NCBI GenBank assembly: GCA_043797265.1 | Contig: JAZDPV010000012.1 | Coordinates: forward strand, 13,875-77,874 | Source of the DNA: an archaeon | GTDB taxonomy: Archaea; Nanobdellota; Nanobdellia; Pacearchaeales; GW2011-AR1 | DNA length: 64,000 bases | Direction of reading: 5' to 3' | Part shown: one piece after another, positions 1 to 64,000 of the stretch | Layout: each line of letters begins with the position of its first letter | Numbering within the stretch: position 1 is the stretch's first letter | The notes under the pieces: model-generated | The model's input: only the letters and a program-made list of their open reading frames with translations | Databases searched by the model: none | What the model was told of the DNA's origin: nothing | Translations under genes and position numbers: made by a program

Positions 1-6970: not shown

Positions 6971-9409
6971 ATGGGTGACAAATTTATAAAATGGCTCTCC
7001 GACCTTTCTAAAAAAGATTTAAAACTTGCCGGCGGCAAAGGCGCGAACCTCGGCGAAATCTTCAACGCAAAATTCCCGGTCCCGCAGGCATTCGTCATCA
7101 CAACCGACGCCTTCTTCCACTTCCTCAAAGAAACAAAACTCGAACAAAAAATAAAAGATATCCTGAACAAAATCGACGTCGACGAAACCCACGACCTCAC
7201 AAAAAAAGCAAAAGAAATAAGAGAATTAATCACCCAAGCCGAAATGCCGCAAAACCTAAAAAACGAAATCACCGAAGCCTACGACAACTTCAACGTCGAC
7301 CTCAATGAAATCCGAAACTCTCCCGGCGCACTCGCAATTCTGAAATCATCACGCGAATCAATCTTCGTCTCGGTCCGTTCCTCAGCAACGGCGGAAGACC
7401 AGGCAGACGCATCCTTCGCCGGCCAGCAATCATCCTACATCAACATCAAAGGCAACCAAGAATTAATCCAAAAAACAAAAGAATGTTTCGCCTCAATCTT
7501 CACCGCCCGCTCAATCTACTACCGAAAGAAAAAGGGATTCGAAGGACTCGTCGGCATCGCAGCAGTAGTCCAAAAAATGATAAACTCCGACAAATCCGGC
7601 GTCATGTTCTCAAAACACCCAGTCAAAAACAACAACGAAATTCTAATCGAAGCCGTCTTCGGTCAGGGCGAAGGCATCGTCTCCGGAAAAATAAAACCAG
7701 ACCAATACACCATCTCGCCAACCCTCGAAATATTAGAAGAAAAAATCTCGGACAAAAAAATCGCAATTATCAGAACCTCCGGCGGCCTCACAAAAACAAT
7801 CCAGCTAACCCCCGAAAAATCTAATCAAAGAGTCCTAAAGACCCACGAAATAAAACAACTCGCCGAATACGCAATCAAACTCGAAACCCATTACAAAAAA
7901 CCACAAGACATCGAATTCGCAATCGAAAACGAAAACATTTACATTCTCCAAACCCGGCCAATCACAACCTTAAAAAAACCAAATGAAGAAACAGCCGAAA
8001 TCGACGGACAACTGATAACTCAAGGAATGGCAGCGTCACCGGGAATCGCGTCAGGAATTGTCAAAATCGTGCACTCAATGGACGACCTCGACAAAATCAA
8101 AAAAGGCGACATCCTCGTGACAACAATGACAAACCCCGACATGGTCGTCTCAATGCAAAAAGCCACCGCAATCCTGACATCCGAAGGCGGAGTAACGTCG
8201 CACGCCGCAATCGTCTCACGAGAAATGGGAATCCCCGCAATCGTCGGCGCACAAAATGCGCTCGATATCTTGAAAGACGGCGACGAAATAACAATCGACG
8301 GTTTCCACGGAAAAGTCTTCAAGGGAAAAACACAAAACAAATCCGTCGAAATTTTCCCCGTCGTAGAAACAAAAACAAAAATCAAAGTCATGGTCGACCT
8401 CCCGCAATTCGCCGAGCGAGCCGCGAAAACAAAAGCCGACGGCATCGGACTAGTTAGACTCGAAGGATTAATATCAACCGGAGGCAAGCACCCCATCGCA
8501 TACGAAAAAGAAAACAATCTCGACAAATACCAAGCAATGCTCGCAAAAGGCCTCAGCGAAATCGCGGACACATTCATCGGCAAACCAATCTGGGTCCGAA
8601 CCTCCGACATACGAAGCGACGAATACTCAAACCTCGAAGGCGCACCAAAAGAAATCGAAAAAAACCCGATGCTCGGCGACCACGGAATCCGCTTTTCACT
8701 CAAGCACCCAAAAATCTTAAAAGCCGAACTCCTCGCAATAAAACAACTCGCCGACAAGGGCCACAAGTTCGGAGTAATGTTCCCGCAAGTAATCTCCGTC
8801 GACGAAATCAAAAAAGCAAAAAAAATTTTCGAAGAACTGCAAATAAACAACGTCGACTTCGGCGTCATGATTGAAACCCCCGCCGCAGTAATCCTAATCA
8901 AAGACATCTGCGAACAAAAAATCGACTTCATATCTTTCGGCACAAACGACCTCACTCAATACACCCTCGCAATCGACCGCGGCAACGAAGAAGTCCAAAA
9001 CATCTACGACGAAATGAACTGGGCAGTCCTGAAACAAATCTCAAGAGTAATCCGCGAATGCAAAAACCACAAAGTCGAAACCTCAATCTGCGGACAAGCC
9101 GGCTCAAAACCCGAAATGGTAGAATTCCTCATTAAGCACGGCATCGACTCAATCTCGGTAAACGCCGACGCTGCCAAATCAATTTCAGAACTCGTCCACA
9201 AACTCGAAACAGGAGAACCGCCAAAACCAATTGAAGCCGAAGAACCAACCAAACCAAAAATAAAATTGCAAGAAAAACCAAAAGGCATCCAAGAAGAAGT
9301 AGAACAATTAAAAGAAAAATACAACAAACAAGAAATCCCAAAACCAAAAAGCGACATCGAAATAATTGAATCAAACGAACCCCACAAAAAAGAAGACATC
9401 TTCAACTAA
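6971..9409 (+). CDS. ppsA: phosphoenolpyruvate synthase (pyruvate, water dikinase)
   Basis: It has GGKGANLGE, the phosphohistidine segment GGVTSHAAIVSREMGIPAIVG and the PEP-binding FISFGTNDLTQYTLAIDR. The C-terminal tail is K/E/P-rich. Confidence 0.9.
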   Translation: MGDKFIKWLSDLSKKDLKLAGGKGANLGEIFNAKFPVPQAFVITTDAFFHFLKETKLEQKIKDILNKIDVDETHDLTKKAKEIRELITQAEMPQNLKNEITEAYDNFNVDLNEIRNSPGALAILKSSRESIFVSVRSSATAEDQADASFAGQQSSYINIKGNQELIQKTKECFASIFTARSIYYRKKKGFEGLVGIAAVVQKMINSDKSGVMFSKHPVKNNNEILIEAVFGQGEGIVSGKIKPDQYTISPTLEILEEKISDKKIAIIRTSGGLTKTIQLTPEKSNQRVLKTHEIKQLAEYAIKLETHYKKPQDIEFAIENENIYILQTRPITTLKKPNEETAEIDGQLITQGMAASPGIASGIVKIVHSMDDLDKIKKGDILVTTMTNPDMVVSMQKATAILTSEGGVTSHAAIVSREMGIPAIVGAQNALDILKDGDEITIDGFHGKVFKGKTQNKSVEIFPVVETKTKIKVMVDLPQFAERAAKTKADGIGLVRLEGLISTGGKHPIAYEKENNLDKYQAMLAKGLSEIADTFIGKPIWVRTSDIRSDEYSNLEGAPKEIEKNPMLGDHGIRFSLKHPKILKAELLAIKQLADKGHKFGVMFPQVISVDEIKKAKKIFEELQINNVDFGVMIETPAAVILIKDICEQKIDFISFGTNDLTQYTLAIDRGNEEVQNIYDEMNWAVLKQISRVIRECKNHKVETSICGQAGSKPEMVEFLIKHGIDSISVNADAAKSISELVHKLETGEPPKPIEAEEPTKPKIKLQEKPKGIQEEVEQLKEKYNKQEIPKPKSDIEIIESNEPHKKEDIFN

Positions 9410-9474
9410 TTTGTTACCACAACAAAGATACAACAGACAGAAAAGTTTATAAACTCTTTTCTCCTAAATTAATC

Positions 9475-10080
9475 ATGGCAAAAGAAAGGGCAGAAAAAAA
9501 CAAATTCAATGACGTATCAAGATATGACCTAGATACATATGCATTCGGTGCTCTGGCGTATCAAGATCCAACATTAAGAGATAGTGCTCTTATGGAAATG
9601 CACAGTAGAATGAAAGTTCTTGAACACCCCGTTTTTGCAGAACATATAGGCAGAGTCCAAGTAGGGCGGAGAGAAGAAAGGGAATATATAAAAAATCAAA
9701 CCGAAGGAAAAAAAACTGAATTTCATTATTCTCACCCCGATATTCAACATGCAATTCAATTACAAGAAGTGATAGGGCAAACATACGATACTAAACATGC
9801 AAATATATACGCAGGCATGACCCCCGAAGAACTTAAAAACATAACAACAAACAAAGAAGGAAAATATATGTTCAATGTACCTGACGAGACAAAAAGATTA
9901 TTAGAAAAACATAATGGAAAACGCATTTCAGAAATAGAGGATGATGAAGATAGGGGAAAATTACAAGCAACTGCTTTCGCTTATAGATTTCAAAAAGTAA
10001 TGGGACAAACACATAGTAATATTATCAGAAAAATAACAGAAGGTATGTTAGAATCTTCAGTAAACCAAAAACCTGAATAA
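9475..10080 (+). CDS. hypothetical protein with atypical codon usage
   Basis: TATA GTTTATAAA lies about 25 nt upstream. Many NNT codons contrast with the host + strand pattern. Confidence 0.5.
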   Translation: MAKERAEKNKFNDVSRYDLDTYAFGALAYQDPTLRDSALMEMHSRMKVLEHPVFAEHIGRVQVGRREEREYIKNQTEGKKTEFHYSHPDIQHAIQLQEVIGQTYDTKHANIYAGMTPEELKNITTNKEGKYMFNVPDETKRLLEKHNGKRISEIEDDEDRGKLQATAFAYRFQKVMGQTHSNIIRKITEGMLESSVNQKPE

Positions 10081-10177
10081 ACCTATAGTCAACTTAACTT
10101 AATTAAACCAATATTATTCCACTAAACAACGTCGTAAAATATAAATCTCGAAACCGAAAGTTTCACAACCCCAAACA

Positions 10178-10205
10178 CTACCAACTAAAAACTACCAACT
10201 ACTTC
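10178..10205. repeat. CTA-type heptad array (4 units)
   Basis: The units are ctaccaa ctaaaaa ctaccaa ctacttc. The last CTA is the TAG stop of the 10199 gene. A hairpin gaaac-cgaaa-gtttc lies at 10150-10164. Confidence 0.9.
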
Positions 10206-11032
10206 CCCCTCTCATCAATTAATCTATCGACGAGCGCCGCCATCTCACCCAAAAACGCATCCGCCTTCTCAAACCAATCATCCAAATTTTTCCCCTTGAT
10301 AAAAGTCAAATTCCCGTGCACAATATCTTTCGCAACCAAATGCACCTCATCATAATACCCGACAAATTTCTTGTGCAACCTTCCCGTCTTCACAAAAGTT
10401 TCCTTCAAAACATCTGAAATATCCTCAGGCGACGACGGCATAACATCCGCCGCAATCAAAGCCGCGTGCGCCGCATCAACCATTGTCCAATAAAGCCCGT
10501 CGACAACCGCCAACATCGACTGCTTCGCCCGCGTCAAATGCCCCGGCGCCCTCTGCAACAAAGTATAAATCGATTCCGGCGTCGACCGAATCTTCCCGTC
10601 CCTCAGCAAAATCCGCAACGGATTAAAAAATCCGCCAAAATCAATCAACGCATCCCCATACCTCAAAACATTTATCACGACCGGATCGCCCCTCATCAAA
10701 TCCTCCCACCACGTCGACAACTTCACGCTATTAATATGTAAAGCCTTCGAATAAGGATTCGCCTTAATCAACTTCCCCAGCTCCTCCCGATACCACGCAA
10801 TCAGCTCCGCATCCCACTTCACCGAAACATCGTCGATAATCACGATAATATCAATATCCGATTCCGGCGTCGACACCCTCTTCGCCGACGACCCGAACAA
10901 AACAATCGACTTAACCATCTGGTCAAACTTCCCATAAACCTTCATCGCAAAATCCGCCGCAATCTCCCGCTCCCCGACAATCTCCAAAGTCGAAACCCCA
11001 ACCTTCTCAAAATCTTTTTTTTTCTTCACCAT
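10199..11032 (-). CDS. nucleotidyltransferase-domain protein (Pol-beta/MNT-like) with helical C-terminal domain
   Basis: LFGSSAKRVSTPESDIDIIVIIDD gives the GS...DxD motif. Confidence 0.7.
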   Translation of the reverse strand: MVKKKKDFEKVGVSTLEIVGEREIAADFAMKVYGKFDQMVKSIVLFGSSAKRVSTPESDIDIIVIIDDVSVKWDAELIAWYREELGKLIKANPYSKALHINSVKLSTWWEDLMRGDPVVINVLRYGDALIDFGGFFNPLRILLRDGKIRSTPESIYTLLQRAPGHLTRAKQSMLAVVDGLYWTMVDAAHAALIAADVMPSSPEDISDVLKETFVKTGRLHKKFVGYYDEVHLVAKDIVHGNLTFIKGKNLDDWFEKADAFLGEMAALVDRLIDERGK

Positions 11033-11071
11033 CTCTTATTAACTCACAGTAATTATATTTTATAAAGATGA

Positions 11072-11434
11072 CTATTTCTTCGAAACATAACTAATAAAAC
11101 CCATCAGCATCTTAGCAATCTCTCGCAACTCATTAGTTAATTCATCCAAAACATCCTCACTTAAATATCCAAATTCTTTCGCCACACACAACTGACTCTC
11201 GACTTCATTCACACTTCCCAAAGCAATATAAAAAAATTGAATAACATCTTTATCTGTCCTCCTCCCACAACCCTCTGCAATATTAGAAGAAATACTAACA
11301 ACCGCTCGTCTCAACTGCGAAGCCAATGCATAATTCTCCATCGAAGGAAACTTATCTATAAGTTCATAAATTCTCTTTGCAATTTTAACCGACCTCTTCC
11401 AAACATCTAATGTTCTGAATTCTCTCACCACCAA
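11072..11434 (-). CDS. four-helix-bundle protein (23S rRNA intervening-sequence protein family)
   Basis: LDVWKRSVKIAKRIYELIDKFP...YALASQLRRAVVSISSNIAEG...FFYIALGSVNEVESQL matches the family signature. Confidence 0.85.
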   Translation of the reverse strand: MVVREFRTLDVWKRSVKIAKRIYELIDKFPSMENYALASQLRRAVVSISSNIAEGCGRRTDKDVIQFFYIALGSVNEVESQLCVAKEFGYLSEDVLDELTNELREIAKMLMGFISYVSKK

Positions 11435-11471
11435 AACAAAAACAATCGCAAAGTTATAAACCCACTGCCAA

Positions 11472-11573
11472 GTCCCTGAAACCTGAATTCTGAAACCTGA
11501 AACCTATTGCGAAGCAACCGTCCCTGAAACCTGAATTCTGAAACCTGAAACCTGAAAACGCAAAGCGTTTTCA
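11472..11573. repeat. mosaic: CTGA heptads, GAA-triloop hairpin, CTGA heptads, AAA-loop hairpin
   Basis: gtccctgaaacctgaattctgaaacctgaaacct occurs twice, separated by ttgcGAAgcaa (11507-11517). The block ends in gaaaacgcAAAgcgttttc (11554-11572), which overlaps the stop of the 11571 gene. Confidence 0.9.
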
Positions 11574-13541
11574 TGCCATCGGCGTATCCCCAAACCTCGA
11601 CGTCCCGCCCGGCATCTGCCCACCCAACTCAACCGGCATCGTCGTGAAACCCGCCCCAAAATAAGCGTGATGTGTCTGCGGATTTATCGTCCCATAACCG
11701 CCAAAATAACTTCCCCCAACATCCATCACTTGATTCCAATACGGCGCATTCTTCATCCCATAAATCGGCGAACCCAAAGCGGCCATCGTCCACGGATGCG
11801 GTGACTTCTTAAAATGTTGAACAAACGCTCCCGCCTCGACAATTTTCCTCATCTCGCCCAACTTCCCCGTCTTCTCCAATTCCTCCAAAATCCCCTTAAT
11901 TGGAACATTTCCCATCCCCGGCGGCAAATGCGAATCAGCAAACCCAAAATTATCAGTCAGATGCACATGCTTCACCATCGGCGCAATCTTCCGTGTCTCC
12001 TCAATAATATCCTTCTCGCTAAATCCCTTCTTCCTCAAAAGATTCAAATGCCCCACATCCCACGTCACTCCCAAATGCTTCTCGGCAATCTTCTCCGCCT
12101 CCTTCCTGCTCATCCCCTTCTTCTCAATCAACTGCTCGACAAACTTCTCCCTCGACTTCTCAACCAACGGCTTCAAATCCTCCGCCCTCGAAAACGCAAA
12201 CCCCTGAAACATATTCTCAACCGCAATCACCGGCGCGCTCCCGCCAAATTTCTCATAAGATTTCATCGCCAAATTCCCAAACGTCTTCGACGCCTCGTCC
12301 ATCGCGAACTTCGTCGACTCCTGATAAATCTCCGGCGTCTTCCCGCCCAAATCCCTGTCAGTCAATTTCCTTAATTCATCAACATATTTATCCAAAACTT
12401 TTTGTCTCCCAATCGGCGCCCAAATCCCAAAATACTTTTTCCCATTAATCTCCTCAACCTCCTCTGTTGCCCTAATCTCCTTCGCATAATTCTCAGACAA
12501 CTTCTTCAACTTTTCTCTCTGCTCATCATCCCCATACTTATACGCATTATGAAACACCCCCTTGAACGCCAAATCTGCATTCTCTAAAAACAATCCCGCC
12601 TTTCTAATCTTGTTATAAGACGCTGCCTGCCCACTCACAACATTCCCATTCTCATCAACACTAGTATCAAAATAAGGCACCCCTTTAAACGACCTCTTAT
12701 TATCATCTAATTTAATAATCTCCCTTCCGTCCTCACTAATAAAAGCATTATTATACTCACCCAACATCAACGGCGCCGACCCAATAATCTCCTCCGCATG
12801 CTTGTTCATCTGCGCCACCTCTGTCAACTTATTCTCCCACTCTCCCGAATTAATCGAACCAACACTTTTCTCCGCCTCAAACAAAACCCCAATAGGACCT
12901 TTATCGCTCGCAACCGTCTGTCCATTAACACGACGAATACTTTTAGTCAATGACTCCGGAACCTCCGGCCTAAACTTATATTCCCTCTTAATCGCAACCG
13001 TCTGCCCCGTCTCCCGATTAACCACCGCCCCTTTCTCCATCACAAACTTATCTTCACCAAATTTTTCTTCTCCCGGCCTCCACTCCGCACCCGGCGCCCC
13101 ATTCGACGAATGAAACACAATCGGGACATTCCCCTTCGGCTCCAATACATGTGCCTTCTCAATCGCATCAAACATCCGCCTCTCATTATCAGCCCGACCA
13201 TCCTCACCACCCCATCCTTTCTCACCAAACCCAGCAGCATCCAAAACCGGCCCATGCACCGACGGCTTAACCCCGCTCAACTTCATCAACGCCCTCATCT
13301 CCTCAAAATGTTGTTTCGGAATAATCTCCGTCGTCTCAGGCACCAACATCGAAACCTCAAACGCCTTCACTCCTTGCTTCAACGCATTAACAGCCTCGCC
13401 AAGTTGATTCGCAGTCTGCGGTGAACCCGGAAATCCCAAAGCCGCCGCGCTCATCCGATACCCGACAAAATTCCCATAATCCGGACTAAGCGAACTCACG
13501 CCCCCGCCATAAAAACTCTCATAACTCGTCGCATCACCCAT
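11571..13541 (-). CDS. xylose-isomerase-like TIM-barrel (sugar phosphate isomerase/epimerase family) protein with a large insertion
   Basis: The family's strand-end motifs appear in order: SVHGP, IVFHSS, IAVENM, WDVGHLN, HVHLTDN. About 250 aa are inserted between them. Confidence 0.6.
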   Translation of the reverse strand: MGDATSYESFYGGGVSSLSPDYGNFVGYRMSAAALGFPGSPQTANQLGEAVNALKQGVKAFEVSMLVPETTEIIPKQHFEEMRALMKLSGVKPSVHGPVLDAAGFGEKGWGGEDGRADNERRMFDAIEKAHVLEPKGNVPIVFHSSNGAPGAEWRPGEEKFGEDKFVMEKGAVVNRETGQTVAIKREYKFRPEVPESLTKSIRRVNGQTVASDKGPIGVLFEAEKSVGSINSGEWENKLTEVAQMNKHAEEIIGSAPLMLGEYNNAFISEDGREIIKLDDNKRSFKGVPYFDTSVDENGNVVSGQAASYNKIRKAGLFLENADLAFKGVFHNAYKYGDDEQREKLKKLSENYAKEIRATEEVEEINGKKYFGIWAPIGRQKVLDKYVDELRKLTDRDLGGKTPEIYQESTKFAMDEASKTFGNLAMKSYEKFGGSAPVIAVENMFQGFAFSRAEDLKPLVEKSREKFVEQLIEKKGMSRKEAEKIAEKHLGVTWDVGHLNLLRKKGFSEKDIIEETRKIAPMVKHVHLTDNFGFADSHLPPGMGNVPIKGILEELEKTGKLGEMRKIVEAGAFVQHFKKSPHPWTMAALGSPIYGMKNAPYWNQVMDVGGSYFGGYGTINPQTHHAYFGAGFTTMPVELGGQMPGGTSRFGDTPMA

Positions 13542-13586
13542 CCAAAACCAAACAAAACCAATTATATAAATTCTTTGCTAATAAAA

Positions 13587-13656
13587 TCCGCGCGCATCCG
13601 TATCTTCCGCACCTCGTCAATATTTCCCCCTACCTCCTACCTCCTACCCCTATCCT
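13587..13656. repeat. degenerate TCCGNG units followed by a CTA heptad array
   Basis: tccgcgcgca tccgtatct tccgcacc, then ctacctc ctacctc ctacccc cta. The CTA at 13637 is the stop of the acidic-protein gene. Confidence 0.7.
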
Positions 13657-14215
13657 TCTTCCCCTTATCTTCAAACCCCATGCTCTCCAAAACAGAATGC
13701 TTCCTCTCTCGCTCCGACGCAATCTCATCATAACTCTTCATCCCCCTCCCGACATCATAAACACCTTCGTCATTTTTCTTCCCAGAATAAAGCCTCGCCT
13801 CCCCCGTATTATACAAATCCCCCTCGTCCTTCCCTTTATACAAATCATCCCCACGCCCTGTTTCATAAAACCCCTCTCTCTTCCTTCCATCCGCCCCATA
13901 AAAATTCCCCGTCTTGACATTATAAAAATCCCCGCCAACAAATTCCTCGCTATCCTTCCACTCCCTCTCAATTCTCTCGTTTCTAAGAACCTCCTCTAAA
14001 TCCTCCTTGCTCCAACTCGCCTCCCCGCTCCCCGTCGACAAAATCGTATCCCCAATAAAAAAATCGCTAACCTCCTGCGCGACCTCTTCCAAATCATCCT
14101 CAAGCACATCCTCCAACTCCGCCTCTAAATCCTCATCAAAAATCCCGACGTCATCCTCGCCTTCCAACTCCTCTAAATCTTCTTCCGTCTCGACCTCATC
14201 CTCTTCCTCAACCAT
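13637..14215 (-). CDS. hypothetical highly acidic protein
   Basis: The N-terminal half is D/E-rich and the C-terminal half is G/Y/K-rich. No motif was recognised. Confidence 0.5.
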   Translation of the reverse strand: MVEEEDEVETEEDLEELEGEDDVGIFDEDLEAELEDVLEDDLEEVAQEVSDFFIGDTILSTGSGEASWSKEDLEEVLRNERIEREWKDSEEFVGGDFYNVKTGNFYGADGRKREGFYETGRGDDLYKGKDEGDLYNTGEARLYSGKKNDEGVYDVGRGMKSYDEIASERERKHSVLESMGFEDKGKKDRGRR

Positions 14216-14329
14216 ACAATTAAACAGAAACCTACTTTATTTATTTTACTAATTTAAACTCTCATCGACAAAACACACCTCATCTTCATAAAAACAAAAC
14301 AATCTTTATTTAACCTCCCCAAATAAAAA

Positions 14330-14413
14330 TCCGCGTAATCCAAAAAATCCAAAAATCCGCGTTCCTCTCCCTTCCGTGAAATCCAATCAATCCGTGCAAT
14401 CCGCGTTGCTATT
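14330..14413. repeat. degenerate ATCC/TCCGYG repeat block ending in GCTATT
   Basis: atccgcgta atccaaaaa atccaaaa atccgcgtt ... tccgtgaa atccaatca atccgtgca atccgcgttgctatt. It covers the last 8 codons and the stop of the GxxExxY gene. Confidence 0.75.
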
Positions 14414-14788
14414 CTTAAAACTACTAAGACAATTAACCTTCCTCTTAATTTCCGCCTCCCGACCAAAATTCAAAACCAACCCAACTTCCTTTCCCGTCGC
14501 TTTCAAGTAATTCAACAACTGCACGCCTTCTGCCTCACCAATTTCCTTAATCGCCTTAACTTCAATAATCACCCTCCCATCGACGATAAAGTCAACATAA
14601 TAATCACCCATATTCTCACCTTTATAAAAAACATTAATAGGCACTTGTCTCTCAAAACTCAACCCCTCAACCCTAAACTCATAAGCCAAAGCCCTCTCAT
14701 AAATCTTCTCAAGAAAACCATAACCCAACTCATTATAAACTCGATAAAACACCCCAATAATTTTCTCCGTCATCCCTTCATATTTCAT
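14387..14788 (-). CDS. GxxExxY-family protein (PD-(D/E)xK-like)
   Basis: GFLEKIYERAL is the GxxExxY motif, and VDFIVDGRVIIEVKA is the DxxxEVK motif. Confidence 0.8.
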   Translation of the reverse strand: MKYEGMTEKIIGVFYRVYNELGYGFLEKIYERALAYEFRVEGLSFERQVPINVFYKGENMGDYYVDFIVDGRVIIEVKAIKEIGEAEGVQLLNYLKATGKEVGLVLNFGREAEIKRKVNCLSSFKNSNADCTD

Positions 14789-14799
14789 TTCTTTCTTTT

Positions 14800-16338
14800 T
14801 TATTTAAACACATCTCTAAATCCAACACTCCCACCCTCACTTAAATCTTCAATCGCCTCACTATCATACAAATCAAAACCCGGCCCCTGCACCGACGCCA
14901 TCCCATGTGCTTTCTTGTAAATATCATAAACCAAATACAACCAACTCGCCGCGCTCTCAGCCGCCTTCGCCCTCATCATCTTCTCGACAAAATTATCATT
15001 CTTAATATTCTCAATCTCAACAAAATCCTTCTTCTCATCCTTGCTCTTCTCTTTCTTCTTCCCCCACCCAAACAACGCCGCAAACGGATTAATATCAACC
15101 TTCTCCTCTTTTTTCTCCTCTTTCAACTTCACTTTCTCTTTCTCTTCTGAACTCATCAAAAAATAATCCAAATCTTCCTTCAGCGTCTTCAAAGCATCCC
15201 CCGCAATATCGCCCGAAAATTCCATGCTCTTCGCAACATCATCATCCTCAAGCAACTTCCTCGCCGCCGCGACCTCCTCGTCATTCAACGCATAAGCATC
15301 AAAAGTCATATCAACTTTTCCGCCCATCGCAAAACCATAATCCCCTTTCTGCGTCACCCTCTGCGAAACATGCCCCCGATAAGTCAACCCGATAATCATC
15401 ACCCTATTATAACCGCGCTTCGCATTATACTTCCCCTCATAAACATCCTCGACCTTCACACCCTGCGACCCAAATAACTGCAACTCAAACATCGACGTCG
15501 AAAACGCATTGACCAGCGCCGCATTACTATCAAACCCCTTCTGCCTCAACTGCTCCGCCGCGACCAAATACGGCTTCATCCACGCCGAATACAACTTTAT
15601 CGTCTCGACCTGCGACCTCAAATAATTCTTCTCAATGCTAAACCTCTTCCTCAACTCGCTCTCCGAATACTTAACCCATTTCAAAAACTCGCCAACCCTC
15701 GGAATCAAAATCCTCATCACTTGGTCATTAATCAAACCGCCCTCCTCATCCTTATTCATTTTCTTCAAATCCTCAACCGAACTCGCCATCATGAACGCCT
15801 CTCTCAGCGTCGTGAAACCCAACTCAGCCGACATCTGATGAATCGACCCCCGCCCCCGTTTCAAATCAACATTGTCCAGCCAAATCTGCTTCAACGCCAA
15901 TCCTCCCTCCTCCTTTTTATTTTTGTCCTCAGAATTATAATCATCATAATGCGCCAGCCTCAACTCAAACTCCTTCAAATCATAAATCAAATTCAACACC
16001 GACTTCACAACCTGATTCAACCCGCCAAGAATTTTCATCCCCTCCTCTTGCATCTTCGTCGCCCTCATATTCATATCCGAAAATTGCCCCGACCCCGGCG
16101 ACGCCATAAAATTATCAATAACCTTCATCATATTCCACCCTTTCTCCTGAACAAAATCCAGCAACCAATAATAAATCGGCTCCAACTGCGCTTGCTGCGA
16201 ATCGAACGACAACTTATACGACGAAATCGACTTAAACGCCCCTTTGTCAAAATCCCACATCCCCATCGCCGCCAAATCCCCACGCTTTTTCGATTGACCC
16301 ATCACCTCGCCAATCGCCCACCTCAAATCATTAACCAT
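14800..16338 (-). CDS. hypothetical protein (about 512 aa) with central K/E coiled segment
   Basis: A long ORF with host - strand codon pattern. ATG 16338 lies about 24 nt after the TATA TTTAAATATT. No motif was recognised. Confidence 0.6.
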   Translation of the reverse strand: MVNDLRWAIGEVMGQSKKRGDLAAMGMWDFDKGAFKSISSYKLSFDSQQAQLEPIYYWLLDFVQEKGWNMMKVIDNFMASPGSGQFSDMNMRATKMQEEGMKILGGLNQVVKSVLNLIYDLKEFELRLAHYDDYNSEDKNKKEEGGLALKQIWLDNVDLKRGRGSIHQMSAELGFTTLREAFMMASSVEDLKKMNKDEEGGLINDQVMRILIPRVGEFLKWVKYSESELRKRFSIEKNYLRSQVETIKLYSAWMKPYLVAAEQLRQKGFDSNAALVNAFSTSMFELQLFGSQGVKVEDVYEGKYNAKRGYNRVMIIGLTYRGHVSQRVTQKGDYGFAMGGKVDMTFDAYALNDEEVAAARKLLEDDDVAKSMEFSGDIAGDALKTLKEDLDYFLMSSEEKEKVKLKEEKKEEKVDINPFAALFGWGKKKEKSKDEKKDFVEIENIKNDNFVEKMMRAKAAESAASWLYLVYDIYKKAHGMASVQGPGFDLYDSEAIEDLSEGGSVGFRDVFK

Positions 16339-16396
16339 CTCTCCACAAAAGAATCCCAATATTTAAACATTCCTCAAAACCACAAACCGCACCCAA

Positions 16397-16507
16397 CCTC
16401 GCGCCACGCGAGGCGGCGAAGCCGCCAAAGATATGAGAACCGAAAGTTCTCCAATTTTCCCCTCCTCTCCCAACCTCTCCCATCCTCCCCCACCCTCGCG
16501 AAGCGCC
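16397..16507. repeat. multi-hairpin element with C-rich tail, copy 1 of 4
   Basis: cctcgcg-cca-cgcgagg, ggcggc-GAA-gccgcc, aaagatat, gagaac-cgaaa-gttctc, caattttcccc, about 40 nt of C/T tract, cgc-GAA-gcg. It lies between divergent promoters. Confidence 0.85.
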
Positions 16508-16579
16508 CCGACAACCGACCAGTAAACAACATAAAAACTTCACAGAAGTTTTTATATACTCAATTCCCCTCCGCTAATC

Positions 16580-16918
16580 ATGTTCTTCAAAAAGAAAAAA
16601 AGAATGATCGACGTCCGCGAACTTCAAAAAAGAGGCGTCGTCAGAATCCCAAAAAAAGACATAGTCGTCCCGACAAACCGCGACGGCTTCGTGGAATTCG
16701 GCTCAAAAAACCGACCAACGACCAGCAACCAACAAACAACAAACTCGGAACTCTTCGGCTTTATGGACACGACCAACTCCCGACTACCAAACCCCGACTC
16801 CCGAATCACCAACCTCGACAACAAAATCTACAAACTCGAACAACGAATCGAACTTCTCGAAAAAAAACTTAACATCAACAACTCAACCGAACAAAAACTC
16901 GGACCAATGGGCTGGTAA
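16580..16918 (+). CDS. hypothetical protein with C-terminal coiled coil
   Basis: TATA TTTTTATATA lies about 25 nt upstream. Confidence 0.45.
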   Translation: MFFKKKKRMIDVRELQKRGVVRIPKKDIVVPTNRDGFVEFGSKNRPTTSNQQTTNSELFGFMDTTNSRLPNPDSRITNLDNKIYKLEQRIELLEKKLNINNSTEQKLGPMGW

Positions 16919-16928
16919 ATCACAAACA

Positions 16929-18644
16929 ATGACAAACGAAACGACCACCTCGCCAATTCCAAAAGAATTAGTGCGAGCCCACGCTCTCGAAAACGCAATA
17001 AACCACGACGGCAAACCAAATCAAAACGCAATCCTGTCCGCGCTCTTCTCCGAAGGCCTCGAAAAATCCCAAATCAAAAACATAATCCCCATAATCCAAG
17101 AAGTAATTCAAGAATTAAACAATCTCCCCCTCAAAGAACAAAAAGAAATCTTCAAAAAACTCGAATATAAAATATCAAAAAGGGAAATAAGAGTAGGACT
17201 CAAAAAACTTCCAAACGCCGAAGAAAAAAAAGTAGTAATGCGATTGGCTCCCTTCCCATCCGGCCCGCTCCACATCGGTAACGCCCGAACCGCAATCCTC
17301 AACGACGAATACGCAAAAATGTACAACGGCAAATTCATAATCGTGATGGACGACACAATCGGCTCCGAAGAAAAACCAATCCAGCCCGAAGCATACGAAC
17401 TAATCAAAGAAGGCCTCGAATGGCTCGACGTCAAATTCGAAAAAAAAATAATTTACAAATCCAACCGCACAAAACAATATTACAAATACGCCGAAGAAAT
17501 GCTCAAAAAAGGTTACCTCTACGTCTGCCACTGTGACCAAGACCAAATGCACAAACTCAAAATCAAAGGTATTGCGTGCCCATGTCGAGAACTCACTCCC
17601 GACGAGCAAATCAAAAGATGGAAACAAATGTTCAAAGCAAAAGAAGGCACAGCAACAGTCCGGCTCAAAACAAACATGCAGGACCCCGACCCGGCATTCC
17701 GCGACAGAGTAATGTTTAAAATTTCAGACCGCCCGCACCCAAGAACCAAAACCAAATTCCGGATATACCCGTCGATGGAATTCTCTTGGGCAATCGACGA
17801 CCACGTTCTCGGCGTCACTCACGTCCTCAGGGGCATGGAACACCACATGTCAACCCGCGTCCAAAATTTCATCCGAAAAATATTCGACTGGCCAAACCCC
17901 GAATCAATCTACAACGGCCACTTCGCAATCAAAGGCATCAAAATCTCAAAATCAAAAGGCGCTCAAGAAGTCAAATCAAAAGTATACCAAGGATGGAACG
18001 ACCCGCGAACATGGTCCCTCCAATCCCTTCGCGACCGCGGCATAACAAAACAAGCAATAAGACAATTCATCCTCGGCCTCGGCATGCGCCAAACCAACAT
18101 CACCGTCCCAATCGAAACCCTCTACGCCCTCAACAGAAAAATTCTCAATAACGCCCAAAGATATTTCTTCGTCGAGCAACCAGAAAAAATCACAATCAAC
18201 GGATGCCCCCACCTCACCGCAAAAATCCCGCTCCATCCCGACGGCAAACACGGCACACGCGAATATCAAACAACCCAAAACTTCCTAATCCCAAAAACCG
18301 ACTTCGACATAATGCAAAACGGAAACTACCGGCTCATGCACCTTCTCAACTTCAAATCCGAGAACATCCTTAAAACAAAACCGCGAACATTCTCTTTCAT
18401 TTCTACCGAACAACGAACAGCGAACAACGAACAGCGAATTAAGTATCTACAATGGCTCCCCGCCGACGCTGAAAATATCAAAATCGAAATCACAATGCCC
18501 GATGGCTCAAAAACAAAAGGTCTCGGCGAACAAAAACTAACCGAACTAAAAGAAAAAACAATAATCCAATTCGAACGATTCGGCTTCGTCAGACTCCACG
18601 AAAAACAAAAAAACAAACTCGAATTCTGGTTCGCTCACAATTAA
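16929..18644 (+). CDS. gltX: glutamyl-tRNA synthetase, archaeal type
   Basis: PFPSGPLHIGNARTAILN is the HIGH motif and KISKSKG is the KMSKS motif. The N-terminal extension is about 95 aa. Confidence 0.9.
   Translation: MTNETTTSPIPKELVRAHALENAINHDGKPNQNAILSALFSEGLEKSQIKNIIPIIQEVIQELNNLPLKEQKEIFKKLEYKISKREIRVGLKKLPNAEEKKVVMRLAPFPSGPLHIGNARTAILNDEYAKMYNGKFIIVMDDTIGSEEKPIQPEAYELIKEGLEWLDVKFEKKIIYKSNRTKQYYKYAEEMLKKGYLYVCHCDQDQMHKLKIKGIACPCRELTPDEQIKRWKQMFKAKEGTATVRLKTNMQDPDPAFRDRVMFKISDRPHPRTKTKFRIYPSMEFSWAIDDHVLGVTHVLRGMEHHMSTRVQNFIRKIFDWPNPESIYNGHFAIKGIKISKSKGAQEVKSKVYQGWNDPRTWSLQSLRDRGITKQAIRQFILGLGMRQTNITVPIETLYALNRKILNNAQRYFFVEQPEKITINGCPHLTAKIPLHPDGKHGTREYQTTQNFLIPKTDFDIMQNGNYRLMHLLNFKSENILKTKPRTFSFISTEQRTANNEQRIKYLQWLPADAENIKIEITMPDGSKTKGLGEQKLTELKEKTIIQFERFGFVRLHEKQKNKLEFWFAHN
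18407..18441. repeat. heptad array inside gltX
   Basis: cgaacaa cgaacag cgaacaa cgaacag cgaatta, read in frame as TEQRTANNEQRI. Confidence 0.85.
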
Positions 18645-19243
18645 CCTTTCTTCTTCGGAACATAAAAAATCAATCGCCCAACTTTCTCAACCGGCTCCAA
18701 ACCATTCCAATATTTATCATTTGGTTTCGCAATTGAAACATCATGATAAGCAATAATTTCTTTCTCTCTTGGAACGCCCAAAATCTCTCCGTCAAAAATC
18801 GCCCTCGCATCCTCACGACACTTCTCGTAAACTATCTTCTCATACCCGTTCATCGGCAACTTCCCAATCACTTGCTTCCAATTCCTATTCACATTATCAA
18901 AAACACAACTAAACGCATTTTTCTCATAAACAACCCCATGAACACTATTCTGATAATCGGGACTCCTTACTCTATTTAAAATCACTCTCGCAATAAATTT
19001 TCTTCCTCGACTAGACTGATTAGCCGCCTCGCCATACAAAACATTTTGCAATTCCTTAATATCTTCAGAACAATACTTTGTCCCAGCCACCTCCGACGGA
19101 CAAACCAACTTTTTTTCAACACCACCAGCGGGGCCAGATGAAACACTTCTATTCCCACCAAGCAACAAAAGCGGCACAGCCCCAACCGCGACAGTCCCTA
19201 AAAACCAATTTCTCAAATCATGATTTCTTTTTTTATTAACCAT
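18641..19243 (-). CDS. SleB/CwlJ-family cell-wall hydrolase domain protein with N-terminal membrane anchor
   Basis: LYGEAANQSSRGRKFIARVILNRVRSPDYQNSVHGVVYEKNAFSCV matches the Hydrolase_2 signature. The N-terminal helix is WFLGTVAVGAVPLLLLG. Confidence 0.7.
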   Translation of the reverse strand: MVNKKRNHDLRNWFLGTVAVGAVPLLLLGGNRSVSSGPAGGVEKKLVCPSEVAGTKYCSEDIKELQNVLYGEAANQSSRGRKFIARVILNRVRSPDYQNSVHGVVYEKNAFSCVFDNVNRNWKQVIGKLPMNGYEKIVYEKCREDARAIFDGEILGVPREKEIIAYHDVSIAKPNDKYWNGLEPVEKVGRLIFYVPKKKG

Positions 19244-19310
19244 AAAAAATCAAACCCGCGCCATTTTTAAATCTTTCTATTGTAACCACTAACTAATAAC
19301 ACCACAACCA

Positions 19311-19405
19311 CACGGACGGCGAAGCCGCCAAAGATATAACAACGAAGTTGCCCAAATTCTCTCCCCCGTCCTCCCCCACCCTCGCGAAGCGCAAAGCGTT
19401 TTGCG
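19311..19405. repeat. multi-hairpin element copy 2 (lacks first hairpin) plus terminal hairpin
   Basis: cggc-GAA-gccg, aaagatat, aacaac-GAA-gttgcc, caaattc, C-rich tract, cgc-GAA-gcg, then cgcaaa-gcgt-tttgcg, which abuts the stop at 19406. Confidence 0.8.
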
Positions 19406-19807
19406 TCAGCAACAATACAACTTCTCTTTATCAACATCCCCTTTTCCAAACGGATTACCAAACTTCCTAACATTCGCAATCATCTCCTCATTCCCCTTCA
19501 AACCCCTCCCCCTCAAAACCATCGCCTCCCGCGCTTTTCTAACAGCGTCGCAAACTTTAATCCCAATCGGACATTTCTCTTCGCACGCCCGACACAAACT
19601 GCACTCAAACAAAATCTTGTCCATAATCTTGTCCGACAACAAAATCGCCTTCCCCCTCGCCGAAAATTCCTCTTCCTTCAAAACTCCAAACACCGGACAC
19701 AACCCCTTACATATCCCACACCTCACACATCCCTCAAAAATCTCACTCGCTTCCTCCATTAAATTATCCGCTTCAATTTTTTCCGATTCATTAATCTTTT
19801 TTCCCAT
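19406..19807 (-). CDS. 4Fe-4S dicluster ferredoxin-domain protein (GlcF/HdrD N-terminal-like)
   Basis: Two cluster motifs, CVRCGICKGLCP and CSLCRACEEKCP. The start was chosen at MGKKINE. Confidence 0.7.
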   Translation of the reverse strand: MGKKINESEKIEADNLMEEASEIFEGCVRCGICKGLCPVFGVLKEEEFSARGKAILLSDKIMDKILFECSLCRACEEKCPIGIKVCDAVRKAREAMVLRGRGLKGNEEMIANVRKFGNPFGKGDVDKEKLYCC

Positions 19808-20390
19808 CATAACTCCCAACGCATTTATCCAAATCATCCTTCTTTAAAACCAAATATCTAAACGCCCCCGCCCTCAAATCCCGAGAATATCCCCTCGAAA
19901 TCGAAACACTAATAACTTCTTTCTTATGACTCTTAATTAATTTCATCGCCGGAAGAAAATCCGCATCCCCGCTAATCAAAACACAAACATCACAAACCCC
20001 ATCCAACAAACACAACTTAACCATATCCGACGCTATCAAAACATCAATCCCCTTCTCGACCCTAATAACCTTGCCATCAACCTTAATCTTCTTCAAATGA
20101 GCAGTGCTAACAACCAATCCTTTCTGCTTCATCCCCGCCAAAAAAACCATATGCTTGTAATACATCTCCTCTCCCATCTCAATATCCGGAATCGAATTAT
20201 AATACCTGACCTCAATCAAACTCAAGCCAAATTTATCACAAACCACTCTCGCAACCTTCCTAACGTCAACAACCCTCGGCTTCCGAAAAACAGTCTTCAC
20301 ATTATGATACCAATTATTCCCATCGACAAACACAATCGCTTTTTTATTAACCATATTAGAAAAGGTAAAGCCCGGCATTCCTTTCGTCAT
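19791..20390 (-). CDS. NYN-domain (LabA-like) protein
   Basis: KKAIVFVDGNNWYHN ... EKGIDVLIASDM ... LISGDADFLPAM. Confidence 0.75.
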   Translation of the reverse strand: MTKGMPGFTFSNMVNKKAIVFVDGNNWYHNVKTVFRKPRVVDVRKVARVVCDKFGLSLIEVRYYNSIPDIEMGEEMYYKHMVFLAGMKQKGLVVSTAHLKKIKVDGKVIRVEKGIDVLIASDMVKLCLLDGVCDVCVLISGDADFLPAMKLIKSHKKEVISVSISRGYSRDLRAGAFRYLVLKKDDLDKCVGSYDGKKD

Positions 20391-20441
20391 ACCGGGGAGG
20401 TAATCCTAAATAAAGCCCTCCAATATATTTAAATCTTTCCA

Positions 20442-21104
20442 TCACAACTCCCCCTCCACTTCCTTAACATACCTCTCAGCAAATTCCTTGACAAAATCGT
20501 ACCGACCCCAAGCAATCTCTTTTGCCTTATCGGTCTTGAAAAATTCCGGTCGCAATTTCAAAATCTTTTCATAAATATGATTAATTACCGACGACTTGCT
20601 CCCATCATAAACTTCTTTCACTGGTATACCCGAATCATAAATCGGAACGCCCCATTCAACTGAAGCCTGAACCATCCTGACAAGAATAGTAGCACCCAAT
20701 GCGTCCAACCTATCCGCATCCTGCAAAACCTCTGCCTCACGAGTTTCAGCCCTCAACCCCTTGCTATACCTATGAACTGCAACCGCATGAACAACTTTCC
20801 CAATTTTCTCCTCGGGAAAACCCATCTCTTTCAAAATCACACCAGCCATCCTCGCGCCCTCTTCGGCATGACAAACATTACCTTCATCAGAACTCAAAGC
20901 AATTCCTCCTTTTTCTTTTCCCCTGGCAACATCATGCAAAAGAACAGCCGCCCGAACAACATCCATATCAACATCCTCGCCCTCGCTAATCTTCATAGCT
21001 AAATTATAAACTCTCTCAACATGATCAAACCCATGCCCATCCCCTATCTCAAAATACGGCAACACCCTCTTCCTCAACCTCGCGAAAAATTCCTCATCCA
21101 TCAT
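20442..21104 (-). CDS. HD-domain phosphohydrolase
   Basis: GHGFDHVERV ... LLHDVAR ... DADRLDALG. Confidence 0.8.
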   Translation of the reverse strand: MMDEEFFARLRKRVLPYFEIGDGHGFDHVERVYNLAMKISEGEDVDMDVVRAAVLLHDVARGKEKGGIALSSDEGNVCHAEEGARMAGVILKEMGFPEEKIGKVVHAVAVHRYSKGLRAETREAEVLQDADRLDALGATILVRMVQASVEWGVPIYDSGIPVKEVYDGSKSSVINHIYEKILKLRPEFFKTDKAKEIAWGRYDFVKEFAERYVKEVEGEL

Positions 21105-22246
21105 ATTACTTTATTAATATTAAATTTATTCAACGGGTCCGTCCTCTTCTTAATATTAATCAAAATTTTCTTATCATTAACGTCGACAAACTCTCTCTTC
21201 AAAATCCCAATCCCATGCTCCCCGCTAATCGACCCGCCCAGCCTCTTAACTAATTTTACCATCTCTGGTATAAACTTTTCTTGCTCTTTACTAAAACAAG
21301 GATGAAGTATACCAACTCCAATATGCCCAAAAACAGGTATACCTCTTTCCTCTACCCACTCAACTAACTTCACAAACCTATCAATAATAATCTTTGGATC
21401 CTCAATTCTGGTATAACCCTCCCCCGCAGCCCACGGATAAACCCTATCTCTCATCTCCATCAACTCATTATACTCCTTTCCATCAACCCATTTCCATTTA
21501 CTCATCTCAATTTCTCGGCGGCTCCCGGTCTCGCACTCTACAATCAAATAATAACCTTCGACTAACCCAAGCCCAACGCTAATCTTCTTGTCTAAAAACT
21601 CAATCATCGAAACCGCAGAATTCCTTTTCAAACTCCGAACAACCGAAACAATCTCATCAAGACTTTCAAACTTCACCAACGTTGCGATTCTATTTTTCAA
21701 CGACGACAACTTCAAACAAGCCCGAACAATCACTCCACTAATCCCTTCCATCCCGGCGTAATCACTCAACTCCATCACACCCTTCCGATGAACCTCACCG
21801 CTCCCGTCGACAATCTCAACCCACTTCACCCAATTCGAAGTCCGCCCATACTTTATCGCCCGAGCACCAACAGCGTCGGTAGCAATCATCCCGCCAATCG
21901 TCGCAACCGAATGACTCGACGGCTTCACCGGAAACTCCAAACCAAATTTCTTCAAATAACCCTGCAACTCATCCAAAATAACTCCCGCCCCAACCTCAAC
22001 CGTTTTTTTTTCTTTATCAAGCCCGCCAATCCCATCCATCTTTGACAAATCCAAAACAACATCCAAACCATTCTGTGGAACCGCCCCACCGCTCAACCCC
22101 GTCCCGCCCCCGCGAATCACAACCCTCCTCGCACTCGCAACAATCCTGCAAACCTCCGCGACATTCCTCGGATGCACAACGTCCAACGCCCGCCCCTCAA
22201 CTCCAGACGCATCCAACTCATAAGCCCTAATTAAATTTTTATTCAT
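21101..22246 (-). CDS. FAD-linked oxidase (GlcD / D-lactate dehydrogenase-like)
   Basis: The FAD_binding_4 segment is VVIRGGGTGLSGGAVP. The gene has ATGA overlaps with both neighbours. Confidence 0.8.
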   Translation of the reverse strand: MNKNLIRAYELDASGVEGRALDVVHPRNVAEVCRIVASARRVVIRGGGTGLSGGAVPQNGLDVVLDLSKMDGIGGLDKEKKTVEVGAGVILDELQGYLKKFGLEFPVKPSSHSVATIGGMIATDAVGARAIKYGRTSNWVKWVEIVDGSGEVHRKGVMELSDYAGMEGISGVIVRACLKLSSLKNRIATLVKFESLDEIVSVVRSLKRNSAVSMIEFLDKKISVGLGLVEGYYLIVECETGSRREIEMSKWKWVDGKEYNELMEMRDRVYPWAAGEGYTRIEDPKIIIDRFVKLVEWVEERGIPVFGHIGVGILHPCFSKEQEKFIPEMVKLVKRLGGSISGEHGIGILKREFVDVNDKKILINIKKRTDPLNKFNINKVI

Positions 22247-22605
22247 TTCAAGCACCTTATTAAATCATCACGCTTAATAATTTTAAACCTATTTTTCTCC
22301 GTCCTTAACTCTTTAGAATAACCCTCAATCACAGAACAAGAAACGCAATCACGCCCCAATTCCTTTGTTTTAACAATTAACCCATCCTTCCTTAAGATAT
22401 CAATAAATTTTTTATGCTTCCAAAAAGATTTGCTATTCTCGCTAGGCACAGAATTATAATATTTAACATAAACCAATTCTAAACCAAAGCCAAAACAAAT
22501 CAACTTAGCAAGCTTTCTAAAATCAATATCCCCTAATCCCTCTAATGCTATCTTGGAATTATGATACCAATTATTCCCATCAATAAAAACAATAGCTCGT
22601 TTCAT
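22243..22605 (-). CDS. NYN-domain paralog lacking the central catalytic segment
   Basis: The N-terminus MKRAIVFIDGNNWYHN and the C-terminus align to the 19791 paralog, but the EKGIDV...GDADF core is missing. The stop overlaps the glcD-like ATG. Confidence 0.55.
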   Translation of the reverse strand: MKRAIVFIDGNNWYHNSKIALEGLGDIDFRKLAKLICFGFGLELVYVKYYNSVPSENSKSFWKHKKFIDILRKDGLIVKTKELGRDCVSCSVIEGYSKELRTEKNRFKIIKRDDLIRCLK

Positions 22606-22694
22606 AAAAAAAGTGCCTAGCGTTCAAGACGATAGGCGGTTATTACTTCTACTAACCAACCCCCCTTTTTATATTTTTCTCTTCATCCCCCGAC

Positions 22695-22732
22695 ACATCC
22701 AACTCATAAACCTTCATCAAATTTTTATTCAT
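22695..22732 (-). other. duplicated 5' fragment of the glcD-like gene
   Basis: 33 of 38 nt are identical to 22209-22246, the start of the FAD oxidase gene. It reads MNKNLMKVYELD against MNKNLIRAYELD. Confidence 0.7.
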
Positions 22733-22767
22733 CTTTATCTAATCCCTCCAAATACCTTTCTAAAAAA

Positions 22768-22800
22768 TCCGTGTTAGTCCGTGTTAGTCCGTGTGCTATT
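22768..22800. repeat. decamer array ending in GCTATT
   Basis: tccgtgttag tccgtgttag tccgtgtgct att. On the - strand this is AATAGCACACGGAC TAACACGGAC TAACACGGA followed by T6. Confidence 0.9.
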
Positions 22801-22825
22801 ATTCTCTCATATAAGTTACACCTCT

Positions 22826-23560
22826 TCATCTCATCTCCTTAAGTTTTCTCAAAACAAAATCCGAAAACTCAATCGACTTCTCCGTCGCTGATTTAATATT
22901 AGCATAACATAAACCGCACGGCGAAATAACTCCATTAACCCAATCAGGAATTTCAGAAACCTTCTTCTTCACAACCATTTTCGCAACACTCGGAAAATTC
23001 GCACGCATCCCACCCCCAGCCCCGCAACAAATCGCGTCCTTTCGATTCAATTCAAACTCAAAAACTTTTCCACCCAATCTCTCAATCACCTCACGCGGCT
23101 CCTCATAAATCCCGCTATACCGCCCAAGATGACACGGGTCGTGATACGCAACCAACTCCCTCTCCCTATCCTCGCCCCTCCATTTAATATTTTTCTTCTT
23201 CAACGCATTCAGAATCGCAACCGTCGCGTGCTCAACCTCAATATCCCAACCCTTAACAAACTCCGGATAAATTTCTTTGAAAGTATGATAACACGACGGA
23301 CAATTAGTAATAATTTTCTTAATCCTATTTTTCTTAAACAAATCAAAATTCTTATTCGCCAATTTCCGCGCATCCTTCCGATAACCCGCATTCAAAACCG
23401 GCAACCCGCAACAAACCTCATCCATCGGCAACATCACAAAATCAATCCCCAACCGATTAAAAATCTCCTTGTAATTCTCCAACTCCGTCGACAAAACCCC
23501 CCTCGTCAAACATCCCGGATAATACAACGTCTTCTTCCCAAACAATCCAAACAACCCCAT
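22826..23560 (-). CDS. CCG-domain (cysteine-rich) Fe-S oxidoreductase subunit, GlcF/LutA C-terminal-like
   Basis: YYPGC, CCG, YHDPCHLGR and CCGAGGG are present. The start was chosen at MGLFGLFGKK because the upstream part of the ORF track crosses a repeat element. Confidence 0.75.
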   Translation of the reverse strand: MGLFGLFGKKTLYYPGCLTRGVLSTELENYKEIFNRLGIDFVMLPMDEVCCGLPVLNAGYRKDARKLANKNFDLFKKNRIKKIITNCPSCYHTFKEIYPEFVKGWDIEVEHATVAILNALKKKNIKWRGEDRERELVAYHDPCHLGRYSGIYEEPREVIERLGGKVFEFELNRKDAICCGAGGGMRANFPSVAKMVVKKKVSEIPDWVNGVISPCGLCYANIKSATEKSIEFSDFVLRKLKEMR

Positions 23561-23584
23561 ATCAAAACCCTCCTCCACACACAC

Positions 23585-23680
23585 CGCGCGACGCGACGAA
23601 GCCGCCAAGATATGGCAACGAAGTTGCCCAAATAGCGAAGCCGTCGAAGATATGAGAGCGAAGCTCTCCAAATTTTCCCT
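23585..23680. repeat. multi-hairpin element copy 3 (module duplicated, no C-rich tail)
   Basis: cgcg-cga-cgcg, cgac-GAA-gccg, aagatat, ggcaac-GAA-gttgcc, caaat, agcgaagccgtcg, aagatat, gagagc-GAA-gctctc, caaattttccc. Confidence 0.8.
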
Positions 23681-23762
23681 TCTCTAAATTATTTCCAAAA
23701 TCTAAAACCTTGCAAAGCACCATCCAAAACAAACAAAACAACACTACTTAAAATTTATTATA

Positions 23763-24833
23763 CTAAACAAACCCAATCGCCCTTATAAAAATATACGAAG
23801 CAAGACCCACAAGCAACAACCCCGAAATTAATTTCATATACCTCCTGTTCGAAACCGTCCAACTCTGCAACTTCTCCGTCGACGTCCCTCTATAAATCAA
23901 ATAAGTCAAAATAATCAAAGGCAAAACAAAAATTAAATTATAAATCAAAAGATACCCCACTCCAAAACTCTTATGAATAGACATCACCGTCAAAATCCCA
24001 ATATAAATCTCGCCCGTACAAGGCAATTCAAAAAGCGAAACAACAACTCCCAAAATAATAATCGAAACCAGACTCCCTTCTGCCATAAATCTCTCAATAA
24101 TCGGCTTAACCCTCGAAGAAATCCTGAGTGTCACACCCTTCCCATACCAAAAAACATCCTTCAACTGCAAGAGCCCAAAAACAAAAATAAACACAGCAAC
24201 AACAAGATAAAAATAATAAAAACCAATCGAAGAAGAAAACCTATCAATCACACCATAAAGTCCCCATCCTATAAAAAAATAAACAACAAAAACAACAAAA
24301 CTATAAATCAGCCCCGCCCTCAACGCCCGACGAGCCGAACCCATTCCAAGCAAGCTCGCCATCAAAAATATCAAAACCCCAAACGCACACGGATTAATCG
24401 AATCAACAATCGCTGCAACCAAAACCGAACCAATCGTAACCCCTGTATCAGAACCAGCACCATCTAAATCAATAACAACACCGCCCCCATTCAGAACCCT
24501 CTCCTCCAACGTCTCAATTATAGGAATATCACCCATCAAATAAGAATACTTGCCATCCTGCTCAATAACCGCAAAAGGCCAACCCCTCTGGCTAATTCCA
24601 AACTCATCACAAAACTTATTAAACAAATCCCGGCTATCCTGGTCCTCATACAAATTAAACTTTTCAACAGAAACACCGTCGATCAAAGCAACCTCATCAA
24701 ACACACCCGAATCATCAACAGCCGCACAATGAGAACAACCAGTTGAATAAAAATAGCTAACACTCGTCTCAGGCACAGCCGACACAACCCCAACTAAAAA
24801 CAAAACAATCAACGCAATCAAAAACTTCTTCAT
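23763..24833 (-). CDS. thioredoxin-like domain fused to CcdA/DsbD-type transmembrane thiol-disulfide transporter
   Basis: It has a signal/anchor MKKFLIALIVLFLVGVVSA, a CxxC motif (GCSHC), and transmembrane PC motifs INPCAFGVL and ELPCTGEIY. Confidence 0.75.
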   Translation of the reverse strand: MKKFLIALIVLFLVGVVSAVPETSVSYFYSTGCSHCAAVDDSGVFDEVALIDGVSVEKFNLYEDQDSRDLFNKFCDEFGISQRGWPFAVIEQDGKYSYLMGDIPIIETLEERVLNGGGVVIDLDGAGSDTGVTIGSVLVAAIVDSINPCAFGVLIFLMASLLGMGSARRALRAGLIYSFVVFVVYFFIGWGLYGVIDRFSSSIGFYYFYLVVAVFIFVFGLLQLKDVFWYGKGVTLRISSRVKPIIERFMAEGSLVSIIILGVVVSLFELPCTGEIYIGILTVMSIHKSFGVGYLLIYNLIFVLPLIILTYLIYRGTSTEKLQSWTVSNRRYMKLISGLLLVGLASYIFIRAIGFV

Positions 24834-24875
24834 TACAATCTCTAACAAACTAACTTTAAAAACCTTAAGATGAAA

Positions 24876-25151
24876 CTAATTACTTATCTTAATTGCCTTC
24901 CCATTAACAACAGCATCAGCAATTTTATTCCGCCCGCTCTTCAAAACCCTCGACAAAGTAGACTGAGAAATCTGCATCTTCTTTCCAGCATCTTCTTGCG
25001 AAACACCATTCAAATCAATCAAACGAATCGCCTCAAACTCCGCCAACTCCAACACAGACTCCTCTAAATCAATCATCCTTATTCCAGCAGGCTTAAAATA
25101 AGAAGAATTGGGTCGACCCCTAACTCTTCTCCTTAAACACGGCCTAGGCAT
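24876..25151 (-). CDS. DUF134 (UPF0251) DNA-binding protein
   Basis: MPRPCLRRRVRGRPNSSYFKPAG ... EFEAIRLIDLNGVSQEDAGKKMQISQSTLSRVL matches the family signature. Confidence 0.8.
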   Translation of the reverse strand: MPRPCLRRRVRGRPNSSYFKPAGIRMIDLEESVLELAEFEAIRLIDLNGVSQEDAGKKMQISQSTLSRVLKSGRNKIADAVVNGKAIKISN

Positions 25152-25195
25152 TTTTCAAAAACAAATGTCTCAATGAAACATTCACCAATGTTACT

Positions 25196-25351
25196 TTAGG
25201 CATTTCGAGCCCTAAAGCCTCGTCCACGCCCACAACCTACTCGACGGCCTCGTCCTCGAACAACAACCGGCTCCGCATCCTCGCAGTCGCCCATTTGTCG
25301 TCCAGTCCTCGGCCCTTTCCCTTCTGGTCCTGTTCCGTCTCTATTTGGCAT
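25196..25351 (-). CDS. DUF5320-family small protein (51 aa)
   Basis: Hand translation gives MPNRDGTGPEGKGPRTGRQMGDCEDAEP..., with the typical MPxxDGTGPxGxGPxTGR start. It is below the ORF-track cutoff. Confidence 0.7.
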   Translation of the reverse strand: MPNRDGTGPEGKGPRTGRQMGDCEDAEPVVVRGRGRRVGCGRGRGFRARNA

Positions 25352-25372
25352 TGTATTTTTCTCCCATTTTAG

Positions 25373-25392
25373 TTATGAATATACATTCATAA
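25373..25392. promoter_or_regulatory. candidate operator: 8-bp perfect inverted repeat between TATA and start
   Basis: TTATGAAT-atac-ATTCATAA lies 4-23 nt downstream of the TATA (- strand GATTTAAATAG at 25396-25406) of the DUF5320/DUF134 operon. Confidence 0.4.
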
Positions 25393-25456
25393 TACTATTT
25401 AAATCTTTCTAAAATTAATTTTCTCTTTCTCTCATACGCCTCAATAAAAAATAAAT

Positions 25457-27079
25457 TCATAAATTACTCTCTAAACAAGCCCGAATAAATCCATCAAACA
25501 TCGGCGACGGTTTCATCGGATAACTTTTGAACTCAGGATGCGCCTGTGTCGCTACAAAAAACTTATGATTTGGTAATTCAATAAATTCCACAAGCCTCCC
25601 GTTCGGACTTCTACCAGAAATAACCAAACCCCTCTCTTCCAAAATTCTGTGATAATCCGGATTAACCTCATAACGATGTCGATGTCTCTCGCTAATTTGA
25701 CCAACTCCATAAATTTTCTCAATCAAAGAACCCTCTTTCAAAACAGCCAGATAACTACCAAGTCTCATTGTCCCGCCCTTCATATCAACACCAATCTGTT
25801 CTGGCAAAATATCAATAATTTTATGTTTAATATTTGGATTAATCTCTGTCGAACCCGCATCCAGCCCACAAACATTCCGCGCAAATTCAACAACCGCCAA
25901 TTGCATTCCATAACAAAGCCCAAGAAAAGGAATATTATTTTCCCTCGCAAATTTAATCGCCAAAATTTTCCCCTCGACGCCCGAACTGCCAAAACCTCCC
26001 GGAACAAGTATACCATCGTATACTGATAAATCAATTTCCCCAACTTCAATCTTCTTCGAATCAACCCAATGAATATTTACTTTAACATTATTCTTAGCCC
26101 CCGCATGACTAAGCGCCGCCGCAACTGATAAATAAGAATCTGTCAACTGAAAATTTCCAATATCTAAATATTTCCCAATAATCGCAACATTAACCTCAGA
26201 CAATGAATCTGATATTTTCCTGACCATTTCACTCCAAGCAACCCAATTCGGCTCCCTCCTTTTTTTCAAATTCAACTTCGCCAAAATTTTCTCGCCAAAA
26301 TTTTCTTTTTCTAAATTCAAAGGAACAACATAAATCGTATTCGCAGTTCCGGGTCCAACAACATCTGGAGTTGAAATTATATGTGTCGAAGGAATATTAG
26401 AATATTTTTCAATTTTCTTTTTTCTAACTTCATCCAACGGCAATTTCCCTCGACAAAAAATAAAATCCGGTTGAATCCCATTCTCCATTAACAACCTAAT
26501 CGCTAATTGCGTCGGCTTAGTCTTCATTTCATTAATATGACTAGGCACCGGCATATAAGTAACCATAATATGACAAACATTTTCCACACCTAACTCCAAC
26601 TCCATACTTTTCGCCGCAAACAAAAAAGGGACATTCTCATAATCCCCAATCGTCCCGCCAATCTCAATCAAAACAATATCATAACCATCCGACACCTCAA
26701 TAATTCTATTTTTAATTTCCTGTGGAACATGAGGAATAAAAGAAACTGTCTCTCCTAAAAAATCCCCACGACGCTCCTTCTCGATCAAAGACTTATAAAC
26801 TTGCCCCGTTGTAATCGCATTCCTTTTCAAAATTGGCACTTCCAAAAATCTCTCATAATTTCCCAAGTCCTGATCAATCTCGCCGCCATCTTCAGTAACC
26901 CAAACCTCTCCATGTTCCGTCGGTCGCATCGTCCCAGCATCGCAATTAATATATGGGTCAATTTTTACCGCCGTCACAGAAAAACCATACTCCTTCAAAA
27001 TTCGTCCAACCGACGCTGTCGCCACTCCTTTTCCAACCCCAGAAATCACACCCCCACTAACAAAAATATATTTCGTCAT
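25457..27079 (-). CDS. pyrG: CTP synthase
   Basis: MTKYIFVSGGVISGVGKG... and the glutamine amidotransferase motif GLCYGMQ. The start is taken at ATG 27079. Confidence 0.92.
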   Translation of the reverse strand: MTKYIFVSGGVISGVGKGVATASVGRILKEYGFSVTAVKIDPYINCDAGTMRPTEHGEVWVTEDGGEIDQDLGNYERFLEVPILKRNAITTGQVYKSLIEKERRGDFLGETVSFIPHVPQEIKNRIIEVSDGYDIVLIEIGGTIGDYENVPFLFAAKSMELELGVENVCHIMVTYMPVPSHINEMKTKPTQLAIRLLMENGIQPDFIFCRGKLPLDEVRKKKIEKYSNIPSTHIISTPDVVGPGTANTIYVVPLNLEKENFGEKILAKLNLKKRREPNWVAWSEMVRKISDSLSEVNVAIIGKYLDIGNFQLTDSYLSVAAALSHAGAKNNVKVNIHWVDSKKIEVGEIDLSVYDGILVPGGFGSSGVEGKILAIKFARENNIPFLGLCYGMQLAVVEFARNVCGLDAGSTEINPNIKHKIIDILPEQIGVDMKGGTMRLGSYLAVLKEGSLIEKIYGVGQISERHRHRYEVNPDYHRILEERGLVISGRSPNGRLVEFIELPNHKFFVATQAHPEFKSYPMKPSPMFDGFIRACLESNL

Positions 27080-27194
27080 CCGCAAACCCGCCCAATTAAA
27101 CTTATAAACATTTATATCCCAAAATACAACAATTCCAAACCACCAATCTTTTAAACCCACAAAAACTTCCAAACTCATATCCCATCTTGTAAAA

Positions 27195-27863
27195 ATGAAA
27201 ACCCAAACAATCCCAGAAGGAACCTTTTTTGCAGAATTAGAAAATTCTCAAAAATCTGCAATAAGATACGCTATAGAAAATGGAAAAATTCTCCAAACTC
27301 AAATACCAGAAATAGAAAAAAAATATCGAAATGGAAATTCACTTAGAGAAATAGTCGAAGAACACGATCTAGAAAATAAATTTGGAGTATGTAAAAAAAC
27401 AGCAGAAATAATAGTAACTTATGCACTAAAAGGATATCATGGAGAATGGAATATGTTTACAAGCCCTTCTTATAATGGATTAATGACAGAAGAAGAATAC
27501 GCCAAAATAGCAGAAGAACACCACATAAAACAAGGAAGAATACTTGGTGAAAAAATAGGACATAAATCCGGCGTACTCACTTTCAGAAAACAAACCGGAG
27601 TCCACGGAATGACCTATTTAGAAAAACATATAGGAGGACAAAAAGGAATCGTAGCACAAGGACATATTCCATGGTCAAATGATGAAATAAAAACTCTTTA
27701 CGAATTAGTTCAAGACCCCTTTTATAAAAGAAAAACTCAAATTCACGCACAAAATATAGCCAAAGAAATAAACAAAAAATTTCATAACGGAAATCCCGTA
27801 AGAGATAATACAAGCGTAACAAAAGCATTTAATAGATACAAAAACTTCCAAACTCATATCTAA
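27195..27863 (+). CDS. hypothetical protein with atypical codon usage
   Basis: An A/T/G-rich ORF without the host A/C third-position pattern. Confidence 0.45.
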   Translation: MKTQTIPEGTFFAELENSQKSAIRYAIENGKILQTQIPEIEKKYRNGNSLREIVEEHDLENKFGVCKKTAEIIVTYALKGYHGEWNMFTSPSYNGLMTEEEYAKIAEEHHIKQGRILGEKIGHKSGVLTFRKQTGVHGMTYLEKHIGGQKGIVAQGHIPWSNDEIKTLYELVQDPFYKRKTQIHAQNIAKEINKKFHNGNPVRDNTSVTKAFNRYKNFQTHI

Positions 27864-27883
27864 AATAAACAAACGATAGAACA

Positions 27884-28120
27884 ATGAATGAAACATATCA
27901 AAAAATATTAACCTGCGTAGAATTATTTGAGAGAGATAATAAAGTAACTCCCAACAGAATATATCTAACTCAGTCAACAAAAGAAGCACTCATCGAAACA
28001 GGAAAATTAAATCAGCTCGAAAAAGAAATCGAAATAATTGAAATAGCAAAATTATTAAATCTCCCAAAAAAAAATAAAAGCCCAACGAGAAGGAATGATT
28101 TACCCAATAACTCTCGTTAG
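27884..28120 (+). CDS. hypothetical protein with atypical codon usage
   Basis: It follows the previous ORF and has the same composition. Confidence 0.4.
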   Translation: MNETYQKILTCVELFERDNKVTPNRIYLTQSTKEALIETGKLNQLEKEIEIIEIAKLLNLPKKNKSPTRRNDLPNNSR

Positions 28121-28192
28121 AAAAAAAAGATTTAGAAGAAATAAAACAACAACCTACGATATTTTCTACGAATTATCAACACTCGCCCAAAC

Positions 28193-28459
28193 CTAATCCC
28201 ACTCCGCGTGCCCAAACTGAATAACCAAATCGTCGTCGCTATTCGGCAAATCACACGCCCCAAAACAACTACCAAACCAAATCCTAATATCAGCGTCACA
28301 CCTCTCGCGCAAATAATCAACAATCACAACCGCCCACGGCTTCAACCCATCCGGCAACTGCAACAAAACACTTTTCGCTCCACTTTTTTTAATCTCGCCA
28401 ACGACCCGCTCCAACTCCAAATCATATTTCTTCTCCAAATTCGCCATCGTGTAATCCAT
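28193..28459 (-). pseudogene. dph2: N-terminal fragment (88 aa) of diphthamide synthesis protein Dph2
   Basis: YDLELERVVGEIKKSGAKSVLLQLPDGLKPWAVVI...GACDL...VIQFGHA matches the Dph2 N-terminus. A stop follows GHAEWD, and no Dph2-like continuation appears in any frame. Confidence 0.6.
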
Positions 28460-28498
28460 AAAAAATTAATAACTTAATCTTTAAAAATATACCCAAAT

Positions 28499-28804
28499 TC
28501 AATCATCTCCCAAAATTTCTTCTCCATTTCCAACGCGTCTATACCTCACTTCTAAAGTAGCAGGAAACTTTGTATCCCCAATATCAGAAACATGAGAATA
28601 AACATCCCCCCAAGATGACCTAAATATTTTTGGCCTCGCGAAAATCACAACAACATCCATCCCGGTCATCCGTTTATAATAAGAATCACATGGACCAACA
28701 AGCTTCCCACCGGGCAAATAAAAAGACAAACATAATTTCTCAGGACCGCCTAAAAACCCAGCCGAACCAGTCACAACAGCATCCGCACTCCTCCCTGTCA
28801 CCAT
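28499..28804 (-). CDS. hypothetical protein
   Basis: An ORF with host - strand codon pattern. It shares a promoter region with aIF5B. Confidence 0.4.
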   Translation of the reverse strand: MVTGRSADAVVTGSAGFLGGPEKLCLSFYLPGGKLVGPCDSYYKRMTGMDVVVIFARPKIFRSSWGDVYSHVSDIGDTKFPATLEVRYRRVGNGEEILGDD

Positions 28805-28823
28805 GCCAAATACCCAACATCAA

Positions 28824-28838
28824 CCTTTAAAAATAAAT
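28824..28838. promoter_or_regulatory. shared TATA region for the divergent genes 28804(-) and 28855(+)
   Basis: CCTTTAAAAATAAAT lies about 25-30 nt from both ATGs. Confidence 0.5.
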
Positions 28839-28854
28839 CTATACTCAAACATAC

Positions 28855-30588
28855 ATGACAAACATACGCCAACCAATTGTGACAGTAGCCGGCCACGTCG
28901 ACCACGGAAAAACATCCATCCTCGACAAAATTAGGGGGACCTCTATCCAGGAAACCGAAGCCGGCGGAATCACCCAGAAAATTTCCTTCACGACTCTCCC
29001 GCAAGAAAACATCCGCGAACGCGCCGGAGCAATCCTCGAAAAATTCAAAATCCCGCTCGAAATCCCCGGCCTGCTTTTCATCGACACACCCGGCCACGCC
29101 GCATTCACAAACCTCCGAAAACGTGGCGGCTCCCTCGCTGACATCGCAATCCTCGTCATCGACATCAACGACGGAATAAAACCCCAAACCGCCGAAGTCA
29201 TCCAAATTCTAAAACTAAACAAAACCCCGTTCATGATCGCCCTAAACAAAATCGACAACATCTCCGGTTGGCAAAAATCCGAATCTCTGCTCTCCGCCGA
29301 ATCAATAGAAAAACAAGCAACAAACGTGAAACAAAACTTCGAAGAAAAACTCTACACAATTATCGGCGCCCTCCACTCTCACGGACTAAACGCAGAAATA
29401 TATTACAAAATAACAAACTTCGCGCAAAAAATCGCAATCGTCCCATGCTCCGCTAAAACAGGAGAAGGAATCCCGGAAATCCTCGCGATACTAACCGCCC
29501 TGTCCCAAAAATTCCTGAAAGAAAGAATCAAAAACAAAGAACGGGGAAAAGGCGTAATCCTCGAAGTCAAAAAAAACGAATCAGCAAATTTCCTCGAATG
29601 CATCCTCTACGACGGCAAACTAAAAAACACTGACGAAATCGCAATCGCGTCAATGGACGGCACCCCGATAATAACAAAAATCCGAAACATCCAGGAAGCC
29701 AAACCGCTAAACAAAGGATTCGAAACCAAAAAAGAAGTCGAAGCAGCGACGGGAATAAAATTGCAAATAACATCCAAAGAAGAAATCCTCCCCGGAATGC
29801 CCTTCCAAATAATAAACAACAACCTCGAAGAAATAACAAGAGAATTCAAAAAAGAAATCTCCCAGGAAATAAAAACCAGCAAAACCGGAATCATAGTCAA
29901 AGCCGACTCGCTCGGCTCTCTCGAGGCACTGCTCACACTCCTCAGACAAAAACAAATAAAAGTCATAAGAGCCGGAATCGGCCCGATAACAAAAAAAGAC
30001 ATCTACGCGGCAAACACGCTCCCGGAAGAAAACAAAATAATTTTAGGATTCAACATCAACCTAGCCAAAGACTCCCAAATACACGAAACAAAAAAAATCA
30101 AAATCCTCACAAATCCCGTCGTCTACAAGCTAATCGAAAACATAGAAGAATTCAAAAAAGAAAAAGAAAAAGAAATCGAACGAAAAAAATTGGAAGAACT
30201 CCCGACAATCTGCAAAATAACCACGCTCAATTTCGTCTTCAGAAATTCCAACCCTGCAGTATTCGGAATCCACGTATCCGGCGGCAAACTAAAAAAAAGC
30301 GAACGATTCATAAATAAAGACGACATAAAAATCGGACAAATAAAAGAAATCCAGGAAGACAAAAATAACATCCAGGAAGCGACAAAAGGAAAAGAAGTCG
30401 CAATATCAATCCCCGGACTAAACTTCGAACGTCAGCTAAAAACCAACGAACCCCTCTACACAAACCTCTCCGAAACCCAATTCCGAAAATTCAAACAACA
30501 CAAAGACCTTTTATCGTCGGAAGAAAAATCAATCCTCCAAGAAATCGCCCAAATCAAACGAAGAAAAAACCCAACTTGGGGAATCTAA
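28855..30588 (+). CDS. infB: translation initiation factor aIF5B
   Basis: The GTPase N-terminus is PIVTVAGHVDHGKTSILDKIRGT, followed by DTPGH and NKID. Confidence 0.9.
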   Translation: MTNIRQPIVTVAGHVDHGKTSILDKIRGTSIQETEAGGITQKISFTTLPQENIRERAGAILEKFKIPLEIPGLLFIDTPGHAAFTNLRKRGGSLADIAILVIDINDGIKPQTAEVIQILKLNKTPFMIALNKIDNISGWQKSESLLSAESIEKQATNVKQNFEEKLYTIIGALHSHGLNAEIYYKITNFAQKIAIVPCSAKTGEGIPEILAILTALSQKFLKERIKNKERGKGVILEVKKNESANFLECILYDGKLKNTDEIAIASMDGTPIITKIRNIQEAKPLNKGFETKKEVEAATGIKLQITSKEEILPGMPFQIINNNLEEITREFKKEISQEIKTSKTGIIVKADSLGSLEALLTLLRQKQIKVIRAGIGPITKKDIYAANTLPEENKIILGFNINLAKDSQIHETKKIKILTNPVVYKLIENIEEFKKEKEKEIERKKLEELPTICKITTLNFVFRNSNPAVFGIHVSGGKLKKSERFINKDDIKIGQIKEIQEDKNNIQEATKGKEVAISIPGLNFERQLKTNEPLYTNLSETQFRKFKQHKDLLSSEEKSILQEIAQIKRRKNPTWGI

Positions 30589-30622
30589 CAACCTTTAAAA
30601 ACCCAAATCCTCATCTCTAAAT

Positions 30623-31051
30623 ATGTTCAAAATAAATGTATCGCACAACGGCAAAACATTCAAAGTCGAGACTGAAAACGAAAACCTCCTCGGCAAATCT
30701 ATCGGCGACAAAATCGACGGCAAAGAAATCTCAGAAAACCTAAAAGATTACGAAATCGAAATCACCGGAACATCAGACAAGGCAGGATTCGCAGGAGCAA
30801 AAACCATCAACGGCCCAAACCTAAAAAAAGTTCTTCTCGGCTACGGCCACGGCATGCACAAAAAACCGAAAGGACTAAAAAAAATCAACAAAAAACCAAA
30901 AGGACTAAAATTAAGAAAAACGATTCGTGGAAAAGAAATCTCCCTCGACACAGTTCAAATCAATTCCAAAGTCACAAAAGAAGGCGCAAAAAAATTCGAC
31001 TCACTCTTCGAAAAACCCGAAGCTCATCAAGAAGCAACCGAAAAAAAATAA
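30623..31051 (+). CDS. rps6e: 30S ribosomal protein S6e
   Basis: MFKINVSHNGKTFKVE...ITGTSDKAGF. TATA TTTAAAAA lies 28 nt upstream. Confidence 0.9.
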   Translation: MFKINVSHNGKTFKVETENENLLGKSIGDKIDGKEISENLKDYEIEITGTSDKAGFAGAKTINGPNLKKVLLGYGHGMHKKPKGLKKINKKPKGLKLRKTIRGKEISLDTVQINSKVTKEGAKKFDSLFEKPEAHQEATEKK

Positions 31052-31190
31052 ACGAAACTTCCACGTTTCGACCAAGATAGTTTTTCTTTGTTTAGAGAAA
31101 TTTCTTTTTTAGATCAGCAGATCACCTACTGGGCTAAAAAGAAAGAACTCGCAGAGCAACCCTTAAAAACTCATTCTACCTGATTAACCT

Positions 31191-31835
31191 ATGGCGGTGA
31201 TAGCAGACATAACAAATTTCCTAAACGACATGACAACCGTCTTCTCGAGCCGGACAAATCTTCTCTTCATCCTCGCCTTTTTCACGACGGTAATCGTCAT
31301 CTACTCCGTCTTCGTTTTCAACTTCTACCGCTTCCTCGCCAAAAAAAACATCATCGAACTAAATCTCAACCAATACAACCAATACTCAAACCCCGCCGCC
31401 GTCAAATTTTTCGCAGTCATCTTCTTCACAATCGAATACCTAATCCTCCTCCCAATTCTCACATTTTTCTGGTTCACAATCCTCTCAATCCTAACTCTAA
31501 TCCTGGCCAAAGAACTCGAAATAAACACCGTCCTCCTAATCTCCGCCGCGCTCGTCGCATCAGTCCGAGCAACAGCATACGTCAATGAAGACCTCGCAAA
31601 AGACCTCGCAAAAATGCTTCCATTCACTCTCCTCGCAATCGCGATAACAACCGCCGGCTTCTTCAACATCGGCAACCTTGTCTCGCGAATATCAGAAATC
31701 CCGTCCCTGTTCTCGAACATCCCATACTATCTCCTCTTTATCGTGGCCGTAGAACTCATCATGCGAACGGGCGAATTCGTAGAAAACGCCGTGGAATCCT
31801 CAAAATCAACCGAAGAAGAAAACGAAACTGAATAA
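31191..31835 (+). CDS. hypothetical multi-pass membrane protein
   Basis: It has five to six hydrophobic helices and a TATA 25-30 nt upstream. Confidence 0.55.
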   Translation: MAVIADITNFLNDMTTVFSSRTNLLFILAFFTTVIVIYSVFVFNFYRFLAKKNIIELNLNQYNQYSNPAAVKFFAVIFFTIEYLILLPILTFFWFTILSILTLILAKELEINTVLLISAALVASVRATAYVNEDLAKDLAKMLPFTLLAIAITTAGFFNIGNLVSRISEIPSLFSNIPYYLLFIVAVELIMRTGEFVENAVESSKSTEEENETE

Positions 31836-31865
31836 ACTTTTAAACCCCCTCCTCTACAATTCTCA

Positions 31866-33074
31866 ATGGAAGACATCTCAAAAATAGACACAATAAACGT
31901 CGGCATAGTCGGCCACATCGACCACGGCAAAACAACACTCCTCCAAAAACTCTCGGGCAAATGGGCCGACACCCACTCCGAAGAACTCAAACGCGGAATC
32001 ACAATCAAGCTCGGATACGCCGACGCAATAATCAAAAAAGACGACGGCAAACTAACGACAAACAAAAACTCAAAAGGAAAACCAATCCGATACATAACAT
32101 TCGTCGACGCTCCCGGACACGAAATGCTAATGGCGACAATGCTCTCCGGCGCAGCAATCATGGACGCAGCAATCCTCGTCATCGCAGCGAACGAAGGAAT
32201 CAAGCCCCAAACACAAGAACACCTCATCGCGCTCAAAGCAAAAAAAATCAAAAACATAATCATCGCCCAAAACAAAATCGACCTCATCTCAAAAAAAGAA
32301 GCCCTCGAAAATTACAAGACAATCAAGGAATTCACAAAAGGAACGATCGCAGAAAACGCACCAATAATCCCAATCTCCGCAATACAAGAAATCAATCTCG
32401 ACAAAATCCTCGACGAACTATGCAAAATAAAAATCGAAAAACCAAACACAAATGAAAAACCAATCTTCCTCATCGCTCGAAGCTTCGACATAAACCGACC
32501 CGGAACAAAAATAGAAAACCTTCACGGCGGAATCCTCGGCGGCGCGCTGAAACAAGGAACCCTAAAAATCGGCGACACCCTCGAAATCAAACCCGGTTAC
32601 TCCTACAAAATCCACAACCAATTCCAATACAAAACCATCCAATCAAAAATAATCTCAATGCAAAAAGGCGAACACCAAATAACAAAAGCAACTCCCGGCG
32701 GAAGCCTCGCAATCGAAACCGAACTCGACCCAGCCCTGACAAAAGCCGACTCCATCTCCGGAAGCGTCGCGTCAACAAAAGGAACCCTCCCCGAAATCAC
32801 GGACAACATCACAATAAAATTCACGCTCTTCAAAGAAATCTTCGGTACCGGAAAACACGAACCGGTCCAGCCGCTAAAATTCAACGAAATGCTAATGCTA
32901 AGTCTCAACACCTCAACCACCGTCGGACAAATCACAAAAATAACCAACGAACAACAAACGAATATGACCCTCTCTCTCAAAATCCCAGTCGTCCCACTCA
33001 AGGGCGAATCAATCGGCATCGCGCGAAACATAAACAACCACTGGCGACTAATCGGCTTCGGCGAAATAATATAA
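31866..33074 (+). CDS. eif2g: translation initiation factor aIF2 gamma subunit
   Basis: NVGIVGHIDHGKTTLLQKLSG, DAPGH and QNKID. Confidence 0.92.
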   Translation: MEDISKIDTINVGIVGHIDHGKTTLLQKLSGKWADTHSEELKRGITIKLGYADAIIKKDDGKLTTNKNSKGKPIRYITFVDAPGHEMLMATMLSGAAIMDAAILVIAANEGIKPQTQEHLIALKAKKIKNIIIAQNKIDLISKKEALENYKTIKEFTKGTIAENAPIIPISAIQEINLDKILDELCKIKIEKPNTNEKPIFLIARSFDINRPGTKIENLHGGILGGALKQGTLKIGDTLEIKPGYSYKIHNQFQYKTIQSKIISMQKGEHQITKATPGGSLAIETELDPALTKADSISGSVASTKGTLPEITDNITIKFTLFKEIFGTGKHEPVQPLKFNEMLMLSLNTSTTVGQITKITNEQQTNMTLSLKIPVVPLKGESIGIARNINNHWRLIGFGEII

Positions 33075-33130
33075 ACAATCACCCCGCTCCTTCCAAATAA
33101 ATTTATTAAGCCAAAAGTTTTATATATCTT

Positions 33131-33361
33131 ATGCAACTATCGAATTCAGAACATTGGTCCAAAAAACGAAAATACAGAAAAGATATAACTAACGATATAA
33201 TCGAATATGCTATAAACAACTCAAACGAACTCAAAGATAAATTTTGGGAAGATGCTCTAAACGCAATTTGCAGGATTCCACCCTCGGGAAGAATCTTAAA
33301 AGTTGTATACAAGAAAGAAAAATCAAACAATAAAATAATAACCGCCTTTTGGCTTGATTAA
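33131..33361 (+). CDS. DUF4258-like putative toxin
   Basis: The size, the C-terminal ...RILKVVYKKEKSNNKIITAFWLD pattern and the pairing with a DUF2283 gene support the call. Confidence 0.55.
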   Translation: MQLSNSEHWSKKRKYRKDITNDIIEYAINNSNELKDKFWEDALNAICRIPPSGRILKVVYKKEKSNNKIITAFWLD

Positions 33362-33362
33362 A

Positions 33363-33557
33363 ATGGAAGAATGGTATGATAAAGAAGAAGACATCATGAA
33401 CATCGAACTAACCAGCGGAGACTATTGGAAAAGTATAGAACTCCCAAATGGAATAGTAATAGATATAGACAAAAACGGAAAAATCAAAAGCATAGAAATT
33501 CTCAAAGCCAGTAAAATATTCTCCGGAGACGTCAAAAAAGTAATAGGACTGGCTTAA
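33363..33557 (+). CDS. DUF2283-family putative antitoxin
   Basis: YDKEEDIMNIEL...GIVIDIDKNGKIKSIEILKAS matches the family signature. Confidence 0.7.
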   Translation: MEEWYDKEEDIMNIELTSGDYWKSIELPNGIVIDIDKNGKIKSIEILKASKIFSGDVKKVIGLA

Positions 33558-33635
33558 ATTTCAATCGGCTTCGGCGAAATTATTTAATACAAGCTCAAAA
33601 ACAAATTATATAAACTCAATTCTCTTACCTTATTT

Positions 33636-34226
33636 ATGCAAAAAGAGAAAATCCACAAACCTGAATACAAATATCTCGGCAAAGAATCCCTGAGCGAAAT
33701 CATCGGCAAAATATTCCCAAAAAAACTAATCCCAACAACAAGAATGAGCGCCATCTTCGGGGGAATATTCGTCCTCGCACTCATCCTCGCCATATTTAAC
33801 TTCCCGCTAAGTTCCTTAATCGCCGGCGACACAAATATAACAATCGGCATCGGATACCCCTACCCCTTCCTCGACCTCGGCCCGACGAGCATAGACAAAT
33901 CCCCGCTAAAACCCTTCGGCCTCGCAGTCGACATGATTCTCTACCTAATCATCGCCTACGCCATCGACGTGCTCCTGAACTTCCTGATACAAAACCCATT
34001 CAATAAAAAAGAATCCGAAAAATACCCCGAAACTTTCAAGGACCAAGCCCCAAGAAGCATCTCCGAAACAATCACAAAACAAATATTTAAAGAACCATTA
34101 GAAAATACAAAATCACAAACCGCAAAAAAACCCGTCGAGAAATCACCCGCAAAAACAATCAAAACTACAAACCCTCGAGAACGTAATCAGCCGAGTTCCC
34201 CGCCAAGTCCCTCACGACAATTTTAA
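33636..34226 (+). CDS. hypothetical membrane protein
   Basis: It has three hydrophobic helices. The 3' end probably over-extends into the convergent gene because + strand stops are rare. Confidence 0.5.
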   Translation: MQKEKIHKPEYKYLGKESLSEIIGKIFPKKLIPTTRMSAIFGGIFVLALILAIFNFPLSSLIAGDTNITIGIGYPYPFLDLGPTSIDKSPLKPFGLAVDMILYLIIAYAIDVLLNFLIQNPFNKKESEKYPETFKDQAPRSISETITKQIFKEPLENTKSQTAKKPVEKSPAKTIKTTNPRERNQPSSPPSPSRQF

Positions 34227-36804
34227 CGTCATCATAACCACCCGCAATTCTAAACCGCCCCTTACAAACACCATTCTTCAAACCGCCACACAATCGACTC
34301 TCCCTCGACCGCCCCCGATAATCATAACTCACAACAACCTCGTCAAAATTTTTCTCCGTCACCGAAATATCAAAATCAATATACCTCGCATACCACCGAC
34401 CCGCCTCCTTCCAAAACGAACCAGGATTATTCACCACCGGCGCAGTCCTGTCAACAACAACCTCACTCTTCACAGACTCGACACCATTCCCCGCAACATC
34501 CTCGACGACAAACCAATATTCAACCAAACCATCCGGCAAATCAACCGAAACATCACACTCCCAATTCCTCCCGACCTCAACGCAACCCTCAACCTCCTCG
34601 ACAAATCCATCATAATTCAAAAAAACTCCCGACGGATTAACCTCCCTAAACCTGACACTAAAATCCCCGTCAGAAAAACCACCGCTCGGCTCGACCTTAA
34701 GAATCACGGGCTTTATCGAATCAACAAAAAAATTCAAACTATGCTCCTCTTTCTCAACCGAATCCGAGCACCTCACAAAAACATCATGCTCCCCCTCGGA
34801 AAAAAATCTGCTGCCAAAATACCCGTCGCAATTCCGGCACAACCTCACCCACCTCGGACTCGACGCCGAATAATCAATATACTCTATCAATCCCAAACTC
34901 TTGCTCCCAACAACTTCAAAAGGAATATTCCTCGCAGAAAAAACATCATCATCCGTCGGAGAACTAACAACACATAAACCACCACCAGCACAAACATCCC
35001 CTGCATCATCACAACCAAACCTGCATTCCTCACAATTATCAACATTTTTACTATCACAATAAGACTCATCCGTCCCGCCATTCACACAAAAATGACTCAC
35101 ATTAGATTCACAAAACGTCCCTTCCTTACAAGACCTCGTCGACAAACTCTCGCCGCAATCACCATCGTCAAAACACTCAATCGGATTAACCCAAATCGGA
35201 TTCGTATAAAATCTCCTCTTCCCATCCTTGCTCACGCAATCAAAACGATAATACTTCTTCCCGGCGTCAATCTCCAAACCAACCTCTGAAAAAGTACCAG
35301 TACTATTATAATAATAACCAGGATTATCAAGCATATCCGAATAAACCCTGCGCTCAACTCCCGCATCAATAATTCCCTCATAAAAAGAAAAATTACAATA
35401 CCCGTGAATAAAAACATTCGCTACCATCTCCACCTCCCCGCCCTCAAGAATATTAATCTCCTCGCCAAACCCCGCGACATCCCCATGCAAATTATCAAAT
35501 TTAATAATAAGAAAATCACCATTACTCACATAACAATTCCCATTCTTCAACGCCTCAAAAATACTCTCCTTAAACTCACTATCCCCGACGGTATACGGCG
35601 AATAACAACAAGTATACTCCTTCCCAAAATTCTGAAAATCCCCATGCGCATCCGACCCCGCCGAAATAAAAACCTTCCGCCCATCCAAAAGAACATCCTT
35701 CCACTTCTCAATCCCCTCCTTTAAATCTACAACAACCTGTTCATCCTTAATGTCCCCATTCCAAATCTGCAAACCAGAAAACGGCAAAGAATAATCATGC
35801 CAAGTATCAACAGTTTCTAAACCTAAAATTATATCTATATTTGACTCCGGATGTGCAGCATAACTAAATCCACCCTGACCATTAACATTATTAATCACTT
35901 CCTCACAAGAAGGATTTTTCGACGAAAGCACATCAACAAAATTATCCTCGATATAATCCGAATAATCATAAGCCAGCAAATGATTCCCCCCTCCAACTAA
36001 ATTATAATCACAATTAACTTCCGTGCCAACCAAACACTTGTCATAACTACTACAATCATTCTTAAAATCACCCCAACTTAAACCAATATCATCATCTTTA
36101 TGTTCACTAAACGAATTCGAATGGTCAGTAACCGTCACCCAATCCAAACCCAAAACATCCAACACCGAAACAGTCGCACTAATCGGAGCACCAAACTCCC
36201 CCGCCGAAGAAGATAAAAATTTTGTATCTGTATAACTACTATGATAATGACTATCCCCACAATACCAATTAGGAATTTTTGGCAAATCTGAATCAATCTG
36301 AACAACCAAAGGATAAAACTCATTATCCGGCTCAGCATCACCGTCGGGAAACCCAACCCCCTTATACTTAGCAGTAATTTTAATACTATTATTACCATCC
36401 TTCTTAAATAAATCAGGATTAAGATATTCAACATCATACCAAACACGAGTATTAATCGTGCAATAAGAACCCGAATCTATAGACAATCCTAAATCCGTAC
36501 AAGAAAAACTTTTAACTAACCTACTCTTATTATTCCCATCATAAATTTCAACAGCATAAAAAGAATATTCCCAATAATCACTTCCATACGCATCCCTTAC
36601 CTCAAACAAAACGGGAACAAGTTCGCCAGACTCGATTCTATGGGGCACGTCGACGATAAATTCTCTCTGAGCAGTCTCTTCGACATAAAGTGGTCTGATT
36701 ACGCCGGAATCATTCTCCTCGATCATATCCTTATCTACATAAGCCGACACCATAGAAAATAAAACTAAAAATAATAAAATAACTACAAAAAATTGCTTCC
36801 TCAT
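34165..36804 (-). CDS. secreted PHP-domain protein with C-terminal Ig-like repeats
   Basis: The signal peptide is MRKQFFVVILLFLVLFSMVSA. PHP motifs are GDSHYHSSYTD, VTDHSNS, AAHPE and GSDAHGD. The middle is Cys-rich. Confidence 0.7.
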   Translation of the reverse strand: MRKQFFVVILLFLVLFSMVSAYVDKDMIEENDSGVIRPLYVEETAQREFIVDVPHRIESGELVPVLFEVRDAYGSDYWEYSFYAVEIYDGNNKSRLVKSFSCTDLGLSIDSGSYCTINTRVWYDVEYLNPDLFKKDGNNSIKITAKYKGVGFPDGDAEPDNEFYPLVVQIDSDLPKIPNWYCGDSHYHSSYTDTKFLSSSAGEFGAPISATVSVLDVLGLDWVTVTDHSNSFSEHKDDDIGLSWGDFKNDCSSYDKCLVGTEVNCDYNLVGGGNHLLAYDYSDYIEDNFVDVLSSKNPSCEEVINNVNGQGGFSYAAHPESNIDIILGLETVDTWHDYSLPFSGLQIWNGDIKDEQVVVDLKEGIEKWKDVLLDGRKVFISAGSDAHGDFQNFGKEYTCCYSPYTVGDSEFKESIFEALKNGNCYVSNGDFLIIKFDNLHGDVAGFGEEINILEGGEVEMVANVFIHGYCNFSFYEGIIDAGVERRVYSDMLDNPGYYYNSTGTFSEVGLEIDAGKKYYRFDCVSKDGKRRFYTNPIWVNPIECFDDGDCGESLSTRSCKEGTFCESNVSHFCVNGGTDESYCDSKNVDNCEECRFGCDDAGDVCAGGGLCVVSSPTDDDVFSARNIPFEVVGSKSLGLIEYIDYSASSPRWVRLCRNCDGYFGSRFFSEGEHDVFVRCSDSVEKEEHSLNFFVDSIKPVILKVEPSGGFSDGDFSVRFREVNPSGVFLNYDGFVEEVEGCVEVGRNWECDVSVDLPDGLVEYWFVVEDVAGNGVESVKSEVVVDRTAPVVNNPGSFWKEAGRWYARYIDFDISVTEKNFDEVVVSYDYRGRSRESRLCGGLKNGVCKGRFRIAGGYDDVKIVVRDLAGNSADYVLEGL

Positions 36805-37085
36805 AATTTTTTCTCGCAATATTTTCCTACAAAAATTCCTACAAAAACAAAAATTAAAATTAATAACAAAGAATAAACAAAAAATCCTATTATCCCAGTA
36901 TTTCCAAAAAAAGGCAGACAGCCTAAGAAAAAAATAGGATAAAAAATAAAAGCTACCCAAGAATCTATTTTAAATGGACAACTATATCCAACAAATCCTA
37001 ATGCAATAGAATAATAAATTCCTATAAGAACATAAATCCCTCCAACTCCCCCCCCAATCAAACCACCTTTCCAAGCCCTCTCCAT
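36801..37085 (-). CDS. hypothetical small membrane protein
   Basis: It has three hydrophobic helices and an ATGA overlap with the PHP gene. Confidence 0.5.
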   Translation of the reverse strand: MERAWKGGLIGGGVGGIYVLIGIYYSIALGFVGYSCPFKIDSWVAFIFYPIFFLGCLPFFGNTGIIGFFVYSLLLILIFVFVGIFVGKYCEKKL

Positions 37086-37141
37086 CCAACCTAAACAAAA
37101 CCAAACTATTTAAAATCTCCTAAAAATTATTCTCCAAATAT

Positions 37142-40066
37142 TTACCTCAAACTCTCTTCAATCACCCCCTTCTCCTCGTCGGTAATCCCATATAACTTGT
37201 AAACCTCTTCATTAATCTCATAATCAATATTATCAATTTGCTGTTTCAATCTTTCTTTTTCTCCGCCCGCAATTTTCTCATCGTGATATTTTTTCTGAAG
37301 TTCAAGCATTTGCTCAACAAGGGAAATTATTTTCTTTTCTTGGGCGGAAGGGGGAAGACGAATCGGAAGATTTTTAATAAATCTGTTTTCATAAGAATAA
37401 TACCCTCCTCGTAAAAATGTAGAAGTCTTCTTAATAAAAAATTCAGATAACTTACTATTTAAAATTCCCAATAAAATTTCTTTGTTATATTCGTTTTTAA
37501 CTTTAAGTCCATAACCTCCAGCCACTCCAGCAGTAAAAAACCATTCTCTCGTTTTGTCTATGGTAAATGAATTTGAAAAAGCATTAAACGGAGTTAGAAT
37601 CTTTTCCTTTTCAAATTCTTCTAAATTTTGAGGTCTACTAAATGCATACCAAGATATTTTATTTTCTTTTACATCTGTTCTATCTTTAAGAAGAGATTTG
37701 TGTTTTGTTAAATATTTATAACACTTAGGGAATTCTTTCTCAAGTTCTCTTTCGGAAATTAAAGTATATTTATTTTCTTTTAAGATATAAGGGAAAATTA
37801 AATGCCTTTGAGAAGTTAATGACTTATATTTTTTTATTTCTAATCCTTTTACTAATTTTTTCAAAATTTTTCTCTCTATTTCAATATAACCATTTTCTTC
37901 GTCGGAGAAAAATTTTCCTTCTTTTTCATGTATAATAAAAACTTTATCAGCACTAGTTATTAATCCTTGAAATATCTTTTCGCAAACATCTTCTAATTTT
38001 AAATCTACTTTATCTAATTTTTCTAAAAGATTAGAATTATTTTCACTCCCAAAGTTCCAAGTTTTACCTTCTAATTTAGCTTGAGAATAAATAATGGAAT
38101 TTTGAATATCAATTTCTCCAAAAGAAGCTTTTTTCAAATCAGAAATTTTTATATAAACTAATTTACTCATTTTATCTTCTTTTGATTTTCTAAGAACATA
38201 AATTCCAGGATAAGTAATAGCACTTTCAAATACTGGCAAATCTCCAAAATCAACAATTTTATTTATAGTTGAATTGTTTAATATAAATTCTCTTAAACTT
38301 TCTCCATAATTTGCAGACATAAATTTTGAAGGCATAATAAACGAAAACAATCCTTTCTCTCTCATTATCTTTAAACTCAATTCTGTGAATAACATATAAG
38401 TATCAATATATCCTTTAGCAACATCATATTTTTTATTTAACCATTTAACTTCTTTTGGATTAATTTCCTGAACACGAACATACGGCGGATTCCCGACGAC
38501 AACATCAAAACCTCCACTTTTGAAAACATCTGGGAATTGCGCTTTCCAATTAAAAGCCCTGTCTGAAACTTTCGCGTCGTCAATTAATGAATTCCCACAT
38601 TTAATATTATTTTCAAGATGAGGCAAAAGCATCTTCCTTGTTTCCTGCGTTTCTTCATCTAAAAGTTTTAATAACAAATTCAATCTCGCAAGTTCAACCG
38701 CCTTCTCATCCAAGTCAACTCCATAAACGCAGTTTCTCAAAATCTCAATCTTCTGCCCCAAATTTAATTTATCTATTTTCTTCCCAGAATTTTTAAATAA
38801 AGTCTTGCTCCCTTCCTCTCCATTATTTAATTTATCTTCTATAACATTGCAAACCTCAACAAATGCTCGCGTAATAAACGAACCCGAACCACACGCAGGG
38901 TCTAAAATATTCACTTCCAAAATTTCATCAATCGTCTTATCTTTAATATATTCATAAACCGTATTCTTAACGATGTAATCCACAATATAAGCGGGAGTAT
39001 AATAAATTCCCATTTTCTTTCTTTTCCCCGACGATGAATCCAGTTTCACCCGCTTTTCTGTTCCCGCCAAAATAGTCCCCAAATATTGCTCATAAATCCC
39101 TCCAAATAAATCTCCGGGAATCTGGTCAAATAAATATCTCTCTTGATTTCCCTCGCTCCCAAAATATAATGCAACTATAACTTTTCTTAAAACCTCGTCA
39201 GAAAAAGCTCCCTCCTTTTCCAAAAGTCCTTTCTCAAATAATTTAGAGTCATACTTTTTATTAAATTCTTCAAATTGTTCAAGTAAATAAGGAAATAACT
39301 GGAACCTTACTACTTGTTGCCTCACATTACTTTCTAAACTTTTAAGAAAATTCATTGGCTCCAACCCCCTATCTTCAACGCTTCTTATAAAAATCAACCT
39401 GTCAATTAAAATCTGAACAACCTCGTCGATAACCTCTTGACTAAGATAATTCTTTTTTGCCTTTAATTCTTTTGAAAGCCAACCTCTAATATTCAATAAA
39501 TCATTTAAAATATTTTCATCAATCGGTTTGTTAATTTTTTCATCTTTAGCCGAAAGCAATTTATCTATCTCCCTATTCTCAAAACTCTCCCTCGACAAAA
39601 GCCAAAGCAAATCAAACTTCTCAACAAAATCTTTCGCCTCAAGAATAAAATATGCTCCGTCCTTCTTTAATAAATTTCTATCTATAAGTTTTACATTCGA
39701 AAGTGCATGATAAACTCTAAGATGTTTAAAATTTGTAAGAACAGCAAATTTAATTTTTCTATGATAAGCATACGAAACCGCCTGTCTACCCTCTTCTTCC
39801 AACAAATGAACGCTAGTCTTCTTTGCTTCAATAACAAGTTTTTCTTGGTTCCCAATTCTCAAAATATAATCCGCTCGCCCCTTCAAAATCCTGGTTTCCT
39901 TAGAAATCTCTTCCCTTTTCCATCCCAAAGCTTCAAACAACGGCTCAATAAACTGAAACTTAATATCTTCCTCAGGCATAGAATCAATTTGACTTTTTGG
40001 ATAAGACTCAAACTTCTCAACCAGCCTCCCAACCTCTTCCTTCGCCTTCTCTTTATCGCTCATCAC
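37142..40066 (-). CDS. Type IIG restriction-modification enzyme (PD-ExK nuclease + gamma-class N6-adenine methyltransferase + specificity domain)
   Basis: The N-terminal GRADYIL...LVIEAKK gives D...ExK. Motif I is ILDPACGSGSFI and motif IV is VVGNPPYV. A long TaqI/Eco57I-like C-terminal region follows. The gene is AT-rich relative to the host. Confidence 0.85.
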   Translation of the reverse strand: MMSDKEKAKEEVGRLVEKFESYPKSQIDSMPEEDIKFQFIEPLFEALGWKREEISKETRILKGRADYILRIGNQEKLVIEAKKTSVHLLEEEGRQAVSYAYHRKIKFAVLTNFKHLRVYHALSNVKLIDRNLLKKDGAYFILEAKDFVEKFDLLWLLSRESFENREIDKLLSAKDEKINKPIDENILNDLLNIRGWLSKELKAKKNYLSQEVIDEVVQILIDRLIFIRSVEDRGLEPMNFLKSLESNVRQQVVRFQLFPYLLEQFEEFNKKYDSKLFEKGLLEKEGAFSDEVLRKVIVALYFGSEGNQERYLFDQIPGDLFGGIYEQYLGTILAGTEKRVKLDSSSGKRKKMGIYYTPAYIVDYIVKNTVYEYIKDKTIDEILEVNILDPACGSGSFITRAFVEVCNVIEDKLNNGEEGSKTLFKNSGKKIDKLNLGQKIEILRNCVYGVDLDEKAVELARLNLLLKLLDEETQETRKMLLPHLENNIKCGNSLIDDAKVSDRAFNWKAQFPDVFKSGGFDVVVGNPPYVRVQEINPKEVKWLNKKYDVAKGYIDTYMLFTELSLKIMREKGLFSFIMPSKFMSANYGESLREFILNNSTINKIVDFGDLPVFESAITYPGIYVLRKSKEDKMSKLVYIKISDLKKASFGEIDIQNSIIYSQAKLEGKTWNFGSENNSNLLEKLDKVDLKLEDVCEKIFQGLITSADKVFIIHEKEGKFFSDEENGYIEIERKILKKLVKGLEIKKYKSLTSQRHLIFPYILKENKYTLISERELEKEFPKCYKYLTKHKSLLKDRTDVKENKISWYAFSRPQNLEEFEKEKILTPFNAFSNSFTIDKTREWFFTAGVAGGYGLKVKNEYNKEILLGILNSKLSEFFIKKTSTFLRGGYYSYENRFIKNLPIRLPPSAQEKKIISLVEQMLELQKKYHDEKIAGGEKERLKQQIDNIDYEINEEVYKLYGITDEEKGVIEESLR

Positions 40067-40148
40067 ACTCCCTCACACCATTCACATTTCCCACTCGGAC
40101 ACTCCCCCTCCAACAACTCCAACGCCCCCCTCCAAACCTTCTCCTCCA

Positions 40149-40805
40149 TCATCTCCCCTCGCACCACTCACACGATTTAGTTGGACAATCAGAGTTTAAT
40201 AATTTTATTGCACTCTTCCATTCATCCTCTGCAACTTCAACATCAACCTTCATCTTCACCAACTCGCTATCAAAAATAACTTCTCCCGTCGACAAAACTT
40301 CCTTCGGCACATAAAACAAAAGAAAAAAATAATCCTCCGTCTCGTAGCCGTTCTTCCTCAAAAGAAAATTATAAACATTCTGTTGCAATCTATAATGCTC
40401 CGCCGTGTCGTCTTTGACCGCATAACCCCTCGTCTTGTAATCCAACACAATCAACTTCTTCCCTTTCATCAAAATATTATCAACCGCCCCGTGCAACTCA
40501 TTCCCATTCTTGTCCGTCCACGAAATCCCCTTAAAATTATTCTGCCAAACCTTCATCTTCTCCGAATCATCAAACAACTTCATATCCTCGCAATGACAAT
40601 TGTCGCACAACTCCGGCGGCAACAACCCCTTGTCCCGAAACTTGTCAAAATGAATTTTCAAAATTCTATCCATCCCCGACGGCAGCGACGGAAAAACTCC
40701 GCTCGGCCGCTTCCAAACTTTATGTTGCGTCAGCCAAAAGCATCTCGGACACTCCTTAAACAAATTCAAAACCGACGGCGACAACTTATATCCCATTCCA
40801 AACAA
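40149..40805 (-). CDS. Cas4-like PD-(D/E)xK nuclease with four-cysteine cluster
   Basis: CPRCFW at the N-terminus, LDYKTR, QQNVYNFLL (the QxxxY motif) and C-terminal CPTKSCEWC. Confidence 0.75.
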   Translation of the reverse strand: MFGMGYKLSPSVLNLFKECPRCFWLTQHKVWKRPSGVFPSLPSGMDRILKIHFDKFRDKGLLPPELCDNCHCEDMKLFDDSEKMKVWQNNFKGISWTDKNGNELHGAVDNILMKGKKLIVLDYKTRGYAVKDDTAEHYRLQQNVYNFLLRKNGYETEDYFFLLFYVPKEVLSTGEVIFDSELVKMKVDVEVAEDEWKSAIKLLNSDCPTKSCEWCEGR

Positions 40806-40858
40806 ACAACCTCACCCTATAAAAAATTACCTATCACAACTTCTCACCACTTCCCTCA

Positions 40859-40893
40859 TCCTGCGTTAGTCCTGCGTTAGTCCGCGTGCTATT
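40859..40893. repeat. 11-nt array ending in GCTATT, overlapping the gyrA stop
   Basis: tcctgcgttag tcctgcgttag tccgcgtgct att. On the - strand this reads GAG TAA TAGCACGCGGAC TAACGCAGGAC TAACGCAGGA. Confidence 0.9.
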
Positions 40894-43462
40894 ACTCCCC
40901 CCTCTCCTCAAACGGCACTCTAACCAAATCCGAAACCCTATCCCCGTCCTTCAACTTAATCACCCTAACCCCCTGCGTCGCCCGTCCCATAATCCGAATA
41001 TTCTTCACCGGCGTCCTAATCACAATCCCTTTCTTCGTCGTCACAATAATATTATCGCTATCAATAACCGACTCCGACTTCACAATCTCTCCCGTCTTCG
41101 CCGTAACCTTCATATTAATCACGCCCTTCCCCGCACGCCCCGTCAGCCGATAGTCCTCAATCTCACTCCTCTTCCCATAACCATTCCTCGAAATCGTCAA
41201 AACCGAAAACCCCTCTCCTATTTTCAACTTTCTATTTTCTATTTTCCCGGCCGGCAACACCTCAAGCGAAACCACCTTGTCATTTTTATTTAATTTAATC
41301 CCAGCGACGCCATAAGACGCCCGCCCCATCGCACGAACATCCTCGTTCTTAAAATGAATCGCCTGCCCTTTCGCCGTCACCAGCAAAACTTCCTGCCCTT
41401 CCTTCATCGGCTTGACATCAACCAAACTATCTCCCGTCTCCACAACTTTAATCGCCTTAACCCCGCCCTTCCTCGGATTCGCAAACTGCGCCAGCTCAAT
41501 CTTCTTCACAACACCCTTCTCCGTCGCCATCATAAGATAATCTTTAAACTCTTTCACCGCCAAAACCGACGTCACTCTCTCATCCTTCAACTCAAGCAAA
41601 TTCACAATCGCCTTCCCCCTAGTCGACTTCGCCGACGCCGGCACCTCATACGCCTTCAACCAATGCACCTTTCCCTTGTCCGTAAAAAACAACATATAAT
41701 CGTGCGTCGAACAAGTCAGCAATTCTTTCACGAAATCCCCCTCGCTCAAATCCGAACCAATCACACCCCGCCCGCCCCGTCGCTGTTCCCTGTATTGCTC
41801 CAAATCCAATCTCTTAATATAACCCCTGTCCGTAATCGTCACCACCACATCCCTCTTGTCAACCAAATCCTTCTCCTCCAACTCCTTCACCGCCCCGACA
41901 ATCTTCGTCTTCCTCGCGTCCCCATAATTCGCCTTCATCTCCTCCAACTCCTTCCGAATAATTTTCAAAATCAATTTCTCGTCCCCAAGAATCTTCTTCA
42001 ATTTCTCAATCAACACCCTCAGCTCCTTCTCCTCGCTCTTCAACTTGTCAAACTCCAACGACGTAATCTGATGCAACCTCATTTCCAAAATCGCCTCAAC
42101 CTGTCTGTCGCTCAAACTATATTTCAACTTCAACCCCACAGCCGCCTCGGTCTTGCCCTTCGCCGCCCGAATCAATTTTACAACAGCGTCGATATTACTC
42201 TGCGCAATCAACAACCCATCAACAATATGCAGCCTCTTCTCCGCCTTGTCCAAATCAAACTCGTTCGTCTTCCTCACGACCTTCTGCCTATGCCCCACGT
42301 ATACCTTGATATACTCGCGCAAAGTCAACAACCTCGGCACAAAATCAACCAACGCCAACATATTCGCATTAAACGCGACCCTCAACTGAGTAAATTTATA
42401 CAAACGATTCAAAGTAAACTTCGGCTCAGCATCTTTCCTCAACTCAATCACAACCCGAACCTTCCCCTTCGACGACTCGTCCCGAATATCTGCAACATCC
42501 GGCAGCTTCTTGTCCCGAACCAGCATCGCAATCTGCTCAACCAAAACCGACTTGTTCACCTGATAAGGAACTTCGCTAATCACAATCTTCATCTTGTCCT
42601 TCGACCTCCTCGGCTCCTCAACAATCGTCTTTCCCTCGACAACCAACTTCCCCCTCCCCTCAGTATAAATTCTTCTTATCTCCCCCGAAACCGAACCGCC
42701 CGTCGGAAAATCCGGCGCCTTAATCGCAGCAATCAAATCCTTGTCATCGCAATTCGGATTATCAAGCCACGTCAAAATCGCATCGCAAGTATTATTCAAA
42801 TTATGCGGCGGAATATTCGTCGCCATTCCAACAGCAATCCCGCTCGCCCCGTTCAAAAACAAATTCGGAATCCGCCCCGGCATCACGACCGGCTCCTCGT
42901 TCGTATTAGAATAATTCAACATCATCTTCACCGTCTTCTTGTCAATATCCATCAGCAACTCATCAGAAATTTTCGCCATCTTCGCCTCGGTATACCTGTA
43001 AGCCGCCGCGCCGTCGCCATCCATCGAACCAAAATTTCCCTGCCCGATAACCAGCGGATATCTAAACGACCAATCCTGCGCCATCCTGACCATCGCCTCA
43101 TAAATCGAAGCGTCCCCATGCGGATGATACTTCCCCATCGTGTCCCCGACAATCGCCGCCGACTTCTTCGTCTGCTTATTAAAATAAATCCCTAAGTCAT
43201 TCATCGCCCACAAAATCCGACGCTGAACCGGCTTCAACCCATCCTCCGCCGCCGGCAACGCCCTCGCAACAATAACCGACATCGCATAATTCAAATACGC
43301 CTCCCGCATCTCCGTCGAAATCTCGGCATCAATCAACTCCTTCGCCATCACCGACGCCTTCAGCTCCTCGCGCCTCTTCGCAAAATCCTCCGAATCTTTT
43401 TCCGCCTCGTCCATCTCAATCTCCTTCACATCATCATTCTCAACAACTTCATCTTTGTTCAT
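40892..43462 (-). CDS. gyrA: DNA gyrase subunit A
   Basis: GLKPVQRRILWAM, KYHPHGD and AAYRYTEAKM, followed by C-terminal beta-pinwheel repeats. Confidence 0.95.
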   Translation of the reverse strand: MNKDEVVENDDVKEIEMDEAEKDSEDFAKRREELKASVMAKELIDAEISTEMREAYLNYAMSVIVARALPAAEDGLKPVQRRILWAMNDLGIYFNKQTKKSAAIVGDTMGKYHPHGDASIYEAMVRMAQDWSFRYPLVIGQGNFGSMDGDGAAAYRYTEAKMAKISDELLMDIDKKTVKMMLNYSNTNEEPVVMPGRIPNLFLNGASGIAVGMATNIPPHNLNNTCDAILTWLDNPNCDDKDLIAAIKAPDFPTGGSVSGEIRRIYTEGRGKLVVEGKTIVEEPRRSKDKMKIVISEVPYQVNKSVLVEQIAMLVRDKKLPDVADIRDESSKGKVRVVIELRKDAEPKFTLNRLYKFTQLRVAFNANMLALVDFVPRLLTLREYIKVYVGHRQKVVRKTNEFDLDKAEKRLHIVDGLLIAQSNIDAVVKLIRAAKGKTEAAVGLKLKYSLSDRQVEAILEMRLHQITSLEFDKLKSEEKELRVLIEKLKKILGDEKLILKIIRKELEEMKANYGDARKTKIVGAVKELEEKDLVDKRDVVVTITDRGYIKRLDLEQYREQRRGGRGVIGSDLSEGDFVKELLTCSTHDYMLFFTDKGKVHWLKAYEVPASAKSTRGKAIVNLLELKDERVTSVLAVKEFKDYLMMATEKGVVKKIELAQFANPRKGGVKAIKVVETGDSLVDVKPMKEGQEVLLVTAKGQAIHFKNEDVRAMGRASYGVAGIKLNKNDKVVSLEVLPAGKIENRKLKIGEGFSVLTISRNGYGKRSEIEDYRLTGRAGKGVINMKVTAKTGEIVKSESVIDSDNIIVTTKKGIVIRTPVKNIRIMGRATQGVRVIKLKDGDRVSDLVRVPFEERGE

Positions 43463-43545
43463 CTTATTTCACTCCATTCCTCCTAATCCATTTAACACAC
43501 TTCTCCGTCAATAAATCAAAATCCTTCTCTCTATCAAACTCAAAC

Positions 43546-43788
43546 TTAACTATTCCCATTTTCCCTCCACGCCCCGCGTTTATTCGCGTTCATTCGTGAG
43601 CCATTTTTCTTCCCCAATTTATTTTTATCAACAACCAAAATCGGGAAACTCACATTGGTATACCCACACTTCGAACACCTCATCTTCGGTATAATCCCAA
43701 ATAAATTCCCAAGCCCAAAGGTATACCCAACATTAGTCGACCTGCATCTCGGACAAAACGAAACTTTAACTTTCTTCACCATTTCCAA
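43546..43788 (-). CDS. zinc-ribbon protein between gyrB and gyrA
   Basis: CPRC...CSKC. The C-terminal tail is encoded by a decamer repeat. Confidence 0.55.
   Translation of the reverse strand: MEMVKKVKVSFCPRCRSTNVGYTFGLGNLFGIIPKMRCSKCGYTNVSFPILVVDKNKLGKKNGSRMNANKRGAWRENGNS
43574..43603. repeat. decamer array of the TCGYGTTNAT type
   Basis: ccgcgtttat tcgcgttcat tcgtgagcca, read as GSRMNANKRG. Confidence 0.8.
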
Positions 43789-43813
43789 CCCTCCACCAAA
43801 TCAACACAAAATC

Positions 43814-43899
43814 GGCAACGAAGTTGCCTTAACTTAAACCTGACGCCTGACGCCTGACGCCTGACGCCTGATTTATGAAAATCTTTGATTTTCATAAAT
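43814..43899. repeat. mosaic: GAA-triloop hairpin, four CTGACGC heptads, 13-bp hairpin overlapping the gyrB stop
   Basis: ggcaac-GAA-gttgcc (43814-43828), ctgacgc x4 plus ctgattt (43840-43874), and atttatgaaaatc-ttt-gattttcataaat (43871-43899). Confidence 0.9.
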
Positions 43900-45793
43900 C
43901 CACCTCCGCCTTGTCAGCATTCTGCTCAATAAACTCCCGACGCGGCGCAACCGCATCTCCCATCAACAAACTAAAAGTCTCATCCGCCTCGACCGCGTCC
44001 TCGACCGAAACCTGTTTCAACCGCCTCGTCTTCGGATTCATCGTCGTCGACCACAACTGCTCATCATTCATCTCGCCCAAACCCTTGAACCGGCTAACCT
44101 CGCCCTTCCCAATCTCAACCAACTTCTTCTTTAACTCATCCCCCGAATAAACATAATACTCCTTGCTCCCTTTCTTGATTTTGTAAAACGGCGCAACCGC
44201 AACAAAAATATGCCCGCCCTCAATCAACGCCGGCACATAACGATAAAACAAAGTAAGCAACAACGCCTTGATATGCTGCCCATCAACATCCGCATCCGTC
44301 ATAATTATAATCTTATTATATCTCAACTTCGAAATATCAAACGAATCACCGACGCCCGTCCCAATTGCCGTAATCAAATTCGAAATCTGCTCCGACCCCA
44401 GCGCCTTCACCGGATTCGACTTCTCAACATTCAAAACTTTTCCACGTAAAGGCAAAATCGCCTGCGTCTCCCTGTCTCGCCCGCCCTTCGCCGTCCCGCC
44501 AGCAGAATCCCCTTCGACAACATACAACTCCGTCGTCTCTCGCCTCTTGCTCGAACAATCCGCCAACTTCCCCGGCAAACCCGAACCAACACTCAACGCA
44601 TTCTTCCGACGAACCAACTCCTTCGCTTTCTTCGCCGCCTCCCTCGCCTTCAACGCCGAACTCGCCTTCGCCAAAATCACCTTCGCAACCGCCGGATTCT
44701 CCTCGAGAAAATCAGTCAACGCCGAACTCGCCATCGAATCAACAATCCCTTTAATCTCCCCATTCCCCAGCTTCGTCTTCGTCTGCCCCTCAAATTGCGG
44801 CTCCGACATCTTCAACGAAATCACAGCGGTAATCCCCTCGCGAACATCCTCGCCCGACAACTTCTGTCCATTCTTGAAAGCCCCCGTCTTCGCCCCATAA
44901 TCATTAATCGCCCTCGTCAACGCCGTCTTCAACCCCGCGACATGCGTCCCACCCTCAATTGTATTTATCGTGTTCACAAATCCCTGAATATTCTCATTAT
45001 AAGAATCCGAATATTGAATCGCAACCTCAACCACCGTCTTCCCCTCTTCTCTCTTGAAATAAATCGGCTTCGCGTGAATCGGCTTCCTCGTCTTGTTCAA
45101 CCAGCTAACAAACTCGACCAACCCGCCGCTATAACAAAAAGAACTAACCTTCTCTTCCTCTCTAAAATCACTAAACACAATTTTCAACCCCGCATTCAAA
45201 AAACAAGTTTCCCTAAACCTCGTCGCCAAAGTCTTGTAATCAAAATCAATCACGGAAAAAATCGCGCCATCAGGAATAAAACTAACCTTCGTCCCATGCT
45301 TCCCCGCGTCCGCCTTCCCGACAACCTCAACATCCCTCTTCGGCTTCCCAATCACATACTCCTGCGCATAAACCTTCCCGTCCTTCGTCACCTCAACCCT
45401 CATAAACTTCGACAAAGCCGAAACAACAGAAATACCGACGCCATGCAAACCGCCCGAAACAGCATACGCCTTGTTGTCAAACTTCCCGCCCGCGTGCAAC
45501 TTCGTGACAATAATTTCCATCGCCGACTTCTTGTAAATCGGATGCTCATCAACCGGCATCCCACGCCCGTCATCCTCAACAACAACCGACCCGTCCTTAT
45601 TCAACGTAACATTTATCGTCGTCGCAGCCCCAGCCATGTGCTCATCAACCGAATTATCGACAACCTCATAAACCAAATGATGCAAACCATACTTATCAGT
45701 AGAACCAATATACATTCCCGGTCTTTTCCGCACCGCCTCAAGTCCTTCCAAAACCGTAATATCTTTCGCAGAGTAATTATCGTCAGCCATCAT
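43892..45793 (-). CDS. gyrB: DNA gyrase subunit B
   Basis: GLEAVRKRPGMYIG and GLHGVG, the Toprim segment LYVVEGDSAGG, and the C-terminal PRREFI. Confidence 0.95.
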   Translation of the reverse strand: MMADDNYSAKDITVLEGLEAVRKRPGMYIGSTDKYGLHHLVYEVVDNSVDEHMAGAATTINVTLNKDGSVVVEDDGRGMPVDEHPIYKKSAMEIIVTKLHAGGKFDNKAYAVSGGLHGVGISVVSALSKFMRVEVTKDGKVYAQEYVIGKPKRDVEVVGKADAGKHGTKVSFIPDGAIFSVIDFDYKTLATRFRETCFLNAGLKIVFSDFREEEKVSSFCYSGGLVEFVSWLNKTRKPIHAKPIYFKREEGKTVVEVAIQYSDSYNENIQGFVNTINTIEGGTHVAGLKTALTRAINDYGAKTGAFKNGQKLSGEDVREGITAVISLKMSEPQFEGQTKTKLGNGEIKGIVDSMASSALTDFLEENPAVAKVILAKASSALKAREAAKKAKELVRRKNALSVGSGLPGKLADCSSKRRETTELYVVEGDSAGGTAKGGRDRETQAILPLRGKVLNVEKSNPVKALGSEQISNLITAIGTGVGDSFDISKLRYNKIIIMTDADVDGQHIKALLLTLFYRYVPALIEGGHIFVAVAPFYKIKKGSKEYYVYSGDELKKKLVEIGKGEVSRFKGLGEMNDEQLWSTTMNPKTRRLKQVSVEDAVEADETFSLLMGDAVAPRREFIEQNADKAEVDL

Positions 45794-45923
45794 CCCTCAC
45801 ACACTAAAAAATCAAACTCACTTTAAAAATCTTTGTAAGATTTTTTCGAGAATCATCTTTAATGATACTCTATAAACATTTGCCCGCCAAAAATCAATTT
45901 TACCGACGACAAATCAAAATTCA

Positions 45924-46094
45924 TTAATTCTTCTTCCCCTTCTTAACCCACTTAACTTTCTTGCTCAACCGCCCCATCGCAAAATTTTTCCGGCACTTCG
46001 ACCCGCAAAAATACTTCACGCTCCCATCTTTCTGCACAACCGTCACGCCCCGCGGAAACTCATACCCTCTCTTGCAAAAACTACAAACTGGCAT
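45924..46094 (-). CDS. rpl24e: 50S ribosomal protein L24e (56 aa)
   Basis: Hand translation gives MPVCSFCKRGYEFPRGVTVVQKDGSVKYFCGSKCRKNFAMGRLSKKVKWVKKGKKN. It is below the ORF-track cutoff. Confidence 0.85.
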   Translation of the reverse strand: MPVCSFCKRGYEFPRGVTVVQKDGSVKYFCGSKCRKNFAMGRLSKKVKWVKKGKKN

Positions 46095-46353
46095 TTATCC
46101 TCCTTCTGACTGATAAAAAATAATTATAATCTATATTCCCCCCCTCACCCGCGCAAGGTCTAGCAATAACCTCACTCGAATAAACTACTCCGTATCCTTC
46201 CCATAAAAAATTTTTAAAACCTATTGCTCTTCCAATATCTCCCCCAAAAGGAATTTCAACCAACTGAACCTCACTTCCTAACCTATCATCAACCATTTTA
46301 ATCAAAGCATCATTCAAGGAAGCACAAACCATCTCTTCAAAACTTTTTCCCAT
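46081..46353 (-). CDS. hypothetical protein inserted between rps28e and rpl24e
   Basis: GGGGGAGAG lies 5-12 nt upstream of the ATG. The 3' end overlaps the rpl24e start by 14 nt. No motif was recognised. Confidence 0.4.
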   Translation of the reverse strand: MGKSFEEMVCASLNDALIKMVDDRLGSEVQLVEIPFGGDIGRAIGFKNFLWEGYGVVYSSEVIARPCAGEGGNIDYNYFLSVRRRINASL

Positions 46354-46394
46354 TAATCTCTCCCCCTACAATTTACACAACCCGCCAAGTCACA

Positions 46395-46476
46395 CTTCCA
46401 GCGAAGCGGACTTCCAGCGAAGCGGACTTCCAACTTCCAGCGAAGCGGACTGATTAAAATGCTCCGCATTTTAATC
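46395..46476. repeat. 16-nt CTTCC-AGCGAAGCGGA units (three, plus one 7-nt partial) and a 10-bp hairpin containing the rps28e stop
   Basis: cttccagcgaagcgga x2, cttccaa, cttccagcgaagcgga, then gattaaaatg-ctccg-cattttaatc (46452-46476). Confidence 0.9.
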
Positions 46477-46785
46477 TCTTCCCCCAAATTTATTCTTCCC
46501 TATCCATCTCGCTTCAATCTCCGTCTCCCTCAACATCAAAATATCTCTCTTGTCAACCGGCCCCCGAACATTCCGCCTTATCGACTTCCCCCGATTTTTC
46601 CCCTGCAAAATCTTGCACTTCACCTGAGTAATCTCGCCACGCGTCCCGCCCCGCCCCAAAGTCGCCTCGACAATCGCCGGCACGACACCGCCCTCCGTCA
46701 ACTTCTCGGCGCCCTTCGACCCCGCGCTCTTCTTCTCTTGATTATCCTGCTTCTTATCCTGCTTCTTATTTTCCTTTTTAGCCAT
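46471..46785 (-). CDS. rps28e: 30S ribosomal protein S28e with K/Q/D-rich N-terminal extension
   Basis: PAIVEATLGRGGTRGEITQVKCKILQG...IRRNVRGPV. A 12-nt tandem repeat at about 46741-46775 encodes KKQDKKQD. Confidence 0.9.
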   Translation of the reverse strand: MAKKENKKQDKKQDNQEKKSAGSKGAEKLTEGGVVPAIVEATLGRGGTRGEITQVKCKILQGKNRGKSIRRNVRGPVDKRDILMLRETEIEARWIGKNKFGGRD

Positions 46786-46793
46786 CTTAAATC

Positions 46794-46828
46794 CTACCCC
46801 CTACCTCCTACTTACTACCTTCTATCTT
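46794..46828. repeat. CTA-type heptad array spanning the rpl7ae stop
   Basis: ctacccc ctacctc ctactta ctacctt ctatctt. The CTA at 46808 is the TAG stop of rpl7ae. Confidence 0.85.
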
Positions 46829-47107
46829 AGCTTCCCCAACCTCGATAACCGCAACCGCCGACGCCGGCCGATTAATCCCAACAGAAATCCCCAACTTCTC
46901 ACGCGAATCAACCTCGACAAACTTAATATTTTTCTCCTCACATAAAATACTCAAATGCTGCGTCAGCTCCTTCGGCTCAACATCCTTCGCGACAACAACC
47001 ATTTTCGCAACCCCCCGCTCGACCGCCTTCGTCACCTCATTCACGCCCTTATCAACTTTCCCGGTCTTCGCCGCCTTCTCAACCACATCATAAACACTAT
47101 TCGCCAT
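46808..47107 (-). CDS. rpl7ae: 50S ribosomal protein L7Ae
   Basis: KGVNEVTKAVERGVAKMVVVAKDVEP...LCEEKNIKFVEVDS. Confidence 0.9.
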   Translation of the reverse strand: MANSVYDVVEKAAKTGKVDKGVNEVTKAVERGVAKMVVVAKDVEPKELTQHLSILCEEKNIKFVEVDSREKLGISVGINRPASAVAVIEVGEAKIEGSK

Positions 47108-47122
47108 TTCAAATCCAAGAAT

Positions 47123-47145
47123 CCCTCAGGGAATCCTTCATCGGT
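47123..47145 (-). promoter_or_regulatory. candidate K-turn (box C/D-like) in the rpl7ae 5' leader
   Basis: The - strand reads CC-GAU-GA-AGG-AUUC-CCU-GA-GG, which gives a C stem, a 3-nt bulge, tandem G.A/A.G pairs and a 3-bp NC stem closed by a tetraloop. It lies 15 nt before the ATG. This is one of the few genes here with a leader (TATA at 47167-47175). Confidence 0.45.
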
Positions 47146-47314
47146 AAAAACATTCCGAAAATTCAGTTTATAAAACTATCGGCAAAAAAACCCTTCCATA
47201 ATTTTGATTAATGGCAGAGAATTTCGCAACATAAAAATTTTCGGCTTTCGCACATAAGAAAAATTTTACCCCAACACTCCGCAATTCGGGGTATGCCGAG
47301 CGGCGACCAAGAAA

Positions 47315-48406
47315 TTACCGCCAGGAATCACAAATTACTTCATCCGTCCTCTCCCTCGGCGAAATATCAACCTTATCCAAATCCCAATAAACTCCTGACG
47401 CCTGATTTCTGACGCCTGATTTCTGCGCCGCGCGCCACATCTTCAACCCCAAATACCCAATCATCCCCGCATTATCAACCAGCAAACTCCTCGGCGGCAC
47501 AAATAACTTGCAACCTCGCTCCTCGCACATAATCCTGCACATTTCCTGCAACCGCGAATTACAAGCAACCCCGCCGCCCAACAAAAGTTCTTTCTTTCCA
47601 GTATGCGCCAACGCCCTCTCCGCAACCTCAACCAGCATCGCAAACACAACCTCCTGCATCGAATACGCAATCTTAAATTTATCCTCGCCCCTCTCAATCA
47701 AATTCTTAATCTTCGTCTGCATCCCCGCAAACGCAACATCCATCCCCTTCACCGAATACGGCAACTCCAAAATCTCAACCCATTTTCTTTTAGATTCGTG
47801 TCCATCTGTGTTCATTCGTGAGCAATTATTTTCTTTCAATGTCCGTGAGATATACTCCTCCGCCATCTTCTCAATCTTAGGCCCAGCAGGAAATCCAAGT
47901 TTCATAAATCTCCCAACCGTATCAATAAAATTCCCAACTCCCAAATCCAACGTCTCACCAAAAACCCGATACTTCCCCGCCTCGTAAGCAATCACCTGAG
48001 TATTCGCTCCCGACGCATAAAGCATAACCGGATCCCTCGCCCCGACACTCTCCCCAATTTCCAAATGTGCAACACAATGATTAACACAAACAACCGGTAT
48101 ACCAAGCCGCCCCGCAATCTTCTTCACAAATTCCATCCCCTCCAAAAGACACGGGGCCAACCCCGGCGCATTCGAAAACGCAACAGCGTCGATATTTTCC
48201 TCAGAAATCCCTGCCTCATCCAAAGCCCGCTTATACAAACCATCGCCAACTTTCCTATGATGCTTCCGAACTTCCAAAGGAATCATCCCGCCTTCTTCAG
48301 TAAAATATGAATCCTTAACATTAGAAAGTATATTCCCTTCTATATCAACAACCGCCACACCAAACGTATGCGCCGTACTCTCAACCCCCAAAATAAACTT
48401 TCCCAT
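47315..48406 (-). CDS. kae1: tRNA N6-adenosine threonylcarbamoyltransferase Kae1
   Basis: ILGVESTAHTFGVAV, VNHCVAHLEIG and SGANTQV. It contains two repeat-encoded inserts. Confidence 0.92.
   Translation of the reverse strand: MGKFILGVESTAHTFGVAVVDIEGNILSNVKDSYFTEEGGMIPLEVRKHHRKVGDGLYKRALDEAGISEENIDAVAFSNAPGLAPCLLEGMEFVKKIAGRLGIPVVCVNHCVAHLEIGESVGARDPVMLYASGANTQVIAYEAGKYRVFGETLDLGVGNFIDTVGRFMKLGFPAGPKIEKMAEEYISRTLKENNCSRMNTDGHESKRKWVEILELPYSVKGMDVAFAGMQTKIKNLIERGEDKFKIAYSMQEVVFAMLVEVAERALAHTGKKELLLGGGVACNSRLQEMCRIMCEERGCKLFVPPRSLLVDNAGMIGYLGLKMWRAAQKSGVRNQASGVYWDLDKVDISPRERTDEVICDSWR
47395..47429. repeat. CTGA heptad/14-mer array inside kae1
   Basis: ctgacgc ctgattt ctgacgc ctgattt ctgcgcc, read as AAQKSGVRNQASGV. 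Confidence 0.85.
47796..47825. repeat. decamer array inside kae1
   Basis: tcgtgtccat ctgtgttcat tcgtgagcaa, read as CSRMNTDGHES. Confidence 0.8.
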
Positions 48407-48478
48407 CCCAATCCAATAAAAATCTATTTTAAAAAACTTTAGATAAAATTATAAATACCCTTTATGCCATTTTAAACC

Positions 48479-49522
48479 ATGGTGATAGAAAAAGAAAAAA
48501 CATTTTTGGATTTTATAAAATTAGTCTCACCCGGAACGCTTCTAAGAAATGTAATCGACGACCTAATCCGCTCAGACCTCGGCGGCACAATTGTATTCAA
48601 CAGCCCCGAACTCTATTCCCAAAATATCGCCGAGGGCGGCTTCCGAATCAACTGCCGATTCACACCGCAAAAACTTTTCGAACTCTGCAAAATGGACGCC
48701 GCCGTGATAATATCTCCCGACCTAAAAAGAATTCTCCAGGCAAACGTCACGCTGACCCCGGACTCGTCAATACACACAACCGAAACCGGCACGCGACACA
48801 AATCAGCCGAACGAACCGCGAAACAAGCCCACACATTCATCATCGCAATTTCCGAACGACGAAAAAAAACAACCCTCTATTACGACACCTCTCGATACTA
48901 TCTCAAATCAATAGACGAACTAATCAGAAATATCAGCTCAACTCTTCAGCTCCTCGAAAAACAAAGAGAAATCTTAAACGAAAACACAGCGAACCTCAAC
49001 ATCCTCGAAATGTCCGAAATCGTCTCCATCAGCGACGTCTGCCAAGTCATCCAAAGAACCGAAATGATTCAAAAAATATCAAACTCAATCAAGCGAAATT
49101 TCACCGAACTCGGAAAAGAAGGCAACATCATGCACATGCGATACCGCGAACTTCTAAAAGACGTCGAAAAAACCGAAAACGATATTCTCCGAGACTACTC
49201 AACCCTCCCGCTACGACGCTCCAAAACTCTCCTCTCAAACCTGACCTTCGACGGACTCCAAGACCTCGACTCAATCGCAAGACTAATCATAGACAAACCC
49301 CTTGAAAAAATCATCGCCCCAAAAGGTTTCAGGTTCCTGTCACACCTCACCCTCTCAGAAAAAGAAATCTCTCAAATAATAAAACAACATCACGACATAG
49401 ACAAAATAATAAAAACAGAACCGACCGACCTTGAACCAATACTAAAAAATCGCGCCGACACAATCCATAAAGAAATCAGAAACCTCCGCGAACAAGTCCT
49501 GAACGGAAAAACAATTTGCTAA
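48479..49522 (+). CDS. DisA-like protein (diadenylate-cyclase-type DAC domain plus linker/HhH-like region)
   Basis: LCKMDAAVIIS (DGA replaced by DAA) and ETGTRHKSAERTAKQ (RHR replaced by RHK). The overall length and layout match DisA. Confidence 0.65.
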   Translation: MVIEKEKTFLDFIKLVSPGTLLRNVIDDLIRSDLGGTIVFNSPELYSQNIAEGGFRINCRFTPQKLFELCKMDAAVIISPDLKRILQANVTLTPDSSIHTTETGTRHKSAERTAKQAHTFIIAISERRKKTTLYYDTSRYYLKSIDELIRNISSTLQLLEKQREILNENTANLNILEMSEIVSISDVCQVIQRTEMIQKISNSIKRNFTELGKEGNIMHMRYRELLKDVEKTENDILRDYSTLPLRRSKTLLSNLTFDGLQDLDSIARLIIDKPLEKIIAPKGFRFLSHLTLSEKEISQIIKQHHDIDKIIKTEPTDLEPILKNRADTIHKEIRNLREQVLNGKTIC

Positions 49523-50556
49523 TGCTAACCAAAACTCAACTCAACGAAATCAGAAACCATTTAGAAACCTCACAAAACCCCCTCTTCTTTTTCGACAACG
49601 ACGCCGACGGACTCTGCGCATTCCTAATTCTCAGACGAGCAATCAACCGCGGCAAAGGCGTCGCAATAAAATCATTCCCCGACCTGAAAAAACAATACCT
49701 GAAAAAAGTCGACGAACTCAACCCCGACGCGATATTCATCCTCGACAAAGCCGAACTAAGCAAAGAATTCGCCGAAACAATAGAACAAAAAAACATCCCG
49801 CTAATCTGGATTGACCATCACGAAACAAAAACCCCGGAAGAAATCATCAAAAAAACTTTCTACTACAACTCGCTCCCGTCCGCCGAACCAACTACCTACA
49901 TCGCACAAAAAATTTTCAACCGCCAAGAAGACCTCTGGCTCGCAGTCATCGGATGCATCAGCGACGCGTATATGCCAGACTTCGCAAACCAATTCGCAAA
50001 ACAAAACCCAGAATTATTAAACCCAAACATCGAACCCCTCGACGCGCTCCACTCAACAGAAATCGGAAAAATAATCCGCCTGCTAAATTTCGGGCTCATG
50101 GACACGACGACAAATGTCCTCACAATGATAAAATATCTTTCCAAAGCAAACAACGCCCAAGACATCCTCGAAGAAAACCACAGCACAAAACAACTCCACA
50201 AAAGATACTCCCAGCTCAACGGATTCCTAAACAAACAAGTCGAAAAAGCCGAATCAAACTTCGACCCAAAATCAAAAGCCCTTTTCTTCTCTTACGCCGG
50301 CAACACATCAATGTCATCTGAAATCGCAAACAAACTTTACTACAACCATAAAGACAAAATAATCGTCGTCGCATTCAAGCGCCCAGAAAAAATCAACATC
50401 TCAATCCGCGGAGACAACGCACTCAAAATAACAAAACAAGCAATCGCAAACATCGAAGACGCAACCGGCGGCGGACACGAAAAAGCAACCGGCGCAATGA
50501 TTCCCGTCGACAAATTCGAGCAATTCAAAAAAAATATCAAGCAATTCACAACTTAG
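49522..50556 (+). CDS. DHH/DHHA1-family phosphoesterase (NrnA/RecJ-like)
   Basis: FFFDNDADGLCA, IWIDHHE and GGGHEKATGA. There is a TAATG overlap with the DisA-like gene. Confidence 0.75.
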   Translation: MLTKTQLNEIRNHLETSQNPLFFFDNDADGLCAFLILRRAINRGKGVAIKSFPDLKKQYLKKVDELNPDAIFILDKAELSKEFAETIEQKNIPLIWIDHHETKTPEEIIKKTFYYNSLPSAEPTTYIAQKIFNRQEDLWLAVIGCISDAYMPDFANQFAKQNPELLNPNIEPLDALHSTEIGKIIRLLNFGLMDTTTNVLTMIKYLSKANNAQDILEENHSTKQLHKRYSQLNGFLNKQVEKAESNFDPKSKALFFSYAGNTSMSSEIANKLYYNHKDKIIVVAFKRPEKINISIRGDNALKITKQAIANIEDATGGGHEKATGAMIPVDKFEQFKKNIKQFTT

Positions 50557-50643
50557 AAACACTTAAAAACTAACAAAAATCAATAACACTATGACTAACA
50601 CATTAGCAATCCCAATCAACTAAACTAGTCGCAACACTTTCTC

Positions 50644-51618
50644 ATGAGTTCCAAAAACAAAGAACAAATTGCAAAAGAAAATATCCTCCGCGAAAGCGAA
50701 GAAGCCGAAGGTATACCAATCAAAGGATACGATTTCGACAACGGCATAAACTACGAAAAACTAATCGACTCCTACGCAACAACCGGCGCACAGGCATCAA
50801 ACCTCGCGCAAGCAATAAAAATAATAAAAAAAATGCGCGAACAAAAAGCATTCATCTACCTCGGCTACACATCCAACATGGTTACCTCCGGACTAAGAGA
50901 TATCTTCAGATTCCTCGCAAAACACAAACTCGTCGACGTAATCGTGACAACCGCCGGCGGAATCGAAGAAGACATAATAAAATGCCTCGGCGATTTCAAG
51001 CTCGGCGATTTCAGATTAAAGGGCGCAACCCTCCGCGAAAAAGGAATCAACCGCGCTGGCAACATCCTAATTCCAAATTCAAGATACTGTAGATTCGAGG
51101 ACTTCATAATTCCAATTCTCGAAAAACACAAAAACGAAACAATTCCCGCATCAAAACTAATCAACCTATTAGGCGAAAAAATAAACAACGAAAAATCCAT
51201 CTACTATTGGACACAAAAAAACAAAATTCCGGTATACTGCCCGGCAATAACCGACGGAAGCTTGGGCGACATGGTATACTTCTTCAAAAGTAAAAATCCA
51301 AATTTCAAAATCGATGTATCCGACGACATAGTCGAACTAAACAACTCAACAATCGGAAAAGAAAAAATCGGCGTCATAATTCTCGGAGCAGGAATAATAA
51401 AACATCACATCCTAAACGCAAACATGTTCCGAAACGGCGCCGATTTCGCGGTCTACATAAACAGCGCACAGGAACACGACGCTTCCGACGCTGGTGCACT
51501 TCCGGAAGAAGCAATTTCGTGGGGCAAACTTACCAAGGAATGTGAATCTGTAAAAGTTTACGGCGACGCAACAATTTTATTCCCTCTAATCGTCGCAAAA
51601 TGTTTTGCCAAGAATTAG
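50644..51618 (+). CDS. dys: deoxyhypusine synthase
   Basis: LGYTSNMVTSGLRDIFRFL...VDVIVTTAGGIEEDIIKC. Confidence 0.9.
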   Translation: MSSKNKEQIAKENILRESEEAEGIPIKGYDFDNGINYEKLIDSYATTGAQASNLAQAIKIIKKMREQKAFIYLGYTSNMVTSGLRDIFRFLAKHKLVDVIVTTAGGIEEDIIKCLGDFKLGDFRLKGATLREKGINRAGNILIPNSRYCRFEDFIIPILEKHKNETIPASKLINLLGEKINNEKSIYYWTQKNKIPVYCPAITDGSLGDMVYFFKSKNPNFKIDVSDDIVELNNSTIGKEKIGVIILGAGIIKHHILNANMFRNGADFAVYINSAQEHDASDAGALPEEAISWGKLTKECESVKVYGDATILFPLIVAKCFAKN

Positions 51619-51628
51619 ATCTTTAAAA

Positions 51629-51856
51629 TTATTCTAATTTCTTAGAACGCATATGCCTTGCAGCAAACCTCAAAATAGCATCTTCTCCTGTGCAGAAACT
51701 TAATTCAAGTATACAAGGAACATAAGAATCATAAACATCTTCAGCATGAGAAACCCTATAAGAAATACCAGCCTTACTTAATGCCCGTTTCAATAAATCA
51801 GTTTTAACTAATCTAGTATTCGCAACTAACGTATAATCTTTTCGACCAAAACCCAT
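51629..51856 (-). CDS. hypothetical protein
   Basis: An ORF with TATA AAATTTTTAAAAGG about 25 nt upstream on the - strand. Confidence 0.4.
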   Translation of the reverse strand: MGFGRKDYTLVANTRLVKTDLLKRALSKAGISYRVSHAEDVYDSYVPCILELSFCTGEDAILRFAARHMRSKKLE

Positions 51857-51907
51857 ACCAACCCCAACACACTCCCCTTTTTAAAAATTTCTATACTAAA
51901 ACATATA

Positions 51908-52198
51908 TCACCACTTAATCGTCCTCGGTTCCCGTCGAATATATTGAAAATCTCCAACCAACTCGTAAACTTCCAACGACGTTTCAACCTGGTCATCAAA
52001 ATACCGAATCTGATACTCCCGCTCGTTCTCCGGATTATAAACTTCAATAATCATTTCATTAGTATCCCTATGCTTCATAAACAAATAATGTTTATCGACG
52101 ACCATCGCCTTCCCATTAATCCAAACCTTATCTCCCTCCTTCAACTTCCCAATCGCCTTCGACTGCCCCTCAATCTTCAACACAACCTCATCATCCAT
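51908..52198 (-). CDS. hypothetical protein
   Basis: The start is taken at MDDEVV, 27 nt after TATA TTTTATAAATT. Confidence 0.4.
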   Translation of the reverse strand: MDDEVVLKIEGQSKAIGKLKEGDKVWINGKAMVVDKHYLFMKHRDTNEMIIEVYNPENEREYQIRYFDDQVETSLEVYELVGDFQYIRREPRTIKW

Positions 52199-52234
52199 AA
52201 TCAAAAAACATTTTAACAATTTATAAAATTATCC

Positions 52235-62161: not shown

Positions 62162-64000
62162 TGCTCCCTGTCCAAAACACTCCCCCTCTTGTTAATCCTC
62201 GGCCTCCCACTCTCTTTATCTTTTCTCAAAGTAATATCCAAACTTTTCAACAATTCACCAACCCCATCTTCAAAATTCCTAACCTCACTCGCCTCACAAA
62301 CCCCAACTCTTTTCTTTAATTCGTGTTCATTCGTGTTCATTCGTGAGCCCTTACTTTCTCCGTCCATCCGCGAGCCGACCTCAGAAAAATTAATAATCAA
62401 ATCCGCCAAATACGAAACCAACAACAAATCGTGCTCGACGACAAACGCCGTCTTTCCCCTCTCGACCATCACATCCTTAATCGCCTTCGCAACCAAAATC
62501 CTCTCCTCAACATCCAGATAAGCCGACGGCTCGTCCAAAAAATAAACATCCGCGTCCTTCGCCAAACATCTCGCAACGCTAAATCTCTGCAACTCCCCGC
62601 CAGACAATTCCCTCAATTTCTTCCCAACCAAAACCCCAAGATTAAACACCGACGACAATTTCTTATTTATCTTCTCCCTAAAAACAATATCCCGAACAAA
62701 CTCCTCGCTCTCGCTAAACAAATACTGCGACTTATAAGAAATATCCAAACCTAAATCAAGTCCGTGTTTGTCCGTGTTTGTCCGTGTGCTATTTTTCTTA
62801 CCACCAAGTCGTTCAGATATCTCCACATCACAAGAACAATTTTCATCGAGCTCGCCCACCAGCGCCCGCACAAATGACGTCTTCCCCGTTCCATTCTTTC
62901 CCAAAATCCCAATCACATGATTCTCCCTAATTTCCCCACCCTTCACATTTAACTCAAACCCCGAATCAAATCTCAAATTAAAATCAGGCCACTCCCCGAT
63001 TTTTCCCCCAGACACCGACGCATTTTTCGTAAAATTAAAATTCAATTCCTTATCCCGAATCAATAAATTCTCCTCTTTCAAAAATCCCTTCAGATAAGCA
63101 TTAACACCTTCCCTCGAACTCTTGACCCCACTCACCGTCCCGAAAACTCCCTGCGCCCCATAAAACACATTTAAATAATCCGTCAAATAATCCAGCACCA
63201 ACAAATCATGCTCGACGACAATCACCGTCTTATCTCGACCAATCTCCTTGATAAAATCCGAAACTCTCAATCTCTCTCCAATATCCAAAAACGCCAACGG
63301 CTCGTCGAAAAAATAAATATCAGCGTCGCCCAAACTCGCCGCCAAAATCGCAACTCTCTGCAACTCACCACCGCTAAGCTTGTCCATCCTATTCCCCAAA
63401 ATATTCTCGACATTCAACTTCTTCGCTAATTCCCTAATTTCTTTTTTGTCCCCACGATTCTCCAACAACTCCATCACACCAATGTCCTTCGCCAACACCG
63501 ACAAATTCTGCGGCTTATACGAAACCTTCTTGTCTCCAAGTAAATCAAAATATTTCTGCAACTCACTCCCCTTGAATTTCCCAACATCAATTTCTATATT
63601 TCCAGACAAAATTTTTACAGCAGTCGATTTCCCAATCCCATTCCTCCCGAGCAAACCCAAAACTTTCCCAACCTTAGGAATAGGCAAACCATACAACGCA
63701 AACCCATTCGCCCCATATCGATAAACCAAATCTTCCTCACTCACCGACGGCAAATTCACAATATCAATCGCACCCAACGGACATCGCTTCACACAAATCG
63801 CGCACCCAACACAACTTTTCTCATCAATAACACACTTGCCCGATGAAGGTGGCACCTTGGTGCCCTCTATAGAGGGTATGCCGCGTGCGGCGCTACCAAT
63901 AACGACGCAACTATCAGACTCCTTCTTCTCAACCGGACAATATTTCTTACACTCGCGCCCGCACACCGTCGGCTTACATTTCTCCCGATGAACAATCGCC
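62131..64000 (-). CDS. abce1: ABCE1 (RNase L inhibitor homolog); 5' end lies outside the window
   Basis: An Fe-S domain (CPVE..., CVGCAICVKRCP) and two ABC domains (GLLGRNGIGKST, GILGKNGTGKTS). The frame stays open to base 64000. Confidence 0.92.
   Translation of the reverse strand, partial: AIVHREKCKPTVCGRECKKYCPVEKKESDSCVVIGSAARGIPSIEGTKVPPSSGKCVIDEKSCVGCAICVKRCPLGAIDIVNLPSVSEEDLVYRYGANGFALYGLPIPKVGKVLGLLGRNGIGKSTAVKILSGNIEIDVGKFKGSELQKYFDLLGDKKVSYKPQNLSVLAKDIGVMELLENRGDKKEIRELAKKLNVENILGNRMDKLSGGELQRVAILAASLGDADIYFFDEPLAFLDIGERLRVSDFIKEIGRDKTVIVVEHDLLVLDYLTDYLNVFYGAQGVFGTVSGVKSSREGVNAYLKGFLKEENLLIRDKELNFNFTKNASVSGGKIGEWPDFNLRFDSGFELNVKGGEIRENHVIGILGKNGTGKTSFVRALVGELDENCSCDVEISERLGGKKNSTRTNTDKHGLDLGLDISYKSQYLFSESEEFVRDIVFREKINKKLSSVFNLGVLVGKKLRELSGGELQRFSVARCLAKDADVYFLDEPSAYLDVEERILVAKAIKDVMVERGKTAFVVEHDLLLVSYLADLIINFSEVGSRMDGESKGSRMNTNEHELKKRVGVCEASEVRNFEDGVGELLKSLDITLRKDKESGRPRINKRGSVLDREQKLKNHWAIF
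62321..62377. repeat. decamer array and a degenerate second copy inside ABCE1
   Basis: tcgtgttcat tcgtgttcat tcgtgagccc ... tccatccgcgagccg, read as GSRMDGESKGSRMNTNEHE. Confidence 0.85.
62761..62793. repeat. decamer array ending in GCTATT inside ABCE1
   Basis: tccgtgtttg tccgtgtttg tccgtgtgct att, read as KNSTRTNTDKHG. Confidence 0.9.
63851..63891. repeat. three abutting palindromes inside the ABCE1 Fe-S domain
   Basis: ggcaccttggtgcc, ccctctatagaggg and gccgcgtgcggc, read as GSAARGIPSIEGTKVPP. Confidence 0.85.

What the first reader, a model, noticed from the sequence alone, without database searches (positions are those of the whole stretch)
16397..16507. Four copies of a ~100-nt multi-hairpin element with compensatory stem changes and a tail that could form a G-quadruplex or i-motif
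The copies lie at 16397-16507, 19311-19391, 23585-23680 and 53762-53867, all in the same orientation. They share this order: hairpin cctcgcg-NNN-cgcgagg, hairpin ggcggc-GAA-gccgcc, AAAGATMT, a third hairpin, YAATTTTCCCC, a 35-40 nt C/T tract, then cgc-GAA-gcg. The third hairpin varies in sequence while keeping its pairing: gagaac/gttctc, gagaacc/ggttctc, ggcaac/gttgcc and gagagc/gctctc. This is covariation expected for a selected structure, not for a protein. On the - strand the tail reads GGGTGGGGGAGGATGGGAGAGGTTGGGAGAGGAGGGG, a canonical G-quadruplex motif. Two copies sit between divergent promoters upstream of both TATA boxes, one sits in a 3' region, and one looks like a 5' leader. There is therefore no common transcript context. 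A solo third-hairpin module also occurs at 43814-43828.
Basis: partly seen in the sequence, partly recalled or inferred. Interest (0 to 1): 0.7.

Follow-up and report, generated by a model that had tools for sequence, protein, structure and literature searches.

The report
Strand-specific hairpin repeat, DPANN archaeon
The four sequences are real copies of a small non-coding repeat made of short hairpins, found only in a narrow group of tiny uncultivated archaea; it looks like a miniature insertion element, not a new RNA gene or a quadruplex switch.

Summary
The repeat is real. Copies c1 and c4 are 88% identical over 123 nt, and an 18-mer from the core occurs 4 times against 0.02 expected. The shared layout holds fully only for c1 and c4. 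Copy c2 lacks hairpin 1. Copy c3 is a tandem duplication of the hairpin 2 + hairpin 3 module and has no C-rich tail.

The host is a DPANN archaeon whose + strand has only 12.6% G. The element is not protein-coding and matches no Rfam family. Stems keep pairing through a few compensatory changes.

The quadruplex tail is not a family feature. Only c1 and c4 have four C-runs, and such motifs are not enriched.

Sister genomes carry copies at some orthologous sites. The closest relative has a clean empty site at c1, and c3 is absent elsewhere. In the window, c3 sits between a gene's ancestral promoter and start codon and its present start.

All copies lie on the C-rich strand, and the loops match the GCGAAGC mini-hairpin, which is far more stable in DNA than in RNA. 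My best reading (0.45) is a modular REP/BOX-like miniature repeat acting at the DNA level. An ncRNA remains possible (0.25).

The parts
16386..16508 (+). Copy c1, the full-length repeat. Hairpin 1 is 16397-16413 (cctcgcgCCAcgcgagg). Hairpin 2 is 16412-16426 (ggcggcGAAgccgcc). The linker AAAGATAT is 16427-16434. Hairpin 3 is 16435-16451 (gagaacCGAAAgttctc). CAATTTTCCCC plus a C-rich 10-nt-period tail runs 16451-16493. A truncated second hairpin 1 (CCTCGCGAAGCGC) is 16494-16506.
   Evidence: (77 bits).
16377..16539 (+). Segment present in the window (and in L081) but absent from the orthologous site of L149 and L086, where the two divergent TATA boxes are about 15 nt apart. Its last bases (ataaaaacttc) pair with the native TATA region of the + gene (gaagtttttat), forming an 11-bp hairpin at 16531-16555.
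19311..19392 (+). Copy c2. There is no hairpin 1. Hairpin 2 is 19317-19327 (cggcGAAgccg). Hairpin 3 is 19340-19350 (caacGAAgttg). The tail is short, and the end motif CCTCGCGAAGCGC is 19380-19392. It lies between the stop of the ferredoxin gene (19406) and the TATA (about 19263-19273) of the cell-wall hydrolase gene.
   Evidence: (66 bits).
23585..23681 (+). Copy c3. Two tandem hairpin 2 + hairpin 3 modules occupy 23590-23632 (hairpin 3 ggcaacGAAgttgcc, 23614-23628) and 23633-23681 (hairpin 3 gagagcGAAgctctc, 23654-23668). There is no C tail and no end motif.
   Evidence: period 40, 1.9 copies.
23561..23719 (+). Inserted segment that holds c3. It separates the ancestral start codon (ATG on the minus strand at 23721-23723, preceded by TATA 23750-23762) from the present start of the CCG-domain gene (ATG 23558-23560). 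The same site is empty in L081, L087 and L089.
53752..53869 (+). Copy c4, full length. Hairpin 1 is 53762-53778. Hairpin 2 is 53777-53791. Hairpin 3 is 53800-53816 (gagaaccGAAggttctc). The tail is 53817-53854 and the end motif is 53855-53867. It starts 12 nt beyond the TATA box (53740-53749) of the minus-strand ProRS gene.
   Evidence: (73 bits).
43814..43828 (+). Solo hairpin ggcaacGAAgttgcc, identical to hairpin 3 of c3a but without the family's flanking motifs. It is followed by (CCTGACG)x4.7.
   Evidence: (E 0.076).

Best explanation
It is a lineage-restricted, modular, non-coding interspersed repeat, comparable in kind to bacterial REP/BIME, pneumococcal BOX or hairpin-ended miniature insertion elements.

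Modules:
- an optional hairpin 1 (CCTCGCG-N3-CGCGAGG);
- a sequence-conserved hairpin 2 (GGCGGC-GAA-GCCGCC);
- the linker AAGATAT;
- hairpin 3, with a variable stem and a GAA loop;
- CYAAWWT;
- a C-rich short tandem repeat;
- in this genome, a truncated second hairpin 1.

Modules can be missing or duplicated.

Shown:
- Copies are related by descent.
- They are non-coding.
- They keep their stems.
- They all lie on the C-rich DNA strand.
- They are gained, lost or replaced between close relatives, including one insertion between a gene's promoter and its coding sequence.

Inferred:
- The element acts at the DNA level. It is copied or rearranged through single-stranded DNA in a strand-specific way, and the c-GAA-g hairpins are the feature that is recognised or kept.
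- It needs no host function at each site.
- It accumulates just upstream of TATA boxes because that is the free space in a compact genome with leaderless genes.
For: (1) Copies by descent. c1 and c4 are 88% identical over 123 nt at loci 37 kb apart. Paralogues in other species are as similar as orthologues: c1 vs L143 is 90% over 62 nt, and c1 vs its orthologue in L081 is 81% over 81 nt.

(2) Modularity. c2 lacks hairpin 1. c3 duplicates the hairpin 2 + hairpin 3 module. Tails are 10-nt repeats here and 15-nt repeats in species B.

(3) Presence/absence.
- The c1 site is filled in the window and in L081. It holds other cGAAg hairpins in L077. It is cleanly empty in L149 (GluRS 88% identical, the closest relative) and in L086.
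- The c3 site is empty in L081, L087 and L089.
- The c4 site is filled in L143 but not in L141.
- The c2 site is filled in L077, while L149 holds a different insert there.

(4) Strand, not transcription, sets the orientation.
- All 10 model hits (6 independent loci in 3 species) are on the C-rich strand.
- c3 is antisense inside an mRNA leader. A related cGAAg repeat array at 56591-56658 lies in the sense orientation inside an aaRS gene.
- No mirror-image copies occur upstream of + strand genes.

(5) GCGAAGC occurs 17 times on the + strand and 4 times on the - strand in the window. Across the clade's loci the counts are about 48 against 13, with roughly 4 expected on each strand. This heptamer is the extra-stable DNA mini-hairpin, and its RNA form is much less stable (PMC13037366).

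(6) There is no Rfam match and no protein homologue.
Against: - No transposase, HUH/Y1 or RAYT gene was found among about 45 ORFs of the window scanned against Pfam. The rest of the genome was not available.
- There are no convincing terminal inverted repeats or target-site duplications. The 13-nt 'inverted' ends of c1 and c4 are simply a repeat of palindromic hairpin 1. The CCAT-type duplication at c3 and the CCACAAA duplication at c1 are weak.
- Hairpin 2 and the linker are nearly invariant between species whose proteins are only 81-88% identical. This could mean function and need not reflect recent copying.
- The strand bias rests on six independent loci, all from regions with the same skew sign, so replication strand and other strand-linked causes cannot be separated.
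- The G-to-A mutation pressure of this strand could itself explain why all stem defects are A.C on the + strand.
Confidence: 0.45

Rival explanations
1. It is a family of small non-coding RNA genes, or divergent promoter-associated transcripts. The RNA would be read on the + strand from the TATA box that lies 12-50 nt upstream of each copy. The three hairpins and the conserved single-stranded AAGAUAU and CYAAWWU would be the functional RNA.
For: - Stems change on both sides.
- Unpaired motifs are conserved between species.
- A TATA box lies upstream of 7 of 9 copies.
- The + strand RNA folds of c1 and c4 have z = -5.2 and -5.3. The minus strand gives -3.3 and -2.9.
Against: - Every such TATA is already explained by the adjacent minus-strand leaderless gene, whose ATG lies 28-29 nt from the TTTA as at other genes.
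- With that spacing, a + strand start would fall inside hairpin 1 in c4 and in L081.
- c3 has no TATA and lies antisense in an mRNA leader.
- The L141 copy lies between convergent genes.
- The closest relative lacks the c1 and c2 copies.
- No T-run terminator is conserved.
- c2, c3 and L143 fold no better than shuffles (z = -0.3 to -2.5).
- Triloops of the form c-GAA-g are the DNA optimum, not the RNA optimum (PMC13037366).
- There is no Rfam hit.
Confidence: 0.25
2. It is double-stranded regulatory DNA upstream of minus-strand promoters. The tandem C-rich units and conserved motifs would be protein-binding sites, and/or the G-rich minus strand would form a quadruplex (i-motif on the + strand) that tunes or insulates the promoters.
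For: - All four window copies lie just beyond a minus-strand gene's 5' end.
- The tails are short tandem repeats with about one helical turn of period.
- c1 and c4 carry four or more C3+ runs.
- The genome encodes gyrase, so negative supercoiling could extrude structures.
Against: - Only 2 of 4 copies, and none of the copies in relatives, reach four runs.
- G4 motifs are not enriched (5 against 7.7 +/- 2.8).
- Tails differ in unit and length between species.
- Compensatory stem changes are not expected for duplex binding sites.
- The neighbouring genes share no theme: an unknown 519-aa protein, a hydrolase, a CCG-domain protein and ProRS.
- The orthologous promoters work without the element in L149, L086 and L081.
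Confidence: 0.1
3. The hairpins are local mutational by-products. Template switching would make or perfect palindromes, and slippage would make the tandem tails, in a genome with unusual replication. Sequence would not be copied between loci.
For: - Insert ends are inverted copies of the adjacent native sequence (16531-16555, and 56649-56665 at the aaRS insert).
- Many unrelated short tandem repeats and cGAAg hairpins occur on the same strand.
Against: 88% identity over 123 nt between loci 37 kb apart, and 80-90% identity to copies at non-orthologous loci in other species, cannot arise independently.
Confidence: 0.05
4. The copies encode a small conserved protein, either the minus-strand ORFs of 50-70 aa or a + strand frame.
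For: - NCBI annotated a 50-aa hypothetical protein over c1.
- The frame giving ...IFGGFA... is open in c1, c2 and c3.
- In c3, the 53-codon minus-strand ORF from the ancestral ATG ends 1 nt before the real ATG and may be translated as an upstream ORF.
Against: - The only match among 5.8 billion proteins is the ORF itself.
- The frame carries stops in c4.
- Indels between copies are not multiples of three.
- The ORFs overlap the TATA box and start of the neighbouring genes.
- Relatives have empty sites.
Confidence: 0.01

Closest known systems
REP / BIME elements of bacteria (with RAYT transposases; REPINs)
   Same: They are short G+C-rich extragenic palindromes combined with other motifs into mosaic units. 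Many copies are interspersed in the genome. The hairpin is kept while the sequence drifts. The single-stranded hairpin is thought to be the form that is recognised.
   Different: No GTAG or CGTC tag flanks the palindromes. No RAYT was seen. REPs sit mostly at gene 3' ends, whereas these sit beyond promoters, also between divergent genes. The host is archaeal, and the density looks modest (4 copies per 64 kb).
BOX elements of Streptococcus pneumoniae (own knowledge: boxA-(boxB)n-boxC)
   Same: They have a modular build with a variable number of an internal module (compare c3's duplicated hairpin 2 + hairpin 3). They are intergenic, predicted to fold stably, have no coding capacity, and no mobilising enzyme is known for them.
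   Different: There is no sequence relation. BOX elements have no reported strict strand bias and no C-rich tandem tail.
IS200/IS605-type single-strand transposition and derived hairpin-ended miniature elements (own knowledge: orientation is coupled to the replication fork)
   Same: Both have subterminal hairpins in place of inverted repeats, lack an obvious target duplication, and show a uniform orientation with respect to one DNA strand.
   Different: No TnpA or TnpB was found nearby. No conserved target tetra- or pentanucleotide was identified. If ordinary deamination skew applies, the hairpins with the stable GAA loops are on the C-rich strand, which would not be the strand most exposed as single-stranded DNA.
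DNA mini-hairpin d(GCGAAGC) in single-strand initiation signals and hairpin promoters (phage G4 origin, ssiA of RSF1010, phage N4 early promoters; PMC13037366)
   Same: The loop and closing pair are the same (c-GAA-g), occur on one specific strand, and are strongly over-represented.
   Different: Those are single functional sites at origins or promoters of phages and plasmids. Here the hairpins are dispersed in a chromosome, and no link to priming has been shown.
G+C clusters and 'byp' elements of yeast mitochondrial genomes (own knowledge)
   Same: They are small hairpin-forming mobile inserts that stand out in composition from a strongly biased genome. They occur in spacers and occasionally inside genes.
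   Different: They occur in a different domain of life, share no sequence relation, and the evidence for mobility here is only comparative.

Membership tests
REP/BIME (RAYT-associated) | Short (20-40 bp) imperfect palindrome, extragenic | tested here: met
   Hairpins 1-3 have 6-8 bp stems and 3-5 nt loops, and all lie outside confident genes.
REP/BIME (RAYT-associated) | Conserved GTAG or CGTC tetranucleotide at one end of the palindrome (PMC3733652, abstract) | tested here: not met
   No GTAG or CGTC flanks hairpin 1, 2 or 3 in any copy, read on either strand.
REP/BIME (RAYT-associated) | A RAYT (Y1 transposase) gene in the genome, and more than 100 copies per genome | not testable with these tools
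   Only 64 kb of a 122-kb contig is available. None of about 45 scanned ORFs is a Y1 transposase. Four copies in 64 kb.
MITE | Terminal inverted repeats | tested here: inconclusive
   The ends of c1 and c4 are 11/13 complementary (GCGCCACGCGAGG vs the reverse complement of CCTCGCGAAGCGC). This is a direct repeat of palindromic hairpin 1. It is absent in c2, c3 and all copies in relatives.
MITE | Target-site duplication flanking the insert, compared with an empty site | tested here: inconclusive
   At c3, CCCATATCAAAAC (left) and ACCATCCAAAACA (right) compare with the empty site CCCATCCCAAACC. At c1, CCACAAACC and TCACAGAAG compare with CCACAAATC. The repeats are short and degenerate.
MITE | A parent insertion sequence with matching ends | tested here: not met
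   BLAST of the inserts against all fetched loci, including L148 with a DDE transposase, finds only other copies.
IS200/IS605-derived hairpin elements | Uniform orientation relative to one DNA strand | tested here: met
   All 10 model hits lie on the C-rich strand, from 6 independent loci in 3 species.
IS200/IS605-derived hairpin elements | Insertion 3' of a fixed tetra- or pentanucleotide, and a TnpA in the genome | tested here: inconclusive
   The left junctions share only C/A-rich sequence (CCAC...). No TnpA is present in the window.
Known structured RNA family (Rfam 15) | Match to a covariance model at or near the gathering score | tested here: not met
   In the whole window only two tRNAs pass. 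Permissive scans of c1 and c4 give only chance-level miRNA/DicF hits of 9-16 bits.
Archaeal C/D box or H/ACA sRNA | C (RUGAUGA) and D (CUGA) boxes with guide spacing, or a pseudouridylation pocket plus an ACA box | tested here: not met
   No UGAUGA occurs in any copy. CUGA is present only in c4. The hairpins are perfect 6-7 bp stems without internal loops.
G-quadruplex / i-motif element | Four runs of at least 3 G (or C) with loops of 1-7 nt, conserved across copies and enriched over composition | tested here: not met
   Only c1 and c4 qualify. c2 has 3 runs and c3 has none. Relatives have 3 runs or fewer. The window has 5 motifs against 7.7 +/- 2.8 in shuffles.
Small protein gene | Conserved open frame and homologues | tested here: not met

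The most novel reading that the evidence does not exclude
The c-GAA-g hairpins, in this repeat and in the other + strand hairpin arrays of the window, would be host signals read on single-stranded DNA. They would be tied to the unusual, strongly asymmetric replication of this clade, which may be unidirectional or strand-displacement-like. Possible roles are dispersed priming (ssi-like) or fork-processing sites. On this reading, the extreme G/C strand disparity and the strand-locked mini-hairpins are two faces of one replication system.
Probability: 0.1. Interest if true: 0.8.

Novelty: new variant of a known kind. Interest (0 to 1): 0.45.

Why it matters
DPANN archaea are regarded as streamlined, and little is known about repeats in their genomes. 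This family has several features of interest:
- It turns over between close relatives.
- It is locked to one DNA strand.
- It uses the loop that is optimal for DNA hairpins rather than RNA hairpins.
- It reshapes gene starts. c3 turns a leaderless gene into one preceded by a 53-codon upstream ORF.

Together these suggest active small-element dynamics in a clade that also has one of the most lopsided strand compositions seen in a cellular genome. If the strand-locked hairpins are connected to replication, the clade would be a natural system for studying non-canonical archaeal replication. If not, the element is still a useful strain marker, and a warning for annotators that small ORFs are called over it.

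Tried and rejected
- An exact 19-mer scan of 185,579 species' genomes returned only single chance hits in G+C-rich bacteria (GGC-GAA-GCC-GCC is codon-like) and no archaeon.
- The viral contig scan found nothing.
- Look-up of the source contig by exact protein failed, so the rest of the MAG could not be read.
- Rfam at gathering and permissive thresholds found nothing.
- A protein search with the overlapping ORF returned only itself.
- RNAfold proposes an extended helix AAGAU/AUUUU around hairpin 3 and a long-range hairpin 1 to end-motif helix in c1 and c4. Neither is supported in the other copies.
- A C/D box or H/ACA reading was rejected on motifs.
- An origin of replication (ORB) reading was rejected. 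The copies are dispersed over 37 kb in one orientation, the skew does not switch, and no orc1/cdc6 gene is nearby.
- A bulge-helix-bulge intron was considered for the related insert in the aaRS gene. No such structure appeared.
- TIR and TSD analysis was inconclusive.
- Association with a gene class: none was found.

Full report
**Source organism.** The window is cellular archaeal DNA. It encodes archaeal-type GluRS, ProRS, aIF5B, aIF2-gamma, ribosomal proteins S6e, S28e and L7Ae, deoxyhypusine synthase, Kae1 and gyrase A/B. The GluRS and ProRS are 100% identical to proteins of an NCBI 'MAG: archaeon' on a 122-kb contig. Their relatives are labelled Nanoarchaeota or Pacearchaeota, that is, DPANN.

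The + strand of the whole window is A 35%, C 30%, T 23% and G 12.6%. GC skew is -0.2 to -0.6 in every 2-kb bin whatever the gene direction. The same disparity holds in all close relatives fetched. Genes have a TTTAWATA box whose first T lies 28-29 nt before the ATG, so most mRNAs are leaderless.

**Check of the observation.** The four loci are there. An 18-mer from hairpin 2 plus the linker occurs 4 times with up to 3 mismatches, against 0.02 expected. c1 and c4 are 87.8% identical over 123 nt (16386-16508 vs 53752-53869). c2 and c3 share shorter parts.

I built a covariance model of hairpin 2, linker, hairpin 3 and CCAAATT. Run without filters, it recovers five modules (c3 holds two) and the solo hairpin at 43814, and nothing else in 64 kb.

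c2 lacks hairpin 1 and has a degenerate hairpin 3. c3 is a 40-nt tandem duplication of the hairpin 2 + hairpin 3 module, without the C tail and the end motif. The end motif CCTCGCGAAGCGC is a truncated second copy of hairpin 1 (CCTCGCG-N3-CGCGAGG). This is why RNAfold can close c1 and c4 with a long-range helix.

**Coding capacity and known RNA families.** The shared peptide (...IFGGFA...) only reflects the shared DNA. The frame has stops in c4, and indels between copies are not multiples of three. The c1 ORF finds only itself (a 50-aa NCBI 'hypothetical protein') among 5.8 billion proteins. Rfam gives nothing beyond two tRNAs in the window and chance-level hits on the copies.

**Stem conservation.** On ten copies from four genomes, 93% of pair cells are standard pairs and four pairs show changes on both sides. 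None of 500 shuffles reaches this, and slid controls drop to 31-58% paired. Between orthologues:
- c1 and L081 differ by gagaac/gttctc vs gagagc/gctctc in hairpin 3.
- They differ by cctcgcg/cgcgagg vs ccccgcgc/gcgcgggg in hairpin 1.

Pairing is therefore kept. The evidence is thin, however. Three discrete hairpin 3 versions (gagaac, gagagc, ggcaac) recur in different species and loci, so only two or three events are behind it. All single-sided stem defects are G-to-A on the + strand (c1, c2, c3a, L143b). That is the direction of this strand's mutation pressure, and it would also be a G.U wobble on the minus strand, so it decides nothing.

**The tail.** A four-run C3+ pattern (G4 on the minus strand) exists only in c1 and c4. 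c2 has three runs and c3 has none. Copies in relatives have at most three. The window holds 5 such motifs, against 7.7 +/- 2.8 after shuffling within 100-nt blocks. The tails are short tandem repeats. Units of 10 nt (CCTCTCCCAA and similar) occur here, and units of about 15 nt (CCAAAATNCCCCTCT) occur in species B. I see no support for a selected quadruplex or i-motif.

**Context.** All four copies lie immediately beyond the 5' end of a minus-strand gene:
- c1 lies past the TATA of a 519-aa protein gene.
- c4 starts 12 nt past the TATA of ProRS.
- c2 lies between the ferredoxin stop and the hydrolase TATA.
- c3 lies next to the start of a CCG-domain gene.

c1 and c4 are in divergent spacers. 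A small membrane-protein ORF starts at 53937, to the right of c4.

**Relatives.** I fetched the GluRS and ProRS neighbourhoods of relatives. By GluRS identity, the window (A), L149 (D, 88%), L081 (B, 84%) and L077 (C, 83%) form a tight group, and L086 (79%) lies outside it. Model hits in about 320 kb of such DNA are few, and all lie on the C-rich strand:
- L081 8262-8313, at the c1 site.
- L077 12484-12539, at the c2 site.
- L143 7866-7919, at the c4 site upstream of ProRS.
- L143 11199-11253.
- A weak one, L141 5364-5414, between convergent genes.

Relatives at 62-68% GluRS identity share the skew but have no hits. An exact 19-mer scan of 185,579 species found only chance hits in G+C-rich bacteria. 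The family is therefore confined to a narrow clade.

**Presence and absence.**
- At the c1 site, L149 and L086 have the two divergent TATA boxes about 15 nt apart and nothing else. The window has about 163 extra nt (16377-16539) and L081 has a similar insert. L077 has a different array of cGAAg hairpins.
- At the c3 site, L081, L087 and L089 read CCAT (start codon), 24 nt, then ACTACTTAAAATTT (TATA). The window keeps exactly this at 23720-23762, but about 159 nt holding c3 follow before the gene resumes with its own ATG at 23560.
- The c4 site is filled in L143 and absent in L141.
- At the c2 site, L149 carries an unrelated stem-closed insert.

The pattern does not fit the GluRS distances without at least two events per site. 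These are the dynamics of an insertion-type repeat. They do not fit a fixed regulatory site or a housekeeping RNA gene.

**Strand specificity and loop type.** Every hairpin loop of the family is GAA closed by C-G. GCGAAGC occurs 17 times on the + strand and 4 times on the minus strand, with 1.4 expected on each. Summed over the clade's loci, the counts are about 48 and 13, with about 4 expected on each strand.

Other, unrelated + strand elements use the same loop:
- ACTTCCAGCGAAGCGG arrays at 46394-46455, 56600-56644 and 62105-62125.
- ttgcGAAgcaa at 11507.
- tttttccGAAggaaaaa at 56649.

d(GCGAAGC) is the extraordinarily stable DNA mini-hairpin. Its RNA counterparts melt far lower. It occurs in single-strand priming signals and hairpin promoters of phages and plasmids (PMC13037366).

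Orientation does not follow transcription. c3 is antisense within an mRNA leader, the array at 56591-56658 is sense within a gene, and c1 and c4 lie in divergent spacers. No mirror-image copies sit upstream of + strand genes. This holds although +|+ spacers make up 2.5 kb, against 3.8 kb for -|- spacers.

**Weighing RNA against DNA.** Points for an RNA gene:
- The stems are kept.
- The unpaired motifs are conserved.
- A TATA lies upstream of most copies.
- The + strand fold z-scores are -5.2 and -5.3 for c1 and c4.

Points against:
- Each TATA already serves the neighbouring leaderless gene. With the genome's 28-29 nt spacing, a + strand start would fall inside hairpin 1 in c4 and L081.
- c3 and the L141 copy have no promoter.
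- c2, c3 and L143 fold no better than shuffles.
- No terminator is conserved.
- The closest relative does without c1 and c2.

I therefore prefer a DNA-level, strand-specific modular repeat (0.45) over an ncRNA family (0.25). Promoter-upstream regulatory DNA gets 0.1. No transposase was found in the window, and TIR and TSD evidence is inconclusive, so the copying mechanism is inferred, not shown. One recurring detail may bear on it. The 3' end of an insert is an inverted copy of the native sequence that follows (16531-16555 over the + gene's TATA; 56649-65 in the aaRS gene). This suggests fold-back or template-switch joining.

**Comparison with known elements.** It works like REP/BIME, BOX or hairpin-ended miniature elements. 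It fails the defining REP tag (GTAG/CGTC; PMC3733652), and RAYT presence and copy number could not be tested. It also lacks the clear TIR and TSD of a MITE. I therefore file it as a new variant of a known kind and not as a member of any named family.

The extreme strand disparity has a published precedent in CPR Microgenomates, where unidirectional replication was proposed (PMC7143001). I found no report of it for DPANN in the library searched.

Noticed in passing
window 1-64000; also L076-L091, L141-L149: The strand composition disparity is extreme and uniform. The + strand is C 30% and G 12.6%, with GC skew -0.2 to -0.6 in every 2-kb bin regardless of gene direction. All relatives down to about 62% GluRS identity share it, including loci from 502- and 603-kb contigs. 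A similar pattern is published for some CPR bacteria (PMC7143001). The papers searched held no report of it for DPANN.
   Followed up: partly
window 55967-58857 (insert 56591-56658): A class I aaRS (IleRS-like) is interrupted. The N part ends in a stop at 56645-56647 inside a 3 x 16-nt AGCGAAGCGGACTACC array. The C-part frame is open from 56599 and encodes [26 protein letters not shown] before its first ATG (56737). Removing 68 nt restores ...[21 protein letters not shown]. One more 16-nt unit would make the insert in-frame and free of stops. This could be a split gene, a repeat-number variant, an assembly collapse or RNA-level bypass. No BHB intron was seen.
   Followed up: partly
window 23558-23762: The insertion holding c3 left the ancestral leaderless start (ATG at 23721-23723, TATA 23750-23762) intact. 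From it, a 53-codon minus-strand ORF runs through the element and stops (TGA 23562-23564) 1 nt before the real ATG (23558-23560). GGAGGAGGG lies 7 nt upstream. This looks like rescue by translational coupling.
   Followed up: partly
window 46394-46476, 56600-56665, 62040-62161; L081 17100-17180: A second + strand repeat family consists of tandem 16-nt units ACTTCCAGCGAAGCGG, each a cc(a)gcGAAgcgg mini-hairpin. They are usually followed by a long A+T-rich perfect hairpin (11-14 bp) near the stop of a minus-strand gene.
   Followed up: partly
window 11475-11557, 13629-13665, 43839-43871, 47394-47429, 46793-46829, 54107-54145, 53947-53977: Many perfect or near-perfect heptamer tandem repeats lie on the + strand in spacers: CCTGAAA, CCTGACG, CCTACCT and TCTATTA. 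CCTGACG x4.7 directly follows the solo hairpin at 43814.
   Followed up: no
window 16531-16555: An 11-bp perfect hairpin, ataaaaacttcACAgaagtttttat, has the TATA box of the + strand gene (ATG 16580) as its 3' arm. It is conserved in L081 and absent in the relatives with an empty site.
   Followed up: partly
window 3724-3793: A tRNA-Val has anticodon AAC and C at position 33 (anticodon loop ccaacat). From my own knowledge, archaea are not known to use an A34 valine tRNA. It may reflect the G-to-A pressure of this strand, or it may be a decaying gene. Its Rfam tRNA score is 57 bits.
   Followed up: no
L149 3665-3829 (relative in L087 11922-12028): At the c2 site, the closest relative carries an unrelated 165-nt insert closed by a 23-bp stem. 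Its G content is normal, its RNA fold z-score is -9.0, and it has no Rfam match. It may be a MITE or a structured RNA.
   Followed up: partly
window 36000-40100: A low-GC island (0.32 against about 0.44) holds an Eco57I/MmeI-like fused restriction-modification gene (37142-40066). It was probably acquired horizontally, yet it shows the same strand skew.
   Followed up: no

What the first reader, a model, noticed from the sequence alone, without database searches (positions are those of the whole stretch)
22768..22800. Decamer arrays that carry periodic stop codons outside genes but are stop-free where they lie inside genes
On the - strand, 22768-22800 reads AATAGCACACGGAC TAACACGGAC TAACACGGA followed by T6, 25 nt after a stop codon. 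At the end of gyrA the element overlaps the stop itself: GAG TAA TAGCACGCGGAC TAACGCAGGAC TAACGCAGGA (40859-40894). Degenerate copies lie at 14330-14413 and 13587-13613. The same element sits inside ABCE1 (62761-62793), where every TAA is AAA (CACGGACAAA), and it is read as KNSTRTNTDKHG. A sister family, which reads GCTCACGA ATGAACACGA ATGAACACGA on the - strand, is found only inside - strand ORFs: ABCE1 at 62321-62377, kae1 at 47796-47825 and the zinc-ribbon ORF at 43574-43603. In that family the unit contains TGA at 10-nt spacing. In ABCE1 the array ends exactly where a third unit would bring TGA into frame, and the sequence there reads TTA instead.
Basis: seen in the sequence. Interest (0 to 1): 0.7.

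Follow-up and report, generated by a model that had tools for sequence, protein, structure and literature searches.

The report
Nuclease-linked decamer repeats inserted into genes
The 10-base repeats are copies of the end-piece of a tiny selfish gene cassette (a GxxExxY nuclease gene) found across bacteria and archaea. In this small archaeon the end-piece has been copied into spacers between genes and, in frame, into essential genes.

Summary
On the - strand the window holds at least 8 copies of a ~33-nt module: a head AATAGC/AATGGC followed by three C[AG]CG[AG]A cores 10 nt apart. I found 5 strict arrays where 0.17 are expected, and none on the + strand.

The intragenic copies are insertions. 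Orthologues of ABCE1 and Kae1 lack them or carry other array types, and a relative has the same module at a different ABCE1 site. One insert is a clean 63-nt filled/empty difference against an 86%-identical orthologue.

The module is the 3' end of a GxxExxY (PDDEXK_3) nuclease gene, present in the window at 14387-14788. In a relative that gene ends in the very sequence found at 22768-22807.

The family spans prokaryotes. In bacteria, triple-decamer arrays form inverted ends that bracket PDDEXK_3 genes, and many gene-less doublets exist. There is no target duplication, no Rfam family and no paper that I could find.

A parallel system (heptamer arrays plus a 23S-rRNA-IVS-type four-helix-bundle gene) is also in the window.

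"Stop-free inside genes" is mostly survivorship, because only one frame of the module is open.

How the module moves is inferred, not shown.

The parts
14387..14788 (-). GxxExxY / PDDEXK_3 nuclease gene (133 aa). It is the only protein-coding partner of the decamer arrays in the window. Its last 9 codons (KNSNADCTD*) are the head and first units of an array.
   Evidence: Pfam PF13366 E 2.8e-40. NCBIfam TIGR04256 E 2.9e-39. AF2 model pLDDT 88.8 with a minimal PD-(D/E)XK fold and a disordered tail at 123-133. D66, E76 and K78 are invariant or nearly so.
14330..14413 (-). Run of about 8-9 decayed forward decamer units (CGCGGAT, CACGGAT, TTGGAT and similar) that overlaps the stop of the nuclease gene and ends in T-runs.
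   Evidence: Sequence. Forward arrays likewise follow the PDDEXK_3 gene in relatives L002, L125-L129, L206 and L208.
22765..22807 (-). Gene-less copy of the module: AGAGAATAATAGCAC + (ACGGACTAAC)x2 + ACGGA + T6. It lies 25 nt after the stop of a CCG-domain gene. This is the reported finding.
   Evidence: nhmmer E 5e-12 against the module profile. Nearly identical to the 3' end of a PDDEXK_3 gene in relative L208 (GAGAAAAATAGCACACGGACTAACACGGACTAACGCGGATTTTATTT).
40859..40894 (-). Gene-less copy whose head supplies the gyrA stop codon (GAG TAA TAG CAC GCG GAC TAA CGCAGGAC TAA CGCAGGA).
   Evidence: nhmmer E 0.0075.
13587..13613 (-). Degenerate copy (GCGGAAGATACGGATGCGCGCGGATTTTATT), 24 nt after the stop of ORF 13637-14215.
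62758..62817 (-). In-frame insert in ABCE1: box GAACGACTTGG, linker, head AAAAATAGCAC and three decamers with AAA spacers. It is translated as SERLGGKKNSTRTNTDKHG.
   Evidence: Absent from most orthologues. The same 55-60-nt module occurs at another ABCE1 site and in a spacer of L001.
62316..62378 (-). 63-nt in-frame insert in ABCE1 made of two tandem CACGAAT-type modules: GGCTCGCGGATGGACGGAGAA, then GGCTCACGAATGAACACGAATGAACACGAAT.
   Evidence: Clean filled/empty difference against the 86%-identical orthologue in L002. Protein alignment.
47793..47831 (-). In-frame insert in Kae1 (AAATAATTGCTCACGAATGAACACAGATGGACACGAATC, read NNCSRMNTDGHE).
   Evidence: Orthologues have no insert or other array peptides in the same loop.
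43574..43613 (-). Module near the 3' end (last ~20 codons) of the 80-aa zinc-ribbon ORF (GGAAGAAAAATGGCTCACGAATGAACGCGAATAAACGCGG, read KKNGSRMNANKRG).

Best explanation
The decamer arrays are the cis-acting end-module of a pan-prokaryotic family of very small selfish cassettes. The only gene of these cassettes is a ~120-130-aa GxxExxY (PDDEXK_3) nuclease.

The module is a short head (ATAG.AC, AAC or AGC) followed by three 7-nt cores (C[AG]C[AG]G[AG]A[TC]). The cores are exactly one helical turn apart and the 3-nt spacers are free to vary.

In bacteria, two such modules in inverted orientation bracket the gene, and many gene-less doublets exist. In this DPANN lineage the module is in forward orientation at the 3' end of the gene, and sometimes also upstream as a direct repeat.

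The window holds one gene copy (14387-14788) and at least 7 gene-less copies of the module. These got to their places by insertion.
- In spacers they sit 0-25 nt after the stop of a co-oriented gene, mostly followed by a T-run.
- In coding regions only insertions in the single open frame survive. That is the frame used by the nuclease gene itself, and it encodes K-N-S-T-R-T-N-T-D-type hydrophilic residues. The inserts are translated as extra surface loops of ABCE1 and Kae1.

Inferred, not shown: the nuclease binds the three phased cores as an oligomer on one face of the DNA and cuts at the module boundary. Repair from another copy then spreads the module, in a homing-like way and without target-site duplication.
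For: Shown in the window and its DPANN relatives:
1. The arrays are non-random and strand-specific: 5 observed against 0.17 expected, and 0 on the + strand.
2. The window's PDDEXK_3 gene runs into an array. Forward arrays likewise follow the gene in DPANN relatives L002, L125-L129, L206 and L208.
3. DPANN PDDEXK_3 proteins end in ...EKNSTRTNTD*, the peptide of the ABCE1 insert. The 3' end of the L208 gene is nearly identical to the window's 22765-22807 module.

Shown for insertion:
4. ABCE1 orthologues lack the inserts. The same 55-60-nt module (box, head and 3 decamers) lies at another ABCE1 site and in a spacer of L001.
5. One insert is a clean 63-nt filled/empty difference against L002.
6. 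One Kae1 loop carries different array types in different lineages: KNSTQMNADERG, KNLTTDDTDSHR, KNEPRTSADERG.

Shown for the family at large:
8. The sequence logo is sharply bounded, and 137 of 145 arrays have exactly 3 units.
9. 85 of 145 arrays have an inverted partner 3-465 nt downstream (one further at 803 nt), against 7 upstream.
10. PDDEXK_3 is the largest recurrent neighbouring gene family, and all 6 such genes are bracketed by a forward and a reverse array.

Shown starting from the gene:
11. 44 of 76 PDDEXK_3 loci from metagenomes have terminal inverted repeats scoring at least 12, against 1 of 76 in shuffles.
12. Exact 6-mers repeated at lag 10 occur at 19-20 per kb next to the gene and 0.2-0.6 per kb elsewhere. 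There is no enrichment at lags 7, 8 or 11-13.
13. The array is the only 45-nt perfect run between two 86%-identical ABCE1 genes.
14. The protein model is a confident minimal PD-(D/E)XK nuclease with its catalytic D...ExK conserved.
Against: - No biochemical link between the nuclease and the arrays exists. The association is positional only.
- Only about 5% of arrays found by pattern search lie next to a PDDEXK_3 gene, and none of the 120 viral loci does. The gene could therefore be a passenger, or could home into pre-existing repeats.
- In DPANN the arrays are direct repeats or solo copies, not inverted. The bacterial architecture does not transfer directly.
- All window copies lie in or after - strand genes. 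No copy of either orientation lies in the ~40% of coding sequence on the + strand, which a simple copy-and-insert model does not explain.
- DPANN arrays have identical spacers within one array (TAA/TAA, AAA/AAA, GAA/GAA). This hints at local triplication or concerted evolution rather than plain copying of a master.
- The Foldseek matches are weak (TM at most 0.54) and do not identify a substrate.
Confidence: 0.6

Rival explanations
1. RNA-level cassette signals. The arrays act in the transcript, not in DNA. In bacteria the forward and reverse arrays pair into a ~26-30-bp stem around the nuclease ORF, as in 23S rRNA intervening sequences. RNase III cuts that stem, so the cassette is tolerated anywhere, even within operons. 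In archaea, which I recall mostly lack RNase III, direct arrays plus a T-run mark 3'-end formation or processing. Gene-less copies are leftovers or co-opted 3'-UTR/terminator modules.
For: - The bacterial elements have the size and architecture of the Coxiella IVS: 428-444 nt, a 28-bp terminal stem, one small ORF and RNase III excision (PMC4990558).
- Bacterial cassettes sit between operon genes, for example between what I read, from their terminal sequences, as ispD and ispF in L013.
- Intergenic DPANN copies lie 0-25 nt after the stop of a co-oriented gene, and most end in GGATTTTT(T).
- In L206 an array on the opposite strand follows a gene on that strand.
- The sibling heptamer arrays flank a bona fide IVS-type gene.
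Against: - This does not explain how the modules spread to new sites or into coding regions, so it complements the mobile-element reading rather than replaces it.
- Single arrays have no RNA structure (-1.0 kcal/mol).
- The gyrA copy has no T-run.
- Intragenic copies are in frame and stop-free, so they are read through rather than acting as terminators.
Confidence: 0.2
2. The arrays are older, autonomous repeats (REP-like or binding sites for a host factor). The GxxExxY gene is a homing parasite that targets the centre of array doublets. In that case the arrays in the window owe nothing to the nuclease.
For: - Gene-less arrays and doublets with 3-50-nt spacers far outnumber gene-bearing ones.
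- Arrays in viral contigs have no PDDEXK_3 gene nearby.
- There is no target-site duplication.
Against: - Array core types differ among PDDEXK_3 loci (CACGGAT, CGCAGAT, CACAGAT, C.CTGAT), and the two ends of one cassette match each other.
- The arrays supply the start codon and N-terminus of the gene in bacteria (MNADYQDFK) and its stop and C-terminus in DPANN. That implies long co-evolution, not opportunistic targeting.
Confidence: 0.12
3. Ordinary microsatellite-type slippage. Each array arose locally by triplication of a 10-mer, independently at each site, and the resemblance between sites is compositional.
For: Spacers within a DPANN array are identical, and units 2 and 3 of the gyrA array share an extra base that unit 1 lacks. 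The window is full of short tandem repeats.
Against: - A shared non-repeated head, and in three copies a shared upstream box, extend the homology beyond the repeat.
- The unit number is fixed at three.
- The same sequence occurs at unlinked loci, in other genomes and in other phyla.
- Chance expectation in the window is 0.17 arrays.
Confidence: 0.04

Closest known systems
23S rRNA intervening-sequence (IVS) elements, e.g. Coxiella burnetii and Leptospira (PMC4990558)
   Same: - Bacterial GxxExxY cassettes measure about 430-520 nt overall, versus 428-444 nt for the Coxiella IVS.
- They have terminal inverted repeats of about 26-32 nt that could form a stem.
- They carry one small ORF of unknown function.
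- They show a sporadic, horizontally scattered distribution, and the mobility mechanism is unknown.
- The window also has a true IVS-family gene (PF05635, 11072-11434) flanked by tandem arrays.
   Different: - They are not in rRNA: the window has no rRNA, and the cassettes sit between protein genes.
- The gene is a PD-(D/E)XK nuclease rather than the four-helix-bundle S23p.
- The ends are internally periodic (3 x 10 nt).
- Many gene-less copies exist.
- In DPANN the arrays are direct or solo, and some lie in frame in protein genes.
REP / REPIN sequences with their RAYT transposase
   Same: - Short (~30 nt) repeats are scattered through spacers.
- They often form inverted doublets.
- The same repeats flank a nuclease-type gene thought to mobilise them.
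- There is no target-site duplication.
   Different: - REP units are hairpin palindromes. The decamer module is unstructured (-1.0 kcal/mol) and built of three direct repeats.
- The partner protein is a PD-(D/E)XK nuclease, not an HUH/Y1 transposase.
- The distribution spans Bacteria, Archaea and viral contigs.
Rickettsia palindromic elements (RPE)
   Same: A repeat family that inserts in frame into conserved protein genes and is translated as an extra surface segment, as well as into spacers.
   Different: From memory, RPEs are about 100-150-bp palindromic elements restricted to Rickettsia, with no known partner gene. The module here is about 33-60 nt, non-palindromic and tied to a nuclease gene.
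Cyanobacterial STRR heptamer repeats and Borg tandem repeats
   Same: Short tandem units occur both between genes and inside genes or RNA genes. Borg repeats create disordered protein segments.
   Different: From memory, Borg repeat units are unique to each locus and variable in copy number. Here the same unit recurs at unlinked loci and across phyla, with a fixed number of three. The 10-nt unit is not a multiple of 3.
MITEs derived from DDE transposons
   Same: Terminal inverted repeats and many gene-less short derivatives of a gene-bearing element.
   Different: 32 forward/reverse pairs show no target-site duplication, and no DDE transposase is present.

Membership tests
   Window copies at 22765-22807, 40859-40894, 62758-62817, 62316-62378, 47793-47831 and 43574-43613.
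   Gene 14387-14788 with arrays at 14330-14413. Eighty-fold enrichment of lag-10 repeats at gene borders in 80 loci.
   There are no arrays of the reverse orientation in the window, even when mutational decay is allowed for. DPANN relatives have direct or solo forward arrays.
23S rRNA intervening-sequence elements | Located in 23S rRNA (helix 25 or 45) and excised by RNase III | tested here: not met
   The Rfam gathering search of the window finds only two tRNAs and no rRNA. RNase III excision cannot be tested with these tools.
23S rRNA intervening-sequence elements | Small ORF bracketed by ~28-bp complementary termini | tested here: inconclusive
   Met for the bacterial PDDEXK_3 cassettes and for a bacterial IVP gene (L120). 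Not met for the window's own gene copies, which have arrays on one side only.
REP/REPIN-RAYT | The repeat unit is an imperfect palindrome (hairpin) and the partner is an HUH Y1 transposase | tested here: not met
   The module folds at -1.0 kcal/mol. The partner gene is PD-(D/E)XK.
MITE / DDE transposon | Target-site duplication flanking the terminal inverted repeats | tested here: not met
   29 of 32 forward/reverse pairs have a flanking direct repeat of 0-1 nt.
Simple slippage microsatellite or Borg-type tandem repeat | Locus-specific unit and variable copy number | tested here: not met
   The same unit and head occur at unlinked loci, in other genomes and in other phyla, and 137 of 145 arrays have exactly three units.
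Rickettsia palindromic elements | In-frame insertion of a repeat into conserved protein genes | tested here: met
   ABCE1 and Kae1 inserts are absent from orthologues. This is a functional analogy only. The defining ~100-150-bp palindromic sequence is absent.

The most novel reading that the evidence does not exclude
GxxExxY nucleases with their triple-decamer ends are a previously unrecognised class of nuclease-driven mobile element: no DDE or HUH enzyme, and no target duplication. The class spans Bacteria, Archaea and viral contigs. Its sibling is the four-helix-bundle (23S-rRNA-IVS protein) gene with heptamer ends, which would finally explain what 'IVS proteins' are for. In DPANN archaea the end-modules are copied on their own, in the sense orientation of genes, and keep writing new hydrophilic loops into essential proteins such as ABCE1, Kae1 and aminoacyl-tRNA synthetases.
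Probability: 0.35. Interest if true: 0.85.

Novelty: new variant of a known kind. Interest (0 to 1): 0.72.

Why it matters
GxxExxY (TIGR04256/PF13366) and four-helix-bundle (TIGR02436/PF05635) proteins are among the commonest "function unknown" small genes in prokaryotic genomes. In the papers I could search, the origin and function of 23S rRNA intervening sequences are still described as unclear, more than 25 years after their discovery (PMC4990558).

Each gene family turns out to come with its own phased tandem array: 10-nt units for the nuclease and 7-nt units for the helix bundle. Those arrays also exist in large numbers without the gene. That gives a concrete, testable model of protein plus cis site for both families.

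For DPANN archaea it identifies a source of lineage-specific inserts in otherwise highly conserved essential proteins. It also explains why contigs carrying these genes are mostly only 1-3 kb long.

For annotation, it flags a class of spurious or extended ORFs with peptide strings such as NTDEHG, TNEHE and NADERR.

Tried and rejected
- **Rfam.** A gathering search of the window and of 14 bacterial array loci found only tRNAs and a TPP riboswitch.
- **Literature.** No paper holds the array sequences. GxxExxY, PDDEXK_3, TIGR04256 and PF13366 appear only in passing. No paper links IVS proteins with tandem arrays.
- **PDB by sequence.** No hit for the nuclease. Foldseek gives only generic PD-(D/E)XK relatives (Cas4 SSO0001, lambda exonuclease-like, Hjc, EndA) at TM 0.54 or less, which does not identify a substrate.
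- **PADLOC.** No defence-system match for the nuclease or the IVS-type protein.
- **The box GAACGACTTGG.** It precedes three module copies but is not enriched in the window: 14 matches against 14.5 expected. It is therefore not a general part of the module.
- **Target-site duplication.** None was found.
- **Mutational decay as the cause of the strand bias.** Decay-tolerant scans still find no + strand arrays.
- **Replication strand as the cause of the strand bias.** L206 has an array on the other strand, after a gene on that strand. Gene orientation therefore fits better, but the absence of arrays from + strand genes in the window remains unexplained.
- **Viral contigs.** They carry arrays, but no PDDEXK_3 or IVS-type gene lies in those loci.
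- **Contig look-ups.** They failed for P0001, P0141 and P0121, so the rest of the 122-kb source contig could not be examined.

Full report
**1. Observation**

- 22800-22768 is AATAGCACACGGAC TAACACGGAC TAACACGGA followed by T6. It lies 25 nt after the TGA of ORF 22826-23671.
- At gyrA (40892-43462; Pfam DNA_topoisoIV plus GyrA C-terminal repeats) the stop TAA is the first triplet of the element.
- Decayed copies follow at 14413-14330 and 13613-13587.
- In ABCE1 (62131-63966), Kae1 (47315-48406) and an 80-aa zinc-ribbon ORF, the arrays are read as KNSTRTNTDKHG, GSRMNTNEHE, CSRMNTDGHE and GSRMNANKRG.

With a strict definition (at least 2 cores C[AG]CG[AG]A spaced 8-12 nt) there are 5 arrays on the - strand and none on the + strand. 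One hundred Markov simulations gave a mean of 0.17 and never an array of three. A scan tolerant of the local mutation bias still found nothing convincing on the + strand.

**2. Context**

The window comes from a DPANN archaeon. ABCE1 and Kae1 match 100% to proteins of one 122-kb NCBI "MAG: archaeon" contig, and their relatives are named Pacearchaeota or Nanoarchaeota.

The + strand is extremely G-poor (A 34.7, C 29.9, T 22.9, G 12.6 %) whichever strand the genes are on. Relatives show the mirror image of this composition.

**3. The intragenic copies are insertions**
- In an alignment of 15 ABCE1 orthologues, the array segments are absent from most sequences.
- The insert KNSTRTNTDKH is shared only with the 81%-identical P0002.
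- The 76%-identical P0004 has KNSTRTNTDEHG at a different position, and P0012 has LMNTDEHG there too.
- At the DNA level, the window insert, the P0004 insert (locus L001) and a spacer copy in L001 share 55-60 nt. That stretch comprises a box GAACGACTTGG, a linker, AGAAAAAT(T)AGCAC and three decamers.
- Against the orthologue in L002 (86% nt identity), the CACGAAT-type insert is a clean 63-nt filled/empty difference at 62316-62378.
- In Kae1, one loop carries NNCSRMNTDGHE in the window, KNSTQMNADERG, KNLTTDDTDSHR or KNEPRTSADERG in other lineages, heptamer-derived peptides in others, and nothing in most.

**4. Where the module comes from**

ORF 14387-14788 is a GxxExxY protein (PF13366 PDDEXK_3, E 2.8e-40; TIGR04256, E 2.9e-39). 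Its last codons (KNSNADCTD*) are the head and first units of the array run at 14413-14330.

Forward arrays likewise follow the PDDEXK_3 gene in relatives L002, L125-L129, L206 and L208.

DPANN homologues end in ...EKNSTRTNTD* (P0134, P0137, P0141). This is the ABCE1 insert peptide, in the same frame, with the stop supplied by the second TAA spacer.

In L208 the gene ends GAGAAAAATAGCACACGGACTAACACGGACTAACGCGGATTTTATTT. That is practically the reported element at 22765-22807. The "element" of the finding is therefore a gene-less copy of the 3' end-module of this nuclease gene.

**5. The family is pan-prokaryotic**

I estimate about 35 chance hits for the whole collection from pattern degeneracy; this figure was not computed by a tool. 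The hits come from Verrucomicrobiota, Acidobacteriota, Planctomycetota, Chloroflexota, Proteobacteria, Bacteroidota and Thermoplasmata, among others.

*Shape of the module.* The logo is sharply bounded: T.AAC | CACGRAT GNA CACGRAT NNA CACGRAT, with no conservation outside. Exactly three units occur in 137 of 145 arrays.

*Pairing.* 85 of 145 arrays have an inverted partner 3-465 nt downstream (one further at 803 nt), against 7 upstream.

*Neighbouring genes.* PDDEXK_3 is the largest recurrent neighbouring gene family. In all six cases the gene is bracketed by a forward array upstream and a reverse array downstream. The cassettes sit between housekeeping genes; from the terminal sequences I read the neighbours in L013 as ispD and ispF.

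*Starting from the gene.* I analysed 80 metagenome loci.
- 44 of 76 have terminal inverted repeats scoring at least 12, against 1 of 76 in shuffles. Others have direct repeats.
- A sequence-agnostic test counted exact 6-mers repeated at a given lag. At lag 10 there are 19-20 per kb within 60-80 nt of the gene ends, 0.2 per kb in the gene and 0.25-0.65 per kb far away. Only lag 9 is also raised.
- Core types differ among loci (CACGGAT, CACAGAT, CGCAGAT, CGCGGAT, C.CTGAT). The heads (ATAGAAC, ATAGGAC, TGGGAC) resemble the window's AATAGCAC.
- In one bacterial clade the upstream array supplies the start codon and N-terminus (MNADYQDFK...).

*Ends.* Terminal inverted repeats extend 2-7 nt beyond the cores, and there is no target-site duplication.

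*Location.* Bacterial arrays are depleted in long open frames: 27% lie inside one, against 74% of random positions.

**6. A sibling system in the same window**

ORF 11072-11434 is a 23S-rRNA-IVS / four-helix-bundle protein (PF05635, E 5e-39; TIGR02436). It is preceded by two arrays of the heptamer TTTCAGG/ATTCAGG at 11466-11565.

Six such TCAG heptamer arrays lie on the - strand and none on the + strand. One is in the gyrB-to-zinc-ribbon spacer, one in Kae1 (SGVRNQASGV) and two in ProRS. A similar imperfect run (GTTTCGG/GTTTCAG) lies in ArgRS. A bacterial IVP gene (L120) is bracketed by inverted heptamer arrays.

**7. What is known**
- No Rfam family covers the arrays.
- No paper in the searchable library contains the sequences.
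- The GxxExxY/PDDEXK_3 family is listed only as "unknown", with multiple transfers between Bacteria and Archaea (PMC3424549).
- The closest described objects are 23S rRNA IVS elements. The Coxiella IVS is 428-444 nt, has a 28-bp terminal stem and one S23p ORF, and is excised by RNase III. Its origin and function are described as unclear (PMC4990558).
- The AF2 model of the window protein is confident (pLDDT 88.8) and shows a minimal PD-(D/E)XK fold. The array-encoded tail is disordered. PDB matches are generic: Cas4 SSO0001 at TM 0.54, then lambda-exonuclease-like enzymes, Hjc and EndA.

**8. Interpretation**

*Shown:*
- the homology of all copies;
- insertion into ABCE1 and Kae1;
- the tight positional link to PDDEXK_3 genes in both domains;
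- the fixed 3 x 10-nt architecture;
- the abundance of gene-less copies;
- the absence of target duplication.

*Inferred:*
- The nuclease recognises the three phased cores. Their spacing of one helical turn puts them on the same face of the DNA, and conserved cores with free spacers are the usual signature of a binding site.
- Its cuts drive copying of the module.

The head TAG and the TGA/TAA spacers close two frames. The third frame is the one the nuclease gene itself uses, and it encodes hydrophilic residues. Only such insertions survive in essential genes.

The array is nevertheless the longest perfectly conserved stretch (45 nt) between the window and L002 ABCE1 genes. This suggests constraint or homogenisation at the nucleotide level.

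**9. Open points**
- The DPANN arrangement (forward arrays only, at gene 3' ends, mostly with T-runs) differs from the bacterial inverted arrangement.
- No module lies in or next to + strand genes in the window.
- Spacers are identical within DPANN arrays.
- Only about 5% of pattern-found arrays are next to the gene.

An RNA-level role (a stem for RNase III in bacteria, a 3'-end module in archaea) is a serious complement or rival. So is the idea that the gene homes into pre-existing repeats.

Noticed in passing
window 11072-11565 (-), also 43830-43881, 47385-47429, 52299-52343, 52785-52829, 60595-60640: A 23S-rRNA-IVS / four-helix-bundle gene (PF05635, 11072-11434) is preceded by two arrays of the heptamer TTTCAGG/ATTCAGG. 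The same TCAG heptamer family occurs as gene-less arrays in a spacer and in frame in Kae1, ProRS and, as an imperfect GTTTCGG/GTTTCAG run, ArgRS. All copies are on the - strand (6 against 0). A bacterial homologue (L120) is bracketed by inverted heptamer arrays. This looks like a sibling of the decamer/nuclease system.
   Followed up: partly
whole window; also L001, L002, L124-L129, L204, L205: Extreme strand asymmetry. The + strand is A 34.7, C 29.9, T 22.9, G 12.6 %, with GC skew of -0.08 to -0.63 in every 2-kb window, whichever strand the genes are on. All related DPANN contigs have C at about 9-12% on the corresponding strand. This fits massive C-to-T pressure on one strand.
   Followed up: no
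window 63843-63896 (-): A 54-nt in-frame insert in the ABCE1 N-terminal region (SAARGIPSIEGTKVPPSSG) is built of three short palindromes: GCCGCACGCGGC, CCCTCTATAGAGGG and GGCACCAAGGTGCC. It folds at -21 kcal/mol and is unusually C-rich for this strand. It is absent from the 86%-identical L002 orthologue but present, with similar peptide, in more distant orthologues (P0003, P0020, P0037). This is a different, hairpin-type insert family.
   Followed up: partly
window 46394-46432 and 56600-56644 (+): Two unlinked perfect tandem arrays of related 16-mers: ACTTCCAGCGAAGCGG x2.4 and AGCGAAGCGGACTACC x2.8. This is a third shared repeat family. The second array lies at the 3' end of ORF 55967-56647.
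   Followed up: no
window 36000-40805: A low-GC island (32% against about 43%) holds a 974-aa Type IIG restriction-methyltransferase (37142-40066; PADLOC REase_MTase_IIG, E 5e-183). Next to it is a Cas4-like PD-(D/E)XK_1 gene (40149-40805), immediately downstream of the gyrA array. The island is probably horizontally acquired.
   Followed up: partly
window 62761-62805 versus L002 5557-5601: The decamer array in ABCE1 is the only 45-nt perfectly identical run between two orthologues that are 86% identical overall, although it encodes a non-conserved loop.
   Followed up: yes
Kae1 orthologues (alignment A4), loop after ...AEEY: One loop of Kae1 is a hot spot. Different DPANN lineages carry different decamer-derived or heptamer-derived peptides there, all entering in the same KN(S) frame. 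P0246 also has an array-derived N-terminal extension (GTQMNADERR).
   Followed up: partly
viral loci L216, L223, L224 and L209, L221, L222: In some viral contigs, triple CACGAAT arrays sit directly upstream of an ATG (for example GAACACGAATTATCACGAATTGACACGAATTATGG). Others carry longer phage-specific CACGAACGTG arrays. No PDDEXK_3 gene lies in these loci.
   Followed up: no
window 13629-13665, 46793-46829, 54107-54145, 6907-6939: Further heptamer arrays of the type CCTACCT/CCTACCA on the + strand (AGGTAGG on the - strand), mostly close to the ends of - strand ORFs. They were not analysed.
   Followed up: no

What the first reader, a model, noticed from the sequence alone, without database searches (positions are those of the whole stretch)
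46395..46476. Mosaic of GNA-triloop mini-hairpins (GCGAAGC) and short spacers, resembling bacterial BIME/REP elements
Three sites show short C/T/A-rich units alternating with small hairpins. Site 46395-46449 has cttcc-agcGAAgcgga three times. Site 62054-62124 has cttccag with tcgac-AAA-gtcga, cttccag with aaaatc-AAG-gatttt, and ctaccag with cGAAg. Site 11472-11573 has heptads, ttgc-GAA-gcaa, heptads, then gaaaacgc-AAA-gcgttttc. Site 43814-43899 has the same layout. The exact heptamer GCGAAGC occurs at least 16 times on the + strand: 11509, 16416, 16498, 19319, 19384, 23635, 23658, 46401, 46417, 46440, 53781, 53859, 56601, 56617, 56633 and 62115. About 4 would be expected for any 7-mer in 64 kb with equal base use, and fewer on this G-poor strand. 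I noticed no tandem copies of the reverse complement. d(GCGAAGC)-type GNA-triloop hairpins are known to be unusually stable in single-stranded DNA. Together with the fixed chromosomal orientation, whatever the direction of the flanking gene, this points to a DNA-level mechanism on one replication strand rather than to transcripts.
Basis: partly seen in the sequence, partly recalled or inferred. Interest (0 to 1): 0.75.

Follow-up and report, generated by a model that had tools for sequence, protein, structure and literature searches.

The report
Strand-fixed mini-hairpin repeat cassettes, even inside genes
A tiny uncultured archaeon with one very G-poor DNA strand carries short repeat-and-hairpin cassettes, always on that strand, between genes and in frame inside essential genes, which points to a replication-linked DNA process and not to RNA genes or classical REP/BIME elements.

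Summary
GCGAAGC occurs 17 times on the + strand and 4 times on the - strand (about 6.5 expected for both strands), at the stated sites.

The window comes from a Pacearchaeota-like DPANN archaeon whose + strand is 12.6% G and 29.9% C throughout.

The heptamer is not a free-standing unit. It belongs to:
- a 16-nt tandem unit, ACTWCCAGCGAAGCGG
- a dispersed element of 50-115 nt built from hairpins with a C-GAA-G loop

Both belong to a wider, lineage-restricted set of short perfect tandem arrays with periods of 7, 10, 14 and 16 nt, mostly 26-34 nt long and often just 5' of a hairpin. These arrays lie in spacers and, in frame, inside housekeeping genes (kae1, proS, argS, ABCE1, ileS).

The same 19-mer sits inside GatD, Dus, LeuRS, UvrD and UvrB genes of other organisms. 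It occurs in both gene orientations but almost always on the C-rich strand.

So the DNA-level, strand-fixed reading is supported, and REP/BIME membership is not. My best mechanism is inferred: hairpin-assisted slippage or template switching on the discontinuously made strand, with survivors filtered for open reading frames. The closest analogue is the Rickettsia palindromic elements. No paper describing this was found.

The parts
46394..46449 (+). Array ACTTCCAGCGAAGCGG x2, a bare heptad ACTTCCA, then one more 16-mer. It lies between rps28e and a small ORF plus rpl24e (all - strand).
   Evidence: The orthologous spacer in L001 has GCGAAAA x3.9 instead.
46452..46476 (.). 11-bp hairpin gattaaaatgc-TCC-gcattttaatc overlapping the rps28e stop codon. 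The array abuts its 5' side on the C-rich strand.
   Evidence: the only structure in the centroid fold. Conserved in L001.
56595..56647 (+). Three 16-nt units (ACTTCTAGCGAAGCGG, then ACTACCAGCGAAGCGG x2) inside ileS. The reading frame breaks here.
56649..56665 (.). Hairpin tttttcc-GAA-ggaaaaa immediately 3' of the ileS array. It is part of the roughly 25-aa insertion relative to homologues.
62053..62124 (+). Mosaic of ACTTCCAG + tcgacAAAgtcga, ACTTCCAG + aaaatcAAGgatttt, and ACTACCAG + cGAAg, between the ABCE1 stop and the argS start (both - strand).
62128..62160 (.). 14-bp hairpin overlapping the ABCE1 stop codon, 3' of the mosaic on the C-rich strand.
11472..11573 (+). CCTGAAA-type heptads x4.4, ttgcGAAgcaa, heptads x5, then the 9-bp hairpin tgaaaacgcAAAgcgttttca.
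43814..43900 (+). ggcaacGAAgttgcc, then CCTGACG x4.7 (perfect, 33 nt), then a 14-bp hairpin overlapping the gyrB stop codon.
   Evidence: L001 has AGCGACC x4.6 and L005 has AACAGCG x4.1 at the same place.
16395..16510 (+). Dispersed composite element, copy 1: hairpin cctcgcg-CCA-cgcgagg, ggcggcGAAgccgcc, AAAGATAT, gagaaccGAAagttctc, a C/T tract, then cGCGAAGCg. It lies in a divergent intergenic region.
19310..19395 (+). Composite element, copy 2.
23597..23673 (+). Composite element core, two tandem copies (40-nt period).
53760..53870 (+). Composite element, copy 4, upstream of proS in a divergent region. Its core is conserved at the same place in L001.
47394..47429 (+). CTGACGCCTGATTT x2.6 inside kae1 (- gene), read in frame as AAQKSGVRNQASG. 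A 27-nt stretch (47399-47425) is absent from L001.
52308..52333 (+). CCTGAAT x3.7 inside proS, within a loop insertion shared with L001 and L005 and absent from L006, L013 and more distant relatives.
52791..52824 (+). AATTCTGACACCTG x2.4 inside proS (second loop insertion). L001 has CGACCTG x4.3 and L005 has TTCTGTC x4.6 at this site.
60604..60657 (+). CTGAAAC x4.3 inside argS, followed by the 10-bp hairpin tcgtcgattt-TTCA-aaatcgacga, which is also coding.
62319..62345 (+). ATTCGTGTTC x2.7 inside ABCE1, within an insertion of about 22 aa relative to solved ABCE1 structures.
62760..62787 (+). GTCCGTGTTT x2.8 inside ABCE1, within an insertion of about 23 aa relative to solved ABCE1 structures.
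22768..22794 (+). TCCGTGTTAG x2.7, just 3' of the stop of the - gene 22826-23671. It belongs to the same 10-mer family as 40859, 62319 and 62760.
40859..40887 (+). TCCTGCGTTAG x2.7, just 3' of the gyrA stop codon.

Best explanation
The GCGAAGC sites belong to a lineage-specific population of short DNA cassettes of about 20-110 nt. The cassettes are made of perfect tandem units (7, 10, 14 or 16 nt) and small hairpins whose loop is C-GAA-G on the C-rich strand. They are DNA-level insertions with no detectable gene of their own. They sit in spacers, often abutting the 5' side of a longer hairpin at a gene's 3' end, and in surface loops of housekeeping proteins, where they are translated.

Proposed mechanism (inferred, not shown). 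The C-rich strand is the discontinuously synthesised strand. Nascent ends or 5' flaps that contain C-GAA-G fold into nuclease-resistant mini-hairpins. They re-anneal out of register within short direct repeats, so whole units are duplicated. Stalled ends can also switch to similar arrays elsewhere by microhomology, which copies the same module to new sites. Selection then keeps only copies that stay open in the host gene's frame. The 16-mer is open in all six frames. Gain or loss of one 16-nt unit shifts the reading frame, as seen in ileS.
For: Shown:
1. Strand polarity is independent of gene direction. The 16-mer module is on the C-rich strand at 9 of 10 distinct loci, while it is sense in four genes and antisense in three. 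GAA versus TTC loops are 11:1.
2. The cassettes are insertions. Indels between the window and L001 (86% nucleotide identity) coincide with arrays and hairpin mosaics, including a 105-nt mosaic inside kae1 of L001. They appear as loop insertions relative to 21 Kae1, 7 ProS and 13 IleRS homologues and relative to solved ABCE1.
3. The signature is not protein-driven. Perfect period-7 runs number 9.8 per 100 kb in the extreme-skew clade and 0.19 per 100 kb in 1.06 Mb of other Pacearchaeota. In those other genomes the periods are 6, 8, 9, 12, 13 and 15, mostly multiples of three.
4. Arrays associate with hairpins, and the association is polar. A hairpin with a stem of at least 6 bp lies within 40 nt on the 3' side of 8 of 27 arrays and on the 5' side of 3 of 27, against a 2.4% background.
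5. The hairpin is preserved through compensatory changes, and the closing C-G pair never varies.
6. C-GAA-G DNA hairpins are exceptionally stable and nuclease-resistant (PMC13037366, PMC3201870).
7. The arrays are real sequence. Identical arrays occur in independent assemblies.
8. No RNA family, transposase or reverse transcriptase was found.
Against: - The direction of replication is not known. It is inferred only from the usual rule that the leading strand is G-rich.
- Simple slippage predicts variable copy number and some long arrays. Instead, heptad arrays stop at 33 nt, 10-mers are 27-28 nt, and near-identical populations show no indels at all.
- Orthologous sites in three relatives carry different units of the same length, which looks more like rewriting than drift.
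- An identical 19-mer in unrelated genes of different organisms needs a copying step for which there is no direct evidence.
- The nearest-neighbour DNA fold does not predict the 2-bp mini-hairpins. Their stability rests on the literature alone.
Confidence: 0.42

Rival explanations
1. The cassettes are non-autonomous single-strand DNA transposable modules (REP/BIME-like, or IS200/IS605-derived palindrome elements). An HUH enzyme encoded elsewhere in the genome moves them and inserts them into one replication strand.
For: - Orientation is strand-specific and independent of genes.
- Hairpins are integral to the modules.
- The same 19-mer occurs at unrelated loci and in different organisms.
- The composite element is dispersed, with five copies in 64 kb.
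- IS200/IS605 elements are known to insert with a replication-strand bias (my own knowledge: Ton-Hoang et al. 2010).
Against: - No Y1/HUH domain appears in the 50 window ORFs scanned.
- tblastn with an IS608 TnpA sequence found nothing below E=0.1 in 1.33 Mb.
- No conserved target tetranucleotide or terminal hairpin pair flanks the modules.
- Modules are direct tandem units as short as 19 nt.
- Orthologous sites stay occupied but carry different units, unlike insertion/empty-site polymorphism.
Confidence: 0.15
2. The cassettes are functional single-strand DNA signals. For example, they could be priming sites for complementary-strand synthesis (like phage G4 and RSF1010 ssi hairpins or mitochondrial OriL). 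Alternatively they could be polar motif arrays read by a fast-evolving DNA-binding factor, in a chromosome replicated very asymmetrically.
For: - The base composition is like that of the vertebrate mitochondrial light strand, and similar whole-chromosome G/C disparity has been reported in CPR bacteria with unidirectional replication proposed (PMC7143001).
- The RSF1010 ssiA hairpin has the core CCGAAGG, and G4-type origins contain mini-hairpins at primase start sites (PMC13037366). The same core occurs at 53800 and 56649.
- The loop and closing pair are invariant, with compensatory stem changes.
- Units are slightly more alike within a genome than between genomes (p=0.04).
- The 10-mer family repeats TCCGYGT at a spacing of one helical turn.
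Against: - The stable C-GAA-G form is on the C-rich strand. That is not the strand expected to be exposed if G-richness marks the single-stranded template.
- Units differ widely in sequence between loci.
- Insertion of about 10 aa into essential enzymes is a high price for a signal that spacers could carry.
- Spacing along the window is irregular, with none in 24-43.8 kb.
Confidence: 0.15
3. The cassettes are RNA-level elements of - strand transcripts, such as terminators, 3'-end stabilisers, intercistronic processing sites or small RNAs.
For: - In the window 8 of 9 loci flank - strand genes or divergent pairs.
- Several arrays directly follow a hairpin that overlaps a stop codon: rps28e, gyrB and ABCE1.
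- All composite-element copies lie 40-150 nt upstream of a - gene start.
Against: - The same module occurs in sense and antisense orientation inside coding sequence.
- Cassettes are translated in frame.
- Two composite copies lie between divergent promoters.
- No Rfam match.
- Neither GAA nor UUC triloops are favoured RNA loops.
Confidence: 0.07
4. The cassettes are an assembly or sequencing artefact in repeat-rich MAG contigs.
For: The ileS reading frame is broken exactly at a 16-nt array, and one more unit would restore it. This could be a collapsed repeat.
Against: - Identical arrays occur in independent assemblies from different projects and samples, with no gaps.
- Arrays are shorter than a sequencing read.
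- Host genes stay open through them.
Confidence: 0.02

Closest known systems
Rickettsia palindromic elements (RPEs)
   Same: Both are short repeated DNA with hairpin potential, with no gene of their own. Both are inserted many times, in frame, into unrelated housekeeping genes and translated as extra loop peptides. Both are also found between genes (PMC10969869).
   Different: RPEs are about 100-150 bp single palindromic units grouped by a conserved encoded peptide. They occur in bacteria, and no strand polarity has been reported. Here the cassettes are 19-110 nt and built from tandem 7/10/14/16-nt units plus mini-hairpins. They are strand-fixed and occur in an archaeon with extreme GC skew.
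REP/BIME elements and their RAYT transposases
   Same: Both are small, abundant hairpin-forming repeats in spacers near gene ends. A single-strand DNA mechanism is plausible for both.
   Different: REPs are extragenic imperfect palindromes of 20-40 nt with a conserved head. They are typically paired in inverted orientation (BIME) and associated with a RAYT gene. None of these features is met here (see the membership test).
Single-strand initiation (ssi) hairpins: phage G4/St-1 origins and RSF1010 ssiA
   Same: Both are hairpins containing GCGAAAGC- or CCGAAGG-type mini-hairpin cores on one specific DNA strand, acting as DNA and not as RNA (PMC13037366). The CCGAAGG core is identical to the cores at 53800 and 56649.
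   Different: The known ssi hairpins are one or two defined sites per replicon, recognised by a dedicated primase. Here there are dozens of sites, many inside genes, attached to tandem arrays, and on the strand not expected to be exposed.
Hairpin-driven repeat expansion (Fen1-resistant flaps, replication slippage; duplications in yeast rad27 mutants)
   Same: Both involve whole-unit gain on one strand, dependence on a stable hairpin in the repeat unit, and orientation dependence relative to the replication fork (my own knowledge of this literature).
   Different: Known cases give length-variable arrays at a locus. Here array length is narrowly bounded, the arrays are stable between populations, and identical units occur at unrelated loci.
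Whole-chromosome G/C strand disparity in CPR bacteria (order UBA1400)
   Same: One strand has about 30% C and 13-15% G irrespective of gene direction (PMC7143001).
   Different: That report concerns bacteria and describes no repeat cassettes. Here the disparity occurs in an archaeal subclade and coincides with the arrays.

Membership tests
REP/BIME | The unit is an imperfect palindrome of about 20-40 nt with a conserved 5' head (GTAG-like) | tested here: not met
   Units are direct repeats of 7-16 nt. The only palindromic part of the 16-mer is the 7-nt GCGAAGC. No shared head sequence was found.
REP/BIME | Extragenic location | tested here: not met
   At least 10 arrays in the window, and 5 of the 7 metagenome loci, lie inside Pfam-confirmed coding sequence and are read in frame.
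REP/BIME | REPs paired in inverted orientation with short linkers (BIME mosaic) | tested here: not met
   All GCGAAGC and ACTWCCAG units in arrays are in direct orientation. ACTWCCAG occurs 8 times on + and 0 times on -.
REP/BIME | Associated RAYT (HUH Y1 transposase) gene | tested here: inconclusive
   None was found in the 50 window ORFs scanned against Pfam. The whole genome was not available.
IS200/IS605-derived palindrome elements | Subterminal hairpins at both ends and insertion 3' of a fixed tetra- or pentanucleotide | tested here: not met
   The 5' flanks of 10 module loci share no target sequence, and a hairpin is present on the 3' side only.
IS200/IS605-derived palindrome elements | Orientation bias relative to the replication strand | tested here: met
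   9 of 10 module loci are on the C-rich strand, independent of gene direction. The replication direction itself is inferred from skew.
Rickettsia palindromic elements | Repeated element inserted in frame in unrelated protein genes and translated | tested here: met
   Shown for kae1, proS, argS, ABCE1, ileS, GatD, Dus, LeuRS, UvrD and UvrB. Translation is inferred from open reading frames, not from peptide data.
Rickettsia palindromic elements | Palindromic unit of about 100-150 bp with a conserved encoded peptide. This is homology by sequence, so relatedness is needed for membership. | tested here: not met
   The units are 19-110 nt with tandem sub-structure. The same DNA is read in different frames and on different strands, giving NYQRSGL, KLPAKRT and KSASLEV. 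There is no relation to Rickettsia.
ssi / G4-type priming hairpins | Hairpin on the exposed template strand that is recognised by a primase | not testable with these tools
   Only the shared CCGAAGG/GCGAAGC core could be checked (PMC13037366). Strand exposure and primase binding need experiments.
Known RNA families (Rfam 15) | Match to a covariance model | tested here: not met
   Nothing but two tRNAs at gathering threshold, and nothing on the modules at E<=1.

The most novel reading that the evidence does not exclude
The arrays are written, not slipped. A trans-acting template or a reiterating enzyme would install roughly 30-nt periodic tracts at hairpin-marked sites on one replication strand and periodically rewrite them. 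Candidates are a primase or primase-polymerase making unit-length 7-10-nt products repeatedly, or a telomerase-like reverse transcriptase. This would explain four things: (1) the bounded length whatever the period, (2) perfect arrays of different sequence at the same orthologous site, (3) unit families that look genome-specific, and (4) identical modules in unrelated genes.
Probability: 0.12. Interest if true: 0.9.

Novelty: new variant of a known kind. Interest (0 to 1): 0.7.

Why it matters
If the description holds, an archaeal lineage tolerates dozens of non-triplet-period DNA repeats inside essential genes, all polarised to one DNA strand.

- It would be an archaeal counterpart of the Rickettsia in-gene selfish repeats.
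- It would give a natural system for studying how a very stable DNA mini-hairpin (C-GAA-G) affects replication in vivo.
- It could give a handle on why some ultra-small genomes (DPANN archaea, CPR bacteria) show extreme strand asymmetry.
- It matters for annotation. Such cassettes inflate and frameshift conserved marker genes in MAGs (ileS here) and create lineage-specific loop insertions that could be mistaken for adaptive features.

Tried and rejected
Ideas considered and rejected:
- Known RNA family: nothing in Rfam at gathering threshold or at E<=1.
- C/D-box sRNA: CTGA is present in many heptads, but there is no C box, and the L001 arrays lack CTGA.
- Bulge-helix-bulge mini-intron, or programmed frameshift at ileS: there is no BHB geometry and no slippery heptamer before the stop codon. 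A change of one 16-nt unit explains the frame break more simply.
- CRISPR-like or DGR origin: a bAvd-like gene lies next to the 11.5-kb arrays, but no reverse transcriptase or template/variable repeat pair was found.
- UUCG tetraloops on the opposite strand: the register does not fit.
- Chance or composition: the 16-mer has equal G and C, and perfect period-7 runs are expected about 0.03 times in 164 kb but occur 16 times.

Searches that gave nothing useful:
- Viral origin: the 19-mer is absent from IMG/VR. (CCTGACG)3 hits there are unrelated GC-rich phages.
- DNA folding: only the long terminal hairpins are predicted.
- Extending the source contig with the look-up of encoding contigs failed four times.
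- Replichore test: no skew switch in any fetched locus.
- Literature: five searches found no description of this phenomenon.

Full report
**What the window is**

The ORFs encode archaeal housekeeping proteins: S28e, L7Ae, L24e, aIF5B, aIF2-gamma, Kae1, ABCE1 and several aminoacyl-tRNA synthetases. Gyrase and DisA are also present. The gyrB product is identical to a protein of an NCBI 'MAG: archaeon', and its relatives are labelled Pacearchaeota, Woesearchaeota or Nanoarchaeota.

The + strand has A 22176, C 19136, T 14634 and G 8054. GC skew is between -0.16 and -0.61 in every 4-kb window, although genes lie on both strands. The closest relatives fetched (L001-L006, L009, L013) share this extreme skew of 0.37-0.52. 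Most other Pacearchaeota loci show 0-0.3. A similar whole-chromosome G/C disparity has been described for some CPR bacteria (PMC7143001).

**Checking the observation**

GCGAAGC occurs 17 times on + and 4 times on -. Dinucleotide-preserving shuffles give 6.5 for both strands, and none of 100 shuffles reaches 21. The site layouts are as described.

The copies are not independent:
- Seven are in three arrays of a 16-nt unit, ACTWCCAGCGAAGCGG, at 46394, 56600 and 62108.
- Eight are in four copies of a dispersed composite element at 16395, 19310, 23597 and 53760.

CG-containing words are generally over-represented on this strand, so the raw fold-excess is less impressive than it looks. The strand asymmetry remains:
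- ACTWCCAG is 8:0.
- GAA is the most over-represented triloop against shuffles, 13 observed against 2.9.
- Across the extreme-skew clade, GC-containing hairpins with stems of at least 5 bp have GAA loops 11 times and TTC loops once on the C-rich strand.

The closing pair is always C-G. The conserved core is therefore C-GAA-G, not GNA in general. Only about six distinct stems are involved.

**The sites are part of something larger**

Tandem Repeats Finder lists many further short arrays, all read here on the C-rich strand:
- Heptads: CCTGAAA, CCTGACG, CCTGAAT, CTGAAAC, CCTACCN, TCTATTA.
- 10- and 11-mers: TCCGTGTTAG, TCCTGCGTTAG, GTCCGTGTTT, ATTCGTGTTC.
- 14-mers.

Counting only perfect periodic runs gives the following for period 7:

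| Sequence set | Size | Perfect period-7 runs | Per 100 kb |
|---|---|---|---|
| Extreme-skew clade | 164 kb | 16 | 9.8 |
| Module-bearing metagenome contigs | 51 kb | 5 | 9.7 |
| Other Pacearchaeota | 1.06 Mb | 2 | 0.19 |

In the extreme-skew clade the periods are 7, 10, 12, 13, 14 and 16. In the other genomes they are 6, 7, 8, 9, 12, 13 and 15, mostly multiples of three, as expected for coding repeats. Heptad arrays are 19-20 nt or 26-33 nt long and never longer. 10-mers are 27-28 nt.

**Cassettes inside genes**

Several arrays lie inside Pfam-confirmed genes and are read through in frame: kae1, proS (two sites), argS, ABCE1 (two sites) and gluRS. They fall within insertions relative to homologues:
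- Kae1 has four loop sites where only members of the extreme clade carry extra residues.
- ProS has two loop insertions shared by the window, L001 and L005 and absent from L006, L013 and more distant relatives.
- ABCE1 has about 23 and 22 extra residues relative to the Pyrococcus structure 3j15_B, exactly around the two arrays.
- IleRS has about 25 extra residues, relative to 13 homologues, in the loop before the invariant WTTTPW motif.

A window-L001 alignment (86% nucleotide identity) shows that indels of 5 nt or more within the compared genes coincide with arrays. One is a 105-nt insert inside the L001 kae1 gene with the same grammar as the finding: 'CTCTTTAG + gcGAAgc', 'CTCTTTAG + aaaatttcTCCgaaatttt', 'CTTTAG + caaagca'.

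In ileS the three 16-nt units leave the upstream frame ending at TAA (56645). The downstream frame is blocked by a TAG at the array start. A fourth unit would fuse the two frames.

**The same module elsewhere**

An exact search for ACTWCCAGCGAAGCGGACT in JGI metagenome contigs gave 15 loci. Thirteen of them (7 distinct) have 34-43% GC and the same architecture: ACTTCCA, ACTTCCC or ACTACAA heptads, then GCGAAGCGG, then a longer hairpin on the 3' side. The other two are GC-rich chance matches.

The module strand is the C-rich strand in 6 of the 7 distinct loci. In five loci the module is spanned by a long ORF with clear Pfam identity, and a sixth ORF (L086) has no Pfam match:

| Locus | Host ORF | Orientation | Note |
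|---|---|---|---|
| L085 | GatD | sense | four units |
| L088 | LeuRS-type class I ligase | sense | |
| L086 | Cys-rich ORF, 180 aa, no Pfam match | sense | |
| L087 | Dus | antisense | |
| L094 | UvrD | antisense | |
| L095 | UvrB | antisense | |

Together with ileS (sense) in the window, the module's orientation follows the DNA strand and not the gene. The module has five G and five C per 16 nt, so composition cannot explain this.

**Relation to hairpins**

In the clade, 8 of 27 arrays have a hairpin with a perfect stem of at least 6 bp within 40 nt on their 3' side (C-rich strand). Three of 27 have one on the 5' side, and all three are the same orthologous hairpin. The background is 2.4% of random 44-nt windows.

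Several of these hairpins overlap stop codons of - strand genes (rps28e, gyrB, ABCE1). The argS hairpin is itself coding.

In the dispersed composite element, hairpin 2 keeps pairing through changes on both sides in 3 of 6 pairs among 6 copies (a small sample).

Nearest-neighbour DNA folding predicts only the long terminal hairpins. The special stability and nuclease resistance of GCGAAGC-type and CCGAAGG-type mini-hairpins is taken from the literature (PMC13037366, PMC3201870).

**Evolutionary behaviour**

- Near-identical populations from different samples show no indel in any array. L001 and L002 differ by 22 substitutions and 0 gaps over 14.9 kb. L087/L089 and L086/L090/L096/L098 behave the same way.
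- At about 14% nucleotide divergence, the same site is occupied by a different perfect unit of the same length. In the gyrB 3' spacer the units are CCTGACG x4.7, AGCGACC x4.6 and AACAGCG x4.1. The two proS loops behave likewise.
- Units at different loci of one genome are slightly more alike than units from different genomes (2.84 against 3.34 mismatches, permutation p = 0.04). This is suggestive only.

**Interpretation**

The evidence supports DNA-level, strand-polarised cassettes that are inserted and maintained in spacers and in tolerant protein loops. It does not support small RNAs or REP/BIME elements. No HUH, RAYT or reverse-transcriptase gene was seen in the window. A rough tblastn over 1.33 Mb also found none.

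The mechanism I favour is inferred:
1. The C-rich strand has the composition usual for the lagging strand.
2. Nascent Okazaki ends or 5' flaps on that strand would carry C-GAA-G, which folds into a nuclease-resistant mini-hairpin.
3. Out-of-register re-annealing within short direct repeats then duplicates whole units.
4. Microhomology-guided template switching between similar arrays copies modules to other sites, preferentially where synthesis stalls next to a hairpin.
5. Selection keeps only frame-compatible copies.

This account leaves three things unexplained: the bounded length of about 30 nt, the stability between populations, and the unit replacement at fixed sites. These keep three alternatives open: a 'writing' mechanism, a functional single-strand signal, and an HUH-mobilised element. 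The replication direction itself is untested, because no fetched locus contains a skew switch.

**Comparison with what is known**

The closest functional analogue is the Rickettsia palindromic elements, which are in-frame selfish repeats in housekeeping genes (PMC10969869). The cassettes here are much shorter, tandem in structure, strand-fixed and archaeal.

REP/BIME membership fails on unit structure, location and inverted pairing. The RAYT criterion is unresolved.

The mini-hairpin cores match those at phage G4 and RSF1010 ssi priming sites (PMC13037366). That is a lead, not a membership.

Five literature searches found no description of this phenomenon in DPANN archaea.

Noticed in passing
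window 1-64000; L001-L006, L009, L013: Extreme strand asymmetry: the + strand is 12.6% G, 29.9% C, 34.6% A and 22.9% T, with GC skew between -0.16 and -0.61 regardless of gene direction. It is shared only by the closest relatives (GC 38-43%). The composition resembles the vertebrate mitochondrial light strand and the CPR UBA1400 genomes of PMC7143001.
   Followed up: partly
window 55967-58857: ileS is split into two ORFs (226 aa and 706 aa) by a frame break exactly at the 3 x 16-nt array. The conserved WTTTPWTLP motif lies upstream of the first start codon of the second ORF. A fourth unit would restore one 969-aa protein. No protein identical to either ORF appeared among the 120 best database hits listed.
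   Followed up: partly
window 55967-58857: Beyond about 20 close archaeal relatives, the best IleRS matches (45-50% identity) are from CPR, Spirochaetota, Lentisphaerota and other bacteria. This suggests a bacterial-type ileS acquired by transfer.
   Followed up: no
window 16455-16497 and 53825-53858 (- strand): The C/T tract of the composite element is a G-run tract on the - strand (GGGTGGGGGAGGATGGGAGAGG...). It is a candidate G-quadruplex or i-motif site between divergent promoters.
   Followed up: no
window 22768-22794, 40859-40887, 62319-62345, 62760-62787, about 47790-47820; L095 4723-4750 (C-rich strand numbering): A 10/11-mer family, TCCGYGTTNN x2.7, usually ends in TCCGTGT-GCTATT. The TCCGYGT cores are spaced one helical turn apart. 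It occurs at the 3' ends of two genes and inside ABCE1 and kae1. L095, from a different organism, also carries a 28-nt array of this family with a different unit.
   Followed up: partly
window 34165-40066: A low-GC island (32-37% GC) holds a 974-aa Eco57I/MmeI-type restriction-methylase fusion and a 931-aa protein with a weak bacterial Ig-like match. It contains no cassettes, consistent with recent acquisition.
   Followed up: no
window 82-6978: A block of small + strand ORFs with a HerA/FtsK-like ATPase (1489-3456), a methyltransferase, tRNA-Val(AAC) and tRNA-Lys(UUU), and classical hairpin-plus-T-run sites (5450-5500, 6780-6810). It may be an integrated element. The anticodon AAC is unusual for an archaeal tRNA-Val.
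   Followed up: no
window 10199-11434: A bAvd-like four-helix-bundle gene (PF05635) and a nucleotidyltransferase gene lie next to the 11472-11573 heptad/hairpin block. No reverse transcriptase was seen nearby.
   Followed up: partly
window 46081-46353: A 90-aa ORF with no Pfam match lies between rps28e and rpl24e, within about 300 nt that are absent from L001, where the two ribosomal genes are 67 nt apart. It overlaps the rpl24e start by 14 nt.
   Followed up: no
L088 745-805 against L092: Two otherwise identical contigs differ by a 61-nt stretch of conserved LeuRS coding sequence that is missing from L092. This is probably an assembly error or a deletion variant and is not array-related.
   Followed up: partly
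window 48479-50556: DisA (c-di-AMP synthase) lies next to a DHH/DHHA1 phosphoesterase, and gyrA/gyrB are nearby. Both gene pairs are conserved in synteny across the relatives fetched.
   Followed up: no
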